NCBI GenBank assembly: GCA_947625625.1
Contig: CANQPC010000004.1
Coordinates: forward strand, 1 to 63,685
DNA length: 63,685 bases
Direction: 5' to 3'
From: an uncultured Bacilli bacterium
GTDB lineage: Bacteria > Bacillota_I > Bacilli_A > RF39 > UBA660
The notes below the pieces were generated by a model, which had not been told where the DNA came from, searched no databases, and worked only from the letters and a program-made list of their open reading frames with translations. Below, piece by piece: positions 1 to 63,685 of this stretch. Both the position numbers and the translations under genes were made by a program. Within the stretch, counting starts at the first letter, position 1. The number at the start of each line of letters is the position of its first letter.

Positions 1-53
1 CTTTGCTTTAAGTTACTTTCCATTTCTAACTCTTGCGTCGTAAACTTTATCAT
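1..53 (-). CDS. 5' end of an unidentified CDS running off the left edge
   Basis: ATG (rc of cat 51-53) after 'aaaggacgg'; frame open to position 1 (MIKFTTQELEMESNLKQ...). Too short to identify. Confidence 0.25.
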   Translation of the reverse strand, partial: MIKFTTQELEMESNLKQ

Positions 54-92
54 AAAACACCGTCCTTTCTTTGTTAACTTTTTTGTAAAACA

Positions 93-119
93 CAAAAAAA
101 TCAACCCGAACGGATTGAT
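93..119 (-). terminator. Rho-independent terminator (minus strand)
   Basis: On minus strand atcaatcc-gttc-gggttgat (8-bp stem incl. one G.U) followed by TTTTTTT (A-run 93-99 on +). Confidence 0.6.
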
Positions 120-137
120 TATATGTTAAGTTCAAAC

Positions 138-175
138 TATAAAAGTTCGAACAGAAACGTCACTGGAGCGAGTGG
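138..175. repeat. Left copy of imperfect direct repeat (putative attL) of tRNA-Gly-associated element
   Basis: tataaaagttcgaacaga (138-155) matches 5633-5650 at 17/18. After an identical 8-nt spacer length, tggagcgagtg matches the tRNA-Gly 3' end tggagcaggtg at 9/11. Confidence 0.5.
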
Positions 176-441
176 TTAAGTTATTTCAAACTTTTACTCA
201 CTAATTAGGAATTAATACTACATAAGTATCAACTTCTAAATATATTTTAACAATTTATTTTTTATTAAGCAATAGATTTTATGAAATTCTTTCAATAAAT
301 TTATATAAAATATATTTTACAATTATTTTCTCTTTATATATACTTAATTTCTATGTTAAGTATATATTTTTTTGTATATAAATAAATATAACAAAAAAAA
401 TATTTAAAGTGTTTCTATTTTCATTTATAAGTTATTTTAAA

Positions 442-735
442 TTATATAGAAAGTATATCTTGTATCTTTTTTACTTCTTCAATTTCTTTTCCAATTTTAG
501 AATAAATATCTGTAATTTTATTCTCATATTTTTCAATTTCTTTATTATGTTTTTCTAACTTCTTCTTTTGAAAAAATAAAGGTTTCGAATCTTTTAAATA
601 CTTAAGATGGCTCTCAAAAAATTTTACTTGATTATTTAAAAAATTAATGTATAGATTAGATTCTTCAATGCTATTATATAAAGATAAATCTATTATTTTG
701 TTTTCAAGTTCATTTTTATTATCTATTTTATTCAT
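442..735 (-). CDS. hypothetical small coiled-coil protein (IME cargo)
   Basis: 97-aa ORF rich in K/E/L heptad-like sequence; RBS-like 'agggaggat' upstream of ATG (rc). No recognisable motif. Confidence 0.5.
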   Translation of the reverse strand: MNKIDNKNELENKIIDLSLYNSIEESNLYINFLNNQVKFFESHLKYLKDSKPLFFQKKKLEKHNKEIEKYENKITDIYSKIGKEIEEVKKIQDILSI

Positions 736-855
736 TTATAAATCCTCCCTCTCTTTAATAAAAATTATAACACAAAATAGCAAAAATAATAACTTAAAAT
801 AGCAATTTATCTATATTTATCTCACTAAATGGGAAAATTAATATAGGTGAGATGT

Positions 856-1302
856 ATGATAGATTTTTCAAAACTTAAAGATATTAGAGAAGATAATGAT
901 ATAAGCCAAGAGAAAATGGCTGAAATATTAAAGGTTAATCGTTCTACTTATTCTTTATGGGAACTAGGCATTAATATTATTCCTCTTAAATATTTATGTG
1001 ATTTTGCTGATTATTTTAATTATAGTTTAGATTATGTATTAGGATTAACTAATAATAAATCTCATAAAAACTTAATTAAAGGTTTAAATTTGAAAACACT
1101 TGGAAATAATATGAAAACTATAAGATTAAAACATGAGTTATCACAAGAAAATATTGCTGATATACTTGATGTTACTCAAGCATGTATTACTAGATATGAA
1201 AAAGGTTTAATTTGTATTTCAACTTCTAATCTTTACAAGTTTTGTAAGGAATTTAAAATATCTATAAATGAAATTTGTGGCAAAGAGAAAATGAAAAGAT
1301 GA
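856..1302 (+). CDS. XRE-family transcriptional regulator with two tandem HTH domains
   Basis: Two copies of the HTH_3 pattern (ISQEKMAEILKVNRSTYSLWELG; LSQENIADILDVTQACITRYEKG). ATG 856 after 'aggtga' preferred over GTG 847. Confidence 0.75.
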   Translation: MIDFSKLKDIREDNDISQEKMAEILKVNRSTYSLWELGINIIPLKYLCDFADYFNYSLDYVLGLTNNKSHKNLIKGLNLKTLGNNMKTIRLKHELSQENIADILDVTQACITRYEKGLICISTSNLYKFCKEFKISINEICGKEKMKR

Positions 1303-1320
1303 ATTTTGAAATAGATAGTT

Positions 1321-2664
1321 TTATCTTTCAAAATCATCTTTTTCATTATCTTTATAATTATTTTGTATATTATCTAAGTCATTATCATCAATGACATTTT
1401 TCTCATGTAATTCGTTTATAAAATCGTCATACTTATTAGTAGAGAAAAATTTATCTTGTAAAAATTCAATAAACTTTCTCCATAACTCTTTAAAATAATC
1501 TAATGCTTGTTGAAGTGCTGACACTTTATCCTCTAATTCATCAACAGTATCATTTGCATTCTCTAAATCAAATTTTAAATCTTCTATTTTTTCATCACGA
1601 ATTTTAATTTTTCTTTGTAAGTTTTTTACTTCGTTAGAGTGATTTTTTAAATCTTCTTCGTACTTTTCAAGTATAGTAGTTAAATCGTTTGTTGATTTTA
1701 AATTAGAAGTAGTTTCATTAGTTTGGTTTATAAAAGTTTTAATTTCTTCAACATCTTTGCTTGAAATAGTGTAGTTATTTTTATTTAACTTATTAGGTTT
1801 TAAGTTATCAATAATTGCCGTAATTTGATTAGATTTGTTTTGTAAATTATCTGCTTTCTCGTTTAATTCATTAAGTCGTTTTTTATTCTTTTCTTGTTCT
1901 TTTTTTAGTTCTCTATAATTAGTCATATTTTTAACATTAATATCTTGGTTACGACCATCTTCTTTTGTTTTTAGAGTATAGTTTAAATTATAAATTCTAT
2001 TAAAAGAATTGATACAATATATTCGCATTTTATCTTGTATGTTTCGTAAACTATCAGTAGTAAAGACATCACTTTTTCCAACTTGAACCTCCATACCATT
2101 TTTCATTCCTATTTTAAAAGGAACACCAACAATATGAAGATGTGGGGATGACTCGTCAAAATGTATTGTAGCATTTGCTATTTTAAAATTAGGAACAACA
2201 TTCTCTAAATCGTCTATTTGTTCTTTAAAAACTTCTATCATTTTTTTCTTAAATTTATCGTCTTTATCATTCCAAAAATCCATATTACCAAGTTCAATAA
2301 TTATCTCACAAGCAAGGTCTCTTTTATTATCATTAGAAATATGATTAAAATAATTTTCTATCTTTCTATCATTTCTTTTTTGTTTTTGATTATATTTAAT
2401 TCGTGCATTCTCAAACAAATCTAAATACAATTTTTTTGTATCTTCCACAACAGAAGAAGTACCTTTGATTGTATAAATCAATTCTTTTTTATCATCATAT
2501 TTTCTTAAATTATGTTTATCAACTTTTGATAATTGCTGATGATTTTGTATTGCATTATTACTAAATGAAGTAGAAGTATTACCACTTTTTTTAGCATATT
2601 GTTTTGCTCGTTTAGTCTTATTTTTATCATTACTTAAATGTAATGAATAAGATAATTCTTCCAT
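1321..2664 (-). CDS. mob: MobV-family (Pre/Mob) plasmid mobilization relaxase
   Basis: Exact HxDExxPHxH motif (HFDESSPHLH) and N-terminal HxxR (HNLR); long coiled-coil C-terminus as in MobM-type relaxases. Confidence 0.85.
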   Translation of the reverse strand: MEELSYSLHLSNDKNKTKRAKQYAKKSGNTSTSFSNNAIQNHQQLSKVDKHNLRKYDDKKELIYTIKGTSSVVEDTKKLYLDLFENARIKYNQKQKRNDRKIENYFNHISNDNKRDLACEIIIELGNMDFWNDKDDKFKKKMIEVFKEQIDDLENVVPNFKIANATIHFDESSPHLHIVGVPFKIGMKNGMEVQVGKSDVFTTDSLRNIQDKMRIYCINSFNRIYNLNYTLKTKEDGRNQDINVKNMTNYRELKKEQEKNKKRLNELNEKADNLQNKSNQITAIIDNLKPNKLNKNNYTISSKDVEEIKTFINQTNETTSNLKSTNDLTTILEKYEEDLKNHSNEVKNLQRKIKIRDEKIEDLKFDLENANDTVDELEDKVSALQQALDYFKELWRKFIEFLQDKFFSTNKYDDFINELHEKNVIDDNDLDNIQNNYKDNEKDDFER

Positions 2665-2738
2665 ATCAACCAGACCTCCTTTTTAAAATAGCATTTATTA
2701 TATATGATAGTGCAATTTTGTTTTGACGGAATTTCTAA

Positions 2739-2798
2739 CCCCCTATAGATTTTGACGCATACATCAAAATCTGGGGGCTAAGGTTTAAGCAACCTTAG
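2739..2798. other. Candidate oriT: two adjacent inverted repeats upstream of mob
   Basis: IR1 agattttga(2747-2755)/tcaaaatct(2764-2772), flanked by ccccc/ggggg. IR2 ctaaggtt(2778-2785)/aaccttag(2791-2798). Lies 75-135 nt upstream of the mob start. Confidence 0.4.
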
Positions 2799-3146
2799 AA
2801 ACCGCTTGTCTTATTCTGTAATAATGCTAAGCAAAGCATAAGCATTAAAACTACATAAGACTTAGATAAAATAACAAGTATCACTTATTATTTTATCTAT
2901 GAAAATTATTCAAAGTAATTGCAAATTCCATAAGCAATTATTTTCATAATTTTATTTACAAACTATCGCCACTTTCATTGAACCTAGTTCAACAAAACGT
3001 GCCACGTTTGTTATAACTTTTTAGAAAAAAGTTAGCAAAAAATTTTTTTTATAGATAACATCAAAAAGCAAAAAATTATTTTTGTTTTTGAGATTTTTCC
3101 ATTATGTCTTTCCTTTTTTTTGTTAGTCAAGAATCAAGACGAGCAA

Positions 3147-5015
<1,869 letters not shown>

Positions 5016-5044
5016 TTAATCAATTCCTTTCTATCTCTTATTAT

Positions 5045-5096
5045 CAAAAAAGAGGCAACAAAGACTAAAAACAATTTTTATGTCTTTGACACCTCT
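5045..5096 (-). terminator. terminator-like hairpin immediately upstream of the IME recombinase start
   Basis: Minus strand: agaggtgtcaaagac-(16 nt)-gtctttgttgcctct followed by TTTTTT (A-run 5045-5050 on +). Confidence 0.4.
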
Positions 5097-5271
5097 AATG
5101 GTTATTTTATATAAATTGTACTTTTAACTTTGTTTTACATTAACCCCACCAAACATAAAACTTGTTTCTTGGTTGTTTATTATATAAAATTTTATATAAA
5201 AGTCAAGACATAAAGTCTATTTTAAGCCCAATATAACGAGTTTTTAGTGAAGTTGGTATATTTATCTAGTT

Positions 5272-5547
5272 TTAGTTTAATTGTTTAATAAAGGTTTCTA
5301 AATCTTTTAATTCTATACCTTTTGATAAATTATCAATATACAAAGTATTAGAGTAGTTAAATGCTAAAAATGTAGTTTGTTTAATAATTATTCTATGAGG
5401 TTCAATATATGTTATATTTGTTTTATCTATTTTACGAATATTACCATTGATAATAGTAGGAGTAGTATTACAAAAATTACATATAAATTCAATTTTCTTC
5501 TTTAATTCATTATCTAACTCTAATTTTGTTTTAATAATATTTACCAT
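5272..5547 (-). CDS. hypothetical protein (IME, upstream of recombinase)
   Basis: 91-aa ORF with 'aaggatagg' RBS-like sequence; no recognisable motif. Its position would suit an accessory or directionality factor, but this is unsupported. Confidence 0.45.
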   Translation of the reverse strand: MVNIIKTKLELDNELKKKIEFICNFCNTTPTIINGNIRKIDKTNITYIEPHRIIIKQTTFLAFNYSNTLYIDNLSKGIELKDLETFIKQLN

Positions 5548-5578
5548 ATAAACCTATCCTTTCTTTAATTTAAGCATT

Positions 5579-5611
5579 AAAAAAGTACCAACTTCTTTTG
5601 AAATTGATACT
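5579..5611 (-). terminator. Rho-independent terminator downstream of tRNA-Gly
   Basis: Minus strand agtatcaa-(12 nt)-ttggtact (8 bp incl. G.U) followed by TTTTT. Confidence 0.5.
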
Positions 5612-5632
5612 TTATATATTTAAGCCCTACTT

Positions 5633-5670
5633 TATAAAAGTTCGGACAGATTTCCCAATGGAGCAGGTGA
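5633..5670. repeat. Right copy of imperfect direct repeat (putative attR), overlapping the tRNA-Gly 3' end
   Basis: See 138-175; includes the last 11-12 nt of the tRNA gene. Confidence 0.5.
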
Positions 5671-5732
5671 TGAGAATCGAACTCACGCAGTCAGCTTGGA
5701 AGGCTGAGGTTCTACCATTAAACTACACCTGC
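5659..5732 (-). tRNA. tRNA-Gly (anticodon UCC), CCA encoded
   Basis: rc = gcaggtgtagtttaatggtagaacctcagccttccaagctgactgcgtgagttcgattctcatcacctgctcca. Acceptor gcaggtg/cacctgc, anticodon loop cuUCCaa, T-loop gttcgattc. Confidence 0.92.
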
Positions 5733-5749
5733 ATCAGTAGGCAATAATA

Positions 5750-5778
5750 ATTCTACTATAAAATTGTATGTTTGTCAA
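5750..5778 (-). promoter_or_regulatory. sigmaA-type promoter of tRNA-Gly
   Basis: Minus strand TTGACA (5778-5773), 17 nt spacer, TAGAAT (5755-5750); about 18 nt upstream of the tRNA 5' end. Confidence 0.6.
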
Positions 5779-5880
5779 TTGTTTTCTAAATTTTCAATGA
5801 AAAAAATGCAAATTTTAAGTAAAAAGATAAATAACGATAATTATTGAAAAGATAAAGAGCATATTATTAGTGGTGATTTG

Positions 5881-6801
5881 ATGAAAATAAGACTTGGATA
5901 TGTTGCGATTAGTAATTCTCTTAATATAACTAGTTCTAGTCCTTTTACTTATAGTGAATATATTAAAAGTAAAAATTTTGATAAATTGAATAAAGTGATT
6001 TTGTCTAATTTGAAGGCTTTAGATGAGATAATAGATTATAATATAAAAAATAATATTCATTTTTATAGAATGTCTTCTAGAATTATACCTTTAGCAACGA
6101 AAGATGATGTTTACTTCGACTATATTGATAAGTATAGAGAATACTATAATAAAATAGGGAAAAAAATAGCTGATGTCAATATGAGAGTTGACTTTCATCC
6201 AGATCAATTTTGTGTTTTAAATAGTACAAAAAAAGAAGTTGTGAAGAATAGTATAAAAATATTAAAATATCATTATAATTTACTTAAAGCATTGGGAATT
6301 AAGAAAAAGATATTAGTATTACATGTTGGAAGTAATGTTTTGGGAAAAGAAAATTCAATTAAAAGATTTATCAATAATTTTAATAAATTGCCTAAATATT
6401 TAAAAAATATTATAGCTATTGAAAATGATGATAAAATATTTAATGTTTCAGATGTTCTTTTTATATCTAAGATAATTAATGTACCTGTTGTTTTAGATTA
6501 CCATCATCATTGTTGTAATAAAAGTGATTTTGATATGGAAGAGGTTTTTAAAACTTGGAATAATATGAATCCTAAAATACATTTTTCATCTCCTAAAAAT
6601 AAAAAAGAATATCGTAGTCATAATGATTATATTAATATTGAAGATTTTTTGAGTTTTATTGATATTATAAAGAAATATGATTATGATATAGATATTATGA
6701 TCGAAGCTAAGGGAAAAGATGATAGCTTATTTAGATTAATTAGACAAATTAAATATAAAACTAATTATCAATTTATTGATGATACTACATTTTTAGTATA
6801 A
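5881..6801 (+). CDS. uvsE: UV damage endonuclease (UvsE/UVDE family)
   Basis: N-terminal MKIRLGYVAIS..., TIM-barrel-like HxG/E pattern (LVLHVGS, AIENDD, IMIEAK) typical of UvdE. Confidence 0.75.
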   Translation: MKIRLGYVAISNSLNITSSSPFTYSEYIKSKNFDKLNKVILSNLKALDEIIDYNIKNNIHFYRMSSRIIPLATKDDVYFDYIDKYREYYNKIGKKIADVNMRVDFHPDQFCVLNSTKKEVVKNSIKILKYHYNLLKALGIKKKILVLHVGSNVLGKENSIKRFINNFNKLPKYLKNIIAIENDDKIFNVSDVLFISKIINVPVVLDYHHHCCNKSDFDMEEVFKTWNNMNPKIHFSSPKNKKEYRSHNDYINIEDFLSFIDIIKKYDYDIDIMIEAKGKDDSLFRLIRQIKYKTNYQFIDDTTFLV

Positions 6802-6826
6802 ATAAAGAATAAATTTTATTCTATTC

Positions 6827-7675
6827 TCATAATATTTTACTTATAAATTCAATTATTATTCCTGATAATGCTCCAAGAAAATATAGTATTAAAATAATTG
6901 AAATATTTTCTTTGATATTTTTGTTTTCTTTGAATAGGACTAATAGTGCTGTTCCACTTCCTGTCAGTAAGCCACTAATTAATGATGAAAAAGTTATAGT
7001 ATTATTTAGATATAATTCTGTTAAAATTACACTTGCTCCACAATTAGGAATTAAACCGATTATACTTGTTATGATGGGTGCAAAAATAGTGTTACTAAGA
7101 AATATCTTGGAGATAATGTCTTTATTAACATAGACAAAAACAATATTTAATATGAATGTTGTTACAAAGATAAAGATAAAAATATTAAATGTATGTTTAA
7201 TGGTTGACTTGATGATACTATCTTTACAATGACAGTGCTCTTCATTACAAATTTGATAGTTTTGTTTTTCTTCTAATTTATTTTTCTTGCGGAGAATTAG
7301 GTCTATTATTAATCCGTATACTAATCCAAGTATTATTTTCAATATTATTATTGCTAATATGGTAGAAATATTGGCTTTTTGAGATATTAAGATGGGAAGC
7401 ATTTCATCACTTGTAGATAAATATATAGAAATTAATGTTCCAAGGGTAATTATTCTGGTAACGTAGAGATTAGTTGCCATAACTGAAAAGCCACATTGAG
7501 GAACTGATCCAAGTAAGGCTCCAATGATGGGGCCATATTTTTTACTTTTAGTTATGATATTTTTATTTTTATTTGATAATTTATGTTCTATGAATTCTAT
7601 TATTAAAAAGGCTATAAATAAAAATGGTAATATTTTTAAAACATCTATTATCGAGTCTAATAGTATATCTAACAT
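6827..7675 (-). CDS. polytopic membrane protein, ArsP_2/DUF2899-like putative metal exporter
   Basis: About 10 TM segments and duplicated motifs PQCGFSVMATNLY / PNCGASVILTELY plus STSDEMLPIL. Confidence 0.5.
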   Translation of the reverse strand: MLDILLDSIIDVLKILPFLFIAFLIIEFIEHKLSNKNKNIITKSKKYGPIIGALLGSVPQCGFSVMATNLYVTRIITLGTLISIYLSTSDEMLPILISQKANISTILAIIILKIILGLVYGLIIDLILRKKNKLEEKQNYQICNEEHCHCKDSIIKSTIKHTFNIFIFIFVTTFILNIVFVYVNKDIISKIFLSNTIFAPIITSIIGLIPNCGASVILTELYLNNTITFSSLISGLLTGSGTALLVLFKENKNIKENISIILILYFLGALSGIIIEFISKIL

Positions 7676-7736
7676 GGTACCCTCCTTTTATTCTACTAAA
7701 AATTATAGCATGAGTTTATATTTTATTCAATATTTA

Positions 7737-8693
7737 TTATCTTTGTAAAATGGAATGATAGTCTTCTTTAGTTTTTACTTTGGATTTTGGAAGTAGACTA
7801 ATTTTATCTCGATTATTATTTAAAAAGTCTGCTAGTACGTTAAAAACAATATTAAAAATGAAGTATTCTTTGTTTATATTAAAACCTTTTTCTCGATATT
7901 TGGAAATTATTTCATCACAGAGAGGAAATGATCCTTCTAAAATTGTATTTATTGTCTTTTTTGCATTTATGAGAAGGCTTTTGAAATATTTATCATAGCT
8001 TGAAATATCTAAATTATTACTTAGTAAGTTATTTATAAATAGTGTTTTAACTATTTCGTATAATTCTATATATTCTTTAGAATTGGGTTGTACTTCAGTT
8101 AAATTAGATGTTTTTGATATATATGGATAGCATTCTTCATCATAATTTGGATTGTAATAAAAAGGATCTTTATTCCAATCTATTGTTATTTTTTCGTAGC
8201 TCTCTATGCATTGAAGATTAAATAGTAAAAGGGTACTTACAACCCAATTTTCAAATACTACTGTTTGGGGAGAATATATGTAAGGACTTCTTACATATAT
8301 GCCATCATAGTCTCTTGATAATAATTCAAAATCAATTGCTTTGTGTTTTTCATCATATTCTCCATAGTAGCTTAAAGCATGATGTAATGATGGATATTTT
8401 TTTGTAGCAATTATATAATCATTAATATCTTTAAACTCTAGTATTTTGGCAGTATCTTTTAATGTAAATCGACAGGCATTTTTTGAATTGGTAAAATAGG
8501 CTAAATATAGGTTTTCTCTTTCGAAGATATAATCATGCCATTCTGATATAAAGTATTTGTCACTGCCATAGGGGCTAGCCCATAAGCCACCATTTGGTTT
8601 GAAAGCATAGTTGTTTAAAGGTCTTAATGGCTTTCGAAATAAGTCACTTATCATATCTGTTTTATTTATTGATATAAATGTTTTTTGCTCCAT
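7737..8693 (-). CDS. hypothetical protein
   Basis: 318-aa uninterrupted ORF; no motif recognised. Confidence 0.5.
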   Translation of the reverse strand: MEQKTFISINKTDMISDLFRKPLRPLNNYAFKPNGGLWASPYGSDKYFISEWHDYIFERENLYLAYFTNSKNACRFTLKDTAKILEFKDINDYIIATKKYPSLHHALSYYGEYDEKHKAIDFELLSRDYDGIYVRSPYIYSPQTVVFENWVVSTLLLFNLQCIESYEKITIDWNKDPFYYNPNYDEECYPYISKTSNLTEVQPNSKEYIELYEIVKTLFINNLLSNNLDISSYDKYFKSLLINAKKTINTILEGSFPLCDEIISKYREKGFNINKEYFIFNIVFNVLADFLNNNRDKISLLPKSKVKTKEDYHSILQR

Positions 8694-8814
8694 GTTTTTC
8701 CTCTTTCTTTATGTGAGTAGTTATCATACTTTATTTAGTTTTTTTTGTCAATACTTATTTAGTATTTTTTTGTTTTATATGACATACTATTTTATACAAA
8801 TAAGAAAAAAATTC

Positions 8815-8843
8815 TTTACTTATTTTGTTAAAACTGCTATAAT
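8815..8843 (+). promoter_or_regulatory. candidate promoter of the rpsF operon
   Basis: TTTACT (8815-8820), 17 nt spacer, extended -10 TGcTATAAT (8835-8843). Confidence 0.45.
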
Positions 8844-8850
8844 ACTTATG

Positions 8851-8897
8851 AGCGAAAAGCTCCTTGCCCGTTTAGGGCCGTTAGTCCAAAAGGAGGT
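8851..8897 (+). promoter_or_regulatory. structured rpsF 5' leader (possible S6:S18 autoregulatory element)
   Basis: ctcctt...aaggag helix encloses the gccc-gttta-gggc hairpin and sequesters the SD just before ATG 8904. Confidence 0.3.
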
Positions 8898-8903
8898 GTA
8901 ATA

Positions 8904-9194
8904 ATGAAGAATTATGAAATAATGTTTATTGTAAGACCAGACATTGATGAATCTTCTGTTAAAAACACTGTTAAATCATTAGAAAAGGTTTTAACGGATC
9001 GTAAAGCTAAAATAACATTATCAAAGGAACTCGGACAAAAAGAGTTTGCTTATGAAATTAAAAAATTTAAGTCAGGTTATTACTTTTTATATAACATTGA
9101 AACTAATGATGATGCTGCAGTTAATGAATTTAACAGAGTAGCTAGATTAGATGAAAATGTTGTTAGACATCTTGTTATAAACTTAGATAAATAA
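8904..9194 (+). CDS. rpsF: 30S ribosomal protein S6
   Basis: MKNYEIMFIVRPD... signature and rpsF-ssb-rpsR synteny. Confidence 0.95.
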   Translation: MKNYEIMFIVRPDIDESSVKNTVKSLEKVLTDRKAKITLSKELGQKEFAYEIKKFKSGYYFLYNIETNDDAAVNEFNRVARLDENVVRHLVINLDK

Positions 9195-9204
9195 GGAGTG
9201 TAAA

Positions 9205-9678
9205 ATGAATAAAGCTATTTTAATTGGAAGATTAACTAGAGATCCTGAACTTAGGACAACTCCTACTGGGAGAAATGTATGTCAGTTTTCTGTTGCAGTA
9301 AATAGAACTTATACTAATGCTAATGGTGAAAGAGAAGCTGATTTTATTAATTGTGTAGTTTGGGATAAGCAAGCTGAAAATTTAGTTAAATATCAGAAAA
9401 AGGGAAATCAGATTGCGGTAGAAGGTAGAATTCAAACAAGAAATTATGATGATAATAATGGTAAAAAGGTTTATGTTACTGAAGTACTTGCTAGCAATAT
9501 TAGCTTTTTAGATGCTAAAGGAAGTAGCTCTAATAGTAGCTTTAATAATTTACCAGAACCACCTATGCAGGATTCTATGCAAGAGGAATCTTCAATGGAA
9601 ACTGTTTCGGTTGAAAAAGATCCTTTTGAGGCATTTGGGGATTCTATCGAAATTAGTGATAATGATTTACCATTCTAA
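9205..9678 (+). CDS. ssb: single-stranded DNA-binding protein
   Basis: OB-fold N-terminus MNKAILIGRLTRDPELR and acidic tail ending DLPF. Confidence 0.95.
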   Translation: MNKAILIGRLTRDPELRTTPTGRNVCQFSVAVNRTYTNANGEREADFINCVVWDKQAENLVKYQKKGNQIAVEGRIQTRNYDDNNGKKVYVTEVLASNISFLDAKGSSSNSSFNNLPEPPMQDSMQEESSMETVSVEKDPFEAFGDSIEISDNDLPF

Positions 9679-9693
9679 AAAGGAGGATAAACA

Positions 9694-9912
9694 ATGGCAG
9701 AATTTCGTAATAAGAAAAGAAAAAAAGTATGTCATATGTGTTTAGGTAAACCAGTTAATTATAAAGATGTAAATGTTATTTTAAAATATGTTAATGATAA
9801 TGGTAAAATTTTACCTAGAAGATTTACTGGTACTTGTGCTAAACATCAAAGACATGTTGCTCAAGAGGTTAAGAGAGCAAGATTTATGGGATTTATTCCA
9901 TTTTGTAAATAA
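9694..9912 (+). CDS. rpsR: 30S ribosomal protein S18
   Basis: KKVC..., ILPRRFTGTCAKHQR motif; synteny. Confidence 0.95.
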   Translation: MAEFRNKKRKKVCHMCLGKPVNYKDVNVILKYVNDNGKILPRRFTGTCAKHQRHVAQEVKRARFMGFIPFCK

Positions 9913-9915
9913 AAG

Positions 9916-9941
9916 TATAGCTGTTATTGGCTATATTTTTT
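9916..9941 (+). terminator. weak terminator after rpsR
   Basis: tatagc-(8 nt)-gctata followed by a T-run. Confidence 0.35.
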
Positions 9942-10003
9942 CTTTTTTATAATGACACCTATGAAAAAATATTGTATAATAGTAATACGAAGGTGGGAAT
10001 TTT

Positions 10004-10447
10004 ATGAAGGTTATTTTTTTGAAAGATTTAAAGAAACAGGGTAAAAAAAATGAAATAAAGGAAGTTAGCGATGGTTATGCTACTAACTATTTAATAAAGA
10101 ATGGTTATGCTGTTAAATATACTAAATCAAGTAGTGAAATACTAGATAATCAAATAGAAAATGATAGAAAAAAAGAAGAAGAAAATATTAAAATTGCCAA
10201 CGATGTAAAGAAAAAGCTTGAGGGTGAGAAAATAGTTTTTGAGGTTTCTTCAGGAAAAGAAGGGAAAGTATTTGGATCTATATCTAGTAAGCAAATATGT
10301 GAAAGGCTAGAGAAATTAGGTTATAATGTTGATAAAAAAATGATTATGATAAATGAACCGTTGTCTTCACTTGGAAATTTTAATGTCGATATCATGTTAC
10401 ATAAAAAGGTTATTGCGAAAATTAATGTTGAACTTATAAAGAAGTAG
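10004..10447 (+). CDS. rplI: 50S ribosomal protein L9
   Basis: MKVIFLKDLKKQGKKNEIKEVSDGYATNYLI signature. Confidence 0.93.
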   Translation: MKVIFLKDLKKQGKKNEIKEVSDGYATNYLIKNGYAVKYTKSSSEILDNQIENDRKKEEENIKIANDVKKKLEGEKIVFEVSSGKEGKVFGSISSKQICERLEKLGYNVDKKMIMINEPLSSLGNFNVDIMLHKKVIAKINVELIKK

Positions 10448-10455
10448 GTGATATT

Positions 10456-11799
10456 ATGAATAGAGAACTACCTAAAAATATCGAAGCTGAAAAGAGCTTA
10501 CTCGGTTCGATGTTTTGGTCTCTTGATTCTCTTCAAAAGGGATGTGAGGAAGTTACTCGAGATATGTTTTATTTGGAGAGTCATGCAAAAATATTTGATA
10601 CTATTAAGGAACTATATTTGAATGAATCTCCTGTCGATATAACTTCGGTTACTACTTATTTAGTTGGTAATGATAAAATAAAGGAAATTGGTGGAGTAGA
10701 ATATTTGAATGAAGTTGTATTTTCAGTTGCTACTGGGGCCAATATTGAATATTATATAAATTTAGTTTCAGAAAAATATACTTTGAGGAAAATGATCGAG
10801 GTGGCTACGGGAATTGTTACTAATGCTAGTAAAGCAGATGTCGATACTGCCGAAGCTCTTTCTGAAGCAGAAAAAAATATTCTCGATATATCGAAATTTA
10901 GAAGAACAAGTGAATTTAGAAAAATTCAAGATGTTTTAACTAAAGCTCAGAGTGATTTGGAATTTTTATCTAAAAATGGTGGTAAATTAAAGGGACTTAC
11001 AACTGGTTTTGGAGAACTTGACTCTCTTACGGAAGGTCTTCATCCTACACAACTTATTATAATTGCCGCTAGACCTGCTGTTGGTAAAACGGCATTTGCA
11101 CTTAATCTTGGACTTGCTGCTGCAAAGAGTAGTAAAAAGAATATTGCTATATTTTCCCTCGAAATGCCAGCCGAGCAACTTATTATGAGAATGATTAGTT
11201 CGATCGGACAAATTGACAATAAGAAATTATCGACAGGAAAACTTGAAAATGATGATTGGCGAAGATTTAATGAGGCTATTAGTATTTTGGCAGATACGAA
11301 TATTTATTTTCATGATGCTGGAGGGGTTACTCCTTCGGAAATTAAAGCTAAATGTCGAAAACTTTCAACTCAGGGAGAGGGATTGGGATTAGTTATTATC
11401 GATTATTTGCAGCTCATTGATTCTTCTCTTAGATATTCTGGTTCGAGACAACAAGAGGTTTCGGAAATATCGAGGGCTCTTAAGACGATGGCATTAGAAC
11501 TTGAAGTTCCTGTCGTTGCCTTATCACAGTTATCGAGAAATGTCGAGAAAAGAGAAGATAAAAAACCAGTATTGAGTGATTTGAGAGAATCTGGATCAAT
11601 AGAGCAGGACGCTGATATTGTTGCGGCACTTCATGCTCCTGATGTGGATGTTCCTCCTTCTGATGAGGTTCCTACACCAATTCAGCTTATTATATTGAAG
11701 CATAGAAATGGTCCTACTAAAACGATAGACTTATTGTTTAAGAAAAAGACTTCAACTTTCTTGTCAATAAAAAGGGATGGTGGTAATAGTGGTAAATAG
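10456..11799 (+). CDS. dnaB: replicative DNA helicase
   Basis: LPKNIEAEKSLLGSM N-terminus, Walker A ARPAVGKTAFALN, RecA-like motifs IIDYLQL and LSQLSR. Confidence 0.95.
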   Translation: MNRELPKNIEAEKSLLGSMFWSLDSLQKGCEEVTRDMFYLESHAKIFDTIKELYLNESPVDITSVTTYLVGNDKIKEIGGVEYLNEVVFSVATGANIEYYINLVSEKYTLRKMIEVATGIVTNASKADVDTAEALSEAEKNILDISKFRRTSEFRKIQDVLTKAQSDLEFLSKNGGKLKGLTTGFGELDSLTEGLHPTQLIIIAARPAVGKTAFALNLGLAAAKSSKKNIAIFSLEMPAEQLIMRMISSIGQIDNKKLSTGKLENDDWRRFNEAISILADTNIYFHDAGGVTPSEIKAKCRKLSTQGEGLGLVIIDYLQLIDSSLRYSGSRQQEVSEISRALKTMALELEVPVVALSQLSRNVEKREDKKPVLSDLRESGSIEQDADIVAALHAPDVDVPPSDEVPTPIQLIILKHRNGPTKTIDLLFKKKTSTFLSIKRDGGNSGK

Positions 11800-13297
11800 G
11801 AAATGGACTTTTGGATTAGTAATTTTAGTAGTAGTATTATCATTTTCAATTTGTTTGTTTGGCTTTATGAATAGATTAAATAGTGATCCTACTATTTCAT
11901 ATACTGTCTATTTGGATGGTAAGCTCATAGGGGTAATTGATTCAAAAGCTGATTTTGAAGATTATATAAATTCTAAAGAGGATGAGCTTAAGAAAAAGTA
12001 CAATGTCGATACTGTATATAATCCTCGAGGAGTTGAAATTAAGAAAAATATTACTTATAATCCTACGATAAGTAGTAATGAGGAAATCTATAATAAAATT
12101 ATAAGTAATAAAAAGTTTACTGTTCAAGGATATCAAATTACGATAGTATCTAAAGATGATGAGGAAGAAAAAAAGAATATAATATATGTTTTATCGAAAG
12201 ATATTTTTGATGCCGCGGTCGAAAATACTATAAGGGCATTTGTCGATAATGATTTATATGATAAATATATGTCAGGAGTACAAGAAGAGGTAACTGATAG
12301 CGGTAGTATGATTGAAAATATTGATTTAGGAGAAACTATTACCTATAAGGAGACTCTTATTTCGACTGATGAAAAGATTTTTACTGATGTTGATGAGCTT
12401 AGTAAATATTTATTATATGGTACTCTCGATAAACAAGAGACTTATACGGTTAAGAATAATGATACTATTGAATCTATTGCTAATGAGCATAAATTAAATG
12501 TTCAAGAATTTTTGATTGCTAATCCTGAATTTACTAGTTCAAATAACTTATTATATGAATCACAGCAGGTTGTAGTCGGACTTATTAAGCCTATATTGTC
12601 AGTAGTTGTCGATATTCATAGTGTTGGAGATGAGGCAAGGGAATTTGATACGGAAATTCAATATGATGAAGACCAGTATGTCGGTTATCAAGAAGTTATT
12701 AGAGAAGGGGAAAATGGATTATATAAAGTTACTAGAAAATCACAATATGTTAACGGACAATTGGTTTCTGGTACGATAGCTAACTCTTCAGAAATTAAAC
12801 CTCCTGTTAATAGAATTGTCGTTAAAGGTGATAAGTATGCTCCTAGTGTTGCTGATTTATCTTATTGGGCTTGGCCTACTGATAGACCTTATACGATTAC
12901 ATCACCATATGCTTATCGTTGGGGATCATTTCATTCAGCAATAGATATATATGTTGGCTATGGTTCTCCTGTATATGCCTCTAATAACGGTATTGTTGAA
13001 AGAATAGGAACGGGTTGTGTTCCTGGCTATACTAAATGTAATGGAAGTCAGGGTAACTTTGTGCTAATTAATCATAATGCTGGCGGCTATTATACGATTT
13101 ATATGCATATGAGAGATGTCAATGTTACGGTAGGGCAGACAGTCGCACGTGGACAAAAGATCGGTACAATGGGTAATACTGGTGATGTTGATCCGGTACC
13201 TAGTGCTTCTAATCCTTATGCGGGAACACATTTGCATTTTGGAGTGTATGTTGGCTCGGCTTATGGATCTACGATTAATCCTCTAAATTTGTTTTAA
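11777..13297 (+). CDS. secreted/membrane-anchored peptidoglycan M23 metalloendopeptidase with LysM and G5-like domains
   Basis: N-terminal TM segment, LysM (YTVKNNDTIESIANEHKLNVQEF), G5-like (EVIREGENGLYKV...VVKG), M23 motifs HSAIDI and HLHFGV. The start overlaps the dnaB end and its exact position is uncertain. Confidence 0.8.
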   Translation: MVVIVVNRKWTFGLVILVVVLSFSICLFGFMNRLNSDPTISYTVYLDGKLIGVIDSKADFEDYINSKEDELKKKYNVDTVYNPRGVEIKKNITYNPTISSNEEIYNKIISNKKFTVQGYQITIVSKDDEEEKKNIIYVLSKDIFDAAVENTIRAFVDNDLYDKYMSGVQEEVTDSGSMIENIDLGETITYKETLISTDEKIFTDVDELSKYLLYGTLDKQETYTVKNNDTIESIANEHKLNVQEFLIANPEFTSSNNLLYESQQVVVGLIKPILSVVVDIHSVGDEAREFDTEIQYDEDQYVGYQEVIREGENGLYKVTRKSQYVNGQLVSGTIANSSEIKPPVNRIVVKGDKYAPSVADLSYWAWPTDRPYTITSPYAYRWGSFHSAIDIYVGYGSPVYASNNGIVERIGTGCVPGYTKCNGSQGNFVLINHNAGGYYTIYMHMRDVNVTVGQTVARGQKIGTMGNTGDVDPVPSASNPYAGTHLHFGVYVGSAYGSTINPLNLF

Positions 13298-14052
13298 TGA
13301 AAGTTAGAGTTTTATCTTCTGGTAGTAAAGGTAATACTACTTATGTGGAAACTGATAATACAAAACTTCTTATTGATATTGGAAATACTTGCAAATATGT
13401 AAAAGAAAGGTTAGAGGAAATGAATGTTAATCCAGCTAATATTGATGGAATATTAATTACACATTTGCATATAGATCACATTAAGGGATTAAAAGTTTTT
13501 TGTAAGAAATATAATGTTAAGGTATACTTAACTGATATTATGAAAAAAGACCTTGATTATATTGATAATTATTCATTTATTTCAGATGATTTTGAAATAA
13601 ATGATATTCATGTTACTGCTATTAAAACTTCTCATGATACTGAAGATTCGAGGGGGTATATACTATCTAATGAAAATAAATCAATGGTGTATATTACCGA
13701 TACTGGGTATATTAATAAGAAGTATTTTGAAGTTTTAAAAAATAGAAATTTATATGTTATGGAATCTAATCATGATGTGGAAATGCTTACTAATGGTAGC
13801 TATCCTTTTCAGACTAGGCAGAGGATTCTTTCAGATAAGGGGCATCTTTCTAATTATGATTCTTCTAAGTATTTGAGTTCATTTATAGGAGACAATACTA
13901 AATATATAATGCTAGCTCACTTATCTCAAGAAAATAATACTGAAGAAATTGCTTACGAGACACTTATTAATAGATTAAATCTAGATAATAAACATGTTGA
14001 TAATATTATCATTGCTAGACAAGATGAAGAAACGGAATTGGTAACATTATGA
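13297..14052 (+). CDS. MBL-fold metallo-hydrolase (YycJ/WalJ-like)
   Basis: HLHIDH (HxHxDH) motif; position before rlmH as in Bacilli. Confidence 0.8.
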   Translation: MKVRVLSSGSKGNTTYVETDNTKLLIDIGNTCKYVKERLEEMNVNPANIDGILITHLHIDHIKGLKVFCKKYNVKVYLTDIMKKDLDYIDNYSFISDDFEINDIHVTAIKTSHDTEDSRGYILSNENKSMVYITDTGYINKKYFEVLKNRNLYVMESNHDVEMLTNGSYPFQTRQRILSDKGHLSNYDSSKYLSSFIGDNTKYIMLAHLSQENNTEEIAYETLINRLNLDNKHVDNIIIARQDEETELVTL

Positions 14053-14483
14053 TTAGAATAATATGTGTTGGAAAAATAAAAGAGGACTATATAAAAAGTG
14101 GAATCTTGGATTATGTTAAGAGAATAAATAAGTATCACAAGTTAGAAGTAGTTGAACTTATGGATAGTAATATTAATGAAGAGAGAGACAGAATATTTCG
14201 ATATATAAATAAAAAAGACTATAATATATCTTTAGATATTGAAGGAAATGAGCTTACATCTTTAGAATTTGCTAAGAAAATAGAAAATACTTTTATTAGT
14301 TATGCTAATATTAATTTTATAATAGGTGGTTCTGATGGACTACATTCTGATATTAAAAGTTTATGTAATTATAGTCTTTCTTTTTCGAAATTTACTTTTC
14401 CACATCAACTTTTTCGAATGATATTATTAGAGCAAATTTATAGGGCTTTTAAAATAATTAATAATGAAACATATCATAAGTAG
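14049..14483 (+). CDS. rlmH: 23S rRNA (pseudouridine1915-N3)-methyltransferase RlmH
   Basis: SPOUT fold pattern MIRIICVGKIK..., IIGGSDGL, and C-terminal LEQIYRAFKI. Confidence 0.88.
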   Translation: MIRIICVGKIKEDYIKSGILDYVKRINKYHKLEVVELMDSNINEERDRIFRYINKKDYNISLDIEGNELTSLEFAKKIENTFISYANINFIIGGSDGLHSDIKSLCNYSLSFSKFTFPHQLFRMILLEQIYRAFKIINNETYHK

Positions 14484-14557
14484 AATCTTTTTAGTTCTTT
14501 TTTTCTGTATTGAAAAATGTTTAGTATTGTGTTAAAATTTATTACGGAGGTAATTTT

Positions 14558-14974
14558 ATGTATTGTAGCAATTGTGGTAATAAAATTGATGAAAAGGCAT
14601 ATGCATGCGTTCATTGTGGAGTTATTGTTAATAAAAATAATGGATCAACAGAAAAAGTTAATAGAGTAAAAAAGAAGAATAATAATGAAATGCTTACAGG
14701 AATTTTGAGTATTATTTTTGGTTCTATTTCTCTATGTTTTTGTTTATATGGCTTTGTTTTTGGAGATATAAGTGATGTAGGAATGTTTGTAGATGCTTTT
14801 GATAGAATATTGTTTTCTTTGAAATATAATTTTGTACAATTATTCTTTGCGACGTTTTCATTTGTTTTATCACTTGTAAATATTAAGAAAAAATTTAATA
14901 GAATAGGATTATATTTGACATTGGCAGCTTTCTTTTTGATTATAACAGAATTTGTTGTCATTCTTATATATTGA
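14558..14974 (+). CDS. zinc-ribbon membrane protein
   Basis: MYCSNCGNKIDEKAYACVHCG followed by 3 TM segments. Confidence 0.6.
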   Translation: MYCSNCGNKIDEKAYACVHCGVIVNKNNGSTEKVNRVKKKNNNEMLTGILSIIFGSISLCFCLYGFVFGDISDVGMFVDAFDRILFSLKYNFVQLFFATFSFVLSLVNIKKKFNRIGLYLTLAAFFLIITEFVVILIY

Positions 14975-14975
14975 T

Positions 14976-15770
14976 ATGTTTAAATTTGAATATAAAAAGA
15001 GTCTAGGGCAAAATTTTTTAAAAGATAATAATGTTATAGATAAAATAGTTAATGCTACAGTATATGAAAAAAATAATTTAGTTATAGAAATTGGTCCTGG
15101 AAGTGGTGCACTTACTAAAGAATTATTAAAAAAGGTCGATTATGCTATTCTTTATGAAATAGATAGTAGACTTAAAAAGGTGTTAGAGAAGGAATTAGCA
15201 ATCTATAATAATTATGAGCTTATTATAGGAGATTTTTTAGAGGCTTCTGTTAATGATGATATTGCAAAATATGATTATGATAATTTGTATATTGTTGCTA
15301 ATCTTCCTTATTATGTTACAACACCTATAATAAGTAAAATTATTAAAGATGATATTAAAGCTAAGGAAATAACTTTAATGATTCAAAAAGAAGTTGCCGA
15401 TAGAATTTCTGCTAAAGCGGGAAGTAAAGAGTATGGGCAACTTACAGTTATGCTTAATTATTATTTTGATATTGAAAAGAAATTTAACGTCAGTAAAAAT
15501 TCTTTTATTCCAGTACCTAAGGTTGATTCTGCTGTTATAAAAATGACTAGGAAGGAAAACTTGCTAGAATTGAAAGATAAACAGTATTTTGAAAATTTGG
15601 TTAGAGATAGTTTTAGATTTAAGAGAAAAACGATAAAGAATAATTTAAGTAATTATGATTTAGATAAGATTCAGAGTGTGCTTTTAAGAAATAACTTTAA
15701 TCTTGATACTAGAAGTGAATGTATACCATATAATGTATTTGTAGAATTATGTAATGAGTTAGTTAAATAA
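14976..15770 (+). CDS. rsmA: 16S rRNA (adenine1518/1519-N6)-dimethyltransferase
   Basis: KKSLGQNFL, EIGPGSGALT, NLPYYVTTPI motifs. ATG 14976 sits just after the upstream stop and is preferred to 14952. Confidence 0.93.
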   Translation: MFKFEYKKSLGQNFLKDNNVIDKIVNATVYEKNNLVIEIGPGSGALTKELLKKVDYAILYEIDSRLKKVLEKELAIYNNYELIIGDFLEASVNDDIAKYDYDNLYIVANLPYYVTTPIISKIIKDDIKAKEITLMIQKEVADRISAKAGSKEYGQLTVMLNYYFDIEKKFNVSKNSFIPVPKVDSAVIKMTRKENLLELKDKQYFENLVRDSFRFKRKTIKNNLSNYDLDKIQSVLLRNNFNLDTRSECIPYNVFVELCNELVK

Positions 15771-15778
15771 CTCTTTTT

Positions 15779-17665
15779 TTATCTATGTTTAGCTTTTTCA
15801 GGGCTAATTTCAGGGCTAACCATACTTAATGATGTTACGTTGGAAAAATTATTGTTATTATTGTTTGTGTTAGCTAATCTTTGATTTTTGAGATCTTGAA
15901 TAAAAGTTAGCATATTTTTTCTTATATCTTTTTTTCTTTGCAAAATTAATGCCATTAAATTGTGGTAATCTTTATTAAATTCTTTACTTATTTCGGTGCA
16001 ATATCTATGAAAGATTCTTTGATAAGCTTCATCACTATATTGCTCGACTTTTTCGATATTTTGAATTAGTTTATTAAAGTTTATATCAATGTCTCCTTTA
16101 ATATATCTTTTGAATATGGTATTATAAATTGTTTCTTTTTCTCCATATTCGGAATTTGGATTACAGTTGATGTCTAAGAAATTATAATTGGAATCTAAAT
16201 GTTTTAATGCTTGTTCTTTATCAATTCCTCTAATATTTCCGTAACTATCTGTAATAAAATTATTACCATGACTATCAAAATTACACAATAAATAGTCCAC
16301 TATAAATTCATTCATAAATTGTTCTATTTCTTTTTCTTTAAATATATAGTTTTCGTCATCTTGTGCTAGATAATAGTTTATACTTTGATTAGATTCGGTA
16401 ATTTTTTCTTGTATTGATCCACACATGGTATCATTTTCAATATAGTAACATGGAACTGCTCCTCGGCTATTAAAAAGTGATTGGACTTTTGAAGCACATT
16501 CTTGAACGATACCTCGAAATTTTTCTTGTTCGTAAGTATACTTTTTTTCGGCTGGTTTATATAGAAATGTTGATCCATATAGTTTGGTTTCGTACATTCT
16601 GCCAGTTCCGCCATAATTTACTTGAACGATGTTATCACTGTTTAATTTTGGTTCATCTTCTGATAAAATATCTATTTCATCGCCATTTTGAAATCCTTTT
16701 GCTTTAGCTTTTATATCTAAATAGGTAAAGAAGTCAATCATATTAATAATACCTACATTATTTTTGGAAATATTAGTTGTAGTAGTAACTAAATCTCCAG
16801 CGTTGTCACTATATTCTCCTCCGCTACTGAAAGTGGCACGACCTTCTAAAAAAAGCGAGTTGTAATTTATAAAATTACTTAGATCTTGTTCTTTTTCTCG
16901 AGAGGCCGTAGAATTTGTAGCCTTTATACTATAATTTTCTCCTTTAGCGTTAAATAGGGTAATGATGGGCTCTTGAGAGCAGAGTTTTTCAATAATATCA
17001 TTACATGATTCTTTTAATTTTTCATCTTTTTCAAGGCCGTTATTAATTATTTTATTTGTAATTAATCTTTTATAGTAGCTTTTTTTTCCTTCTCCTACTT
17101 TATATGGTAAAAAGTTAGGAAAGTCTTGACTTAATATTCCCATAAATAGTCTTTCAGGAGCTAATTTCATACTATAATTTACTACTAGGCTTCCTGGTGT
17201 TGTAAAGAAAAGGTAATTTTGGTTATTTGATGGTGATGATTGGTGGAGATAGTAATTACTATTTCCTAGCTTTTTTTCGACGTATTCTAATTCTTCAGAT
17301 AGTTTTTTATCAAAATTTTGATTGGCTAATCCTTCTTTTTCAATGTTCTTTTTGGCATAACCATTGGAAGAATTGGCTAGAATTATGTTTTCTAAATATT
17401 TGTCATAGTTGAAGTTATTGTAGTCATAAGATGTAATTATTTTTTCTACTTCATCATAAGTGTAATTAGTTTTTTTGTCATCACTTATTATGTAATATTT
17501 AATTATTTCTGATATTTTAATTGATAATTCTTCTGAATTTGTGGAATTTTCAATTAGTTTGTAAAAAAAGTTTTTATTATTAAGAAGTCTATTTATTCTT
17601 TTAGAAATTGTTTTAGCATCCCTATAATTTTTATGAAATAAAGTATTTAAAATCATGAATATCAC
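15779..17665 (-). CDS. large hypothetical protein with C-terminal atypical (PI3/4-kinase-like) kinase signature
   Basis: FLYKPAEKK...QECAS...DYLLCNFDSHGNNF...IRGIDKEQA resembles Lys/Glu, DxHxxN catalytic loop and a metal-binding Asp. N-terminal ~330 aa unrecognised; poly-Asn tract near the C-terminus. Confidence 0.45.
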   Translation of the reverse strand: MIFMILNTLFHKNYRDAKTISKRINRLLNNKNFFYKLIENSTNSEELSIKISEIIKYYIISDDKKTNYTYDEVEKIITSYDYNNFNYDKYLENIILANSSNGYAKKNIEKEGLANQNFDKKLSEELEYVEKKLGNSNYYLHQSSPSNNQNYLFFTTPGSLVVNYSMKLAPERLFMGILSQDFPNFLPYKVGEGKKSYYKRLITNKIINNGLEKDEKLKESCNDIIEKLCSQEPIITLFNAKGENYSIKATNSTASREKEQDLSNFINYNSLFLEGRATFSSGGEYSDNAGDLVTTTTNISKNNVGIINMIDFFTYLDIKAKAKGFQNGDEIDILSEDEPKLNSDNIVQVNYGGTGRMYETKLYGSTFLYKPAEKKYTYEQEKFRGIVQECASKVQSLFNSRGAVPCYYIENDTMCGSIQEKITESNQSINYYLAQDDENYIFKEKEIEQFMNEFIVDYLLCNFDSHGNNFITDSYGNIRGIDKEQALKHLDSNYNFLDINCNPNSEYGEKETIYNTIFKRYIKGDIDINFNKLIQNIEKVEQYSDEAYQRIFHRYCTEISKEFNKDYHNLMALILQRKKDIRKNMLTFIQDLKNQRLANTNNNNNNFSNVTSLSMVSPEISPEKAKHR

Positions 17666-17782
17666 CTTTATTTAATTATACTATGTGTGTTTTAAAAAGT
17701 AAATTAGCCTTTATGATAAAAAAATATAATATTTGATGAGATATTTTTTGAATTTTAGCATATTATTTTATGGGTGAATAGT

Positions 17783-18039
17783 ATGTTTCAGGTAGGTGAT
17801 TTGGTTACAAGAAAGTCTTATGATAATGACCTCGTTTTTAAGATTATTAGAATTGATGGAGATAATTATTATTTAAAGGGACTTGTGGTTAGATTATTTG
17901 CGGATAGTCCAAAAGATGATCTTAAAATGTATACTGATGATGAGAATGATGATTTTTTACCAGAAATTGATGGATATCGGAATTTAGAACGTAATGAATA
18001 TTTTTATTTACCAGGAAGAATACTTCATATTGATGGAGA
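17783..18039 (+). CDS. yabG: yabG 5' segment (sporulation-specific protease YabG, N-terminal ~86 aa), interrupted by a mobile element
   Basis: MFQVGDLVTRKSY...RLFADS...YFYLPGRILHIDGD is colinear with B. subtilis YabG MKFQIGDMVARKSY...RLIADS...HYFHMPGKVLHLDGD. The frame then runs 7 element-encoded codons to a stop at 18064. Confidence 0.85.
18032..18039. repeat. 8-bp core GATGGAGA at the left junction (attL) of the yabG-intervening element
   Basis: Identical octamer at 28753-28760; both begin on a codon boundary of the yabG frame. Confidence 0.8.
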
Positions 18040-18487
18040 CATAACCTTAAGTAAACAAAAATAATTCGAGCATAAACCCTTATAATTAAAGGAAAAGAGT
18101 AGAAAAATGATAAATACTTATTTTAATAAAAATGATGAAAAAATTAAAAAATCAGAAAAAAATTGGAAAAATTCTTGATATTAATTTAGTGGGTGATATC
18201 TCTTAAGTAACTTAATTTTACATAGGAATTGGTTAGATAATCAATTCTTTTTTTGTGACATAAAAAATGGTGGAAAGTGATAAAATAGTTCACTTTATTA
18301 CAGCTAAATGATTAAAACAAAATTTAATATTTACGATAAAATATTTAATAGAAGAATAAATTAATAAAACTGAAAAAGTATTAGATGCATCAATTATTAT
18401 TAAATACTTTACTACTTTAGTACATAACTCATATTCTTATTAATGAAAATGTTAACATATAAATTTAAAATGACTATGTGTTTAAAA

Positions 18488-19657
18488 TTATTTTTTATCA
18501 ATAACTATTAAAGGAATTGTCATTTCATCTTTTGATAACCCAGAATGATTACCTTTTGTAGCACCATAATAAGTAGTAATATCTTTTGAATTTATAAACT
18601 GATAATTTTTTCTACATAAACTTATATATTCGCCTAAACTATCTAATAATATCGAACTATCTATATTAGGGCCAAATACTTCATTTTCAATAAAATCAGA
18701 AGTTTTAAATAATAACATTTTTCCTTCATAATCAGAATTAAACTTTCTTACAAAATCTTCTTCTTTTCCTTTTTTAATGTAATAAGTAACCATTCCAAAA
18801 TCAATTCCTGGAAGTGCATAAAAGTAATCATTGTAATCTTCAAAATTCATAACTATATCTTTAGAAACATTTGTCTGGCCATGATCGGCAGTTACTAGTA
18901 CTAAAACATCATTTTTTAATAGTTTGGTTATTTGTAATTCAATTTCTTTTATTTTATCTTTAACTATTTTACTATCATAACCATTATCATGTTCTAATTC
19001 ATCTATATCTGGTATGTATAAATATGTAAAAGTTTCTTGGTTTAATGAGCAAATATCAACGATTTTAGTAAAAGCATCATCTAAATTATTATATGGTTTT
19101 CGAATTTCTTTGTCAGCAGTATAATTAGAAAAAACACTATCATAAATACTACTAGGAAACAAAACGGTAGTATGCACATTTAAAGTATTCAATTTTGATT
19201 TAAAATTAAATATATCTTCGACTTTTATTCCAAGTTCGTTTAAAGGGGTATTAGTTTCTCTTTTGGAGAAAAGAAGCGGATAATAATTTAACTTATGTTT
19301 TCGATCATAACTGTACCAACCAATTATTCCATGTTCAGATGGGTACGTAGCGGTTGCTAAAGTTGTAAGGACACAACCTGTCGAGCTTGGACTTACGGTT
19401 AATAAATCCATAATTTTATTTTTTTTTAAAATTGAGTCTTCTAAAATGTCAATTAAATTACTACCCATTCCATCAATTAACAAAAATACAGTATGCTTTT
19501 TTTTAGGTATAATGTTTTTTAACATTTGAATATTACTATTTTCTTGTACCTTAACACTATACCTACTATATAGCATTTTAACTAAATCTACTATGTTAGG
19601 TTCGTTATAATTTGGAATAATCATTTCTTCGTTATCCATAATTTTTTTTAAATTCAT
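18488..19657 (-). CDS. alkaline-phosphatase superfamily phosphodiesterase / nucleotide pyrophosphatase (NPP-like)
   Basis: Metal/nucleophile motifs LLIDGMGSN, SPSSTGCVLTTLATATYPSEHGI, IPDIDELEHDNG, VTADHGQ. Confidence 0.7.
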   Translation of the reverse strand: MNLKKIMDNEEMIIPNYNEPNIVDLVKMLYSRYSVKVQENSNIQMLKNIIPKKKHTVFLLIDGMGSNLIDILEDSILKKNKIMDLLTVSPSSTGCVLTTLATATYPSEHGIIGWYSYDRKHKLNYYPLLFSKRETNTPLNELGIKVEDIFNFKSKLNTLNVHTTVLFPSSIYDSVFSNYTADKEIRKPYNNLDDAFTKIVDICSLNQETFTYLYIPDIDELEHDNGYDSKIVKDKIKEIELQITKLLKNDVLVLVTADHGQTNVSKDIVMNFEDYNDYFYALPGIDFGMVTYYIKKGKEEDFVRKFNSDYEGKMLLFKTSDFIENEVFGPNIDSSILLDSLGEYISLCRKNYQFINSKDITTYYGATKGNHSGLSKDEMTIPLIVIDKK

Positions 19658-19680
19658 ATTTTTTGTTCTTCCTTTAATTT

Positions 19681-21438
19681 TTAAATTTTATTAGGTACTT
19701 TTAAACTTAGTATTTCTAATAATTTTTTATTTGTATTGTAAACATTTTCACTTAGTCCCAGCCATGATTTTCTTACATTATTATCTTTTTCAGATAATAT
19801 TTTATTTGATGAATAAAAACTATTATAAATATTATTCAGTTGATATAAGTACTCCGCTATATCATTTAGTGATTTTTCTTCAAACGATTTATTTAAAACT
19901 TTATTAACTTCTAACAGTTTTAAGGAAATATCTCTATCATAATTATTGACGATAGTATTTATGGGACCTATTTCATAATTATTTTCATATGCTTTATCTA
20001 ATAAAGATTTGATTCTTATCGTAGAATACAACAAATACAAACCAGTTTTACCACTCAAATCGCAAAATCTTTCTACATCGAAAATATAATCAGTCTCTCT
20101 TTGAGGTAATAAGTCGGCATATTTTAAGGTACTAATAGCGATAGTATTAGAAATTTGTTCTCTATCGTTTCCTAATATTGAAGGATTCATTTTTTTCAAA
20201 GTTTCTTCCTTCACTATTTCTATTAATCTCAAGAGTGGCATGACGTCTCCATCTCGTGTTTTAAAGGGCTTTCCATCTTTTCCATTCATTGTTCCGAAGC
20301 CAACAAACTCTAATTTGACATTATTAGGAACAATTCCTGATTTGTATGCTGCTCTAAACACCTGTTCAAAATGTAGTGACTGTCGTTTATCAACAACATA
20401 CCATATTTCATCAGGTGATAATGTTTTCATTCTTTGCCATAATGTTGCCAAATCGGTGGTTTCATAAGAAATAGCACCGTTTGACTTAACTAATAATAAT
20501 GGCGGCATTGGCCTTGTATCATCGGGTAAAGCAACATCCATGACTAATGCTCCTTCACTTTCATAAACCAAATTCTTCTCTTTTAAGTAATCTATAACTG
20601 AAGTTACATAAGGATCTGCATCGCTCTCTCCTAACCACAAATCAAAAGAAACATTTAATTTTTCATATATTTTTTTTATGTCATCGGTTGATATTTTTAC
20701 TATTTGTTTCCATAATTCATAGTAGCCTCTTTCTTTTTGCTGAAGTTTTGCAGTTATAATTCTTGCTTCTTGAAGATAATTTTCATCCTCTTTTGCTTTA
20801 CTACTGGCTATTGGATATAATTTTTCTAAATCAACATTTTTTATTGGACATCTTTTTGGGTAATCACCTTTATAGTTTTCATCAAAATATGGCCATTCGG
20901 GATGTCTTTTTTTTAATTCTAATATAATCAACCCCATAGGCCTACCCCAATCACCAAGATGAACATCACTAATAACATTATAATTTTTAAACTTTGCTAA
21001 TCGTTTTAAAGCTTCACCGATATTTGCACTTCTCAAATGACCAACATGTAAAGATTTGGCAATATTTGGCCCTCCATAATCTATAATGATCTTTTTAATG
21101 AAAGAATTTGAATGATTTTCATCATTTTTATTTAGTATACGGTTATTTTCCATAATTTTAGCTAATTCACTATCCGAAAACGTTAAATTAATGAAACCTG
21201 GTCCTGCAACATTTATGTTTGAATAACATGATTCCTTCTTTAATAAATCTGCTATTTTGTTAGCAATTGTTATCGGATTTTCTTTATATTTTTTGCTAAG
21301 CTGCATAACTCCATTATATTGATATTGCCCAAGATCAGGTCTAACTGATACTACTAAGTTAACATTATCATCACAATATCCGCACTTTTTTATTATATTT
21401 TTTAATTCTTTTTCCTGTTCTTTTATAAAATCTATCAT
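19681..21438 (-). CDS. argS: arginyl-tRNA synthetase, second copy (E. coli-type), element-encoded
   Basis: Arg_tRNA_synt_N pattern (QYQYNGVMQLSKK...VAGPGFINL), HIGH = SLHVGHLRSANIG, PFKTRDG in place of KMSKS, and a DALR anticodon-binding C-terminus. Confidence 0.85.
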   Translation of the reverse strand: MIDFIKEQEKELKNIIKKCGYCDDNVNLVVSVRPDLGQYQYNGVMQLSKKYKENPITIANKIADLLKKESCYSNINVAGPGFINLTFSDSELAKIMENNRILNKNDENHSNSFIKKIIIDYGGPNIAKSLHVGHLRSANIGEALKRLAKFKNYNVISDVHLGDWGRPMGLIILELKKRHPEWPYFDENYKGDYPKRCPIKNVDLEKLYPIASSKAKEDENYLQEARIITAKLQQKERGYYELWKQIVKISTDDIKKIYEKLNVSFDLWLGESDADPYVTSVIDYLKEKNLVYESEGALVMDVALPDDTRPMPPLLLVKSNGAISYETTDLATLWQRMKTLSPDEIWYVVDKRQSLHFEQVFRAAYKSGIVPNNVKLEFVGFGTMNGKDGKPFKTRDGDVMPLLRLIEIVKEETLKKMNPSILGNDREQISNTIAISTLKYADLLPQRETDYIFDVERFCDLSGKTGLYLLYSTIRIKSLLDKAYENNYEIGPINTIVNNYDRDISLKLLEVNKVLNKSFEEKSLNDIAEYLYQLNNIYNSFYSSNKILSEKDNNVRKSWLGLSENVYNTNKKLLEILSLKVPNKI

Positions 21439-21460
21439 TTTAACTCCTTATAATTCTTAA

Positions 21461-23278
21461 TTAAATTTTTCTTTTTAAACATTTTACTAAAAACCCATCA
21501 TCTAATTTTTCAATAATTTTGTCATATCTACAATTTAAATTTTCGTATTCTAATCGCTTTGCAAAAAATAATAAATCATTGTTTGATAAAGCTATTAAGC
21601 ATTTCATATAATCTCTCTCACTATTTATTTTATCATGTTTTTTTAATAATTCAAATATCTGATTACAAAAATTAGGAACATATTTTCTTAATTGTAGTTC
21701 GTAATTCAGTAATTTTTCCTTGTCACCTAGTATAGATATTTTTCGATCAGTAAATATCTGAGTATAAAATACAGCATCAAATACTTCAGAAGGATTTTTT
21801 AAGTTAAATTCTATATTCTTGTTATTATTAATTATGCCGATTATATGTTCATCTGTAATAATTTCTCCAGGATAAACAAAATCTGGAATTTTGCCATAAG
21901 CATAGTGAAGTTTAAAATACCATTGAGTAAATTCTTCTATAGCTTTTGCACTAGGTTCTTTAAGACATACTAGCATATCTAAATCAGATAGAAGTTTTTC
22001 TTTTCCTTTCGCGTAAGAACCAAACACAAATGAAAAATTCAAATTATTATCAAATATTTTGGAAATTGTATTAGTGTATTCCCTAATCATAACTTTCTTA
22101 ATCTTAGTTTTCTCACTACCATCTTTAAGTTCGTCAAAATTACTATTTTCATAAAAGTTTTCTATCTCCCTATTTATTAAAATTGGTTTTCTAATTTTTA
22201 CACCTTTATACAATATATATGAAGTATTTTCTCCGTAACCACCAAACTCGCAAAATCCTGTATCTATTTCTGGAACCATTTCATTATGTAAAACAAGTGA
22301 CTCGGGAATGCTTTCTATAAAATCAGATTCCCCAAATAAAGAAATATTCATATTTTCCTGTTTATATTCTGATCTTGAAAAATATTTTTTTAAATCAGAT
22401 ATATCACTATAAATCATAACTCTAAAGATAGGAGCATAGAATTCTTCATAATTATGTGGGTCGTCCGTAATTTTTTTGACGATAACAATAGGATTCATAG
22501 TTTTATTTTTAAAGTCTATTTCACCGCCTAATACTATATGATTGCTGTCTCTAATTAAAAGTCTTGATACATCCACTAGCATGTCGCTTTTTTTGATTGT
22601 TGTTTTTTGCTTAATATTTGATTCTATTTCTTTTATTAGTTTATTTATAAACTCTGAAGACAAATTCTCTTTACATAAAATTATATTAGGTTTAGAACAA
22701 TCTTGCCCATAATTAAACATAACAGTTTCTGCTATTTTTTTACTTGCTATGTCAATATTAGCATTATCTGAAATTACTACAGGGTTTTGGCCAACTCCAA
22801 AATATATAAACATAGTATTATTAGATATAGCTTTACTTACCTGTGCAGCATTATTAGGATTTCCAACAAAAATAACGACATCTGAATAAACAACACATTT
22901 CGTCAAATATTCGTACCTAGTCCTTTCATATAGATTTATATTGTAATCATTCAAGTTTAAAATATTATGTATTTTCTTTGATTGTGAAAGTGTGTAGGTA
23001 GATGGTCTATAATATGATTTAGAAGAACAAACACTAGGAACGATAGAATATAACATTAAAGAGTACAAAGGTAAATTCATTGGCAAATAAGATGAAATCA
23101 TCTTTACTTTTTTATTTCCATATTTTCTATTATTTTCTAATGCAAGTAGAGCTAATTTATATTCTTCTAAAGCAACACTTTCATTTTCTATTTCTTTTAA
23201 AATGCTTATTATAAAATCTTTATTTTTTTCAAGATTATTTTTAATTTCTTCTAATATATAAAATTTCATAACTATCAT
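21461..23278 (-). CDS. fusion protein: aldehyde-dehydrogenase-superfamily-like domain + Pol-beta/MNT-type nucleotidyltransferase domain
   Basis: ALDH-like FNYGQDCSKPN (catalytic Cys motif), EEFYAPIF, EFGGYG. NTase motif GSYAKGKEKLLSDLDMLV. The start overlaps the upstream stop (ATGA). Confidence 0.6.
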   Translation of the reverse strand: MIVMKFYILEEIKNNLEKNKDFIISILKEIENESVALEEYKLALLALENNRKYGNKKVKMISSYLPMNLPLYSLMLYSIVPSVCSSKSYYRPSTYTLSQSKKIHNILNLNDYNINLYERTRYEYLTKCVVYSDVVIFVGNPNNAAQVSKAISNNTMFIYFGVGQNPVVISDNANIDIASKKIAETVMFNYGQDCSKPNIILCKENLSSEFINKLIKEIESNIKQKTTIKKSDMLVDVSRLLIRDSNHIVLGGEIDFKNKTMNPIVIVKKITDDPHNYEEFYAPIFRVMIYSDISDLKKYFSRSEYKQENMNISLFGESDFIESIPESLVLHNEMVPEIDTGFCEFGGYGENTSYILYKGVKIRKPILINREIENFYENSNFDELKDGSEKTKIKKVMIREYTNTISKIFDNNLNFSFVFGSYAKGKEKLLSDLDMLVCLKEPSAKAIEEFTQWYFKLHYAYGKIPDFVYPGEIITDEHIIGIINNNKNIEFNLKNPSEVFDAVFYTQIFTDRKISILGDKEKLLNYELQLRKYVPNFCNQIFELLKKHDKINSERDYMKCLIALSNNDLLFFAKRLEYENLNCRYDKIIEKLDDGFLVKCLKRKI

Positions 23279-24612
23279 CCATTAAAATCCTTAATTAGTT
23301 TTCTTGCCTTTGAGGTAAACGCTTTATCAATCCAACCTTTTCTTGGACCGAATGATAAACTATCTGTGACAATTTTAACTCTATCTTTGTTTTGCAAAAT
23401 ATAATCAACTGGAACATATTCATCATTTACAATTGCCGCTACCATAGTGTTACCTATATCATCATGTAATTTATATGCAAAATCTATTGGTGTTGATCCT
23501 TTTGACAATTCAATAATATCACCTTTTGTTGTATAAACATATATCTTATCTGAAAATAACTCGCTCTTAACTTGCGATACAAACTCTCTGTTATCTCCAA
23601 ATATTGTATTTATTTCTGTTAATGATTTAAAAAACTGATATTTGCTTTTTAACTCTTCTTGCATAACATCTCTAGCCCTTCCTTTTTCTATAACCCAATA
23701 AATTGGAAGACCAAAAGATGCTACCTTATCCATATCAAAAGTTCTGATTTGTGTTTGTACTAATTTATCATTGGGGCCAAATACTGTTGTATGAAGTGAT
23801 CTATACATATTTGTCTTAGGATTACATATATAATCTTTAAATTTATCATTTATAGGATGATACTCTTTATGTATGTAGTATAAAGTTCTATAGCAATTTT
23901 CTACCTCATCTACCATTACTTTTAAAGCAAATAAATCGTGTATATCTGATAATCTATGTCCTTCACTTAATCTCTTATATATACCATATATATTTTTCGT
24001 TCTAACTTTTATTTCATTCGGAATATTCTTAAAATTTAAAATATTTTGTATTTTATAGAGCATTTCATATAAAAAGCAATTACTATCATTTTCTATAGAT
24101 ATTTTTTTCTCTTCGATTCTTTTATATATGTCTGGCTTTAAGTATTTTAATGATAAATCTTCTAGTTCACTTTTTATTCTATATGCACCAATACAATAAG
24201 CAAGTGGAACAAATATTTCCATAGTTTCAAGTGCGTTTTCTTTCTGTTTAAATTCACTTTTAAATTGCAAAGTCCTCATATTATGTAATCTATCAGCAAG
24301 TTTTATTATAATTATTCTAACATCTTCAGTTATTCCAGTAATTATTTTTCTTGTATTTGCTAAATTTTGTTCCTGTTTGCTTGAAAAATTCATTTTTGAT
24401 AACTTTGTTACTCCATCTACTAATTTGGCTATATCTTTATTAAATTCTTCAATAATAGTTTCCTTAATTGTTTCTGTATCCTCTAATGTATCATGTAGGA
24501 GTCTTGCACATATTGTATCTCTATCGGCATGCATCTCGGCCAAAATAAATGCAACATTTAATGGATGACTTATGTAGGGCTCTCCACTTTGTCTAAATTG
24601 TCCACTGTGCAT
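23275..24612 (-). CDS. RelA/SpoT homologue, HD-SYNTH-TGS only (no C-terminal regulatory domains); synthetase likely inactive
   Basis: HD motifs SGEPYISHP, LLHDTLEDT, LADRLHNMRTL. Synthetase region YRSLHTTVFGP...VQTQIRT (Gln where the family has the catalytic Glu of ExQIRT). TGS IYVYTTKGDIIELSKGSTPIDFAY. Ends just after TGS. Confidence 0.85.
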   Translation of the reverse strand: MHSGQFRQSGEPYISHPLNVAFILAEMHADRDTICARLLHDTLEDTETIKETIIEEFNKDIAKLVDGVTKLSKMNFSSKQEQNLANTRKIITGITEDVRIIIIKLADRLHNMRTLQFKSEFKQKENALETMEIFVPLAYCIGAYRIKSELEDLSLKYLKPDIYKRIEEKKISIENDSNCFLYEMLYKIQNILNFKNIPNEIKVRTKNIYGIYKRLSEGHRLSDIHDLFALKVMVDEVENCYRTLYYIHKEYHPINDKFKDYICNPKTNMYRSLHTTVFGPNDKLVQTQIRTFDMDKVASFGLPIYWVIEKGRARDVMQEELKSKYQFFKSLTEINTIFGDNREFVSQVKSELFSDKIYVYTTKGDIIELSKGSTPIDFAYKLHDDIGNTMVAAIVNDEYVPVDYILQNKDRVKIVTDSLSFGPRKGWIDKAFTSKARKLIKDFNG

Positions 24613-24892
24613 GTTTTCCGCATAACTATAGGCTTTTTTTAATCACTTACTATTTTTGTTTTTGACAGAAGAAAAAATTATAGAAGAATAATTTAATGTA
24701 TTCTAAATTTGATTTATTTTTAAAGAAATCGTTTAATAATTCATTTTTCATAACATGTCTCCAATTGCATAATAAAAATATTGAATTAAATGTACACCTT
24801 TATTTCTAAATTGTCAATATCTTTTTTATAAAAGAAACTGCATAAGTGTGTTTATAATAGTATTTATGTTTCTTTGCCAAGAAGGAGGAAGG

Positions 24893-25237
24893 TTGAAAAA
24901 ATTAGTAAAAGGAGCTATCTTTTATGCTAGATTAGATCCTATTGTTGGTAGTGAGCAGGGTGGTGATCGTCCTGTTTTAATATTGTAAAATGATGTTGGT
25001 AATAAATATAGTACAACGACAATCGTAGCTCCAATAACAAAGGAAGAAAAAACGAAAAAAATACCAACTCATGTAAAAATAAAGTCTTTTGATAAAATAC
25101 GACCTAATTCATACGCCTTACTAGAGCAAATCCGAACTATTGATAAGTTAAGGCTAAAAGGTTTTGTTTGTAATATAGATGAAGAGGATATGAAAAAAGT
25201 AAATGATGCAATTCGTATTTCATTAGATTTAATGTAG
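24893..25237 (+). pseudogene. mazF: mazF/ndoA (PemK-family) toxin gene with an in-frame TAA nonsense codon
   Basis: The translation [48 protein letters not shown]...PTHVKI...LLEQIRTIDKLRL is colinear with B. subtilis EndoA. TAA at 24986-24988 sits where EndoA has Gln (VLVIQND). No mazE is recognisable upstream. Confidence 0.8.
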
Positions 25238-25304
25238 AAATTTTGGTATTTTTTTTTTGAATTAATATTATTGAAGTTAATAAGTTTAAAATGGGAGGGA
25301 ATGT

Positions 25305-25430
25305 ATGGAAAAAAGAAAAAATGGAGAATTGGTAATAAATATTTATGATGAAAAAGGCGTAACAATTAGTGAAAAAATATTAGAAATTTTTGAAAAATAT
25401 TTAATGTCAAGTCTGCAAAATGGCGAATGA
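25305..25430 (+). CDS. 41-aa ORF upstream of the recombinase pair (function unknown; candidate accessory factor)
   Basis: ATG 25305 preceded by gggaggga; MEKRKNGELVINIYDEKGVTISEKILEIFEKYLMSSLQNGE. Confidence 0.3.
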   Translation: MEKRKNGELVINIYDEKGVTISEKILEIFEKYLMSSLQNGE

Positions 25431-25507
25431 TACACAATTTGTACAGTGGATGGTTATTTTGATTTTTATTATGATTGGTTTGGTGATTAAAAAAGGAGGT
25501 AATGTTT

Positions 25508-27127
25508 ATGTATGATTTAAACGACCAAAGTAGGGGTAGGAGGGCTGGATCATATAGTAGGTTATCAAAAGAAGATTTAGAAAAAGTACAAAAAGGTTTA
25601 ATGGAAAGTATAAGTATTGCCAATCAGAAAAAAATAATTACTAGATATGCTGATGAACATGGTATTGAAATAGTAGAATATTATAGTGATGATGGCTTTA
25701 GTGGAGGTAATTTTGATCGACCTGATTTTAAGAGAATGATAAACGATATTGAGTGTGGAAAAATAGATTGTGTTATTACAAAGGATACTTCTCGATTAGG
25801 TAGAGAATTTATTGAAACTAGTCAGTATATATTTAAATACTTTCCTGAAAAAAATGTAAGGTACATTTCTATATTAGATAATTATGATAGTTTTAATCCA
25901 AATGGTTCAGAGGAAATGCTGCCTTTTAAGAATGTAATTAATGATATGTATTTAAGACAAGCATCAATAAAATCTAAAAGTACAAGGCATGACTTGATGA
26001 AAGAAGGTTATTTTGTAGGTAGTAGTGTTCCTTATGGATATAAAAGGTCAGCAGAAGATAGTCGTAAGTTTGTTATTGATAAATATGCTGCTAATATTGT
26101 AAAAAGAATATTTGAGATGAAATGTAATGGAGTTACGGATGGAATGATTGCTCGTACTTTAACTAATGAAGGAATCCTTCCTCCAAATGTATATAAAAAT
26201 CGAAAAATGAATAAAGTGACAGTTACGACTAATTTGTGGAAGAACGCTTCAATAAAAACGATAATATGTAATCCTGTATATATTGGAACATTGATACAAT
26301 GCAAATATGAAAGAGTTAGTTTAAAATCTAAAAAGAAGAGATTATTACCTAAAGATAAGTGGATAGTTAAAACTAATGTTCATGAACCTATTATTGATAA
26401 AGAGACTTTTGAAAAAGCCAATAATATAAAGAAAAAAGAAATGTCTGTTGATACTCGATGCAGAAAGTATGATTATTTACTGAAAGGTTTAGTAATATGT
26501 GAAGAGTGCCAAAGACCACTGTTAGTTAGGAGGTGTAAAACAAAGAGTAAAAATGGTGAGGAAGATGTTTATCCAATATATTGTTGTAGAACTTATGCTA
26601 CTTACCGAAATAATATATGTAGTATGCATTATTATAGAGAGGATGCTTTAAATGAACTAGTATTAAACGAATTAAGACAACTTTTATTACAATTTTCTGA
26701 GGAAAAAAAGTTAGATGATAAATATAAAATAGTGTTAGCTAATTCTAATTTGATAGAAAAATACGAAAGAGAATATTCTGTTAATACTAAAAAATTAGAA
26801 AATATCGATAAAGCAATAAGTGAATTATATAAAGATAAAGTATCAAATATAATAACTATGGATGAATTTACTTCAATTAAAAACAATTTAGAAAAAGAGA
26901 AAATAAACATTGAAAAGAATATATCTGATTTAAAAATAATGATTGAAAATTCAAAACCTTCTGTGATGGATGAGACAAAAAGAAAGAAAGTTATTAATAA
27001 TTTTTTACAAATGAAAAATCCAACAAAGCAAATGATGCAAGATTTGATAAACAAAATTACGATAGATAAAAATAAAAATGTAAAAATTTATTATAATTTT
27101 AATATTAAGGAAGGTATGTATGAATAG
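25508..27127 (+). CDS. large serine recombinase A of the yabG-intervening element
   Basis: AGSYSRLSKEDL catalytic Ser region, TKDTSRLGRE, recombinase domain (VPYGYKR), Cys-rich zinc ribbon (CEECQRP...CCRTY...C), coiled-coil C-terminus. ATG 25508 (9 nt after AGGAGG) preferred to 25502. Confidence 0.9.
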   Translation: MYDLNDQSRGRRAGSYSRLSKEDLEKVQKGLMESISIANQKKIITRYADEHGIEIVEYYSDDGFSGGNFDRPDFKRMINDIECGKIDCVITKDTSRLGREFIETSQYIFKYFPEKNVRYISILDNYDSFNPNGSEEMLPFKNVINDMYLRQASIKSKSTRHDLMKEGYFVGSSVPYGYKRSAEDSRKFVIDKYAANIVKRIFEMKCNGVTDGMIARTLTNEGILPPNVYKNRKMNKVTVTTNLWKNASIKTIICNPVYIGTLIQCKYERVSLKSKKKRLLPKDKWIVKTNVHEPIIDKETFEKANNIKKKEMSVDTRCRKYDYLLKGLVICEECQRPLLVRRCKTKSKNGEEDVYPIYCCRTYATYRNNICSMHYYREDALNELVLNELRQLLLQFSEEKKLDDKYKIVLANSNLIEKYEREYSVNTKKLENIDKAISELYKDKVSNIITMDEFTSIKNNLEKEKINIEKNISDLKIMIENSKPSVMDETKRKKVINNFLQMKNPTKQMMQDLINKITIDKNKNVKIYYNFNIKEGMYE

Positions 27128-28691
27128 TAAAATGGTTGTAGGATATGACAGACTTTCAAAAGAAGACTTGGAAAAAGAAAATGATTATTCTAAAAGTATA
27201 AATAATCAGATGCTGATGATAAGAAAATTCGCTCAAAAAATTGGTCTTAAAATTGTCAAAGAATATATAGATGATGGATATTCGGGAATTAATTTTGATC
27301 GACCTAGTTTTGAGGAGTTAATTCAAGATATTATAGATGGTAAAATTTCTACTATTATAACTAAAGATATGTCGAGACTCGGTAGAGAAATGATTGAAAC
27401 AATTTACTATATAACGGAATTTTTCCCAGCTTATGATGTAAGATACATTGCTATTAATGATAGTTACGATAGTGCTGATTTAGATAGAGACCAAAAACAT
27501 TTTAATATAGTTATGCAGTCAGTCTTAAATGATAGATATGTTAAAGATGTTTCGGATAAAAGAAAAAAAACAGCACAATTAAAGACATCACAAGGTGAGT
27601 TTATAGGATGTAAAAGTCCTTATGGATATAAAATTGTAAAAAAAGATGGTAAAAGAACATTGGAAATTGATGAATATGCTGCTAATATTGTAAAGAGAAT
27701 ATTTGTTTCTATTGCAAGTGGTATGTCAAGGAAAGAAGTTGCCGAAGAATTAAATCGTGGTAAGATTGTGCCTCCAATGTTATATATGAAAATGACACCA
27801 AGTAAGAAAAAAAATTATTATAATGATTGGAGCGATTCAATAATTTATAGGATACTTAGAAATAAGACATACACGGGAAGGCTAGTGAAAAGAAAAAGTA
27901 CCAAAAATAATTATAAAGATAAGAAAAGAAATTATATTGCAATAAGAGATAGAGAAACAACTGATATTATGCATCCAATAATTATTTCTGATAAGTTATT
28001 TAATGAAGCAAATGAAAGAATTAAAACGCTAAAAAGAAAAGAAAAAAATGGCTATACTGATTCTTACAATGGAGCATTTAGTGGATTAGTAATATGTGGT
28101 GAATGTGGTAGAGTTATGACAGCTTGTAGATTTACTAAAAATGGAAAAGTTAGATATCGTTTTGAGTGTACTTCAGTTAAAAATAGAGTACATTGTCCGA
28201 ATAGATCAATATATGATACGAAGTTACAAAGTATAGTTGGTGATGCAATAAAAGATTTAATTAATAATTATGCAAATGGTGAAAAAATTGTCAATAAAGT
28301 GGCAAAAGACTGGATGCAGAAAAAAAGATTTAATACAAAAATAGCTAATTTAAAAAATAGCATCGAATTACATGATACGAATATTAGAAATTTATATATA
28401 AAAAAAACACACGAAGAAATATCATTGGAAGAATTTTTAGAGAAAAAAAAGATAGAAAGTGAAATAAGAGAGCAAGAAGAGAATGAATTAAAAAGACTAA
28501 TAACTGAAAATGATATTGAAATAGAAAAAAATGATATTCTCGATAAATATAATAAATTTATCAATAATGAAATATTATTAAAAGATTATATACGGGACTT
28601 TATCAAAGAAATTGTTATATATAAAGATAACACTATACAACTATCTTTTAAATTTGGCTTAGGTGAACCTAAAAAAATAAAGTTATATTAG
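27120..28691 (+). CDS. large serine recombinase B of the yabG-intervening element
   Basis: VVGYDRLSKEDL, TKDMSRLGRE, SPYGYK, CGECGRVMTAC...CTS...CPN zinc ribbon. Overlaps recombinase A by 8 nt; stop is 62 nt from the right core. Confidence 0.9.
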   Translation: MNSKMVVGYDRLSKEDLEKENDYSKSINNQMLMIRKFAQKIGLKIVKEYIDDGYSGINFDRPSFEELIQDIIDGKISTIITKDMSRLGREMIETIYYITEFFPAYDVRYIAINDSYDSADLDRDQKHFNIVMQSVLNDRYVKDVSDKRKKTAQLKTSQGEFIGCKSPYGYKIVKKDGKRTLEIDEYAANIVKRIFVSIASGMSRKEVAEELNRGKIVPPMLYMKMTPSKKKNYYNDWSDSIIYRILRNKTYTGRLVKRKSTKNNYKDKKRNYIAIRDRETTDIMHPIIISDKLFNEANERIKTLKRKEKNGYTDSYNGAFSGLVICGECGRVMTACRFTKNGKVRYRFECTSVKNRVHCPNRSIYDTKLQSIVGDAIKDLINNYANGEKIVNKVAKDWMQKKRFNTKIANLKNSIELHDTNIRNLYIKKTHEEISLEEFLEKKKIESEIREQEENELKRLITENDIEIEKNDILDKYNKFINNEILLKDYIRDFIKEIVIYKDNTIQLSFKFGLGEPKKIKLY

Positions 28692-28752
28692 GGTAGATTA
28701 ACAGGCTTAATCTTTATTTTATACCTTTATCTTTTATTTGCAAAAATCTGTG

Positions 28753-28760
28753 GATGGAGA
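28753..28760. repeat. 8-bp core GATGGAGA at the right junction (attR) of the yabG-intervening element
   Basis: Identical to 18032-18039 and in the same codon phase. Confidence 0.8.
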
Positions 28761-29265
28761 TAATGATTATTTAGAAAAATGTATGAAATTTTATAAAAAA
28801 AATAGGCTTAAAGCTTTTGGAGTTTTCTCTAAAGAAAGTGATTTGGTAGATAGTGTAAAAATTAATTTAGAAAAGTATAATCCAGATATTTTAGTGATAA
28901 CGGGGCATGATGCATATTATAGAAAGAAAAGAAAAGATGATAATTATAAAAATACTGGTAATTTTGTCGAAGCAGTAAAAACTGCGAGAAGGTATGAAGG
29001 TTCGCATGAAAAATTAATTATTATAGCGGGAGCTTGTCAGTCTAATTATGAAGAGTTAATTAAAGCTGGGGCTAATTTTGCTTCGAGTCCTAAGAGAATA
29101 AATATTCATGCTTTGGATCCTGCTATTGTGGCATCTTGTCTTGCTTTTTCTGATAAAAATAATAATATTGACCTTATGAAAATTTTAGATAAAACTAAAT
29201 ATGGGTCTGACGGAATAGGGGGGATTATAACTAAGGGAACTATGTATATTGGTTATCCTAGATAA
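28753..29265 (+). CDS. yabG: yabG 3' segment (C-terminal ~170 aa of sporulation protease YabG)
   Basis: DGDNDYLEKCMKFYKK...YNPDILVITGHDAYY...LIIIAGACQSNYEELIKAGANFASSPKRINIHALDP matches B. subtilis YabG ...DGDEAYLKKCLNVYKK...YRPDILVITGHDAY...FAGACQSHFESLIRAGANFASSPSRVNIHALDP. Confidence 0.88.
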   Translation, partial: DGDNDYLEKCMKFYKKNRLKAFGVFSKESDLVDSVKINLEKYNPDILVITGHDAYYRKKRKDDNYKNTGNFVEAVKTARRYEGSHEKLIIIAGACQSNYEELIKAGANFASSPKRINIHALDPAIVASCLAFSDKNNNIDLMKILDKTKYGSDGIGGIITKGTMYIGYPR

Positions 29266-29268
29266 ATT

Positions 29269-29490
29269 ATGACGATTGAAAAAATAAAAAATAATATAGA
29301 TAGTAAGCTGGGGAATAATGTTAAAATTGTTTACAATGGAAGTAGGAATAAGAGGGAGGAATATTCTGGTGTAATTTCGGAAACTTATAATTATATATTT
29401 ATTGTTAAAGTTGGTAGTGATGAAAAGAAAAGTTTTAGTTATAGAGATGTACTTACGAATACTGTAGAGATTTTCTTTGATAAAGTGTAA
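29269..29490 (+). CDS. veg: Veg protein (biofilm/sporulation-associated small protein)
   Basis: IEKIKNNIDSKLGNNVKI...RNKREEYSGVISETYNYIFIV pattern; position after yabG as in B. subtilis. Confidence 0.85.
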   Translation: MTIEKIKNNIDSKLGNNVKIVYNGSRNKREEYSGVISETYNYIFIVKVGSDEKKSFSYRDVLTNTVEIFFDKV

Positions 29491-29507
29491 AATTTTATTA
29501 AAAATAC

Positions 29508-29536
29508 TTGCATTTGTCTGGTAAATAATATACAAT
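29508..29536 (+). promoter_or_regulatory. candidate promoter of spoVG
   Basis: TTGCAT (29508-29513), 17 nt spacer, TACAAT (29531-29536). Confidence 0.5.
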
Positions 29537-29573
29537 GTAATTGGAAAGTATTTTCTAGAAGGAGTTGATAGAC

Positions 29574-29831
29574 ATGAAGATTACTTCAGTAACTGTTCGT
29601 AAAGTTGAAAAAGAAGGTTCAAGAATGAAAGGAATTGCATCAGTACTTCTCGATGATTGCTTTGCAGTGCATGATATCAGAATAATTGATGGAGATAATG
29701 GTTTATTTATAGCTATGCCTAGTAAGCCTACCGCTACTGGTGGACATAGAGATACTGCCCATCCCATTGATAAAGAAACAAGAAAAATGTTTGAGGATGC
29801 TATCTTTGAAGAATATAATAAAGCTGAATAA
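29574..29831 (+). CDS. spoVG: septation/sporulation regulator SpoVG
   Basis: MKITSVTVRKVEKEGSRMKGIASVLLDDCFAVHDIRIIDGDNGLFIAMPS is a canonical SpoVG sequence. ATG lies 9 nt after GAAGGAG. Confidence 0.95.
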   Translation: MKITSVTVRKVEKEGSRMKGIASVLLDDCFAVHDIRIIDGDNGLFIAMPSKPTATGGHRDTAHPIDKETRKMFEDAIFEEYNKAE

Positions 29832-29891
29832 AAATTGTTAATAATTGATGTTATTCCTAGTTTGGAATCATTGAATAAAAAAATAAGTAAA

Positions 29892-29931
29892 AATCAAGGA
29901 AAAAGTAATTAGCTTTGCTCCTTGATTTTTT
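29892..29931 (+). terminator. terminator after spoVG
   Basis: aatcaagga-(18 nt)-tccttgatt followed by TTTTT. Confidence 0.55.
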
Positions 29932-30001
29932 ATTTTGTATAATTGTTAATTTTTTTCATATTATTTAGTTTTATGCATAATATTTGCTAGGAGGAATATT
30001 A

Positions 30002-30295
30002 ATGGACAAGGTTAAAGAGTTAGATAGTGGTTTTAGTCATGGACTTACAATAGCGGAAAGAAAGAATATCGTTATAAATGGGGTTAAAAAAATTGAAAGT
30101 TTTGATAATGAGGAATTTCTTATGGAAACTACTTTAGGTTATTTGGCTATCAAAGGAGCAGAACTTGAAATTATTAAGCTAGATACTTATCAGGGAAATG
30201 TTTCAATAAAAGGGAGAATTGATAGTTTAATGTATTTAGATAATAATGGTAAAAAAGAAAAAGAAAGTTCATTAATTAATAAGCTATTTAAATGA
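30002..30295 (+). CDS. yabP: sporulation protein YabP
   Basis: GVKKIESFDNEEFLMETTLGYLAIKGAELEIIKLD...VSIKGRI pattern; ATG after AGGAGG. Confidence 0.85.
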   Translation: MDKVKELDSGFSHGLTIAERKNIVINGVKKIESFDNEEFLMETTLGYLAIKGAELEIIKLDTYQGNVSIKGRIDSLMYLDNNGKKEKESSLINKLFK

Positions 30296-30573
30296 TATTG
30301 AAAGTACAGATATTTTCGCTTTTATACTCCTTTATATTTGGAATGGTTTTTTTTGTCCTTCTCGAAATTAATTATAAATTATTGTATAGTGGGAAATTAG
30401 TTTATCGAATTACAATTTCTTTTCTATTTGTTATATTTAATTCACTTTTATATTTCGTAGGACTTATTAAAGTTAATAATGGTATCATTCACTTATATTT
30501 TTTTCTTTCTTGGTTGACAGGTTATTTGTTATCTTTTGTCATTTATCGTAAAATTAATTGTAAAAAGAAATGA
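30292..30573 (+). CDS. yabQ: spore cortex biosynthesis membrane protein YabQ
   Basis: 93-aa 3-TM protein translationally coupled to yabP (ATGA overlap), in the conserved yabP-yabQ-divIC order. Confidence 0.65.
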   Translation: MILKVQIFSLLYSFIFGMVFFVLLEINYKLLYSGKLVYRITISFLFVIFNSLLYFVGLIKVNNGIIHLYFFLSWLTGYLLSFVIYRKINCKKK

Positions 30574-30609
30574 GCTATGATATAATGGCATTATAAGAGG
30601 TGATAGACT

Positions 30610-30912
30610 TTGACTAAGAAAAAGACAAATAAAAGAGCTAAAAAAAGAATTTTTCTTTTCTTTATTGTATTTGGTACTATTATAGGTTCACTTAGTTATA
30701 GTTTATTTTCTAATATTAATAAAATAATGCAAATAAGGAAAGAAAAAAAGGAGCTAGAAAGTGAGCTTTCTGAATTAAAAGATGAAGAAGATGTTTTAAA
30801 TTTAGATATAAAAAGATTAGAAGATCCAGAATATGTAGCAAGATATGCTAGAGAGAAATATCTATATTCAAAAGATGGTGAACTTATTATAAGAATACCT
30901 GATGATGATTAA
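30610..30912 (+). CDS. divIC: septum formation initiator (DivIC/FtsB family)
   Basis: N-terminal TM, coiled coil, and C-terminal DPEYVARYAREKYLYSKDGELI motif. Confidence 0.75.
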   Translation: MTKKKTNKRAKKRIFLFFIVFGTIIGSLSYSLFSNINKIMQIRKEKKELESELSELKDEEDVLNLDIKRLEDPEYVARYAREKYLYSKDGELIIRIPDDD

Positions 30913-30922
30913 AAAGAAGATA

Positions 30923-32878
30923 CTATTTGTCAGTATCTTCTTTTTTAGATGTCTTTTTCTTGTCTTTTGTTTTTTCTTTATCTTCAATTTGATTATCGGC
31001 ACTGTCATCTTCTTTTACTTCATCTTTAGGAAGATGTTTGTGTTCTACTAGATAATCGATTTCTTCTTTTGTTATTGTTTCTTCTTCTAAAAGAGTGTTG
31101 GCAATTAGTGCTAATAAACTCTTATTTTCTGTAATAATCTTTTTGGTCTTCTCATAGCAGCTATTGATAATAGAACGCATTTCTTCATCTATTTCGTGAG
31201 CGACAGTATCAGAAATATTTCTATTTTTAGTGTAGTCTCTTCCTAAGAAAGTATTTCCATCTGGTTCTTCAAGCATCATTGGACCTAAATTACTCATACC
31301 GTATTCGGTTACCATGCTTCTGGCAATTTTAGTTGCTTTTTTGAAGTCATCATGAGCTCCAGTTGTTATTTCATTAAAGGTTATTTCTTCCGCTACACGG
31401 CCTCCTAGTAATCCACAAATTGATTCTAGTAATTCTTTTTTGGTATAATTGAAAGCTTCTTCTTTTGGTGTCATCATTGTATAACCACCAGCATGTCCTC
31501 TTGGAATAATAGTTATTTTTTGAACTTCATTAGCTCCATCTAATTTTAATCCCATAACGGCATGTCCTGCTTCATGATATGCTACTAGTTTCTTTTCTTT
31601 ATCTGTATATTTCTTTGTTATTTTGGCAGGTCCCATCAATACTCTATCAGTTGCTTCGTCAATTTCTGACATTGTAATAGCTTTTTTATTTCTTCTAACT
31701 GCTAATAGGGCAGCCTCATTAAGCAAGTTTTCTAGATCAGCACCGGAAAATCCAGGTGTCCTCTTGGCTAGATATTCTAAGGTGATTCCTTTATCTAGTA
31801 CTTTGTTTTTAGCATGTACTTTTAATATTTCAATTCGAGAATTTTTATCTGGCAAGCTAACTGTTATTTGTCTATCAAATCTTCCAGGTCTTAATAATGC
31901 TGGATCAAGGACGTCCGGTCTGTTAGTAGCGGCGATAATGATAATTCCTTCATTAGCTCCGAAACCATCCATTTCAGTTAATAATTGGTTAAGTGTCTGT
32001 TCTCTTTCATCATGTCCTCCACCTAGTCCTGTTCCTCTTTGACGGCCAACGGCATCAATTTCATCGATAAAGATAAGACAAGGAGCATTCATTTTGGCTT
32101 GCTTAAACATATCTCTTACTCTCGATGCACCAATACCGACGAATAATTCGACAAAGTCAGAACCACTTATATAATAGAATGGTACTTTGGCTTCTCCGGC
32201 TACAGCTCTTGCTAATAATGTTTTACCAGTTCCCGGAGGACCTACAAGGAGTACTCCTTTAGGAATTCTAGCACCCATGGAAGTAAACTTTTTAGGATTT
32301 TTTAAGAAATCTATCAATTCTTGAACTTCTTCTTTTTCTTCAGTTAAACCAGCGACGTCTTTGAATGTAGCACGGCTTTCTTCGACTAATTTGGCTCTAC
32401 TTTTACCAAAATCCATCGACTTATTGCCACTACCTAATTGTCTTGTAAAAATCCAAATTGTTACGCCTGCTAGAATGACAATAGGGACAACGTCAACTAA
32501 AATTTCGAGCCATGATGAGGCTTCAGGATCTGTCTTGACAGTTAAGTCAAAAGTTGTCTCATTATCTTTCGATTCAATTATTTTTGATACAAATTCATCA
32601 GAATATGGTAAATATAAGATAAAACTTTCATTTTCTTTATATTCGTCTAATTTTCCAACTAATTCATATGTTTTAGTTCTTACTTTTGGAGTAATAGTAA
32701 GTTCTGTGATTTTTCCACCATTTAGATTTTTCATAAATTCATCATAAGATAGTTCGTTAACTTTACTATTAAATGTTTTGAATAATACTAAACATGCTAA
32801 TATAAATATTAATAAAAATATGTAAGGAAACAAACTTCTTTTAAAATCTTTTTTATTCATATTTTTCCTCTCTTTCAT
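30923..32878 (-). CDS. ftsH: ATP-dependent zinc metalloprotease FtsH
   Basis: Walker [48 protein letters not shown] zinc site. The start may be Met7 (32860). Confidence 0.96.
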
Positions 32879-34187
32879 TGCACTTTATTATTATATCATA
32901 GTTTTCATCTTTTTTTAAGCAAAATTTACTTTTTTTCATATTTGGAATCCAGATTATGTTATCGTTACTATCTACTAGTAATGGATAACTAGTTCTTTTA
33001 TTTTTAGGTAATTTTTTTTCGATAAATATTTCTTTGATTTTTTTATGAAAATTACTTGTCTTTAAGATAATATAGTCTCCGTCTTTACGTGATCTAAAAT
33101 ATAATGGAAATTTTACTTTGCTACTGTCTAGTCGGCAGACACTATTGGAATCGCTATCTTCTTCTTCAACTTTTTCAAAAAATAATCCATTTATTTTTAA
33201 TTTATTATTGAACTCTATTTTATAGCTATCATTTTTATCATTATTAGTACTGATATATAGCTTATTATATTCTTTGACAATCCTTTTACCTTTGGGTATA
33301 TTTAGACTTAAATTGGGTTTGGGATTATCTATTAATTTTAATATACTAGTTATATGTTTCTCTTTGACAATATCACTTTTATTGTCATAAATGTTCGCTA
33401 GAATATAGTATAATATGTTTTTTTGAATAAATTTGTCAATTTTTATGAATTCTTTTAAATCTAATATATTATCTTTATATATGCGAAATGTTTCTTTTTT
33501 GGCAACTGATTGAATATATTCATTGTATTCAAGAAGAGTCTTAGAGTACTTTAAAAATTTTTGATTGACTAATTTATCTTCTTCTTTTAGTAAAGGAAGT
33601 ATTTTTTCGCGAATTCTATTTCTAGTATAAGATAAATCCTTGTTTGAACTATCAATAAAATATGTGATATTATGGGAATCGTCGTATTTGATAATTTCTT
33701 CTTTGGTATAATTTAATAATGGTCTTACTATTTGATAATTTTTTACGTTAGATATTTTTTTGATGCCTGCATATCCTTCGATATTGGAACCACGTATTAT
33801 TTTCATTAAAACTGTTTCGATTAAATCATCACCATGATGAGCTAAAAAAAGATAATGTGAATGATATTTATTTAAACATTCTTCGTAAAATTTATATCTT
33901 TTTTTTCGAGCTTCGTTTTCAAAGTTGTTTTCTTGATAATTTTTAATAGTCATCGATTCAAAGATTAGATTATATTTTTGGCAGTATTCTTGCAAGAATT
34001 TTTCTTCAGTGGTACTTTCTTTGCGGACATTGTGATTAATATGACAAACTACTATTTTATCAGTTTTTTTCTGTAACAAATGTAGAAGGCACATGGAATC
34101 TGGGCCCGAAGATACTCCGACGACGATATATTCTTTAAAAATAAAGTTATCTAAGATATTATCCATAATAGACTTTTCCTTTCGCAT
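32853..34187 (-). CDS. tilS: tRNA(Ile)-lysidine synthase
   Basis: PP-loop VGVSSGPDSMCLLH, HINHNVR, and the TilS C-terminal domain (GDYIILK...KIKEIFIEKKLP). Confidence 0.9.
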   Translation of the reverse strand: MRKEKSIMDNILDNFIFKEYIVVGVSSGPDSMCLLHLLQKKTDKIVVCHINHNVRKESTTEEKFLQEYCQKYNLIFESMTIKNYQENNFENEARKKRYKFYEECLNKYHSHYLFLAHHGDDLIETVLMKIIRGSNIEGYAGIKKISNVKNYQIVRPLLNYTKEEIIKYDDSHNITYFIDSSNKDLSYTRNRIREKILPLLKEEDKLVNQKFLKYSKTLLEYNEYIQSVAKKETFRIYKDNILDLKEFIKIDKFIQKNILYYILANIYDNKSDIVKEKHITSILKLIDNPKPNLSLNIPKGKRIVKEYNKLYISTNNDKNDSYKIEFNNKLKINGLFFEKVEEEDSDSNSVCRLDSSKVKFPLYFRSRKDGDYIILKTSNFHKKIKEIFIEKKLPKNKRTSYPLLVDSNDNIIWIPNMKKSKFCLKKDENYDIIIKCNEREEKYE

Positions 34188-34289
34188 ATATTATAGCAGA
34201 TAATTAAATTATTTTGAATATTTATTTTGACATTTTTAGTTTTTGATATATAATATTTTTAGGTTGATTATGAAAGGCTGGTTATAGTG

Positions 34290-34715
34290 ATGTTTAAAAC
34301 AACTGATTTAAATAAAAAAACAACTGATTTTGAAACATATGATTTTTCGTCGGTGTTAGCGGCGTTGTTTTTAATTCATAAAGATGAAAATATGGCTCCG
34401 ACAATTTCTTATGATAGTATTGCATATTTAGATAGTATGTATCAAAATAGTTTTCTAAAAGAATCTTCGAGTGATGATAAAAATATGGATTTTCTCGATA
34501 ATTTAATAGTGGTTGATGACTCAGAAAAAGTTATTAAACTTATTTGTAGATATGATGATTATTTGCCTTCTGTTCACAAAAGTGTTTCTAAATATTTGAG
34601 TTCAATAACTGATGAAGAGATGATTTCTTTTTTTAAGAAACATTATTTTAAAGATCCTTCTAGTAATAATATGGTAGTAGTTTCATCTAGTATTACTAAA
34701 CATCATACACTTTAA
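34290..34715 (+). CDS. hypothetical protein
   Basis: 141-aa ORF; no motif recognised. Confidence 0.45.
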   Translation: MFKTTDLNKKTTDFETYDFSSVLAALFLIHKDENMAPTISYDSIAYLDSMYQNSFLKESSSDDKNMDFLDNLIVVDDSEKVIKLICRYDDYLPSVHKSVSKYLSSITDEEMISFFKKHYFKDPSSNNMVVVSSSITKHHTL

Positions 34716-34731
34716 AAACATATAATTTAAA

Positions 34732-34757
34732 AGACCTCATTTGTGAGATCTTTTTTT
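34732..34757 (+). terminator. terminator between convergent genes (34290-34715 and tyrS)
   Basis: agacctca-tttg-tgagatct (one mismatch) followed by TTTTTTT. Confidence 0.5.
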
Positions 34758-34762
34758 GATAT

Positions 34763-35980
34763 TTATTTCATTTTAATTAAATAATATTTTTTCTTTCCTC
34801 TTCTAATAATGTGTGTTTTTCTTTTATTATTGACAATGAAATTTTCATCATTTATAATTTCACCATCTAAAGAAATTGCATTATTGTTTATAAATTCTCT
34901 TGCTTCTCTTTTGGAAACGGCTATTTTGCTATTTACTAAAATATTTAAAATAGTGTCTTCTTCTGAGTATGATGTTTCAATTCCTTTAAAGGCAATTTTT
35001 ATTTCTTCTTCTGTTAAAGCTTTGATGTTACCACTAAAAAAGGTTTCAGATATTTTTTTGGCAGTTTCAGCATCTTCTTTCGAGTGAATATCTTTGACAA
35101 CTTCATATGCAAGTGTTTTTTGTGCCAATCTTTTTTCGGGATTTTTTTGGTGATTATCGATAATATTTTCAATTTCTTCTTTACTTAAAAAGGTAAATAC
35201 TTTAAGGTATTCTAATATTTTTGAATCGCTAGTATTTATTAAATACTGATAAATGTCATAGGGAGATGTTTTTGACTTGTCTAACCAAAGGGCATTTCCT
35301 TCTGACTTTCCAAATTTATTTCCGTTTTCATCGAGAATAAGTGGCATAGTGAAAGCATATGCCTCTTTACCGAGTTTTTTCTTTATTAATTCAATTCCAG
35401 TAGTTATATTTCCCCATTGGTCGGATCCTTCAACTTGCATGATACAATTTTTCTCTTGATATAGATGAAGAAAATCATAACCTTGAAGGAGCATGTATGA
35501 AAACTCGGCATATGTTATACCAGTTTCTAATCTTCGTGAAATGATGTCCTTATTTATCATATAATTGACGTTTATGTACTTTCCAATGTCTCTTAGGAAT
35601 TCTAGTAAATCATATCCTTTCGTCCATTCATAATTATCGACAATTTCTGCTTTTCCATCAAATAATCTATCAATTTGGGCTCTAATTCCAGTGATGTTTT
35701 TTTCGATTACTTCATTAGGGAGAATTTCTCTTTCTGCTGTCGGTCTTGGATCACCAATACGTCCTGTTGCTCCACCACATAAAAGAATAGGATGATGTCC
35801 GTACTTTGCTAATCTCTTAGCGGTAACAAGAGAAGAGTAGTGACCGATATGTAAACTGTCAGCGGTAGGGTCTGTTCCCCAATAAAAAGTAATTGGCTTT
35901 CCATTTAGTAATTCCTTTAAATTTTCTCCGGCGACATCTTTGATTAGTCCGCGCCATACTAAATCTTCATATAAGTTCAT
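34763..35980 (-). CDS. tyrS: tyrosyl-tRNA synthetase
   Basis: HIGH = SLHIGHYSS, KFGKS (KMSKS), C-terminal S4 domain. Confidence 0.95.
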   Translation of the reverse strand: MNLYEDLVWRGLIKDVAGENLKELLNGKPITFYWGTDPTADSLHIGHYSSLVTAKRLAKYGHHPILLCGGATGRIGDPRPTAEREILPNEVIEKNITGIRAQIDRLFDGKAEIVDNYEWTKGYDLLEFLRDIGKYINVNYMINKDIISRRLETGITYAEFSYMLLQGYDFLHLYQEKNCIMQVEGSDQWGNITTGIELIKKKLGKEAYAFTMPLILDENGNKFGKSEGNALWLDKSKTSPYDIYQYLINTSDSKILEYLKVFTFLSKEEIENIIDNHQKNPEKRLAQKTLAYEVVKDIHSKEDAETAKKISETFFSGNIKALTEEEIKIAFKGIETSYSEEDTILNILVNSKIAVSKREAREFINNNAISLDGEIINDENFIVNNKRKTHIIRRGKKKYYLIKMK

Positions 35981-36001
35981 TATTTATTCCTCCTTTTATA
36001 T

Positions 36002-36212
36002 AAAAAAAGGGCTACCAAAAGGACGAAATAGTCGTGGTACCACCTTTATTTACAATTTTACATTGTCTCATATTTATAACGGTATTAACCGATTAGACTC
36101 GTAATATGTAATTCGTTATTTTACCTTCTATTAGTTTACACCCGCCACTAATTCTCTTTGAAGAAGTAATTGTAAAATACTTACTTGGTATTAGTTGTCA
36201 TCTAATAAATTT
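36002..36212 (-). promoter_or_regulatory. T-box riboswitch leader of tyrS (Tyr specifier)
   Basis: Minus strand has the AGAGA box (~36163-36167), UAC triplets at 36101-36110, the conserved T-box AAAGGTGGTACCACG (36047-36033), and a terminator stem followed by TTTTTTT (36008-36002). Confidence 0.8.
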
Positions 36213-36219
36213 CATTTTG

Positions 36220-36248
36220 ATTATAATATATTTTATGATTACTGTCAA
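36220..36248 (-). promoter_or_regulatory. sigmaA promoter of the tyrS T-box leader
   Basis: Minus strand TTGACA (36248-36243), 17 nt spacer, TATAAT (36225-36220). Confidence 0.7.
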
Positions 36249-36310
36249 ATGTTTTTATAGATTATTTTTAAAACATTGTATTTTATTTTTAATTATTATA
36301 TAATTTATTT

Positions 36311-37021
36311 ATGAATTTAATTAAAGATAGTTGGAATAATAGTGATTATAATAATTTTATTAAATATTTATTTGAAATTAGAGATGTTAAATATGGTGAA
36401 TTTCATAGTAATTTGGGAATAGGAAGTAGTGTGATTGGAATTAGGACTCCTATTCTTAAAAGTATAGCTAAAGAGATAAGTAAGGGGAACTATAGAGAAT
36501 TTTTGAATAAACTTAGTAATGATTACTATGAGGAAATTACTTTATATGGCTTTATTGTCTGTGATATTGATGATATAGAGGAGAGTACTAAATATATTGA
36601 TATTTTTAAAAATAAAATTAATAATTGGGCTAGTTGTGATTTGTTTTGTTCTAGTTATAAGATTGTTAAAAAGAATAAAGAATATTTTTGGAAATACATT
36701 AATGATAATATAAGCGAAAATAATTTGTGGGTAAGGAGGATGTGTTTTGTACTTATATTATCATATTATGTTGATGAAAAATATTTAAAGGAAATTTTTA
36801 AATTGTGTGATAGTTATTGCTGTAGTGATTATTATGTGCAGATGGCAGTAGCTTGGCTTATATCAGTATGTTATATTAAATATCCAGAGACTACTACTAA
36901 ATATATAAGAAATAATAAATTGGATAATTTTACTCATAATAAAGCAATATCTAAGATAAGGGATTCATATAGAGTTGGTAGTGATGATAAAAATTATTTA
37001 AATAGTTTGAAAAGAAGATAA
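36311..37021 (+). CDS. DNA alkylation repair protein (AlkD-like HEAT-repeat family)
   Basis: Size, N-terminal pattern (NFIKYL...GIRTPILKSIAKEI) and W/R-rich helical repeats; recognised by eye only. Confidence 0.5.
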   Translation: MNLIKDSWNNSDYNNFIKYLFEIRDVKYGEFHSNLGIGSSVIGIRTPILKSIAKEISKGNYREFLNKLSNDYYEEITLYGFIVCDIDDIEESTKYIDIFKNKINNWASCDLFCSSYKIVKKNKEYFWKYINDNISENNLWVRRMCFVLILSYYVDEKYLKEIFKLCDSYCCSDYYVQMAVAWLISVCYIKYPETTTKYIRNNKLDNFTHNKAISKIRDSYRVGSDDKNYLNSLKRR

Positions 37022-37023
37022 AA

Positions 37024-37053
37024 AATCAAGGAAATATAAAATCCTTGATTTTT
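37024..37053. terminator. bidirectional terminator
   Basis: aatcaagga-(9 nt)-tccttgatt flanked by an A-run and a T-run. Confidence 0.65.
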
Positions 37054-37084
37054 AAATTTAATGAATATCTTACAAATGTAGTTA

Positions 37085-37882
37085 TTATTTTTCAATGTCT
37101 AATTTAACAATAATATTATCTTGCCAAAAATTATCAAAATCAATTTCGTATATTCCATTATCTTCATATAGAAAATATAAGTATTTTGTGTAACTTGCTT
37201 CGGGCCTTAATTCTCCGGCAAAATCAATGTCATCATCAAAATATGATGAAAGTTTTTTTACTTCTGTTCCTTGTGGACCATAAATATTGTATGAAAACAT
37301 ATTTAATGAGTTACTTTCATCACCAATATTTTTAATTGTAATTGGCATTTTGACGGCAGTTTGATTATGATATTCGGAAAACTCATTATCTACAGTATCG
37401 AAGCTATAATCGGGACCAATAGTTATTTCTAGGTCACTATACTCAAATGTTTCACCTAATTCATAATTATTGTCTTTCTTATTATCGTTATTATTTTCAG
37501 CATTTTCGGCATTATTGTTTGAGTTACTATCTTGCTTGTTAGTTGAATCACTCGAACTCATACTATTAAATAATATAATTAGGAATAATATTCCAAAGAC
37601 AACCGAGATGATGATTTTGGCCTTTTGGGGTAATCTTTTATTGTATTTAAACATGAAAAAGATACCTAGTGGTGCACAGAACACTAATGCTACCCACATA
37701 AACCATTCTTTTTCATAAAATTTAACCTCATTGGTATCTTTTTGACTTTCAGGTTGGTTGGAAATTACATCAAAATTACTTTGGTTTTCTATTATTTTTA
37801 GTTGTCTTCCACATTTAGGGCATACGATTGATTCTTTATCAATTTGTTCTCCACAAAATTTACAAAATTTTTTTTCTTCCAT
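37085..37882 (-). CDS. zinc-ribbon membrane protein with DUF4352-like extracellular domain
   Basis: FCKFCGEQIDKESIVCPKCG, 2 TM segments, Asn/Ser-rich linker, C-terminal beta-rich domain (ELGETFEYSDLEITIGP...ITIKNIGDES). Confidence 0.65.
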   Translation of the reverse strand: MEEKKFCKFCGEQIDKESIVCPKCGRQLKIIENQSNFDVISNQPESQKDTNEVKFYEKEWFMWVALVFCAPLGIFFMFKYNKRLPQKAKIIISVVFGILFLIILFNSMSSSDSTNKQDSNSNNNAENAENNNDNKKDNNYELGETFEYSDLEITIGPDYSFDTVDNEFSEYHNQTAVKMPITIKNIGDESNSLNMFSYNIYGPQGTEVKKLSSYFDDDIDFAGELRPEASYTKYLYFLYEDNGIYEIDFDNFWQDNIIVKLDIEK

Positions 37883-37926
37883 AATGACAAAATATTCCTT
37901 TCTACTTTTAATGTTTATTATGCATT

Positions 37927-38292
37927 TTAAACATAGTATGGATTTGGCTTACATAGAATTATAATGATGTCTATTAATATTCCTATTCCGAATAAGCCAA
38001 AAGTTAATATGTATAAAATTCCTAGACCTGCTTTTCCTTCATAAAATTTGTGTACTCCTAGACAACCGAAAAATATACATAGTATTAGTGCTATCCATTT
38101 GTCACATTTTTTGGAGGGTCCTGCTGCATTTACTGTGTTTGTATTTGTATTAGAATTGTTTATTATTATTTGAGGATTATTATTTGGTTTGGTGGTTTTG
38201 AGTTCTTCTACTTGATAACCACATTTGGGACAAATAACGGCATCATTATTTATTTTGTTTCCACAGTGTTCACAGAATTTGAGATTTTCCAT
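37927..38292 (-). CDS. zinc-ribbon + TM2-domain membrane protein
   Basis: FCEHCGNKINNDAVICPKCG. TM2 motif KWIALILCIFFGCLGVHKFYEGK. ATG 38292 after AGGAGG preferred over 38325. Confidence 0.7.
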   Translation of the reverse strand: MENLKFCEHCGNKINNDAVICPKCGYQVEELKTTKPNNNPQIIINNSNTNTNTVNAAGPSKKCDKWIALILCIFFGCLGVHKFYEGKAGLGILYILTFGLFGIGILIDIIIILCKPNPYYV

Positions 38293-38470
38293 AATTACCT
38301 CCTTCCTACTTCTTAAATTTAGCAAAGATAAATTAGATTATTATCTTTATCAACATTATAACATATCTTACTCGAATAGTGTAAGTATTTTTTCTAAAAA
38401 TAATGAGAAAATAAAAGTAGTGTCAATATGATGTATACTGTTTTGCTAATTTTAAGATTGGAGATTTGGT

Positions 38471-38710
38471 ATGTTTGACAGGAATAATGAAAATTATGTC
38501 TATGAGTTGGTAAGTAAGAATTTAAAAAAACAGAGAAAGTTAAAGGGATTGACTCAAGAACAATTGGCTCAAAAAGCATCATATTCAACTCAGTTTATTT
38601 CAAATATAGAGAGTAAGAATCATCAAACTTTTTCTTTAGGTACTTTATGGCGCCTTGCATTAATTTTAGAAGTAAATATATGTGTTTTCTTTGATGAGGA
38701 CGAAAAATAA
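38471..38710 (+). CDS. XRE-family HTH transcriptional regulator
   Basis: LKGLTQEQLAQKASYSTQFISNIES HTH_3 pattern. Confidence 0.75.
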   Translation: MFDRNNENYVYELVSKNLKKQRKLKGLTQEQLAQKASYSTQFISNIESKNHQTFSLGTLWRLALILEVNICVFFDEDEK

Positions 38711-38817
38711 GTTAAATATATCTTTTGAGAGATATATTTTTATTTATGATTTAATATAATAATTTACTTTTATTCTTTAGAATGTTATAATAAATGAAGA
38801 GAAAGAGGGATATTCTT

Positions 38818-39882
38818 ATGATAGATAGACTTAATGCTGTAGAAAAAAGATATAATGAAATTGAAGTAGAACTTACTACTCCCGAGGTAATTAACGATAT
38901 CAAGAAGATGACTCAATTATCAAAAGAGAGAACTGGTTTGGAAAAAACAGTCGAAGTGTATAGAAAATATAAAAAAGTTTTAGCGGATATCGAAGAGGCA
39001 AAAGAGATGCTTCATGATAAAGATATGAGTGATTTTGCTAAAGAGGAATTGACAAAGGCTGAAGAAGTAAAAGCTAATTTAGAGAAAGAATTAGAAATTT
39101 TATTGATACCACACGATCCTAACGACGATAAAAATGTTATTGTTGAAATTAGGGGTGCTGCTGGCGGTGATGAAGCTAATATTTTTGCGGGAGATTTATT
39201 TGATATGTATTCGCGATATGCTTCTAATGAGGGTTGGAAAATAGAAGTATTAAATGCTGTCGAAGGAGCCGCTGGGGGATATGCGCAGATCGAATTTATG
39301 ATAAAAGGTGAAGGAGTTTATTCAAAACTAAAGTATGAAAGTGGAGCACATAGAGTACAGAGAGTTCCTACGACAGAAAGTCAGGGAAGAGTACATACTA
39401 GTACCGCTACTGTTTTAGTTATGCCCGAAGCTGAGGAATTTGATTTTGAACTCGACGAATCAGAAGTTAGAATTGATATAACGAGAAGCAGTGGATGTGG
39501 AGGACAAGGTGTCAATACTACTGATAGTGCAGTTCGCCTTACGCATATTCCAACTGGTATTATTGTATATTCACAGACCGAGAGAAGTCAGATTAAAAAT
39601 AAAGAGCTTGCTTTTAAAATATTGAAGACAAGATTATATGATTTAAAGTTAAGGGAACAAGAGGAAAAAGAAGCGGCCGAGAGAAAAGTTAAGATTGGAA
39701 CGGGAGATAGAAGTGAAAAGATAAGAACTTATAATTATCCTCAGAATAGAATAACTGATCATAGAATAGGTTATACTTCGATGAATTTAGATAGAGTTAT
39801 GGCTAATGGAGATTTAAACGATTTAATTGAAGCTCTTATTAATGCCGACCAGAAGAAAAAATTGGAAGAGAGTGCAATATAA
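38818..39882 (+). CDS. prfA: peptide chain release factor 1
   Basis: [17 protein letters not shown], and GGQ motif [26 protein letters not shown] 38818 preferred over 38794. Confidence 0.95.
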
Positions 39883-39884
39883 TT

Positions 39885-40187
39885 ATGAAGAAACTTGCTT
39901 ATTTTAATTCTGATTTGGTTTGTTTGGAATGTGGTAATGTTTTTTCAACTACGAGAACATATTACGATTTTAAAAAATATGGATATGTTAAAAGCATGTG
40001 GTGTTATCGATGCAAGTGTGTGACTAGACATTATGATGTTGGTGATATTGATAGATTTATGTTTGATTCTGTATATAATGGAGAACTTAATCGCAATGGT
40101 GGTAATACGAAAAAATTGGAAACTAAAGTTAAAAAATTAGTTTTGAGGACAATGAACGATAAAAAGGGTAAAGATATAAATGAATGA
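39885..40187 (+). CDS. small Cys4 zinc-ribbon protein of unknown function
   Basis: CLECG...CYRCKC. Packed between prfA (2-nt gap) and prmC (8-nt overlap). Confidence 0.5.
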   Translation: MKKLAYFNSDLVCLECGNVFSTTRTYYDFKKYGYVKSMWCYRCKCVTRHYDVGDIDRFMFDSVYNGELNRNGGNTKKLETKVKKLVLRTMNDKKGKDINE

Positions 40188-40899
40188 CAAAGATGTGTTG
40201 TATTTAAAAAAATATTTACCTGATTATAAATATCAAGATGGCATAGAGAGATTAAAAAGAGGGGAAGCAGTACAATATATTGTCGGTAATGTTGATTTTT
40301 ATGGGTATAATTTTATTGTGAATAAAAATGTTTTAATACCTAGGTTTGAAACAGAACAACTGATAGAAAAAACTATTAAGCTGATAAAAAAGGAATTTAA
40401 CAAAAAGATAGATATTTTAGATATTGGAACTGGTAGTGGATGTATTGCTATTACTTTAAATAAAGAACTTGATAGTAATGTCGATGGAATTGATATATCT
40501 AATAAAGCTTTAGATGTGGCTAAGGAAAATAATTTAATAAATAAAAGTAAAGTGAATTTTTTTCAGAGTGATGTTTTTAGTAATGTTACTAAAAAATATG
40601 ATGTGATAATAAGTAATCCACCTTATATCGCAAAAGATGATGAAGTTATGGAAATAGTTTATAATAATGAACCTCATATTGCTTTATTTGCGGATAATAG
40701 AGGATTATATTTTTATGAAAAAATTATCAGTGAAAGTAAAAATTTTCTTAAAGATAAATTTATTATGGCTTTTGAGATAGGATACAATGAAGGCGTTGAA
40801 GTTAAAAAAATAGCTAATAGGTATTTTAAAAATGCAATAGTTACTGTCGAAAAAGATTACAATGATTTTGATAGATTTGTTTTTATAATTGGAAGGTGA
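40180..40899 (+). CDS. prmC: release factor glutamine methyltransferase PrmC (HemK), short form
   Basis: PRFETE, DIGTGSGCIAI, NPPYI motifs. Confidence 0.9.
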   Translation: MNDKDVLYLKKYLPDYKYQDGIERLKRGEAVQYIVGNVDFYGYNFIVNKNVLIPRFETEQLIEKTIKLIKKEFNKKIDILDIGTGSGCIAITLNKELDSNVDGIDISNKALDVAKENNLINKSKVNFFQSDVFSNVTKKYDVIISNPPYIAKDDEVMEIVYNNEPHIALFADNRGLYFYEKIISESKNFLKDKFIMAFEIGYNEGVEVKKIANRYFKNAIVTVEKDYNDFDRFVFIIGR

Positions 40900-40906
40900 G
40901 AATAAT

Positions 40907-41194
40907 ATGGTTTGTGCTGGATGTAAAAATTTAGATACAAAAAAGAAAGTTGACGGATCAGTTAGCGGTACTAAATATTACTGTAAAAAAAATAAAAAAT
41001 ATATTTCTGGTTCAATGGAAGTTTGTCCTAAATTTGCAAAAAGTTATCGTGATACTGATACTTACAATAAAATATATGAAGAGGGAGAAAAATGGGATGA
41101 CGATAATACCTCTCCATTTGCATACTTTATTATCGCTATTATTTTACTTATAGTTTTAGCGTTAGTATATTTATTTAATCCTGAACTCTATTAA
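40907..41194 (+). CDS. small Cys-rich membrane-anchored protein
   Basis: MVCAGCKN...YYCKK...CPKF followed by a C-terminal TM segment. ATG 40907 follows AAGGTGAG. Confidence 0.5.
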   Translation: MVCAGCKNLDTKKKVDGSVSGTKYYCKKNKKYISGSMEVCPKFAKSYRDTDTYNKIYEEGEKWDDDNTSPFAYFIIAIILLIVLALVYLFNPELY

Positions 41195-41268
41195 AATTTA
41201 ATGCATAAAAAAAGCAAAAAATTATTTTTGAAGTTGTGACTTTTAAAATTTTTTTGCTTTTTATTTTA

Positions 41269-43233
41269 TTATTCGATATTTTCTTCTTTAAAGACGGAAT
41301 CTAAGTCTTTTGATACATAAGTAGTTGTCGGTTCTGTTCCTTTTAGATAGAAAAACATTTCTTTTTTTTCGGTATCTTCTTCCGCTATAAGGCCAGTTAT
41401 GGGATTAACTAAAACGCCGACAACATTTTCTGGGACTTCGTACCATGAGGCTTCATGGTCCTTAAAATAGGATTCCATGGTGTCAATCCAAATGTTTTTG
41501 TGATAAGAGTAATCACTACTTTCGACAGTACTATTGTCATCATAGCCATTCCATACCCCTAAAACAACATCTTTGTTATAACCCATAATCCAGAGATCTG
41601 TATCAGTGGTTCCTGATTTAATAGAATATTTATGAGTAATATTAGGTAAAAGTGATATTAAGGTTGGGTAGTTATAATCGATAAAGTTTTTATTATATGT
41701 ATATGTTAGCATTTCGTTTAAAATGTATGTTAAACTGGAATTGAGAATGGCTTCGGTTTCTTCTTTATTTTCATAGAGAATGTTACCTTTTGAATCTTCA
41801 ATTCGTTTAATGAAATGTGGAGTAACTTTATAGCCTAAATTGGCAAATGAGGAATAACCTGTTGCCATTTCAATTAAACTTATTTCTTCAGTACCTAGTG
41901 CTAAAGATGGAATAGGGGTTAAGTCACTTGTTATTCCAACTCTTTTAGCGGTATTTACTAGCATGTTTTCTCCGAGAAAAAGATGAGTTTTAACAGCGTA
42001 AATATTATCGGAATAGGAAATAGCGGCGGCCATAGATATTGGACCTTCGGCATAGTTGTCATTATAATTTTTGGGACTATATTTTTTATCTCCTGAAAAT
42101 GTAAAGGTTGTTTTTTCGCTGGTAAAAGATGATGAGGCAGTAAAGCCACTTTCGAGGGCTGTATAATATAAAAATGGTTTCATCGTCGAGCCAACTTGCC
42201 TTTTGGAATTTATTGCTCGATTAAACTGACTTTTGCTGTAGTCATTACCTCCAATTAGGGCCATTACTCCTCCTGTATTGGGATTCATCATAATAGCGGC
42301 TGTTTCAACTTTGGTGTCTTCATTTATGTAATTGTAAAAAGACTTTTCGAGATCCTCTTGAGCTTCGGTATCAAGAGTTGTATATATACGTAGTCCTCCT
42401 GTTTCAATTAAAGAATTTGGTATTTCTTTAATGTCTTCTAATTCTGACAAGACGGCATCACGGAAATAGCCAATACTAGTTAGATTACTATTTTGTGATT
42501 TTCCAATTATAGTTAGTTGTTCGGCAATGGCTTCTTTATATTCAGTGTCATTTATTATTTTGTTGTTTTTCATCATGAGGAGAACAACTTTTTGCCTATC
42601 TTTAGCTAATTCATAATTTTTAGTAGGAGAATAATTACTCGGTGATTGGGGTATTCCCGCTAGCATGGAGGCTTCGGCAATAGATAAATCGGAAGCGGAT
42701 TTTCCAAAGTAGTATTTTGATGCGGCTTCAATTCCATAAATACCTCCATAATTAATTGTATTTAGATATCCTTCCAAGATTTCATCTTTAGTATAATGAA
42801 CTTCTAGTTCAAAGGCAAGAATAGCCTCGTCTATTTTTCTTTTCCACGTCTTATCAAAATTTAAGAAAAGGTTTCGAGCATATTGCTGGGTAATTGTCGA
42901 TGCTCCCTCGCTTTTACTATTATTTATGATGTTGGTAAAAGCGGCTTTAATAATTCGTAAATAGTCGAAACCTATGTGTTTGTAAAAGTATTTATCTTCG
43001 GTAGCAATGGTAGCATTAATTAGGTTTTGACTTATTTTTTCTAAGGGAATCCAATCGTCATCAGTTTGAAAGACAAGTTCTTCTTCTTGGTCGTATAGAT
43101 AAAATGAACTATCTTTATTTATTTCCATCTTTGGCGTGATAAGACAGTATATATATATTGCTATGTGGGAAAATATAAATATGACAATTGGAATAAGAAA
43201 GATTTTTAATATTTTTTTTAGTTTTTTCTTCAT
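41269..43233 (-). CDS. class A penicillin-binding protein (glycosyltransferase GT51 + transpeptidase)
   Basis: GT51 motifs EDKYFYKHIGFD, GASTITQQ, RKIDEA. Transpeptidase motifs STMKP, SDN, KSGTT. Confidence 0.92.
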   Translation of the reverse strand: MKKKLKKILKIFLIPIVIFIFSHIAIYIYCLITPKMEINKDSSFYLYDQEEELVFQTDDDWIPLEKISQNLINATIATEDKYFYKHIGFDYLRIIKAAFTNIINNSKSEGASTITQQYARNLFLNFDKTWKRKIDEAILAFELEVHYTKDEILEGYLNTINYGGIYGIEAASKYYFGKSASDLSIAEASMLAGIPQSPSNYSPTKNYELAKDRQKVVLLMMKNNKIINDTEYKEAIAEQLTIIGKSQNSNLTSIGYFRDAVLSELEDIKEIPNSLIETGGLRIYTTLDTEAQEDLEKSFYNYINEDTKVETAAIMMNPNTGGVMALIGGNDYSKSQFNRAINSKRQVGSTMKPFLYYTALESGFTASSSFTSEKTTFTFSGDKKYSPKNYNDNYAEGPISMAAAISYSDNIYAVKTHLFLGENMLVNTAKRVGITSDLTPIPSLALGTEEISLIEMATGYSSFANLGYKVTPHFIKRIEDSKGNILYENKEETEAILNSSLTYILNEMLTYTYNKNFIDYNYPTLISLLPNITHKYSIKSGTTDTDLWIMGYNKDVVLGVWNGYDDNSTVESSDYSYHKNIWIDTMESYFKDHEASWYEVPENVVGVLVNPITGLIAEEDTEKKEMFFYLKGTEPTTTYVSKDLDSVFKEENIE

Positions 43234-43335
43234 TAATATTACCTCTTTTCAAGTATTTATATATGACATTTATTATTATGTAAAAAAATGTTTAAAATAT
43301 GTTGTAATTTTTTATAAGATATGTTATGATTTCAT

Positions 43336-43725
43336 GTGAAATGTTTGGAAGTGATTTATATAAGAGTTAAAGTTAAAGGACACCTAAGGAATATTTCTTC
43401 TTCAGAAGTTAGTAACTTTGATGAAAAAGGAATAAAAAATAAAAATAAAATTACATATAATAATGATAATATTAAAAATACAATTAAATTTAATAATAAA
43501 GAAGTAATACTAATTAGAGAAGGAATAGACTTTATAAATACTTTTATTTTTAATGAAGAAAAGAGTTATAGTAACTATTTATTAAAAGATAATAATTATA
43601 GTTTTGATATTGATGTTACTACATTAAAAGTAAGTGTTAAAGATAATAGTGTTATGATTAAATATAAAATAGATGAAACTGACATGCAATATGAATTTTA
43701 TATAGAAGTGAGTGAAATATTATGA
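43336..43725 (+). CDS. DUF1934 (YwiB-like) protein
   Basis: Small beta-rich protein immediately upstream of, and overlapping, argS, as in Bacilli. Confidence 0.6.
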   Translation: MKCLEVIYIRVKVKGHLRNISSSEVSNFDEKGIKNKNKITYNNDNIKNTIKFNNKEVILIREGIDFINTFIFNEEKSYSNYLLKDNNYSFDIDVTTLKVSVKDNSVMIKYKIDETDMQYEFYIEVSEIL

Positions 43726-45329
43726 GTATAAAAACAAAACTAGAGAGTATTATAAGAATGTCTTTACCAGAAGTTATTTCTGATGAAAAGATAGTTATCG
43801 ACATTCCTAAAGATAAAAAAAATGGTGATTATTCTTCGAATATTGCTTTTTTACTTGCTGGTAAATTGAAAAAAAGTCCAATGGAAATTGCTAATGATAT
43901 TAAAGAGAAGATAAATGATGAGATGATAGAAAAAGTTGAAATAGCAAATCCTGGATTTATAAATATTTATTTATCTAAGAAATTCCTAACTGATAGTATT
44001 ATTACTATCATAAATGAAGGTAAGAATTATGGTAAGAATTCTTATGGTAAAGGAAAAAGAGTTAATATTGAATATGTCAGTGCTAATCCTACCGGTACTT
44101 TACATATCGGACATGGTAGGGGTGCAGTCTATGGTGATAATTTATCGAGAATTATGAGTTTTGCCGGATATGATGTAACTAGAGAATATTATATTAATGA
44201 TGCTGGAAATCAGATGTATAACCTTGGAATATCGATAAAAGAAAGATATAAGGAAAGATGTGGAAAAGATTTTGCTATTCCAGATAATGGATATCATGGT
44301 AATGAACTTATTCCAATAGCAGATAGTCTTTACAAAATGTATGGTGATAGTAAATTAGATGAAGATGTTGAATTCTTTAAAAAAGAAGGACTAGATATTC
44401 TACTTGATGGAATAAAGAAAGACCTAGATAAATTTAGAGTTAATTTTGATGTATTTACTAGTGAACAGTCACTATATGATAGGGGGCTTATCGATACTAC
44501 TCTTACGAAGCTTCAGAGGAGTGGAAAATGTTATATTAATGATGGAGCTCTATGGCTTAGAACAACTGATTTATATGATGAAAAAGATAGAGTACTCATA
44601 AAGAGTGATGGTAATTATACTTATTTATTACCTGATATTGCTTATCATGGAGATAAACTAGAGAGAAAATATGATCTATTAATAGATGTCTTTGGATCAG
44701 ATCATCATGGATATATTAATAGGCTTAAATCTTCCCTCGATATTTTGGGATTTGATTCATCAAAATTAGATATTAGAATTCTTCAAATGGTAAGACTTCT
44801 TCGTAATGGTGAAGAGATTAAGCTCAGTAAGAGAACAGGGAAGACAATTACTCTAAACGAGCTTATTTCGGAAGTTGGTGTCAATGCTTCGAGGTATTTT
44901 TTTGCTTCAAAAAGTTTAGATACACAGATGGATTTCGACTTGGATTTGGCGGTTAAGAACAGCAATGAAAATCCTGTGTATTATATTGAATATGCCAATG
45001 CTAGAATATCATCAATAATTAGAAAAAATCAGTATGAAATGGTCGATAAGTTTAGTACTACTTTTAGTGAACATGCATATATTATCATGAAGAAATTAGT
45101 AGAGTTTGAAGATATAATAGTAGGAGCCGCTACGAAAGGACTTCCTCATCTTATAGCTAATTATTTATACGAACTTGCTAGTTTGTTTCACAGTTACTAT
45201 TCTGCTGAAAAAATAGTTACTGATGATGATGTAAGTACGAAAGAGAGAATAGCATTACTAAAGGCTATAAAAATAGTTATGAATAATGCTTCAGATATGA
45301 TTGGAATTATACTTAGAGAGGAAATGTAG
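43722..45329 (+). CDS. argS: arginyl-tRNA synthetase (housekeeping, Bacillus-type)
   Basis: ANPGFINIYL, HIGH = TLHIGHGRGAVYG, DALR domain, terminal ...REEM. ywiB-argS-rpoE synteny. Confidence 0.95.
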   Translation: MSIKTKLESIIRMSLPEVISDEKIVIDIPKDKKNGDYSSNIAFLLAGKLKKSPMEIANDIKEKINDEMIEKVEIANPGFINIYLSKKFLTDSIITIINEGKNYGKNSYGKGKRVNIEYVSANPTGTLHIGHGRGAVYGDNLSRIMSFAGYDVTREYYINDAGNQMYNLGISIKERYKERCGKDFAIPDNGYHGNELIPIADSLYKMYGDSKLDEDVEFFKKEGLDILLDGIKKDLDKFRVNFDVFTSEQSLYDRGLIDTTLTKLQRSGKCYINDGALWLRTTDLYDEKDRVLIKSDGNYTYLLPDIAYHGDKLERKYDLLIDVFGSDHHGYINRLKSSLDILGFDSSKLDIRILQMVRLLRNGEEIKLSKRTGKTITLNELISEVGVNASRYFFASKSLDTQMDFDLDLAVKNSNENPVYYIEYANARISSIIRKNQYEMVDKFSTTFSEHAYIIMKKLVEFEDIIVGAATKGLPHLIANYLYELASLFHSYYSAEKIVTDDDVSTKERIALLKAIKIVMNNASDMIGIILREEM

Positions 45330-45340
45330 GAGGAATTAAT

Positions 45341-45787
45341 ATGCTTAGTAAAATGAGTAAAGAAAATTTAGAATTACTTTCTTATGCTAAAATAGCGGAA
45401 ATGTATTTAGCTGAAAATAAGAAAACAATGAATACTGCTGACTTATTTAAAGAGGTATGTAAGTTATTGGATTTAAGTGAAGATGAATATCAAGAAAAAA
45501 TTGGAGATTTCTTTGAATCTTTGACAACTTCGAAGGATTTTATTCTTCTTAATGATGGGAATTGGGATTTAAAAGCAAATCATTCGGTTAAAATTGATAT
45601 TGATGATATATATGAAGAATCTGATACTAGTGAAGAAGATGATGATATGACTTCTTCAGATGATTTAAGTGAAGAAGATAACTATGAAGATGATAGTTAT
45701 GAAACTGATATAACTGATGATGATTTAACAGATGACGACTATGGTGATTTGACAATAGTTGATGATGATGAACTAGAAGAAAACTAG
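45341..45787 (+). CDS. rpoE: DNA-directed RNA polymerase delta subunit
   Basis: HARE-HTH N-domain (LSYAKIAEMYL...NWDLK) plus a long Asp/Glu tail. Confidence 0.88.
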   Translation: MLSKMSKENLELLSYAKIAEMYLAENKKTMNTADLFKEVCKLLDLSEDEYQEKIGDFFESLTTSKDFILLNDGNWDLKANHSVKIDIDDIYEESDTSEEDDDMTSSDDLSEEDNYEDDSYETDITDDDLTDDDYGDLTIVDDDELEEN

Positions 45788-45848
45788 TTCTTTTTATTTT
45801 ATTAACATAAAAAGCTTTTTGAGGCATATGATTTTGTGGAGGCCTCTT

Positions 45849-46769
45849 ATGAAAAGAAAAGTAAGAATTGGAATACCTAGAGCTTTACTATATTACCGAA
45901 GAAATATATTTTGGAAGAGTTTTTTTGAGGAAATAGGGGCAAATGTCGTATTAAGCCCAATTACTAATAGAGATATTATTGAAAGAGGGAAAAAATATTC
46001 GGTAGATGAATCTTGTCTTCCTTCAAAGATTTATTTAGGACATATTAGTTACTTGGTCGATAAATGTGATTATATTTTGATACCTAGAGTTAGTAATTAT
46101 GGAAGAAAAAAGAGAGTCTGTATGAAATTTTATGGTCTTTTAGATAATGTTTCTAATATGTATCCGGAAGTTAAGATTTTAAGCTACAATATTGATTATT
46201 TGAAGGGTCATTTTGATTTTTTGGAAATGGTAAAGTTGGGTTTAAAAATTAATAAAAATATTGTCAGAGTGATATGGGCTTATTTTAGTAGTAAGAGGAA
46301 GGAAAAAAGACATCGTATTTCTCTGATTAACGAGCAAATTAATGTTCTTAAAAGTAATAAATTAAAAATTTTAATTGTAGCCCATCCGTATGTTATATAT
46401 GATGAATATTTGGGAAAAGATATCGTTAATTATCTAAAAGAAATGGAAGTACAAATTTTATATTCAGATAGATTAAGCCGCAAAGAAGCTATTTCTTATA
46501 GTAGTGATTTTTCAAAGACATTGTATTGGCTTTATGCTAAAGAAAATATTGGAAGTGTCTTTTATTATAAAGAGGCTATTGATGGAATTATTTTTTTGTC
46601 TTCATTTCCTTGTGGTATAGATTCACTTGTCAATGAGCTTGCCATTAGAAAGATAAATAACATTCCCTCAATTAATATTATTTTGGACGAGACAAATGCT
46701 TTAGCTGGTCTTCATACTAGATTAGAAAGTTTTATTGATATTATAAAGGCAAGGAGAGAAAATGAATAG
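45849..46769 (+). CDS. acyl-CoA dehydratase activase-related protein (DUF2229-like)
   Basis: VRIGIPRALLYYR...WKSFFEEIGANVV...DESCLPSKIYLGH pattern. ATG 45849 follows GGAGG. Confidence 0.55.
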   Translation: MKRKVRIGIPRALLYYRRNIFWKSFFEEIGANVVLSPITNRDIIERGKKYSVDESCLPSKIYLGHISYLVDKCDYILIPRVSNYGRKKRVCMKFYGLLDNVSNMYPEVKILSYNIDYLKGHFDFLEMVKLGLKINKNIVRVIWAYFSSKRKEKRHRISLINEQINVLKSNKLKILIVAHPYVIYDEYLGKDIVNYLKEMEVQILYSDRLSRKEAISYSSDFSKTLYWLYAKENIGSVFYYKEAIDGIIFLSSFPCGIDSLVNELAIRKINNIPSINIILDETNALAGLHTRLESFIDIIKARRENE

Positions 46770-47817
46770 AATAGTTTCTTTTCCACATTTGGGTAATTAT
46801 TCAGTTGTCTTTGATTACTTTCTTTCAAATGCTTTAAAATGTAATGTTATAGTTCCTCCCGCTACAACAAAAAAGACAATTGAACTTGGAAGTAAGTATT
46901 CACCTGATTTTGTATGTGTTCCTTTTAAGTATAACTTAGGTAATTATATTGAAGCACTTAATAAAGGGGCTAATGTTCTTATTCAAGGCGGTGGGGGCTG
47001 TCGATATGGTTATTATGCTGAACTTCAAGAGAAAATTCTTCATGATTTGGGTTATGATTTTGAATTTTATAATTTAATTGTCGATAATCATATTTCACTA
47101 AAAAAAGGGTATAAGTTTTGTAAAAAGATAAATCCTAAAACAAATATATTTAAGTGCGGTTACTATTTAATTAATTCTTTATTTATGATTTTTTATATTG
47201 ATAAAATAGAAAGATATATTAGAAAAAATATGGGATTTGAGGTAAATAAGGGAGAGTTTGAAAAGTTAGAAGTGGAATATTTAAGTAGTTTTTATAAAAG
47301 AGATGGTCTTGGAAAAATTATTAGAAATTATTTTAAGTATAAGAAAAAATTTAAGAGTATTTTAATTAGAAAAGATGATAATCATCTTAGAGTAATGTTA
47401 GTTGGGGAATTATATTCGCTAATTGATTTTAATACTTCTTATAATACGGAAAGAAAATTAATTAAAATGGGTGTTGAAGTGTATAGAGAAACTGATCTTA
47501 CTTATTTACTTATAGGGAAAAAACTCAGACTTAGAAGAATGATAAAAAAGAGTAAGAATTATATAAAATATAATTTAGGAGCAGATGCTTCTCTCAGTGT
47601 ATTTAATAGTCTTAAAGCTGCTAAAGAAAAATATGATGGTATTATTCATATGAAGAGTTTTGGTTGTATACCTGAAATAAATGCTATTAATATAATGAAA
47701 AGGATTTCTAACGAGTATGGGATTCCACTTATGGAACTTAGTTTTGATGCTGAAGATAACGAAGTGGGAATTGATACGAGGCTCGAAGCATTTTATGATA
47801 TGATAGAGGAGAGATAA
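46762..47817 (+). CDS. 2-hydroxyacyl-CoA dehydratase/activase-associated family protein
   Basis: FPHLGNYSVVF...SPDFVCVPFKYNLGNYIEAL..., C-terminal SFGCIPE...DTRLEAF. Overlaps the upstream gene by 8 nt. Confidence 0.5.
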   Translation: MNRIVSFPHLGNYSVVFDYFLSNALKCNVIVPPATTKKTIELGSKYSPDFVCVPFKYNLGNYIEALNKGANVLIQGGGGCRYGYYAELQEKILHDLGYDFEFYNLIVDNHISLKKGYKFCKKINPKTNIFKCGYYLINSLFMIFYIDKIERYIRKNMGFEVNKGEFEKLEVEYLSSFYKRDGLGKIIRNYFKYKKKFKSILIRKDDNHLRVMLVGELYSLIDFNTSYNTERKLIKMGVEVYRETDLTYLLIGKKLRLRRMIKKSKNYIKYNLGADASLSVFNSLKAAKEKYDGIIHMKSFGCIPEINAINIMKRISNEYGIPLMELSFDAEDNEVGIDTRLEAFYDMIEER

Positions 47818-47915
47818 TCTCTTCTTTTTTTGTAAATTTAATATAAATTGAAAATATGTCTTTTGTATATTAAAAAAATGTGTTATAATGAATATGGAAT
47901 AAGAGGTGGTAGCTT

Positions 47916-48584
47916 GTGAATTTACTTATTTTTCTATTAATTTCAATAATTTGTATGGGCATTTTATATTTAATTCATAAATATTTTGGAAAAGAAGAAT
48001 TTTATTTGGCGGCCATTATTTATTCAGTTATTTCGTTTTTGTTGTCTTTTAAAATTATAAAATTATTTGGATTAAATATTAATTGTAGTATTATTTTTAG
48101 TTCCTCTTTAATAGCAATATTATATTACTTTATAAATAAATATGCTAGCAAGGAAGTGAAGAAACTAATTACTTTGATAATGATTAGTACGATAGGTTCA
48201 ATTATTTTTATGATATTTTCTTCTGTTACATTGCCTATAGTTGATGATGCTATTTCTAATTATTATCAAGATTTGGTCTTTAATAATATACCGGCAATTA
48301 TTTTTTATCCTTTATCGCTTTTTATAACTCTCTGTATTAGTAAATATTGTTTTGAAGAATTGAAACTTGAAAAAAGGTATAAACTTCTTAAGATGATTTT
48401 TACAATTATTGGAATAATGTTTATAGATGTATTTATTTTTGATTATTTTAATTATGCATTTTTAATTCATTTTGATAAAGCTTTGCTAATTGCCTTAGAT
48501 AATTATTTAGTTAAGACAATAATTATGGTAATATTTATTATACTTACAATGCGACTTCTCAATGTGAAGAAGGTGAAAAAATGA
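47916..48584 (+). CDS. polytopic membrane protein (possible VUT/DUF165-type transporter)
   Basis: 6-7 TM segments with weak resemblance to queuosine-precursor transporters; GTG start after AGAGGTGG. Confidence 0.35.
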   Translation: MNLLIFLLISIICMGILYLIHKYFGKEEFYLAAIIYSVISFLLSFKIIKLFGLNINCSIIFSSSLIAILYYFINKYASKEVKKLITLIMISTIGSIIFMIFSSVTLPIVDDAISNYYQDLVFNNIPAIIFYPLSLFITLCISKYCFEELKLEKRYKLLKMIFTIIGIMFIDVFIFDYFNYAFLIHFDKALLIALDNYLVKTIIMVIFIILTMRLLNVKKVKK

Positions 48585-49255
48585 ATTATGTATATATGAT
48601 AATAGAGATACTTTTAGTGTATTTATTATTGGTAATATTCTATAAATTATCTAAAAAAGAGGGCTTATTTCAGTATATTTTGTTTATGGCTTCAATACTT
48701 AGTATAATTATGTATAAGCTAATTACAGTGATGTCTTTTCAAATTAATATGGGTATTCCTATAGTTGTTGGAATATTTATATGTAGTAATATTATTATTC
48801 AAAGATTTGGAGAGGATGAAATAGGGAAAATAATTAAGTATTTTTCTTGGGGATATGTCGGAGCATTTATTATTATTAATCTAATAGGTGTTATTTCTCC
48901 TAGTGAATATAATTTGGTTGGTAACGTAGCTTTTAATAGTTTGTTTGGATATAATTTAGATGTTTTAAGAATTTATATTGGTGGATTTATAGCTATTTCT
49001 TTTATGCTTTGGTATAATGGATACTTATATTATTATTTTAGAAAGAGTCATAATAAGCTTATCTTTAGTAATATTGGTTCTATTCTTATTATTCAATTTG
49101 TTGAAAGTATAATATTTGTAATTATTTCTTATAGTTTTTCGTTTGATTTACTTCAAATATTTGGAATGATAGTAGTTAGATATCTAATTAAAGTAATTAT
49201 TGGTGTTATTGGTTTAATACCTGTCTATATGATTGTTAAAATAGCTGATAAGTAG
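48581..49255 (+). CDS. polytopic membrane protein (possible VUT/DUF165-type transporter), coupled to the previous gene
   Basis: ATGA overlap. LIIQFVESIIFVIISY resembles the VUT Q-x-x-D/E-S motif region. Confidence 0.4.
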   Translation: MNYVYMIIEILLVYLLLVIFYKLSKKEGLFQYILFMASILSIIMYKLITVMSFQINMGIPIVVGIFICSNIIIQRFGEDEIGKIIKYFSWGYVGAFIIINLIGVISPSEYNLVGNVAFNSLFGYNLDVLRIYIGGFIAISFMLWYNGYLYYYFRKSHNKLIFSNIGSILIIQFVESIIFVIISYSFSFDLLQIFGMIVVRYLIKVIIGVIGLIPVYMIVKIADK

Positions 49256-49267
49256 GGTGGTGTTGTT

Positions 49268-49933
49268 ATGAGAGCTAGAAAGCAAGAATTAGTTAGTGAT
49301 GATTTAAAGCCTTTTGTATGTGGAATATTAAAGGAATATCGAGAAAAATACAATTATTCATTAGAAGATTTGGCTAGAGCATTAAATTATAAAAAGAATA
49401 GGCAAACATTACATAAATATGAAACGGGTAGTCTTAATATTCCATATGAAATATTTTTTGATATTGCTAGTATTTTTAACATAAGTTCGGATGTTTTCAG
49501 TGAAATTCCAATGACTAGAGAAGAAAAGGAATTGTTTGAAAAAAAGATGATTAAAAATTATATTAGTACAATGAGTGGGACAAAAAATATTACTGCTAGA
49601 GGGGAGAAGATAATTAATACTTATCGAAATGCCTCCTATGAACCGATAACAAAGCAGTGTGAATTGTCGATTAGGCTTCTAGATGATTCGATGGCACCTG
49701 TATATTTAAAAGGAGATAGAATTTATTTTAGAAAAAAAGATGTCTATAATAATGGTGATGATGTTGTACTGGCAGTAAAGGGAAATGTTTTGTCAGTAAG
49801 AAGGATTTATAAGAGTCAGAAGGTCGTCATTCTTCAAGCTATGAATCCTAAATATCAAACGATTGTAGCGGGTGTTTTCTCTGATAACATGATACTTGGT
49901 AAAGTGGAAACTATGAGTAGAGATATTAAGTAA
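49268..49933 (+). CDS. XRE-HTH / S24 (LexA-like) peptidase-domain repressor
   Basis: N-terminal HTH (YSLEDLARALNYKKNRQTLHKYETG). C-terminal S24 pattern LLDDSMAPVYLKGDRIYF...VRRIYK. Confidence 0.7.
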   Translation: MRARKQELVSDDLKPFVCGILKEYREKYNYSLEDLARALNYKKNRQTLHKYETGSLNIPYEIFFDIASIFNISSDVFSEIPMTREEKELFEKKMIKNYISTMSGTKNITARGEKIINTYRNASYEPITKQCELSIRLLDDSMAPVYLKGDRIYFRKKDVYNNGDDVVLAVKGNVLSVRRIYKSQKVVILQAMNPKYQTIVAGVFSDNMILGKVETMSRDIK

Positions 49934-49950
49934 ATTTTATAAAATAAAAA

Positions 49951-49974
49951 AGACTTCAGTTTGAAGTCTCTTTT
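49951..49974. terminator. bidirectional terminator between the HTH-S24 gene and hup
   Basis: agacttca-gtt-tgaagtct flanked by an A-run and a T-run. Confidence 0.7.
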
Positions 49975-49993
49975 ATATTTATCAAAAGTTTTA

Positions 49994-50266
49994 TTAGTTT
50001 AAAGCATCTTTTAATTTGTTACCAGCTTTGAAACCTGGAGCTACTCTTGCAGGAATCTTAACTGTTTCACCAGTTTGAGGATTTCTTCCAGTTCTAGCTT
50101 CTCTTTTCTTAGCAGTGAAAGTTCCAAATCCTACTAATGTAACTTTTCCAGAATCTTTTAATCCTTTAGTTATTCCTTCCATTACAGCTTCTAATGCTCT
50201 TCCAGCATCAGCCTTTGTTAAGTCTGCTTTTTCAGCAACGAATTCTACTAATTCAGCTTTTGTCAT
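49994..50266 (-). CDS. hup: DNA-binding protein HU
   Basis: MTKAELVEFVAEKADLTKADAGRALEAV...GFGTF...RTGRNPQTGE..I.IPA. Met at 50266 gives the canonical 90 aa. Confidence 0.95.
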   Translation of the reverse strand: MTKAELVEFVAEKADLTKADAGRALEAVMEGITKGLKDSGKVTLVGFGTFTAKKREARTGRNPQTGETVKIPARVAPGFKAGNKLKDALN

Positions 50267-50486
50267 TTTTATTACCTCCGTTTTCTTTATCTTAAGCATA
50301 CGCATTATGCTTACTACTTAAAGATAACATATAATCATAATAAAATCAAGCTTTTTCATAAAATTATGTCAAATTATTTTGAAAATTAACTTACTGTATA
50401 ACTTTGTGTCTAATGAAGATAATATTATTGTAAGTTTTTTTTTAATATGTTATAATAAAGTCGAAATTTAAGGAGGTAATAGTTAT

Positions 50487-51635
50487 ATGAAATTTAAAAC
50501 AAGAAAAGATATTGTAATTATCATAACTTATATTGCTTTAATTATCTTTGCTTTAGTTAATTTTGATAAAATACTTTCATTGCTTGGAAAAATATTTAGT
50601 ATATTGTCACCTTTTATATTCGGTGTAATATTGGCTTTTGTTTTAAATATTTTAATTAATTTTATCGAAAATAAAATATTTGGAAAAGTAAAACCTGGCA
50701 AAGTGTGGAATAAAATTAAGAGACCAATAAGTATTACAAGTAGTTTTGTATTAGTATTAGTGATGCTTACTTTTATAATTAATTTACTTATTCCTCAGCT
50801 TCGTAATTCGGTAGTTCTCTTTACAGATACTTTACCTGGATATAAGGATGATGTTGTAAATATTTTAAATAAATTTGATGCTGAAGAGGAAACGATAGAT
50901 AAAGTTACTGATTATTTAGATGATTTTGATAAGATTATTACTGACTATATTAAAGATAATTCTAAAGATGTTATTACTGTTACGACGGAAGTTGCTGCTT
51001 CAGTATTTGAAATTATAAGTAAAGCTGTTATAGGAATAGTTTTTGCGATATATATTATTGCTCAAAAAGAAACTTTGTTAAGACAGTTTAATAAGCTTAT
51101 GGATGCTTATTTAAAACCTAGGACTTCAAAAAAGATATCGAATATAATGTCAATGGCTAATAAAACCTTTTCTAATTTTGTTACGGGACAATGTTTAGAA
51201 GCTGTAATTTTTGGTAGTTTTTGTTTTATTGGAATGTTGATACTTAGAATACCTTATGCTTCTACAGTAGCAGTATTACTCGGATTTACAGCATTGATTC
51301 CGATATTTGGTTCTTTTATTGGTACTGGACTTGGTGCTTTCTTGATATGTATGGTTAGTCCTGTTAAGGCAATAGTATTTATTATATTTATTATTATTTG
51401 GCAGCAAATAGAAACTAATTTGATTTATCCTAAAGTAGTTGGAAAGTCAATTGGACTTCCAGGCATGTGGGTTTTACTATCAGTAACGATTGGTGCTAGT
51501 TTAGCAGGAATACTTGGTATGCTTATTGCTACTCCATTATGTTCTCTTCTTTATTCACTTGCTACTGCTGCGGTTAACGAAAGAATTAGAAATAATAAAA
51601 TTGTCAGTAAGGTAGAAGAAAAGGCCTCTGTTTAG
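50487..51635 (+). CDS. AI-2E (PerM/YtvI) family transporter
   Basis: 8 TM segments; GQCLEAVIFG, ALIPIFGSFIG, NLIYPKVVGKSIGL motifs. Confidence 0.8.
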   Translation: MKFKTRKDIVIIITYIALIIFALVNFDKILSLLGKIFSILSPFIFGVILAFVLNILINFIENKIFGKVKPGKVWNKIKRPISITSSFVLVLVMLTFIINLLIPQLRNSVVLFTDTLPGYKDDVVNILNKFDAEEETIDKVTDYLDDFDKIITDYIKDNSKDVITVTTEVAASVFEIISKAVIGIVFAIYIIAQKETLLRQFNKLMDAYLKPRTSKKISNIMSMANKTFSNFVTGQCLEAVIFGSFCFIGMLILRIPYASTVAVLLGFTALIPIFGSFIGTGLGAFLICMVSPVKAIVFIIFIIIWQQIETNLIYPKVVGKSIGLPGMWVLLSVTIGASLAGILGMLIATPLCSLLYSLATAAVNERIRNNKIVSKVEEKASV

Positions 51636-51648
51636 AGCCTTTTTTTTA
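51623..51648. terminator. terminator between convergent AI-2E transporter and spoIVA
   Basis: ggcctct-gttt-agagcc (one bulge) followed by TTTTTTTT. Confidence 0.5.
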
Positions 51649-53115
51649 TAATACTATTGCAATCATATTTGAAGAACCTTTATTGATTATTTTAGTTAAA
51701 GTTTGACATAATTTGAATCTAACATTATCTGGCATCATTGATAATTTGGCTTGGATTCCTTCTTGGACGATAACATCTAAACTTCTTCCAAATATTTCAC
51801 TTTTCCATATATCTGTACCATTGTCATTTTTGGTTAGGTAATCTATTAGTTCTTTACTTTGTAGTTCACTACCGATAATAGGTTCAAAAGTGCTTTCGAC
51901 ATCAACTTTTATCATGTGGATTGATGAAGCTTTGGCCTTTAATTTTATTCCATAACGTGATCCTTGCTTGATTATTTCTGGTGGATCTAATTTCATATCT
52001 TCCAGTGTAGGAGAAGCTATTCCGTATCCTGTTTGTTTAACCATTTTTAAAGCTGATTTGACTTGATTATATTCTTTCCTTGCCGTATTTAATTCTTGGA
52101 AAAGTGATAGGAGATCGGCCTTAGTTCCTACTGATACACCAATAATGTCATTTAGAATTTGGCTGTATAATCCGGGAGGGGCTTCAAGATTAATTGTTAC
52201 TTCTCCTGTTCCTGGATCAACTTCAGATATATATGATTTGGCAATATATTCTGATTCTGTAAAGTGTTTATTTATTTTATCGATGTCCTTTAGCTTATTT
52301 ACTTCGACAACTTCTTCTCTAATTTTATTTATGTATTCTTTCTTTAAATAATGATCTGGATTTAAGATAGCAATCCATTCGGGCATATTTACTTTAATTT
52401 GTTCGATAGGGAATTCGTAAAGTGCTTCTTTTAATATGTTATACATGTCTCTTTCTTGCATTGCTTCGACACTTATGGGAATAACTGGTACTTGATATTC
52501 TTCTTTTAATTTTTCTGCTAAATTTTCAGTTTCTGGTAGCATTGGATGAGTTGAATTTAGTAAGACAATGTATGGCTTTCCGACTTTAGATAATTCTTCA
52601 ATGACTGTTTTTTCGGCTTCGACGTATTCACTTCTCGGAAGTTCACCAATTGAACCATCAGTTGTTACTACAATGCCTATTGTCGAATGGTCTTTGATTA
52701 CTTTTTCTGTTCCTATTTCGGCGGCTTCTACAAAGGGAATTGGTTCTTGATACCATGGGGTCATGACTAATCTTGGTCCATTTTCATCTTCATATCCTTT
52801 TGCTCCATCGATAACATATCCGACACAGTCAATCATTCGAACGTTAGCAGAAAAGTCTTCGATATGGATTTTAGTAGCGGTAGCTGGAACAAATTTTGGT
52901 TCAGTAGTCATAATAGTTTTGCCCGCTGCTGCTTGAGGTAGTTCATCAAGACATCGCTTTTTTTCATATTCATCTTCGATGTTAGGAATAACGATACTTT
53001 CCATAAACTTTCTTATAAAAGTTGATTTCCCTGTTCGAACTGCTCCAACAACACCTAAATATATGTCTCCGCCTGATCTTTTTCCAATGTTTTTGATAAC
53101 TTCTATTTTTTCCAT
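51646..53115 (-). CDS. spoIVA: stage IV sporulation protein A (spore coat morphogenetic ATPase)
   Basis: DIYLGVVGAVRTGKSTFIRKFME Walker A and full-length colinearity with SpoIVA. Confidence 0.95.
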   Translation of the reverse strand: MEKIEVIKNIGKRSGGDIYLGVVGAVRTGKSTFIRKFMESIVIPNIEDEYEKKRCLDELPQAAAGKTIMTTEPKFVPATATKIHIEDFSANVRMIDCVGYVIDGAKGYEDENGPRLVMTPWYQEPIPFVEAAEIGTEKVIKDHSTIGIVVTTDGSIGELPRSEYVEAEKTVIEELSKVGKPYIVLLNSTHPMLPETENLAEKLKEEYQVPVIPISVEAMQERDMYNILKEALYEFPIEQIKVNMPEWIAILNPDHYLKKEYINKIREEVVEVNKLKDIDKINKHFTESEYIAKSYISEVDPGTGEVTINLEAPPGLYSQILNDIIGVSVGTKADLLSLFQELNTARKEYNQVKSALKMVKQTGYGIASPTLEDMKLDPPEIIKQGSRYGIKLKAKASSIHMIKVDVESTFEPIIGSELQSKELIDYLTKNDNGTDIWKSEIFGRSLDVIVQEGIQAKLSMMPDNVRFKLCQTLTKIINKGSSNMIAIVL

Positions 53116-53197
53116 AATTTACCTCTTTTCTTTTTCTCACTAAATATTATGTTAAATAATTGAGAATATGAAAAAAATAGTTTATAAAAAAAGAAAG

Positions 53198-53824
53198 TTA
53201 GTTCTTTCTTTTGAATACTTCTTTGATGAAGTAATTATATAAATTTTCTGTGGTATCTAAATCTTCTGGATGAAATTGAACTCCCATTATGAAATGATTG
53301 TTATCAGTATATTCAATTGCTTCAATAATATTGTCTTCAGATAGTGCTGTTACTTTAAATGGTTCTTTTACTTCTTTTAAAGCTTCATAGTGTCTGGAGT
53401 TTACTTCTATTTCATCACCAAAAATATAGTTCATAATGCTATTTTTAGTAGTTTTTATTTTATGTAAGGAATCTTTTAAATAGTGATTATTTACTTTGAT
53501 AAGATCTTTATCATTTTGACTATTAATGCTATATAGTCCTATTATCTGATGACCCATACATATTCCTAAAAGGGGAATATTATTTTTAATAGCGTAATCT
53601 AAAATTTGAAAATGATATGGGTAAATATCTTTTCCACCCTGTATAATTATTCCGTCACATTTGTTTAGAATTTTAGTGTCAATAGGGGAGTTATCATAGT
53701 TTAAAATACTTATATAGTTACACTTGTTGTGAAGGTATTTGAGATTATTTTTAGTTACAACTTGAACTTTTGTAGTTCCAATTATTTCATCACGAGCCAC
53801 TATTCCAATTGTTATATTTTCCAT
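53198..53824 (-). CDS. class I glutamine amidotransferase-like / peptidase C26 family hydrolase
   Basis: LLGICMGHQ nucleophile elbow and GVQFHPE. Confidence 0.75.
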   Translation of the reverse strand: MENITIGIVARDEIIGTTKVQVVTKNNLKYLHNKCNYISILNYDNSPIDTKILNKCDGIIIQGGKDIYPYHFQILDYAIKNNIPLLGICMGHQIIGLYSINSQNDKDLIKVNNHYLKDSLHKIKTTKNSIMNYIFGDEIEVNSRHYEALKEVKEPFKVTALSEDNIIEAIEYTDNNHFIMGVQFHPEDLDTTENLYNYFIKEVFKRKN

Positions 53825-53826
53825 AA

Positions 53827-54069
53827 TTATAAAAATTTATCTAAATTTTTTGGAACGTTATCATTCATAATAGTATCAATTATTTTTTGTTCCTTTTCTT
53901 TAGATACTTCCCTTCCTGTCATTTTAGAAAGATCACTAATTACTTCTTTTAAAGTGGCTTCATCTTTCATGTTGCCTGCCTGTAATTTAGCCGCTAGAGA
54001 GAGAATAGTGTTTTTATCGACTTTAGTTTTATTTTCAACTTTTTTGAAAAAATTATCAGAAAAATTCAT
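53827..54069 (-). CDS. spoVIF: stage VI sporulation protein F-like
   Basis: NMKDEATLKEVISDLSKMTGREVSKEKEQKIIDTIMNDNVPKNL pattern. ATG 54069 follows AGGAGG. Confidence 0.6.
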   Translation of the reverse strand: MNFSDNFFKKVENKTKVDKNTILSLAAKLQAGNMKDEATLKEVISDLSKMTGREVSKEKEQKIIDTIMNDNVPKNLDKFL

Positions 54070-54116
54070 AAAAAAACCTCCTAACATAATATATGTTAAG
54101 AAGGTTTATTGGTTCA

Positions 54117-55427
54117 TTAATCATGTTTATTTCGATATTCTAAAATAATTGGTGTTCCTTCGAAATCAAAGTTTTCACGAATTTTATTTTCGAGATATCT
54201 ATTATATGAAAAGTGGATTAATTTATCACTATTGACAAAAAAAGTAAATTTTGGTGGTGTAGTTCCGGTTTGAGTAACAAAAGTTATTTTTAACCTTTTT
54301 CCTTTATATGAAGGAGGAGCTTTTAGCATAACAGCATCTCTAATAACATCATTTAAGATATTTGTCTTGATTTCTTTGCGAGAATTTTCATATACTTTGT
54401 CTATTTCAGGCATGATAGTAAATATTCTTTTTTTAGTGAGAGCAGAAACGAATGTTATAGGGGCATAAGATAAAAACTTGAATTCTGCTCTTATAAGTTT
54501 TGTAAAGGAACTAATGTCATTTTTATCTTTGACTGTGTCCCATTTGTTTACGACAATAATAATAGGCTTTCCTTCTTCGATAGCATAGCTGGCAATATGC
54601 TTATCATGTTCGATGATTCCTTCTTCAGCATTTATGATAAGTAAACAGACATCACTTCGTTCGATAGCTTTTATCGATCTTAATACGGAATACTTTTCGA
54701 TTTTTTCGTAAATTTTTCCACTTTTTCGGATACCCGCTGTATCAATAGCGGTATATTTCTTTTTATTATATGTGAAACTTGTATCAATAGCATCACGAGT
54801 AGTTCCTGCAATAGGAGATACGATAACTTTTTCTTCATCGAGAATAGCATTTACAAGACTGCTTTTACCGACATTTGGTCTACCAATTAGGCAAAATTTT
54901 ATTTCGTCACTTTGCGTTTCCTCTTCTTGAACTTTTGGAAAGTCTTTTACGATAGTATCTAATAATTCTGACAATCCTAGTGAATGTTCTCCACTTATGG
55001 GTAATATTTCTTCAAATCCTAATTCATAAAAATTGTATAAGTTTTCTTCTCTTTTTATGTTATCTAATTTATTGACTGCAAGAATAGTTCTTTTTCCTGA
55101 TTTCATGAGAATATCTCTAATCAAATAGTCATTTTGATTTAGTTCGGTTAATCCATCTACGATGAAGATAATAATGTCTGCTTCATCAATAGCTATATTT
55201 GCTTGAACGATAATTTCACTATTAAAGTCTTCATTTGAAACATCAATTCCACCAGTGTCAATGAGATGAAATTTATAATTATTGTAAGATACTGTTCCAT
55301 AAATTCTGTCACGTGTTACACCGGGAGTATCTTCGATAATTGAAATTTTTTTGCCAACTAATTTATTAAAGACAGTAGATTTTCCAACATTTGGTCTACC
55401 GACGATTGCTACAGTAGGTATTTTCAT
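54117..55427 (-). CDS. der: ribosome-associated GTPase Der (EngA)
   Basis: Two G domains (GRPNVGKST twice; DTGG/DTAG; NKLD/NKWD) plus a KH-like C-terminus. Confidence 0.95.
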   Translation of the reverse strand: MKIPTVAIVGRPNVGKSTVFNKLVGKKISIIEDTPGVTRDRIYGTVSYNNYKFHLIDTGGIDVSNEDFNSEIIVQANIAIDEADIIIFIVDGLTELNQNDYLIRDILMKSGKRTILAVNKLDNIKREENLYNFYELGFEEILPISGEHSLGLSELLDTIVKDFPKVQEEETQSDEIKFCLIGRPNVGKSSLVNAILDEEKVIVSPIAGTTRDAIDTSFTYNKKKYTAIDTAGIRKSGKIYEKIEKYSVLRSIKAIERSDVCLLIINAEEGIIEHDKHIASYAIEEGKPIIIVVNKWDTVKDKNDISSFTKLIRAEFKFLSYAPITFVSALTKKRIFTIMPEIDKVYENSRKEIKTNILNDVIRDAVMLKAPPSYKGKRLKITFVTQTGTTPPKFTFFVNSDKLIHFSYNRYLENKIRENFDFEGTPIILEYRNKHD

Positions 55428-55475
55428 AATTTGTCACCTCTTCGTTAGTATTATAGCAAAAAAAAAAGAAAATTA

Positions 55476-55943
55476 CTATAGTTTAATTTTTATTCCATTA
55501 TTTATTATTTGATATGGGTCATCATATGTTAAATTAGATAATTCTAAAATATTTAGATATTTTTTCTTACTGATATGATTTTTAATTTCTAAATAAAAGT
55601 TATCTTGATAGTAATAAATATTTTGATTACCGAGATTATTATTTTTGATATCAAAATAATCCATCTTATATAAAAATGGTGTATCAGTATGAATGGTTAT
55701 TTTTACTTCGACTTCATCATTAAAATTTAAAAAGTTTTTACAGCTTTCAAGTTTTATAATTGTGCCATAGTAATTATCTATATAAAAATCTAATATTATT
55801 AAATTATTTAATTTGTTATTTTTGGTAATAGCTTTGTAAACTTTTTCTGTTATTTTAGCTAATTCTTCTTTATTATAAACATCTATTTTAGTACCTAATA
55901 ATTTAATTAAATAGTCATTGTCTTCCTTTCTCTCAATTATCAT
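55476..55943 (-). CDS. hypothetical protein (weak resemblance to MecA-type adaptor N-domain)
   Basis: 155-aa ORF. MIIERKEDNDYLIKLLG recalls the MecA N-termini; not otherwise supported. Confidence 0.4.
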   Translation of the reverse strand: MIIERKEDNDYLIKLLGTKIDVYNKEELAKITEKVYKAITKNNKLNNLIILDFYIDNYYGTIIKLESCKNFLNFNDEVEVKITIHTDTPFLYKMDYFDIKNNNLGNQNIYYYQDNFYLEIKNHISKKKYLNILELSNLTYDDPYQIINNGIKIKL

Positions 55944-55990
55944 AAGTCACTTCCATAAGTAATTTATGTATCAATAAAAAAAAGGAAACT

Positions 55991-56572
55991 TTAATTTAAG
56001 TATTTTCCTATTTCATTATATGTTTCTTCTCTTCCTGCTTTGGTAATTGAAGAGAAAAGAATTATGCTGTCATCATTTATATTTAATTCTCTTTTTATAA
56101 TGTTTTTATTTTTTTCGTGGTTGTTTTTAGATACTTTGTCTATTTTAGTGCAGATTATTGTTACGGGAATGTTATAGTATTTGAGATAGTTATACATCAT
56201 GATGTCATCTTCGGTTGGCTTTCTTCGAAAATCTATCAAGAGAAATACTTTTTCTAGATTACTTCGAGATTTTAAATAGTTTTCCATAATTAATCCGAAC
56301 TTCTGCTTTAGAGAAGCTCTAACTTTAGCAAAACCGTATCCAGGTGCATCGACAAGGTAGAATTCGTTATTTATTTTATAAAAATTTAATGTTTGAGTTT
56401 TACCTGGAGTTGCCGATGTTCTAGCAAAGTTTTTTCTGTTTATAATACTATTGATAAAACTGCTTTTGCCAACATTACTTCTTCCAACTAGGAGAAATTC
56501 TTTTAAGTTATCTGTTGGGTATTGGCTTTCACGAACTGCTGATACGATTAATTCAATGGTATTAATTTTCAT
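55991..56572 (-). CDS. engB: ribosome biogenesis GTPase YsxC/EngB
   Basis: GRSNVGKSSFINS, DAPGYGFA, TKIDK motifs. Confidence 0.92.
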   Translation of the reverse strand: MKINTIELIVSAVRESQYPTDNLKEFLLVGRSNVGKSSFINSIINRKNFARTSATPGKTQTLNFYKINNEFYLVDAPGYGFAKVRASLKQKFGLIMENYLKSRSNLEKVFLLIDFRRKPTEDDIMMYNYLKYYNIPVTIICTKIDKVSKNNHEKNKNIIKRELNINDDSIILFSSITKAGREETYNEIGKYLN

Positions 56573-56636
56573 AAAATCACCGATTTCATTGTATCATATT
56601 ATTACTTTGAATGTCAAATTAATAAAAAGAAGAGAC

Positions 56637-57317
56637 TTAATTGTCTCTTCTCGTGAATATTAAAATGTATCTTAGTATTTCAAGTAATGTACTTAGGAGG
56701 GCTGCAACATAAGTGAAGGCCGCTGCTGAAAGAATTTTTTTAGCACCAGTTTTATCTTCATCAGTTACTAGTTTGTTTTTTTCTAACTCTTGTAGAGCTC
56801 TTTTTGATGCATTAAATTCAACTGGTAAGGTAATTAATTGGAAAGCTAACATTGCGAATAAAAGTATTATTCCAACTTCAATTAATGTGTAGGAAAAGAT
56901 AACTCCTAATAAGATAGATATATAACCAATTCTAGTGAAAATGTTTACAAATGGTACAATGCTGCTTCTTATTTTTAATGGTTTATAGTTGACTTTATCT
57001 TGAATAGCATGGCCGCATTCATGAGCCGCTACTGCGAGTGAAGCAATAGAGGAACCGTGATATATGTCTGTCGATAACTTGACAACTTTTCTTTTGGGAT
57101 CGTAGTGATCTGTTAAATTTCCTCTAGTTTCGAGGATCATGATGTCATCGAGATGGTTTTTATCAAGTATTGTTCTTGCGACATCAAAGCCAGTTAAGTC
57201 TTTACTATTTAATTTCTTTTTGTATTTACTATATGATGATGATATGATAATTTGAGAAATTAGTGTTATAATAAATGCTATCAAAATGAGTAAATAATTT
57301 AATTCAATACTTTTCAT
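56637..57317 (-). CDS. membrane zinc metallopeptidase (YugP/Zn_peptidase_2 family)
   Basis: HECGHAIQ zinc motif, N-terminal and C-terminal TM segments, NASKRA motif. Confidence 0.8.
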   Translation of the reverse strand: MKSIELNYLLILIAFIITLISQIIISSSYSKYKKKLNSKDLTGFDVARTILDKNHLDDIMILETRGNLTDHYDPKRKVVKLSTDIYHGSSIASLAVAAHECGHAIQDKVNYKPLKIRSSIVPFVNIFTRIGYISILLGVIFSYTLIEVGIILLFAMLAFQLITLPVEFNASKRALQELEKNKLVTDEDKTGAKKILSAAAFTYVAALLSTLLEILRYILIFTRRDN

Positions 57318-57327
57318 TTTTACCTCC

Positions 57328-58008
57328 TTATTGTTTAAAAATATTGAAAGGGTATGTATTTGGTGTATCTAGAGTAAACGTTAATTCTTCTTTGGTAATG
57401 GGGTGGGGAAATGATATGCTTTTTGAGAAGAGAGCAATATTTATGTTATTGGGATTTAGTCCGTATTTGGAATCTCCTACGAGAGGGAATCCTCTACTGG
57501 AAAACTGCACTCTTATTTGATGAGAACGACCAGTAAGTAGATTTATTTTGACTAAGGACATATTATTTTTTGAATCTATCACTTCATATTCTAATTTAGA
57601 ATATTTTCCTTTATCACTAGTCGTCACGTAACTAGTATTAGTTTTATTATCTTTAGTTAAGTAATCTTCTAATGTGCCTCTATGAGAAGGAACTTTGTTT
57701 ACAACGGCTAGATATGTTTTATGAAATTTGTTTTGTCTTATAAATTCACTTAAACGTGATGCGGCTTTTGACGTTTTGGCAAATACCATTATACCTGATA
57801 CTGGTCTATCGAGTCGATGTACTAAGCCAATATATGCTTCTCCTTTTTTATTTTCTTTTATCTTACGATATTTTTTGAGAATGGTAAGCATATCGATATC
57901 TTTACTTGAATCTTCTTGAACAGGAATATTAGCGGGCTTTTCTACGACTAATAAATGGTTGTCTTCGTAGATAATATTAATTTTGGGTAACTCTTCCATA
58001 GATACCAC
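57328..58008 (-). CDS. RluA-family pseudouridine synthase (no S4 domain)
   Basis: HRLDRPVSG catalytic Asp motif and GRSHQIRVQ. Confidence 0.85.
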   Translation of the reverse strand: MVSMEELPKINIIYEDNHLLVVEKPANIPVQEDSSKDIDMLTILKKYRKIKENKKGEAYIGLVHRLDRPVSGIMVFAKTSKAASRLSEFIRQNKFHKTYLAVVNKVPSHRGTLEDYLTKDNKTNTSYVTTSDKGKYSKLEYEVIDSKNNMSLVKINLLTGRSHQIRVQFSSRGFPLVGDSKYGLNPNNINIALFSKSISFPHPITKEELTFTLDTPNTYPFNIFKQ

Positions 58009-58837
58009 ATGGTAATATTAGATTATCTTCGGTAATTGGGAGAATATTTTCTCCGGTTTCGATATTTTTTCCTGTAAAATTCAATTTGAGAATGTTTTCA
58101 AGTGAAAGATGACTTATACCAGTAGTATAACTACTTACTAAAAGAAATGAGAAATCTTCATCTAATATGTCTTTTACTTTTAACAGTAATGTTTTGAAAT
58201 CATTTTCAAATTTCCATATTTCTTTGTTTGGGCCTCTTCCATAGCTAGGGGGATCCATAATAATTCCATGATAAGTTCTTCCTCTTCGTTTTTCTCTTTC
58301 AATAAATTTGAGAACATCATCAGTAATAAATCTTATTGTTTTGTTTTCCAGGTGACAAAGCTTCATATTTTCTTTGGCCCATTCATTAATGCTTTTAGAG
58401 GCGTCGACGTGAACGACTTCGGTTGCTCCAGCATTAGAGGCTACCATGGTAGCACAACCGGTATAAGCAAAGAGATTTAAAATACGCATTTCTTTGTGAT
58501 TTTGCATATATTCTCGGACTTTTTTTTCAATGAAATTCCAATTAGAAGATTGTTCTGGAAAGATGCCGGTATGTTTAAAATTAGTCGGAGATACTTTGAA
58601 TGTTAAATCATGATATTTAACTGTCCAATATTCGGGTAATTTTTTTTTAAATTCCCAATAGCCTCCACCATTTGGGCTTCGATGATAATAGCCATCATAA
58701 TTTTTCCAAGTGTCTTTTTTGTTCCAAATTATTTGTGGATCCGGTCTATTTAAAATAATGTTTCCCCAACGTTCTAATTTTTCTCCATCACCGGTCTTTA
58801 TACATTCATAATCTTGCCAGTCATTAATGGTATTCAT
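57977..58837 (-). CDS. class I SAM-dependent (RlmI/YwbD-like) methyltransferase
   Basis: LNLFAYTGCATM, VHVDASK, IIMDPPSYG motifs. Overlaps the downstream gene by 32 nt. Confidence 0.75.
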   Translation of the reverse strand: MNTINDWQDYECIKTGDGEKLERWGNIILNRPDPQIIWNKKDTWKNYDGYYHRSPNGGGYWEFKKKLPEYWTVKYHDLTFKVSPTNFKHTGIFPEQSSNWNFIEKKVREYMQNHKEMRILNLFAYTGCATMVASNAGATEVVHVDASKSINEWAKENMKLCHLENKTIRFITDDVLKFIEREKRRGRTYHGIIMDPPSYGRGPNKEIWKFENDFKTLLLKVKDILDEDFSFLLVSSYTTGISHLSLENILKLNFTGKNIETGENILPITEDNLILPCGIYGRVTQN

Positions 58838-58926
58838 TTTTCACCTCAAGTTAATTATATCATCTAATTAAAAATATTTAAAGTTTTTTATTTTGATAGT
58901 TATTTTATTTAGAAAAAAACCAAACA

Positions 58927-59310
58927 TTATTTTATTGCAATGTTTGGAGCTCCTTTTCTTGGTATTTCTTCTTTTGGAAAAGAAATTGTTAAAATGCCAT
59001 TTTCATAGCTGGCTTTGATATCGGACTCTTTCTTTTCTCCTATATAGAAACTTCTTTTTATTTCACCGTAAAATCTTTCTCTTCTTACGTATACTTCTGT
59101 TTTTAGTTCGGTATTTTTGATAGCTTTGATGGTTAGATAACCGTTTTCATAGTTAATAGTTATGTCTTCTTTTTTTAATCCTGGTAAATCAATTTCGATA
59201 ATATATTTATTTTGATATTCGCGTATGTCCGTTTTCATGTATTCACGTTCTTTTAAAAATGGAGAATCAATCAAAGTAAAATAATCATTTAGATAATATT
59301 TTGGTAACAT
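58927..59310 (-). CDS. Hsp20/alpha-crystallin small heat-shock protein
   Basis: DIREYQNKYIIEIDLPGLKKEDI...ENGILTISFPK alpha-crystallin domain. Confidence 0.88.
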   Translation of the reverse strand: MLPKYYLNDYFTLIDSPFLKEREYMKTDIREYQNKYIIEIDLPGLKKEDITINYENGYLTIKAIKNTELKTEVYVRRERFYGEIKRSFYIGEKKESDIKASYENGILTISFPKEEIPRKGAPNIAIK

Positions 59311-59360
59311 TATTAATCATCCTTTCCAGTTATAGTATTACTTAATTACTTGGTTTTATA

Positions 59361-59717
59361 CTAATTTTCAATAATTAAATTACTATTACCGAGAGGAAGA
59401 TAAAAGGCACTTCCAATTAAGATAAAGAATGTGGCTACGAGAAGTAATCCTTCTTGATTTTTTTCTTCTTCAGTTTCAGCTTCTTCATAACTTTGATAGG
59501 CATTTATAAAAAAATATACACTGATGATAAAGCCTAAATTTCGATTGAATTCATAGAGCTTATTGGCACTACGGTTACTAATACTTTTAATTTTTAAGAT
59601 ACTTTTTTTCTTTTCGGTAATTATATAAAAGGATATCATACTTTCAATGACAGTTAAAAAGAAAAAAATAATATCGATGTTTACTTGTTTTAATAATTTT
59701 TCTTTATCTATATTCAT
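59361..59717 (-). CDS. hypothetical membrane protein
   Basis: 118-aa ORF with 3 predicted TM segments. Confidence 0.5.
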   Translation of the reverse strand: MNIDKEKLLKQVNIDIIFFFLTVIESMISFYIITEKKKSILKIKSISNRSANKLYEFNRNLGFIISVYFFINAYQSYEEAETEEEKNQEGLLLVATFFILIGSAFYLPLGNSNLIIEN

Positions 59718-59748
59718 ATTAAATTATACAAAAAAAGAATGATAAATA

Positions 59749-60087
59749 TCATTCAATTTTAGTATTTATTTTAACATATTCTTCACGCATGATAGAAATT
59801 ATTCTAACAATAAAGTCTAAATCTTTATCGTGTAAATATTTACAATTTTCGATAATGTATTTCATTTTTTCGGTAGTTTCAATACTTCCTTCATCGACAT
59901 CGAGAAGTGAATTTAAATCAATATTAAATATTATGGCAATATTTTTTAGAATAGATGAAGTAGGCTCTGATTTACCAGTTTCAATTCTAGATAAATAATT
60001 ACGATTTATTTTTAGCATGTTAGATAATTCTTCTTGAGATATTTTTTTGTCTTTTCTTAAGAGTTTTATCTTTTCGCCTAATTTCAT
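59749..60087 (-). CDS. XRE-family HTH transcriptional regulator
   Basis: LGEKIKLLRKDKKISQEELSNMLKINRNYLSRIETGK. Confidence 0.8.
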   Translation of the reverse strand: MKLGEKIKLLRKDKKISQEELSNMLKINRNYLSRIETGKSEPTSSILKNIAIIFNIDLNSLLDVDEGSIETTEKMKYIIENCKYLHDKDLDFIVRIISIMREEYVKINTKIE

Positions 60088-60259
60088 AATACTACCTCCT
60101 AGGCAATTTTTATTATAATAAATTATTTGTTATTTGTAATAGTCTGCTAATATTATTACCAAAAATGATATAATTATTAACTTTATTTTCTTTTTGGAAA
60201 AGATATTTTACTTTTAAAAAACTCATGATATAATAATAGTGTTTTAGAAGGAGATTATT

Positions 60260-60553
60260 ATGACAAAAGAATATTTGGAAATGTTAGCAAAAAAACTTAT
60301 GTTTGAAATGAATGATAGTGAATATGAAACATTGCTTAAAGAATTTGATATAACATTAAAGCAGATGGAATTAATTGGAAAAATTAAAGGTATTGAAAAG
60401 GTAAGTCCGATGACATATCCGTTTGATTTGGAACTTGATGATTCTTGTATGAGGGAAGATAAGGAAGAAAATGAGATTACTTTCGAAGATATGGAAGTTA
60501 ATGTAAAAGATTTTGAAGATAGGCAAGTTAAACTTCCAAAGGTGGTGGAATAA
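60260..60553 (+). CDS. gatC: Asp/Glu-tRNA amidotransferase subunit C
   Basis: Size and position before gatA/gatB; ends ...FKLPKVVE-like. Confidence 0.85.
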   Translation: MTKEYLEMLAKKLMFEMNDSEYETLLKEFDITLKQMELIGKIKGIEKVSPMTYPFDLELDDSCMREDKEENEITFEDMEVNVKDFEDRQVKLPKVVE

Positions 60554-61989
60554 TGACTGATAGATTAATTGATGATATTAGAAAAGAACTAGATAGTGGG
60601 AAAATTACTAGTCAGGATTTATTTGATGAGGCTGTAAGGAAGGCCCATAAATATCAAGATGAATATAATTCTTTTGTAACGATTTTAGATAAAAAGGAAG
60701 AAGTAAAAGTAGATACTATACTAAGTGGGATTCCCTATGCTTTAAAAGATAATATATCGACAAAAGGAATACTTACAACTGCTTCATCTAATATATTAAA
60801 AGATTATATACCTTTATATGATGCTACTATTTATAAAAAGCTTAAGGAAGCAGGAGCGGTACTTATGGGTAAGACAGTACTAGATGAATTAGCAATGGGA
60901 GGTACTGGAACGACAGGACATACTGGCGTCGTTAAAAATCCATGGAATAAGGAGAGAATGATGGGAGGAAGTAGTGCTGGTAGTGCCTCTTCGGTAGCTC
61001 TTGGAATAGTTCCCTTTGCAATTGGTAGTGATACTGGTGATTCGATTAGAAAACCCGCTGCTTACGGTGGTATAGTCGGGTATAAGCCTACTTATGGAAG
61101 GATTTCTCGATATGGTCTTTTTGCTTTTGCATCTAGTTTGGATCATTTAGGGGTAATGGCAAGAAGTGTCAAAGATGTAAGCTATGTTATAGATATAGTT
61201 AAAGGACATGACGATAAAGATATGACAAGCTTACCAGATGAAGATATTAAATATATAGAGCATTTAGATGATAATATAAAGGGAAGAAAGTTATTTTATA
61301 TAAAAGATGCTTTGGAAATAGAAACTAGTAATGATGAATTAAAAGAAATAATCGATAATTTTTATTTGACAATTGAAAAAATGAAAAAACTTGGGGTGGA
61401 AATTGAAGAAGTTAATTTTGGAAAAGAATTACTCGAAGCTATATATCCTTCTTATAATGTTATTTCTTGTGCGGAAGCTACTTCGAATAACTCTAATCTA
61501 ACGGGCATTCCTTTTGGCAGTAGAATAGATGGTAAAAATGTCAACGATATTATGATGAAGACGAGAACGGAAGGATTTTCCGAACTTATTAAGAGAAGAT
61601 TTGTAATAGGAAGTTATGTTCTTCAAAAAGAGAATCAGGAAAAATTATTTTTAAATGCTTCGAGAGCTAGAAGATTGATTGTGAATAGAATGAACGAATT
61701 ATTTAAAGAGTACGACGGTCTTATTATGCCCGCTACTGAAAAAGTTGCTCCTCTATTTGATGAAGCTAGCGATAAGTTATCAGATGAATATTTGATTCTT
61801 GGGAATCATCTTTGCATTGCTAATTTTGGTGGTTTTCCTAGTATAACTATTCCATCGGGATTTGTGAAAGATATGCCGGTTGGAGTTAATATTACGGGAA
61901 GAGCAAAGGAAGACTACTTGGTACTTAATTTGGCGAATAAATTAGAAGAGGTATTAGGTTATAAAGGACAGGTGAAGAATAATGAGTAA
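60553..61989 (+). CDS. gatA: Asp/Glu-tRNA amidotransferase subunit A
   Basis: Amidase signature GGSSAGSASSVA...GSDTGDSIRKPAAY. Confidence 0.95.
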   Translation: MTDRLIDDIRKELDSGKITSQDLFDEAVRKAHKYQDEYNSFVTILDKKEEVKVDTILSGIPYALKDNISTKGILTTASSNILKDYIPLYDATIYKKLKEAGAVLMGKTVLDELAMGGTGTTGHTGVVKNPWNKERMMGGSSAGSASSVALGIVPFAIGSDTGDSIRKPAAYGGIVGYKPTYGRISRYGLFAFASSLDHLGVMARSVKDVSYVIDIVKGHDDKDMTSLPDEDIKYIEHLDDNIKGRKLFYIKDALEIETSNDELKEIIDNFYLTIEKMKKLGVEIEEVNFGKELLEAIYPSYNVISCAEATSNNSNLTGIPFGSRIDGKNVNDIMMKTRTEGFSELIKRRFVIGSYVLQKENQEKLFLNASRARRLIVNRMNELFKEYDGLIMPATEKVAPLFDEASDKLSDEYLILGNHLCIANFGGFPSITIPSGFVKDMPVGVNITGRAKEDYLVLNLANKLEEVLGYKGQVKNNE

Positions 61990-63403
61990 ATATATACCTG
62001 TAATTGGGCTTGAGGTTCACTGCGAACTTAAGAGTAATAGTAAAAATTTTAGTGCTGCTAAAAATGGTGAAGGGAAAGTTAATACTAATCTAACTGTTAT
62101 CGATATTGGATATCCTGGCATTCTTCCAGTAGTAAATAAGGAAGCTGTTAGAAAGTCACTTATGGTGGCATTAGCTCTTAACTGTGAAATACCAGAAAAA
62201 TTATCTTTTGATCGTAAAAATTATTATTATCCTGATTTACCTAAAGGATATCAGATTACGCAATTTGGAAATCCTATTGGAACTAATGGTTATGTAATGA
62301 TAAATGTCGATGGAGTGGAAAAAAAGATAAGTATTCACGATACGCATTTGGAAGAAGATACGGCGAATATGGAACATTTATCTAATTATTCGTTAATCGA
62401 TTATAATAGAGCGGGGGTTCCACTTTTGGAAACGGTTACGGAGCCTTGTATTAATTCTTCTAGAGAGGCTATTTTATATTTGGAAGCGTTAAGAAATATA
62501 TTTTTGTATTTAGATGTATCAGATGCAAGAGCGGATATGGGACAAATTAGAGTAGATGTCAACGTATCGTTGAAGAAGCCGGAAGACAAGGAGCTTGGAA
62601 CGAGAGTAGAAATGAAAAATATTAATTCATTTACGACTGTTAAGGAAGCAATCGAGGTTGAGATTAAAAGGCAGACAGAGATACTGGAAAATGGCGGAGT
62701 AATCGAGCAAGAAACGAGAAGATACGACGAAGTTAATAAGTGTACGAAATTTTTACGAGGAAAAGTTGATGCTATCGATTATAAATATTACCGAGAACCT
62801 AATTTACCAGAGATTAAACTTACAGATAATTTTGTAGATAGTGTCAAGAAAAGTATGCCAGTACTGGAATATGAGCGAAAGAAAAAATATACTAATCAAT
62901 ATGGCATAAGTGAAGTTGATGCTGGAACACTGACAAAAGATAAAAGATTATCTGATTATTTTGAAGAGGTTATTAGTAATAATGTTACTCCTAAAGATGC
63001 TTCAAATGTGATAGTGGGGTTCTTACTTGGATATTTGAATAAGAACAATATGAATATAAATGATATAGATATTTTACCAAAGGATTTTGGAGAAGTAATT
63101 AAGATGATGACGGAAGGAAAGATTTCAAATAAACAGGTTAAAGATATTCTTACTAAGTCGTTAGAGGAAAAGATAAATCCGTTGAAAATTGCTAAAGAAA
63201 TGGGAACACAAATTAGTGATAAAGAAGAAATTAGAAAAATTATAAATGAAGTATTTAATGAAAATCCTAAAGTAATTGATGACTATAAAAATGGTAAAAA
63301 TGTAACTGGGTTTATTATGGGGTTATTAATGAAAAAAACTTCTGGTAAAGTAAATCCGGGTGTAGCTAATATGGTGCTTAGAGAAGAACTGGAAAAATTA
63401 TAG
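61982..63403 (+). CDS. gatB: Asp/Glu-tRNA amidotransferase subunit B
   Basis: IGLEVHCEL, DRKNYYYPDLPKGYQITQ, NRAGVPLLE, EMKNINSF motifs; YqeY-like tail. Confidence 0.95.
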   Translation: MSKYIPVIGLEVHCELKSNSKNFSAAKNGEGKVNTNLTVIDIGYPGILPVVNKEAVRKSLMVALALNCEIPEKLSFDRKNYYYPDLPKGYQITQFGNPIGTNGYVMINVDGVEKKISIHDTHLEEDTANMEHLSNYSLIDYNRAGVPLLETVTEPCINSSREAILYLEALRNIFLYLDVSDARADMGQIRVDVNVSLKKPEDKELGTRVEMKNINSFTTVKEAIEVEIKRQTEILENGGVIEQETRRYDEVNKCTKFLRGKVDAIDYKYYREPNLPEIKLTDNFVDSVKKSMPVLEYERKKKYTNQYGISEVDAGTLTKDKRLSDYFEEVISNNVTPKDASNVIVGFLLGYLNKNNMNINDIDILPKDFGEVIKMMTEGKISNKQVKDILTKSLEEKINPLKIAKEMGTQISDKEEIRKIINEVFNENPKVIDDYKNGKNVTGFIMGLLMKKTSGKVNPGVANMVLREELEKL

Positions 63404-63685
63404 TTTATTGGGAAAATACCTCTACGAAAAGATTATAGATAATAGTTTGATTAATTTTGATGATATGAATTTAATCTTATAAGTGTCACTATTGTTAGAT
63501 AAAGTGAATGTTAAGTAAAAATAAAATGTATAAAGGATGATAATATTAAAAATAGATATCAACAGGTTATTGTTGATGTCTATTTTGGTATTTATTATAG
63601 AAAAATACGTAACTATTCAGACTCATGAATAAATAAACTATCAACAGAAATAGAATTTTTTGATTAAAAAATACTAAAAATTAAG

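Follow-up and report, generated by a model that had tools for sequence, protein, structure and literature searches.

The skin element of sigK and SPbeta in spsM of B. subtilis, as well as skin of C. difficile, are excised in the mother cell by a large serine recombinase (LSR), which rebuilds the interrupted gene; the timing is provided by a sporulation sigma factor that acts on the recombinase or on the directionality factor (RDF). In staphylococci, the site used by SCC is the 3′-end of rlmH (orfX), and insertion there leaves rlmH undestroyed. The skin and SPbeta elements are prophages or prophage remnants with one recombinase, and their developmental timing has been shown, while for the element described here we infer it.

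An element splitting yabG has already been published: yin of C. botulinum V73, described in 2023 as a predicted prophage (PMC10747680); thus, yabG was already known as a target. When yin is excised, yabG is rebuilt and a circle arises; the rebuilt gene becomes more abundant in the course of sporulation, excised forms being present at all time points, and the authors found no further insertion in yabG among the genomes public by November 2023 (PMC10747680). [quoted passage not shown]

The window analysed here is a stretch of 63,685 nt from an uncultured Bacilli bacterium of the gut. We observed that its yabG, which encodes a spore-coat protease, is broken at an 8-bp direct repeat, GATGGAGA, by an insert of 10.7 kb (18040-28760). 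The 5′ part of the gene (17783..18039, plus strand; residues 1-86, through Asp-Gly-Asp), identified by ORF reading and Pfam search, ends with the attL core (18032..18039, plus strand), and the 3′ part (28753..29265, plus strand; residues 84-253), which carries the conserved GHD and ACQS motifs, begins with the attR core (28753..28760, plus strand), so that the break falls at codons 84-86 (Asp-Gly-Asp). An earlier note on this DNA had proposed that a mother-cell gene is split here, at a short direct repeat, by a foreign element encoding large serine recombinases, and that precise excision would restore the frame; our analysis bears this out. The N-terminal ORF that it described runs from the ATG at 17783 to 18064 and reads ...YFYLPGRILHIDGD before seven foreign codons (ITLSKQK) and a stop at 18062-18064; the ORF at 28738-29265 encodes the remaining YabG (...DGDNDYLEKC...ITGHDAY...AGACQS...), and the octamer is found at both positions given in the note, in frame in each half.

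Deletion of 10,721 bp, as the note had suggested, produces a 762-nt ORF of 253 aa that matches Pfam Peptidase_U57 (PF05582) at 2e-86 and clears the NCBIfam YabG equivalog TIGR02855 (276.6 bits against a cut-off of 270.4). A full end-to-end YabG match with the conserved His/Cys motifs is given by the joined ORF only, each half alone being incomplete. Alignment to 79 intact yabG homologues from related genomes shows the joined ORF to be colinear, with no indel at the junction; its closest homologues among them have 86-87% amino acid identity, and it retains all 79 of the 79 positions that are at least 95% conserved across this set. The octamer occurs six times in the window versus 1.3 expected and alone would be weak evidence; it carries weight because it is sited exactly at the homology break. 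The insertion point does not mark the best-conserved part of yabG, a possibility rejected because the 40-nt segment around the core ranks 366 of 719. A search for an empty-site strain among 5.8 billion proteins found no intact YabG above 86% identity, and neither an excised form nor a circle sequence turned up. An independent assembly from another sample (L184) contains the same element, the attR junction and the yabG 3′ part with 99.97-100% identity; thus, the split is not an assembly artefact, and the observation of a cleanly split yabG is confirmed.

The gene order at the locus is rlmH-rsmA-[628-aa orphan ORF]-yabG-veg-spoVG-yabP-yabQ-divIC. The order rsmA-(yabG)-veg-spoVG given earlier is right overall, except that the orphan ORF, which is missing in relatives with intact yabG, intervenes between rsmA and yabG. 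The other sporulation genes in the window were taken to be intact, and they are: SpoIVA and YabQ clear equivalog models, and YabP and SpoVG match Pfam families. The rlmH gene (14049-14483) is complete and free of any insert.

The element's left arm (18040..18487) is non-coding, no notable ORF being present in any of the six frames, and the initial ∼40 nt would form the P′ arm of attP. The reconstructed attP has weak dyad symmetry (13/24; ∼1% per position, uncorrected for ∼17 positions tested). At the other end lies the recombination module. LSR-A (541 aa; 25502..27127, plus strand) and LSR-B (523 aa; 27120..28691, plus strand) are encoded by full-length ORFs that overlap by 8 nt and are translationally coupled; both proteins have the Resolvase, Recombinase and Zn_ribbon_recom domains and the catalytic Arg/Ser motifs, with an RLS catalytic motif in LSR-A and with R11, S13 and an SRLGR motif invariant in 20 homologues of LSR-B. 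LSR-A is 56-64% identical to its orthologues and 31-36% identical to LSR-B, and it aligns full-length with the SPbeta integrase. The position of the recombinase genes near the right core had been pointed out before; the LSR-B stop at 28691 is 61 nt before the attR core. Upstream of LSR-A, a conserved 41-aa ORF (25305..25430, plus strand) was seen at the same place in 8 of the 8 elements examined, with the motif ELVxCIYDExGxSIxEKILEIFxKY. It had no family match in Pfam, further profile searches or PHROG; to our knowledge, directionality factors share no common fold. This ORF may encode a directionality factor or a recombinase regulator, and may control the direction of recombination.

Searches against Pfam and PHROG found no phage structural or lysis genes in the element, the PHROG matches being limited to integrase, MazF, a phage ArgRS family and HD hydrolases; the identity of the insert as a prophage is ruled out by this lack. 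No conjugation genes were found in the element, an Rfam search of it gave no match, and a sigma-70/terminator scan in this AT-rich DNA produced 87 sites versus 90 expected.

The cargo proper is encoded on the minus strand. It consists of an alkaline-phosphatase-superfamily phosphodiesterase (389 aa; 18488..19657; Pfam Phosphodiest, 1.8e-20), which is 50-64% identical to the same gene at two other loci (L092 and L094); a second arginyl-tRNA synthetase (585 aa; 19681..21438), which passed TIGR00456 with 362.5 bits and is only 25% identical to the host's own ArgRS (43722-45329; 445.7 bits); and, according to domain searches, a fusion of an aldehyde-dehydrogenase/LuxC-like domain with a Pol-beta-type nucleotidyltransferase (605 aa; 21461..23278), from a narrow family of 62 protein clusters, and a Rel/SpoT homologue with HD, synthetase and TGS domains (445 aa; 23275..24612). 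The Rel-like gene lacks ∼27 N-terminal codons and the upstream leader found in full copies. The cargo had been called unusual, and this is supported, but it proves to be a 5′-truncated copy of a four-gene operon whose full version lies on the chromosome of related bacteria. PADLOC assigned the cargo to no defence system, and Rfam gave no match to the leader of the full operon. Cargo related to this operon is also present on another, single-recombinase element, which splits spoVD. Between the operon and the recombination module there is a mazF/pemK toxin pseudogene (24893..25237, plus strand), with an in-frame TAA (24986-24988) where homologues have Gln and with no antitoxin gene upstream.

The element is similar to yin in splitting yabG, in using large serine recombinase and in having a short direct repeat at both junctions. 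Still, the single recombinase of yin lies beside the 5′ half of yabG, its repeat is 14 bp long and its candidate RDF has 72 aa (PMC10747680), whereas the window element has two coupled recombinases beside the 3′ half, an 8-bp repeat and the conserved 41-aa ORF; it has no phage genes, which sets it apart from the predicted prophage yin as published (PMC10747680), and its family is present in many gut assemblies while yin is known from one C. botulinum isolate. With gin it shares a mother-cell target gene, a non-viral nature, the lack of transfer genes, a short core (9 bp in gin) and the occurrence of identical copies in different strains (PMC5595907). Like the element described here, gin carries a two-gene recombinase operon, girAB, among several serine recombinases, as well as a small directionality factor adjoining the working recombinase; however, a single GirC with GirX suffices for gin and girAB is dispensable (PMC5595907). 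The window element has no recombinases besides its coupled pair, which all members of the family have conserved, and it also differs from gin in target gene and host group. Finally, SCCmec with CcrAB in staphylococci resembles the element in its two-gene LSR operon, variable cargo, absence of its own transfer machinery and tandem arrays at one site, but here rlmH is unoccupied and the target is inside yabG. With the CcrB model LSR-A scored 132.8 bits and LSR-B 73.5 bits, far below the cut-off of 900; thus, they are not Ccr orthologues. The structural properties of the gene-intervening class are seen here: a split mother-cell coding sequence, the element's own recombinase, an identical short core and a frame that precise excision would restore.

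All six LSR-B homologue groups sampled (48-62% identity) have the same arrangement of small ORF, LSR-A, LSR-B, yabG 3′ fragment and veg; in all six the yabG fragment begins at the same Asp-Gly-Asp codons, while hosts and cargo differ. For one pair of loci (L086 and L087) the element is 100% identical over 12.1 kb and the flanks are 60-80% identical, the identity ceasing right after ...CAGCAGATG; this indicates recent transfer and pins the boundary. Two other relatives, L176 and L177, have a common element, with identity ending after ...CCAGATGG; in L177 a second element with its own recombinase pair precedes the resumption of yabG. Thus, the L177 relative carries a tandem array of two elements in yabG, and among the loci retrieved this second element is the only related one with both ends inside its locus. 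As a negative control, yabG adjoined none of the 80 loci of distant LSRs (28-39% identity) among the matches listed. A scan of metagenome contigs with LSR-B alone gave no match, and no record of the exact LSR-B sequence was found. The other carriers retain 54-56 of 56 conserved YabG positions, with 48/56 in one carrier. The window copy is without a sigma70_r4 gene and a small resolvase-domain ORF that are present in many relatives. The element belongs to a family of non-viral cassettes that is widespread and always inserts at one point of yabG; neither this family nor its SCC-like design with two recombinases nor its distribution among gut Firmicutes appears to have been described.

As to timing, a promoter-like box, AGATATT-N13-CATATTAT (17739..17766, plus strand), lies upstream of yabG and is comparable to the host box TCATATT-N13-CATAATAT upstream of spoIVA and yabP, which are classical sigmaE genes in B. 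subtilis. This resemblance suggests that a sigmaE-type factor may act on the yabG box, an assignment made with a loose consensus in DNA of 27% G+C, where the relaxed pattern matches 21 times in the window. Seven related elements conserve GTAT(G/T)AA-N14-CATA(A/G)nTT upstream of the small ORF, a box of the relatives' recombinase operon that looks sigmaE-like when set beside the mother-cell boxes of the host. In the window, a degenerate box, GAATTAA-N13-AATAAGTT (25259..25286, plus strand), is situated just upstream of the small-ORF ribosome-binding site; here A replaces the conserved C and the spacer is 13 nt. For the family, excision is most likely timed by a mother-cell promoter of the sigmaE type, and excision of the element in the window may be specific to sporulation too.

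We think it probable, with moderate confidence, that 18040-28760 is a non-viral integrative cassette at the Asp-Gly-Asp codons of yabG (GATGG...) whose excision in the mother cell rejoins the gene. LSR-A and LSR-B, probably in concert and perhaps aided by the small protein as directionality factor, would recombine attL with attR; the crossover would take place within the core common to both sites, its first four bases (GATG) being the likeliest position, and would release a 10.7-kb circle with yabG rejoined in frame. Both recombinases may be needed for excision, and the copy in the window presumably still excises. Only the mother cell requires YabG, at a late stage, and this cell is itself discarded when sporulation is over; the element could therefore sit in yabG without cost, be excised there and stay in the chromosome of the spore. 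That the yabG halves in the window are free of decay counts for this reading.

It is possible, though on balance rather unlikely, that yabG is a mere docking site of an SCC-like cassette, with excision serving horizontal spread as in CcrAB systems and having no developmental role; carriers would then live without YabG or with altered spores. Restoration of yabG may indeed be unnecessary, since B. subtilis and C. difficile remain able to form spores when yabG is mutated. The hallmarks of SCC are present (a coupled recombinase pair, varied cargo, tandem arrays, identical elements in different hosts), phage and conjugation genes are absent, and yin is excised at all time points (PMC10747680). However, the insertion is inside a coding sequence, yet all yabG halves examined are intact and keep the conserved residues, and the CATA-type box of the relatives resembles mother-cell rather than sigmaA promoters. 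Moreover, related cargo is carried by a recombinase element splitting spoVD, a second mother-cell gene; the targeting of both suggests that genes required by the mother cell alone are favoured.

Another reading concerns the window copy itself, which could be a decaying, immobilised remnant that has lost excision, with yabG permanently dead and both eroding. The signs of wear, which count against mother-cell excision of this copy, are the mazF nonsense codon together with antitoxin loss, the truncated Rel-like gene, the degenerate promoter-like box and the absent backbone genes; in addition, the same element in another sample has a 114-bp deletion within LSR-B. Against this, neither recombinase ORF is truncated and both retain the catalytic motifs, the att cores are identical, and YabG has kept 79/79 conserved positions along with its promoter-like box, which is unexpected after long disuse but would match a recent insertion as well. 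We hold such a remnant to be quite improbable. A chimeric contig joining unrelated DNA inside yabG is scarcely credible: the contig, being from an uncultured source, probably comes from metagenome assembly, but its junctions are base-precise and in frame with a common core, the right junction recurs in an independent sample and the same architecture is found in many independent assemblies.

Excision in the mother cell with rejoining of yabG thus stays our preferred reading. One could speculate further, and we regard this as unlikely, that gut spore-formers host SCC-like cassettes docked in mother-cell genes, where a sigmaE-type promoter fires the paired recombinases in the doomed mother cell, the gene is rebuilt and circles are freed at lysis, so that sporulation is the donor step of transfer. 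If true, cassettes with toxins, immunity genes and metabolic operons would leave the lysing mother cell as circles, and yabG (as well as spoVD, for the related single-recombinase element) would be a docking site for cassettes. The natural LSR pairs, with a defined att site and a candidate 41-aa partner, could serve studies of directionality as well as genome engineering. Interruption of yabG is not peculiar to one isolate of C. botulinum; the gene is a fixed target of a widespread cassette family of gut Firmicutes, one that links the sporulation gene-intervening elements with two-recombinase cassettes of the SCC type. In uncultured gut Bacilli with small genomes, for whose sporulation the element offers an entry point, a split yabG or spoVD in an assembly could be misread as loss of a sporulation gene.

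The earlier note had claimed that the yabG gene of the window is split by a 10.7-kb element whose excision could rebuild it in frame; on re-checking the ORFs, the core and the deletion we found none of its sequence statements wrong, and the observation itself was confirmed. The 5′ part begins with ATG at 17783 and encodes residues 1–86 (...YFYLPGRILHIDGD), after which seven foreign codons lead to the stop at 18064, and the rest of YabG is encoded by ORF 28738–29265. The core GATGGAGA is present at 18032–18039 and at 28753–28760, in frame with both halves, and deletion in silico of the 10,721 bp between the core copies yields an ORF of 253 aa. This joined ORF matches Pfam Peptidase_U57 (2e-86), the peptidase family against which the note had proposed to align it, and scores above the cut-off of the NCBIfam YabG equivalog model (276.6 versus 270.4 bits). 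The uninterrupted yabG that was to be sought in relatives was found at 80 loci (one genome per species scanned; all 80 loci from uncultured gut ‘Bacilli/Tenericutes’ genomes), with top amino-acid identities of 86–87%. In intact relatives the gene order is rlmH-rsmA-yabG-veg-spoVG-yabP-divIC-ftsH, with no insert in yabG; the joined gene aligns codon for codon with the intact loci through the junction, and its product retains 79 of the 79 positions conserved at 95% or more among 79 intact homologues. Judged by sequence, the joined ORF has the properties of a full YabG. The octamer GATGGAGA occurs six times in the window (1.3 expected), and thus is by itself not rare; what counts is its position. 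A contig from another sample, L184, matches the window at 99.97–100% identity over the recombinase genes, across the right junction and over the 3′ part of yabG; the split is therefore real. The predicted junctions, both synthetic sequences, are ...CTTCATATTGATGGAGATAATGATTAT... for attB (rejoined yabG) and ...AAAATCTGTGGATGGAGACATAACCTTAAG... for attP (circle).

On the minus strand the insert encodes a phosphodiesterase of the alkaline-phosphatase superfamily (18488–19657), an arginyl-tRNA synthetase (ArgRS; 19681–21438), a fusion of an ALDH/LuxC-like domain with a Pol-beta-type nucleotidyltransferase (21461–23278) and a Rel/SpoT homologue (23275–24612). On the plus strand there follow a mazF/pemK toxin gene (24893–25237) with a single in-frame TAA at 24986–24988, where homologues have CAA (Gln), a small ORF of 41 aa (25305–25430) and two large serine recombinases, LSR-A (541 aa, 25502–27127) and LSR-B (523 aa, 27120–28691), whose genes overlap by 8 nt. 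Each recombinase contains Resolvase, Recombinase and zinc-ribbon domains together with the catalytic Arg-x-Ser and SRLGR motifs; TnpX is nearest to their catalytic domains, and LSR-A aligns with the SPbeta integrase over its full length. Family searches detected no phage structural, lysis, replication or conjugation genes in the insert, and LSR-B had no close relative in the phage collection, with identity to anything there of at most ∼35%. The G+C content of the insert, 26%, is at the level of the flanks (26–29%).

The element belongs to a family with a fixed target. More than 100 clusters of LSR-B homologues were found at 47–62% identity, and genomic context was taken for six groups spanning that range (P0002, P0016, P0057, P0029, P0021 and P0113). 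All six share one layout: an ORF of 41–45 aa, an LSR-A orthologue and an LSR-B orthologue, then the yabG 3′ fragment and veg, with a PemK toxin often in first position and a small extra ORF sometimes present after LSR-B. The codons at which the yabG fragment starts, Asp-Gly-Asp, are the same in every group; on the element side, the sequence 5′ of GATGG is ...C(A/C)GCA or ...CACCA. As a control, no yabG was seen near distant recombinases (28–39% identity) among the at least 80 loci listed. The recombinases fall into two lines of orthologues, LSR-A and LSR-B, with identities of 55–70% within and 30–37% between lines, which argues that the pair is old and co-inherited. The small ORF has a motif conserved across the family, ELVxCIYDExGxSIxEKILEIFxKY..LQN. 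The cargo varies and includes RHS/YD toxins, SUKH/SMI1 and other immunity-type proteins, surface proteins, regulators and nucleoside-salvage genes. Hosts vary too, uncultured Bacilli in most cases; at two related loci, L176 and L177, SipL and YunB adjoin veg, which points to a host of another lineage, probably Clostridia-like. Many family members also encode, after LSR-B, a protein of 130–190 aa with the resolvase catalytic domain only (L086 11620–12015; L081 9017–9409; L083 11583–12158; L178 5932–6429); its nucleophile Ser is replaced (AYIRVANK versus YxRLS), and it may be a regulatory subunit.

Comparisons between family members give evidence that they move. The elements at loci L086 and L087 are 100% identical over 12.1 kb, whereas the chromosomal flanks are only 60–80% identical. 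The drop in identity falls directly after ...CAGCAGATG, where the L086 host sequence reads GATGCC, and thus the crossover must be inside GATG. One element is common to L176 and L177. In L176 yabG abuts it; in L177 another complete element, ∼8 kb long and with a recombinase pair of its own, follows directly after ...CCAGATGG and yabG comes only afterwards, so that two elements, the first identical to the single one of L176, stand in tandem inside one yabG (8551–19900).

The four minus-strand genes of the insert (18488–24612) are a 5′-truncated copy of an operon conserved in related gut bacteria, with the order Rel-like, ALDH/nucleotidyltransferase, ArgRS, (SDR), phosphodiesterase; the relatives' copies are 78, 56, 68 and 50% identical to the proteins of the window. 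Full operons (L092 6359–13578; L181 8343–15097) include a leader region of 48 codons that contains a terminator-like hairpin, and encode a Rel-like protein of 480 aa and an ArgRS of 583 aa. At three loci (L181–L183) the operon is chromosomal, flanked by padR and gatCAB, and recombinase genes are absent from its neighbourhood; at two others (L092 and L093) it adjoins a recombinase remnant and an IS. The host of the window has its own ArgRS (535 aa, 43722–45329; 445.7 bits on the argS model), and thus that of the element is an extra copy; at 25% identity the two are very different ArgRS genes in one genome. PADLOC gave no defence-system match for the cargo and Rfam no known RNA leader for its operon. 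The copy has lost its promoter end, which is why we take the cargo for a putative captured passenger rather than an adapted payload.

The window's copy of the element looks reduced. The Rel-like gene is without its first ∼27 codons and its leader, the antitoxin gene found 5′ of mazF in L083 (68 aa) is absent, and so are two backbone genes, for a sigma70_r4 protein and a small resolvase-domain protein. The LSR-A and LSR-B ORFs and both cores are intact. The same element in L184, a contig of low coverage, has a 114-bp deletion in LSR-B (L184 3199, window 28361–28474), which could reflect genuine variation or an assembly error.

Several features connect the window with sporulation. It encodes SpoIVA (688 bits, end to end) and has kept YabP, YabQ and SpoVG. 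An identical box, TCATATT-N13-CATAATAT, is present 5′ of spoIVA (53144–53171, minus) and of yabP (29956–29983, plus), and 5′ of yabP in a sister species as well. Both genes are sigmaE-dependent in Bacillus subtilis, and the box fits the textbook sigmaE consensus, ZHATAXX-14-CATACAHT, offering a candidate consensus of the sigmaE type in this uncultured lineage. Less exact matches, with TCATAAT or TCATAAA as first heptamer, occur at 50335–50364 and 54066–54092. The box 5′ of yabG is AGATATT-N13-CATATTAT (17739–17766). In seven related elements GTAT(G/T)AA-N14-CATA(A/G)nTT is conserved 5′ of the small ORF; its position is a few bases 5′ of the ribosome-binding site and, in L083 and L089, 3′ of the terminator-like hairpin that ends the toxin gene. 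As a sigmaA promoter this box would be poor, as a sigmaE-type promoter moderate, which is suggestive of a recombinase operon turned on in the mother cell, although the consensus is loose (the relaxed pattern has 21 matches in the window). In the window's element the corresponding box is GAATTAA-N13-AATAAGTT, with the conserved C lost. Carriers have intact yabG pieces: 54–56 of 56 conserved positions are kept in most and 48 of 56 in one; continued use and recent insertion are both compatible with this.

Other insertions were also seen. In a related gut genome (L094 6235–13950; also L095) a class B PBP gene is split at its active-site SxxK motif, with the 12-bp core ACTTTTAAAATT at both junctions; the insert of ∼5.7 kb carries the same ALDH/nucleotidyltransferase and phosphodiesterase cargo and one serine recombinase of 577 aa. 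Joined, the two parts give a 635-aa ORF that matches the SpoVD equivalog model over its whole length, with 772.9 bits (cut-off 688); full-text literature searches for a spoVD-intervening element found none described. Another mobile element, probably an integrative mobilizable one, occupies the window's left end (847–5732), with an HTH regulator (847–1302), a Mob_Pre relaxase (1321–2664, minus), a large serine recombinase of 622 aa (3147–5015, minus) and an adjoining tRNA gene (5662–5732, minus); its left boundary may lie beyond the window's end. Between rsmA and yabG a 628-aa ORF with no family match (15779–17665, minus) looks like a separate strain-specific insertion; it is missing in five intact relatives, where rsmA ends ∼60–90 nt before yabG.

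Published interrupted sporulation genes are sigK, spsM, spoVFB, spoVR, gerE and yabG (PMC4191935, PMC5595907, PMC10747680). An interrupted yabG is known in one isolate, C. botulinum V73, which carries the yin prophage. In yin the repeat is 14 bp long and a single recombinase lies beside the yabG 5′ half; excised forms become more frequent in sporulation, and the yin authors found no further yabG insertion in public genomes (PMC10747680). The intervening-element reading of the earlier note was right in kind, its target gene was already known from yin, and its key step, excision in the mother cell, is a prediction. Target gene and principle are common to yin and the window's element; gene content, recombinase number, recombinase position and repeat length all differ. 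Nearest in design is gin of B. cereus gerE, which is non-viral, with several serine recombinases, a small RDF and identical copies across strains, although in gin one recombinase does the work (PMC5595907). The two-gene recombinase operon of the window and the tandem array at one site in L177 resemble staphylococcal SCC/CcrAB; however, LSR-A and LSR-B are far under the Ccr model cut-offs and rlmH is untouched in the window. Full-text literature searches returned no description of this element family. The family itself appears to be new, and so do its fixed GATGG target in yabG, its pair of coupled recombinases accompanied by a small conserved partner, and its wide distribution, with recent transfer, across uncultured gut spore-formers.

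Follow-up and report, generated by a model that had tools for sequence, protein, structure and literature searches.

In LuxC/LuxE, the fatty-acid reductase of bacterial luminescence, an adenylate-forming enzyme activates the acyl group and passes it to the catalytic cysteine of a reductase of the aldehyde dehydrogenase (ALDH) superfamily, which uses NADPH and releases an aldehyde. The C5 pathway (GluRS, HemA and GSA aminomutase) is, to our knowledge, the only established case in which reduction of an aminoacyl-tRNA, via a cysteine thioester, yields an alpha-amino aldehyde, on which a PLP enzyme of the aminotransferase class then acts. Hydrolytic ALDHs need a general-base glutamate. Retention of the cysteine with loss of this glutamate is expected of acyl-transfer and reductase ALDHs such as LuxC, ProA and the CoA-acylating enzymes.

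Extra aminoacyl-tRNA synthetases (aaRSs) also accompany small-molecule genes. In the indolmycin, valanimycin (VlmL) and tiarin/trifolitoxin (ArgRS) clusters, an additional specificity-matched aaRS adjoins small-molecule enzymes, as at the locus described here, and acts as a supplier of aminoacyl-tRNA or as a resistant copy of the target. The aaRS genes of biosynthetic clusters, ArgRS included, provide substrate or self-immunity (preprint 10.64898/2025.12.02.691738).

Here we analyse an operon in the window, the whole 63,685-nt stretch of DNA from an uncultured Bacilli bacterium. It encodes a RelA/SpoT homologue (RSH), a fusion of an ALDH-like domain with a nucleotidyltransferase (NTase), an arginyl-tRNA synthetase (ArgRS) and an NPP-family enzyme. 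We found no published description of this cassette in the literature. Its ALDH-like domain belongs to an undescribed family that is repeatedly paired or fused with arginine and lysine tRNA synthetases.

Results

The operon and its element

Four ORFs are tightly packed on the minus strand at 18488-24612, in the order RSH, fusion, ArgRS, NPP. The RSH stop and the fusion start share 4 nt at 23275-23278, and the remaining gaps are 22 and 23 nt. These coordinates confirm the gene order and spacing given in the initial annotation. They do not confirm its upstream limit: the operon had been extended to 24645, part of an in-frame TGA (24643-24645), and the intact RSH ATG is at 24612. Upstream of this ATG lies the broken coding remnant of the RSH N-terminus (24613-24751, minus strand), which opens with an ATG at 24751 and is disrupted by TAG and TAA stops, by the TGA and, where an A7 run occurs, by a shift of frame. 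A promoter-like site on the same strand, TTGACA-17-TACATT (24789-24817), agrees in position with the operon start; it is a consensus match only, and the promoter region as a whole showed no enrichment over shuffles.

The operon lies in an element of about 10.7 kb (18032-28760) that splits yabG, in keeping with the element context given in the initial annotation. The 8-nt core GATGGAGA occurs at both junctions (18032-18039 and 28753-28760), between a 5' part of yabG (17774 to about 18039) and a 3' part (about 28753 to 29265). Joining the halves restores YabG, with ...LHIDGD running into NDYLEKC.... Besides the operon, the element holds a MazF pseudogene and two large serine recombinases (25502-27127 and 27120-28691). 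The split yabG makes it reasonable to suppose, with the initial annotation, that the mother cell discards the element.

The encoded proteins

The RSH (445 aa; 23275-24612, minus strand) matches HD_4 (6.6e-38), RelA_SpoT (5.8e-29) and TGS (1.2e-19); it ends after the TGS domain, and the C-terminal regulatory region is absent. Alignment to B. subtilis Rel (6yxa) shows that the HD, ED and DRLHNMRT motifs are retained, that the synthetase motif EVQIRT has become QTQIRT and that MHEIAEYGVAAHWAYK is replaced by MDKVASFGLPIYWVIEK. Homologues are 480 aa long and begin about 35 residues earlier (the one in locus L001 begins MNNSITLQDLLNKLREYNPEEVEIVKRAYEYA). Since the missing stretch persists in the window, though interrupted by stop codons and a frameshift, the window RSH is, to judge from its sequence, N-terminally truncated or decaying. 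With the neighbouring MazF also a pseudogene, the local copy as a whole may be decaying.

The fusion (605 aa; 21461-23278, minus strand) matches Aldedh (3e-13, aa 133-306), Polbeta (8.9e-07) and NTP_transf_2 (2.7e-06), the last two at aa 403-479. In its ALDH-like domain (aa 1-375; 22154-23278), Cys194 (GQDC), Asn68 (PMNLP) and Glu279 (EFYAP) are each invariant across homologues, as is Gly161, which occupies the position of the general-base glutamate. The AF2 model of this domain has a pLDDT of 90 and class-3 ALDHs and GAPN as best Foldseek matches. LuxC (PF05893) scores 18.3 bits against a Pfam cut-off of 21, and weak LuxC matches recur in many relatives; no cassette protein matches the GlutR Pfam family. 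The remainder (aa 376-605; 21461-22153) is a Pol-beta/MNT-type NTase with the motif GS...SDLD and a C-terminal helical domain. Its profile matches are weak (E 0.008-0.1): 2rff, AadA (6sxj), MntA (5yep) and kanamycin NTase.

The ArgRS (585 aa; 19681-21438, minus strand) is complete and of the proteobacterial/E. coli type. It scores 362.5 bits for TIGR00456 (cut-off 261.65), and among solved structures it comes closest to ArgRS from Neisseria (6ao8, 1.1e-89) and E. coli (4oby, 1e-84); identity to Listeria and Enterococcus ArgRS in phage-collection contigs is only 27-28%.

The fourth gene (389 aa; 18488-19657, minus strand) encodes a cytoplasmic NPP-family phosphodiesterase/pyrophosphatase of the alkaline-phosphatase superfamily (Phosphodiest, 1.8e-20), with metal-ligand and Thr motifs invariant across 34 homologues. 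Its predicted structure (AF2, pLDDT 95) is nearest to nucleotide phosphodiesterases: ENPP6, 5, 3 and 1 and Xac NPP, with TM 0.61-0.65.

All four assignments in the initial annotation thus hold: a hydrolase-type RSH with HD, SYNTH and TGS domains only (the SYNTH domain being degenerate), the ALDH-like/Pol-beta fusion, a complete E. coli-type ArgRS and an NPP-family enzyme. Every motif it quoted is present in the translations.

Recurrence in other genomes

Do the four genes belong together, or is their juxtaposition a matter of chance? In gut metagenomes, the order RSH-fusion-ArgRS-(SDR)-NPP recurs in five or more further contexts that differ in their flanks (L001-6/L019, L007-10, L016, L018/L023-25 and L021-22), often with an SDR gene added to give five-gene variants. 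The same order amid unrelated flanks takes the juxtaposition beyond chance. The initial annotation would have counted a lack of co-occurrence elsewhere as refutation; the outcome favours a real unit.

The strongest linkage is between fusion and ArgRS, which adjoin in 9 of 12 contexts. Three further contexts (L027-32) hold fusion homologues 46-49% identical, set among housekeeping genes without RSH or NPP and directly followed by an ArgRS 64-76% identical to that of the cassette; in L027 an AbiEi_4-like protein is encoded directly upstream of the fusion. One element (L017) carries fusion and NPP without ArgRS or RSH, which shows that the fusion need not have an ArgRS of its own. No conserved exporter or regulator accompanies the cassette across the contexts. 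We regard the four genes as one conserved, horizontally mobile operon with a two-gene core of fusion and ArgRS.

The ALDH-like family

An exhaustive profile search of 1.84 billion representatives returned 319 clusters at E<1e-30. Some of these relatives combine the ALDH-like domain in one protein with class I LysRS, in either order (P0380, P0384, P0435, P0390, P0438 and P0444), or with class II LysRS-like domains (P0445 and P0436); the LysRS-fused domains carry the family motifs of the window protein. The commonest partner domain is the Pol-beta NTase (16 of 50 mid-length relatives); its catalytic motif is lost from the orphan copies P0056 and P0057. Other fusions involve P-loop kinase-like, SDR/epimerase, GNAT and aminotransferase domains, P0332 having the architecture aminotransferase+ALDH-like+NTase. 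Such partners would suit a pathway that tailors an amino aldehyde or an amino alcohol. In B. thuringiensis pBMB171 a stand-alone copy, 30% identical, is the first gene of an NRPS cluster. Two genes downstream of it lies the gene for a class I adenylate-forming enzyme, with a gene for a TPP-binding protein in between.

Discussion

What might the cassette make? We favour, while giving it somewhat less than an even chance, an aaRS-coupled reductase of LuxC/GluTR logic that converts activated arginine to argininal. ArgRS would activate arginine, most plausibly as Arg-tRNA(Arg), because the enzyme requires tRNA even for amino acid activation. The activated ester would be attacked by the invariant cysteine of the compact ALDH-like domain, and NAD(P)H would then reduce the resulting arginyl-thioester, giving argininal, an alpha-amino aldehyde. 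The reductive direction, the arginyl substrate and tRNA as the carrier are what we infer from the sequences.

The roles of the other components, and the final product, are more speculative. In five-gene variants the SDR could reduce the aldehyde further. The C-terminal ANT/MNT-like NTase might then put an NMP on the product hydroxyl; an attractive candidate product is an aminoalkyl adenylate, a mimic of arginyl-AMP. The NPP-type enzyme may cut the product phosphodiester in turnover, maturation or self-protection. The dedicated ArgRS would recharge tRNA-Arg deacylated by the pathway and may double as a resistant target copy, and the hydrolase-only RSH, by holding (p)ppGpp down, would prevent a false stringent response to the additional uncharged tRNA-Arg. 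One hypothesis of the initial annotation tied an ArgRS, proposed there for self-resistance, to the making of an arginine/nucleotide-derived metabolite. Of its three hypotheses this one comes closest to our reading, given the 9 of 12 ArgRS adjacencies and the LysRS fusions.

Several observations count against the coupled reductase. L017 lacks ArgRS, and the solitary RSH described below makes functional coupling of the RSH no more than putative. P0056 and P0057 lack the NTase motif, P0332 offers no obvious hydroxyl for nucleotidylation, and a conserved exporter or regulator is absent. In the window itself, the broken RSH and the MazF pseudogene may mark a decaying copy.

Perhaps only the fusion and ArgRS (or fusion and NPP) are functional, the RSH being a co-transcribed passenger captured along with its own promoter and leader. 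A 480-aa RSH with 86% identity and the same 48-aa sORF leader does stand alone in L033-36, fusion-ArgRS pairs lack RSH in L027-32, and the window RSH is already broken. We nonetheless find this composite rather unlikely: the RSH-fusion spacing is kept at 5-22 nt or overlapping in six different genomic contexts, and across cassettes the RSH is 79-80% identical against 56-63% for the fusion, which indicates purifying selection within the cassette.

It is doubtful that the genes protect against a compound aimed at ArgRS, for example an arginine analogue or a mimic of arginyl-adenylate. In that case the foreign-type enzyme would serve as the drug-insensitive target, modification or cleavage of the drug would fall to the ANT-like NTase and the NPP, and the RSH hydrolase would relieve stringent arrest from uncharged tRNA-Arg. 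Consistent with resistance or tolerance are the 27-28% identity of this ArgRS type to typical Firmicute enzymes, the well-established use of aaRS copies, ArgRS too, as immunity determinants (preprint 10.64898/2025.12.02.691738), the weak likeness of the NTase and helical domain to antibiotic nucleotidyltransferases and the carriage of the cassette by mobile elements. However, the LysRS catalytic-domain fusions in relatives point to catalysis on the aaRS product rather than drug inactivation, L017 has no ArgRS, and the ALDH-like reductase is left without an obvious role.

The tRNA- or alarmone-centred conflict module of the initial annotation gains no support, and we judge it improbable. An anti-phage or toxin-antitoxin/addiction system acting on the tRNA 3' end would have the NTase modify tRNA, NPP or HD reverse this and ArgRS restore charging. 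TGS domains do bind tRNA CCA ends, the element is small and recombinase-borne with a MazF remnant adjoining the operon, the NTase domain matches the PADLOC candidate families PDC-S09 and PDC-M05A, and L027 has its AbiEi_4-like neighbour. But the cassette matched no known toxin-antitoxin or defence system, its PADLOC hits being only to generic NTase and RSH domains. The RSH cannot be a toxSAS because its synthetase is degenerate, a HEPN partner is absent, and the match to the MntA model, at 25 bits, falls short of the cut-off of 60. Moreover, the L027-32 pairs sit amid housekeeping genes, and the partners that keep recurring (SDR, radical-SAM and aminotransferase) have a metabolic look.

Phosphonate catabolism by a PhnY-like ALDH and PhnA-like hydrolase with extra genes acquired, also proposed initially, can practically be set aside: an ALDH/AlkP-superfamily pair is indeed the minimal content of L017, but the PhnAcAld_DH score of 18.2 bits is far below the cut-off of 635.65, the fusion lacks the glutamate required for hydrolytic aldehyde oxidation, PhnA (1ei6) ranks 27th for an NPP model nearest to ENPPs and does not appear in a PDB sequence search at E<=1, and neither a PhnW gene nor a phosphonate transporter lies nearby.

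How does the cassette compare with known systems? Its element resembles skin, SPbeta in spsM, vfbin and yin in yabG, which likewise split mother-cell sporulation genes and have large serine recombinases. Yin shares the target gene and is a prophage with its recombinase beside the yabG 5' half (PMC10747680); the window element, by contrast, spans just 10.7 kb, is free of phage genes and places two tandem recombinases beside the 3' half. The RSH is like the long enzymes Rel and SpoT in its HD hydrolase motifs and TGS domain (1.1e-115 to B. subtilis Rel), but its synthetase catalytic residues are replaced and the region after TGS is gone. It is functionally akin to a hydrolase-only enzyme, but the TGS and pseudo-SYNTH domains that it keeps mean that it is not a SAH. 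The fusion NTase shares with MntA, AadA and kanamycin NTase the minimal Pol-beta fold, GS...DxD and a following helical domain; it differs in sitting behind an ALDH-like domain with no HEPN partner. The indolmycin, valanimycin and tiarin/trifolitoxin clusters all lack an ALDH-like/NTase fusion, NPP and RSH, and the cassette has neither a precursor peptide nor an exporter.

The C5 pathway is Glu-specific, not mobile and without NTase, NPP or RSH, and the GluTR fold is unrelated to the cassette domain; its aminotransferase-class step does parallel the aminotransferase fusions of the ALDH-like family. LuxC and the window domain both lack the hydrolytic glutamate. The lux operons have no NTase, NPP or RSH partners and use an acyl-protein synthetase, whereas the cassette has a full aminoacyl-tRNA synthetase and, presumably, a basic amino acid as substrate. 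The pairing and fusion of this family with aaRSs suggests a new route from activated amino acid to aldehyde, in which argininal would be made much as LuxE/LuxC and GluRS/glutamyl-tRNA reductase make their aldehydes, but by a different enzyme family.

Results

A recurrent gene cassette

Four minus-strand genes in the window, whose G+C content is ~27%, lie head to tail: those for an NPP-like protein (18488-19657, 389 aa), an arginyl-tRNA synthetase (ArgRS; 19681-21438, 585 aa), a fusion of an aldehyde-dehydrogenase (ALDH)-like domain to a nucleotidyltransferase (NTase; 21461-23278, 605 aa) and a RelA/SpoT homologue (RSH; 23275-24612, 445 aa). The RSH and fusion genes overlap in the ATGA at 23275-23278, which holds the stop of the former and the start of the latter, and the remaining gaps are 22 nt and 23 nt. 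The initial annotation had drawn the operon as 18488-24645; the packing is as it claimed, but the intact RSH reading frame begins at 24612. Its domain calls for all four proteins are borne out by Pfam and NCBIfam, which find HD_4, RelA_SpoT and TGS in the RSH, Aldedh (aa 133-306) and Polbeta/NTP_transf_2 (aa 403-479) in the fusion, and Phosphodiest in the NPP-like protein.

Do these genes belong together? A gene-neighbourhood check upheld the idea of a real unit: the same order recurs beside unrelated flanks. Full-length homologues of the fusion are 46-63% identical to it. The arrangement RSH-fusion-ArgRS-(SDR)-NPP is kept in contigs where the cassette is flanked by tyrS/rlmH/rpsD/ezrA (L001-6 and L019), by PadR/gatCAB next to spoIIP (L007-10), by ddl (L018 and L023-25) or by a Ham1 gene (L021-22), and also in L016; the SDR is present in most cassettes. 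Identity to the window proteins in these cassettes is 79-80% for RSH, 68-73% for ArgRS, 56-63% for the fusion and 50-63% for NPP. We are nearly certain that the cassette is a real conserved unit.

Its parts differ in how constantly they appear. Three more divergent lineages (L027-32) have the fusion followed by ArgRS only, this ArgRS being 64-76% identical to the cassette enzyme, and in L015 and L037 a fusion with a degenerate NTase occurs as an orphan. Across twelve distinct contexts the fusion adjoins ArgRS in nine, NPP in seven and RSH in six. The core is therefore the fusion plus ArgRS; the four- or five-gene version is a composite, yet it travels as a single block.

The relatives are all metagenome-derived. 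The fusion occurs in only 5 of 185,579 species representatives, all uncultured gut Bacilli or Mollicutes-labelled assemblies (one is labelled Muribaculaceae), and its taxonomic breadth is therefore poorly sampled. Phage and plasmid collections yielded no full-length fusion homologue, the phage matches being ALDH fragments on Staphylococcus contigs. PHROGs gave no system-level match and showed only that phage collections contain ArgRS-like and HD proteins. Among distant fusion homologues (P0059, P0061 and P0062), contexts were uninformative, or the copies were orphaned and split.

Several other genes were seen around the module. TyrRS C-terminal domain fragments directly follow the cassette in L001 (15600-15812) and L021 (8210-8464), and a full tyrS lies upstream in L001, which suggests insertion at the tyrS 3' end. 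Radical-SAM genes recur (L020 2006-3061; L031 11759-12790; L018/L023 8210-9100): one family of 343-351 aa, with 72% identity between its L020 and L031 members, comes after the fusion or ArgRS, and a different protein of 296 aa comes after NPP. A Ham1/ITPase-like gene adjoins the module in two arrangements (L029 11702-12262; L021/L022 235-790), with 52% identity between lineages.

The fusion protein

In the confident AF2 model of the fusion (pLDDT 90), class-3 ALDHs and GAPN can be superposed on the first 375 residues (Foldseek, E = 1e-19 against ALDHs). The domain scores 49.6 bits against a threshold of 23 for the ALDH superfamily (PF00171) and has the catalytic cysteine and the oxyanion asparagine; Cys194 (GQDC), Asn68 (PMNLP) and Glu279 do not vary among 47 sequences. 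What it lacks is the general-base glutamate of the ELGGK motif, which in ALDHs activates the water that hydrolyses the thioester. The aligned position is an invariant glycine, Gly161, in a motif that reads GVGQNP in the window and NGAGHNP in relatives. Superfamily members that transfer or reduce the acyl group, LuxC, ProA and CoA-acylating ALDHs among them, typically lack this glutamate. The window fusion scores 18.3 bits on the LuxC family PF05893, below the gathering score of 21, and its relatives match weakly. No curated NCBIfam model scores above its cut-off on the ALDH-like domain. A ProA- or ArgC-like role in arginine synthesis was considered and set aside, no similarity higher than that to generic ALDHs being found. 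The C-terminal 230 residues form a minimal Pol-beta NTase plus a helical domain, with weak matches to MNT and antibiotic NTases in a sequence-profile search of the PDB.

A profile of the fusion run against 1.84 billion representatives returned 2461 matches, 319 of them at E<1e-30. The compact ALDH-like domain also stands alone, at ~390 aa, or is joined to an NTase on one side or the other, as in 16 of 50 mid-length relatives. It is also fused to the catalytic domains of aminoacyl-tRNA synthetases (aaRSs). Class I LysRS lies N-terminal to it in the homologues P0380, P0384 and P0435 and C-terminal in P0390, P0438 and P0444, and a class II LysRS-like domain is attached in P0445 and P0436. These aaRS-fused domains keep every family motif of the window protein, including the glycine that replaces the general base. 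The fusions also account for the JGI name 'lysyl-tRNA synthetase class 1' on two family members. Further partners (P0333, P0332, P0360 and P0382) are ankyrin repeats, a class I/II aminotransferase (with NTase), GNAT and a P-loop kinase-like domain, and SDR/epimerase fusions also occur; the ankyrin fusion hints at intracellular bacteria. On the Bacillus thuringiensis plasmid pBMB171 (L026, 168927-184928) a stand-alone compact homologue opens an unassigned NRPS cluster, followed by a TPP enzyme and a class I adenylate-forming enzyme; the cluster also has a KS-like protein, a cyclic-peptide ABC exporter and an NRPS.

That the domain has been fused independently to LysRSs of two non-homologous classes, and is paired in operons with ArgRS, is classic Rosetta-stone evidence that it acts on the product of a basic-amino-acid aaRS. 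We give roughly even chances that the cassette contains an aaRS-coupled reductase.

ArgRS and the NPP-like protein

The ArgRS matches TIGR00456 (362.5 bits against 261.65), has N-terminal, catalytic and DALR domains (PF03485, PF00750 and PF05746) and carries the class I HIGH signature as HVGH, aligned to 6ao8. It retains all tRNA-binding domains. Its assignment to the E. coli or proteobacterial type stands (6ao8, 1.1e-89; 4oby, 1e-84), and with the Listeria and Enterococcus enzymes found in the phage collection it shares only 27-28% identity.

The NPP-like protein scores 74.3 bits on PF01663 (threshold 23). The nearest Foldseek neighbours of its AF2 model (pLDDT 95) are ENPP6/5/3/1 and the Xanthomonas (Xac) NPP, with TM 0.61-0.65. 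Residues D62, T93, D219, H223, D258, H259 and H371 are invariant across 34 homologues; from NPP sequences in general, we take them to be the metal-ligand Asp and His residues and the Thr nucleophile.

A probable hydrolase-type RSH and its leader

Homologues of the RSH have 480 aa, and their first ~35 residues map to an interrupted stretch of the window (24613-24751, minus strand, with an ATG at 24751). TAG and TAA codons and an in-frame TGA at 24643-24645 break this stretch, and an A7 run (GTGATTAAAAAAAGCC) shifts its reading frame, which points to a truncated or decaying RSH in the window. The disruption could be real decay, a homopolymer sequencing error or slippage.

Aligned to Bacillus subtilis Rel (6yxa), the protein keeps the HD hydrolase motifs of long RSHs (H..HD..ED, DRLHNMRT). 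The synthetase residues are lost: the Glu of EVQIRT is gone (QTQIRT), and the motif AExGxAAHWxYK (AEYGVAAHWAYK) has become ASFGLPIYWVIEK. The L001 homologue carries identical changes. The C-terminal regulatory region past TGS (helical, ZFD and RRM/ACT) is missing, the protein stopping at residue 445 (480 in relatives), and TIGR00691 covers only positions 8-447 of its 687, at 488.9 bits against a cut-off of 499.2. By these motifs the RSH is most likely a hydrolase-only enzyme with a pseudo-synthetase domain.

In relatives, a conserved leader of ~220 nt precedes the 480-aa RSH (L001 8200-8552, with equivalents in L007, L018, L023 and L035). It comprises a promoter-like site, a small open reading frame (sORF) of 48-49 aa whose core, S(A/V)RNKYYTN, is conserved, and a hairpin that resembles a terminator (AACGGTG.CC ... 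GGCACCGTT, then a T-run). The leader is also found where the RSH stands alone. A permissive Rfam scan of the L001 leader gave no match, and on that ground a T-box was ruled out. A precursor peptide is disfavoured. The sORF is more likely a regulatory leader, because it is kept even with a stand-alone RSH and is followed by the terminator hairpin.

An element that splits yabG

The operon lies within a 10.7-kb element (18032-28760) that interrupts yabG. The 5' part of the gene ends ...LHIDGD at ~18039 and the 3' part restarts NDYLEKC... at ~28761; an 8-nt core, GATGGAGA, lies at each junction (18032-18039 and 28753-28760). Next to the yabG 3' half are two tandem genes for large serine recombinases, which overlap (25502-27127 and 27120-28691). 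A split gene, a short direct repeat and an internal serine recombinase together mark a sporulation-gene intervening element. The only published element in yabG is yin of Clostridium botulinum V73, whose authors reported no other in this gene (PMC10747680). The two differ in layout: yin is a prophage, whereas the window element, at 10.7 kb, has tandem overlapping recombinases and no phage genes.

A second such element, in L017 (6235-13950), is recombinase-borne and splits a SpoVD-like PBP gene into PBP_dimer plus the start of the transpeptidase domain and the transpeptidase remainder plus PASTA. Its cargo is the fusion, NPP and one large serine recombinase only.

Also within the window element is a plus-strand MazF/PemK-like toxin gene (24893-25234; PemK_toxin, 3.4e-31) whose frame is interrupted by a TAA at 24986-24988. 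No antitoxin gene was recognised upstream of this toxin gene, which is a probable pseudogene. Several features suggest that the window copy is decaying: the N-terminus of the RSH is disrupted, MazF is a probable pseudogene, and the leader and SDR that relatives carry are missing. Just outside the element, a 628-aa minus-strand reading frame (15779-17665) matched nothing in Pfam, NCBIfam, PADLOC or PHROGs. An Rfam scan of the whole window found tRNA-Gly only.

Discussion

What might such a cassette do? The simplest chemistry uniting these facts would follow the logic of LuxE/LuxC or GluRS/GluTR. ArgRS would produce an activated arginyl ester, Cys194 would accept the arginyl group as a thioester, and NAD(P)H would reduce the thioester to argininal. 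ArgRS and class I LysRS require tRNA even for activation, an established fact restated in PMC2034488. Because of this requirement, and because the cassette ArgRS retains its tRNA-binding domains, tRNA is the likely carrier. The SDR and the NTase or kinase-like partners may then tailor the amino aldehyde or amino alcohol, and NPP would be able to cleave a 5'-nucleotidyl phosphodiester of the kind that the NTase would make. An attractive, purely conjectural product would be an aminoalkyl adenylate, a reduced mimic of Arg-AMP.

A resistance cassette against an ArgRS inhibitor is possible, but this reading accounts poorly for the ALDH-like domain and its aaRS fusions.

How would the RSH fit such reduction? 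A pathway that strips arginine from tRNA-Arg would increase uncharged tRNA-Arg, and a dedicated ArgRS plus a (p)ppGpp hydrolase with a tRNA-sensing TGS domain would offset the rise. This coupling is the weakest step, because stand-alone copies of the RSH exist: in L033-36 it is found alone, at 480 aa and 86% identity, with the same 48-aa sORF leader. These copies favour a partial rival in which the RSH is a passenger.

The initial annotation had also raised a tRNA- or alarmone-centred conflict or defence module. The case for a defence or toxin-antitoxin system is circumstantial: a mobile element as location, generic NTase matches and, in one lineage, a neighbour that resembles AbiEi. Every membership test that we ran went against it. 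PADLOC 2.0 returned no system-level match, only NTase-domain (PDC-S09, PDC-M05A) and weak RSH-domain (PDC-S33) matches, and none for ArgRS or NPP. A toxSAS/CapRel-type system is ruled out by the degenerate SYNTH domain and by that weak PDC-S33 match as the sole PADLOC hit on the RSH. HEPN-MNT (type VII) was likewise rejected, MntA (NF047752) scoring 25 bits against 60 and no HEPN domain being found in the operon. The suggested PhnY/PhnA phosphonate pathway is rejected, since PhnAcAld_DH scores 18.2 bits against 635.65 and PhnA (1ei6) ranks only 27th among the fold matches of NPP and is missing from its sequence matches.

Returning to aminoacyl reduction, the full scheme as stated strikes us as rather unlikely. 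We advance tentatively the broader proposal that the ALDH-like domain may be a new, widespread class of Arg/Lys aminoacyl-tRNA or -adenylate reductases, and the cassette a self-contained mobile pathway to a nucleotidylated arginine-derived aldehyde or alcohol, such as an arginyl-adenylate mimic, with its own ArgRS and alarmone hydrolase insulating translation and the stringent response. We class the finding with known kinds of system, either the activated-acyl reductases that work with an adenylate-forming enzyme or the small-molecule pathways that depend on tRNA; it may prove to be a new enzyme class.

Should the model hold, reduction of aminoacyl-tRNA would no longer be peculiar to haem biosynthesis; a large uncharacterised family (319 clusters at 50% identity, some fused to LysRS of one or the other structural class) would use it repeatedly. 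In gut Firmicutes there would be a new way of making alpha-amino aldehydes, which serve as warheads of protease inhibitors, or mimics of aminoacyl adenylates, which inhibit aaRSs. An orphan hydrolase-only RSH would gain a function, and small elements that interrupt sporulation genes would be seen to spread metabolic cargo.

We found no description of the cassette or of the aaRS/ALDH-like fusions in the literature covered, which was incomplete, so that this is absence of evidence only. The likeness to glutamyl-tRNA reductase (HemA) is functional only: the ALDH-like domain has no homology to the GluTR domains, and no GlutR family is among the Pfam and NCBIfam matches. The nearest precedents are aaRS genes within biosynthetic clusters, including the ArgRS of the tiarin clusters (preprint 10.64898/2025.12.02.691738).
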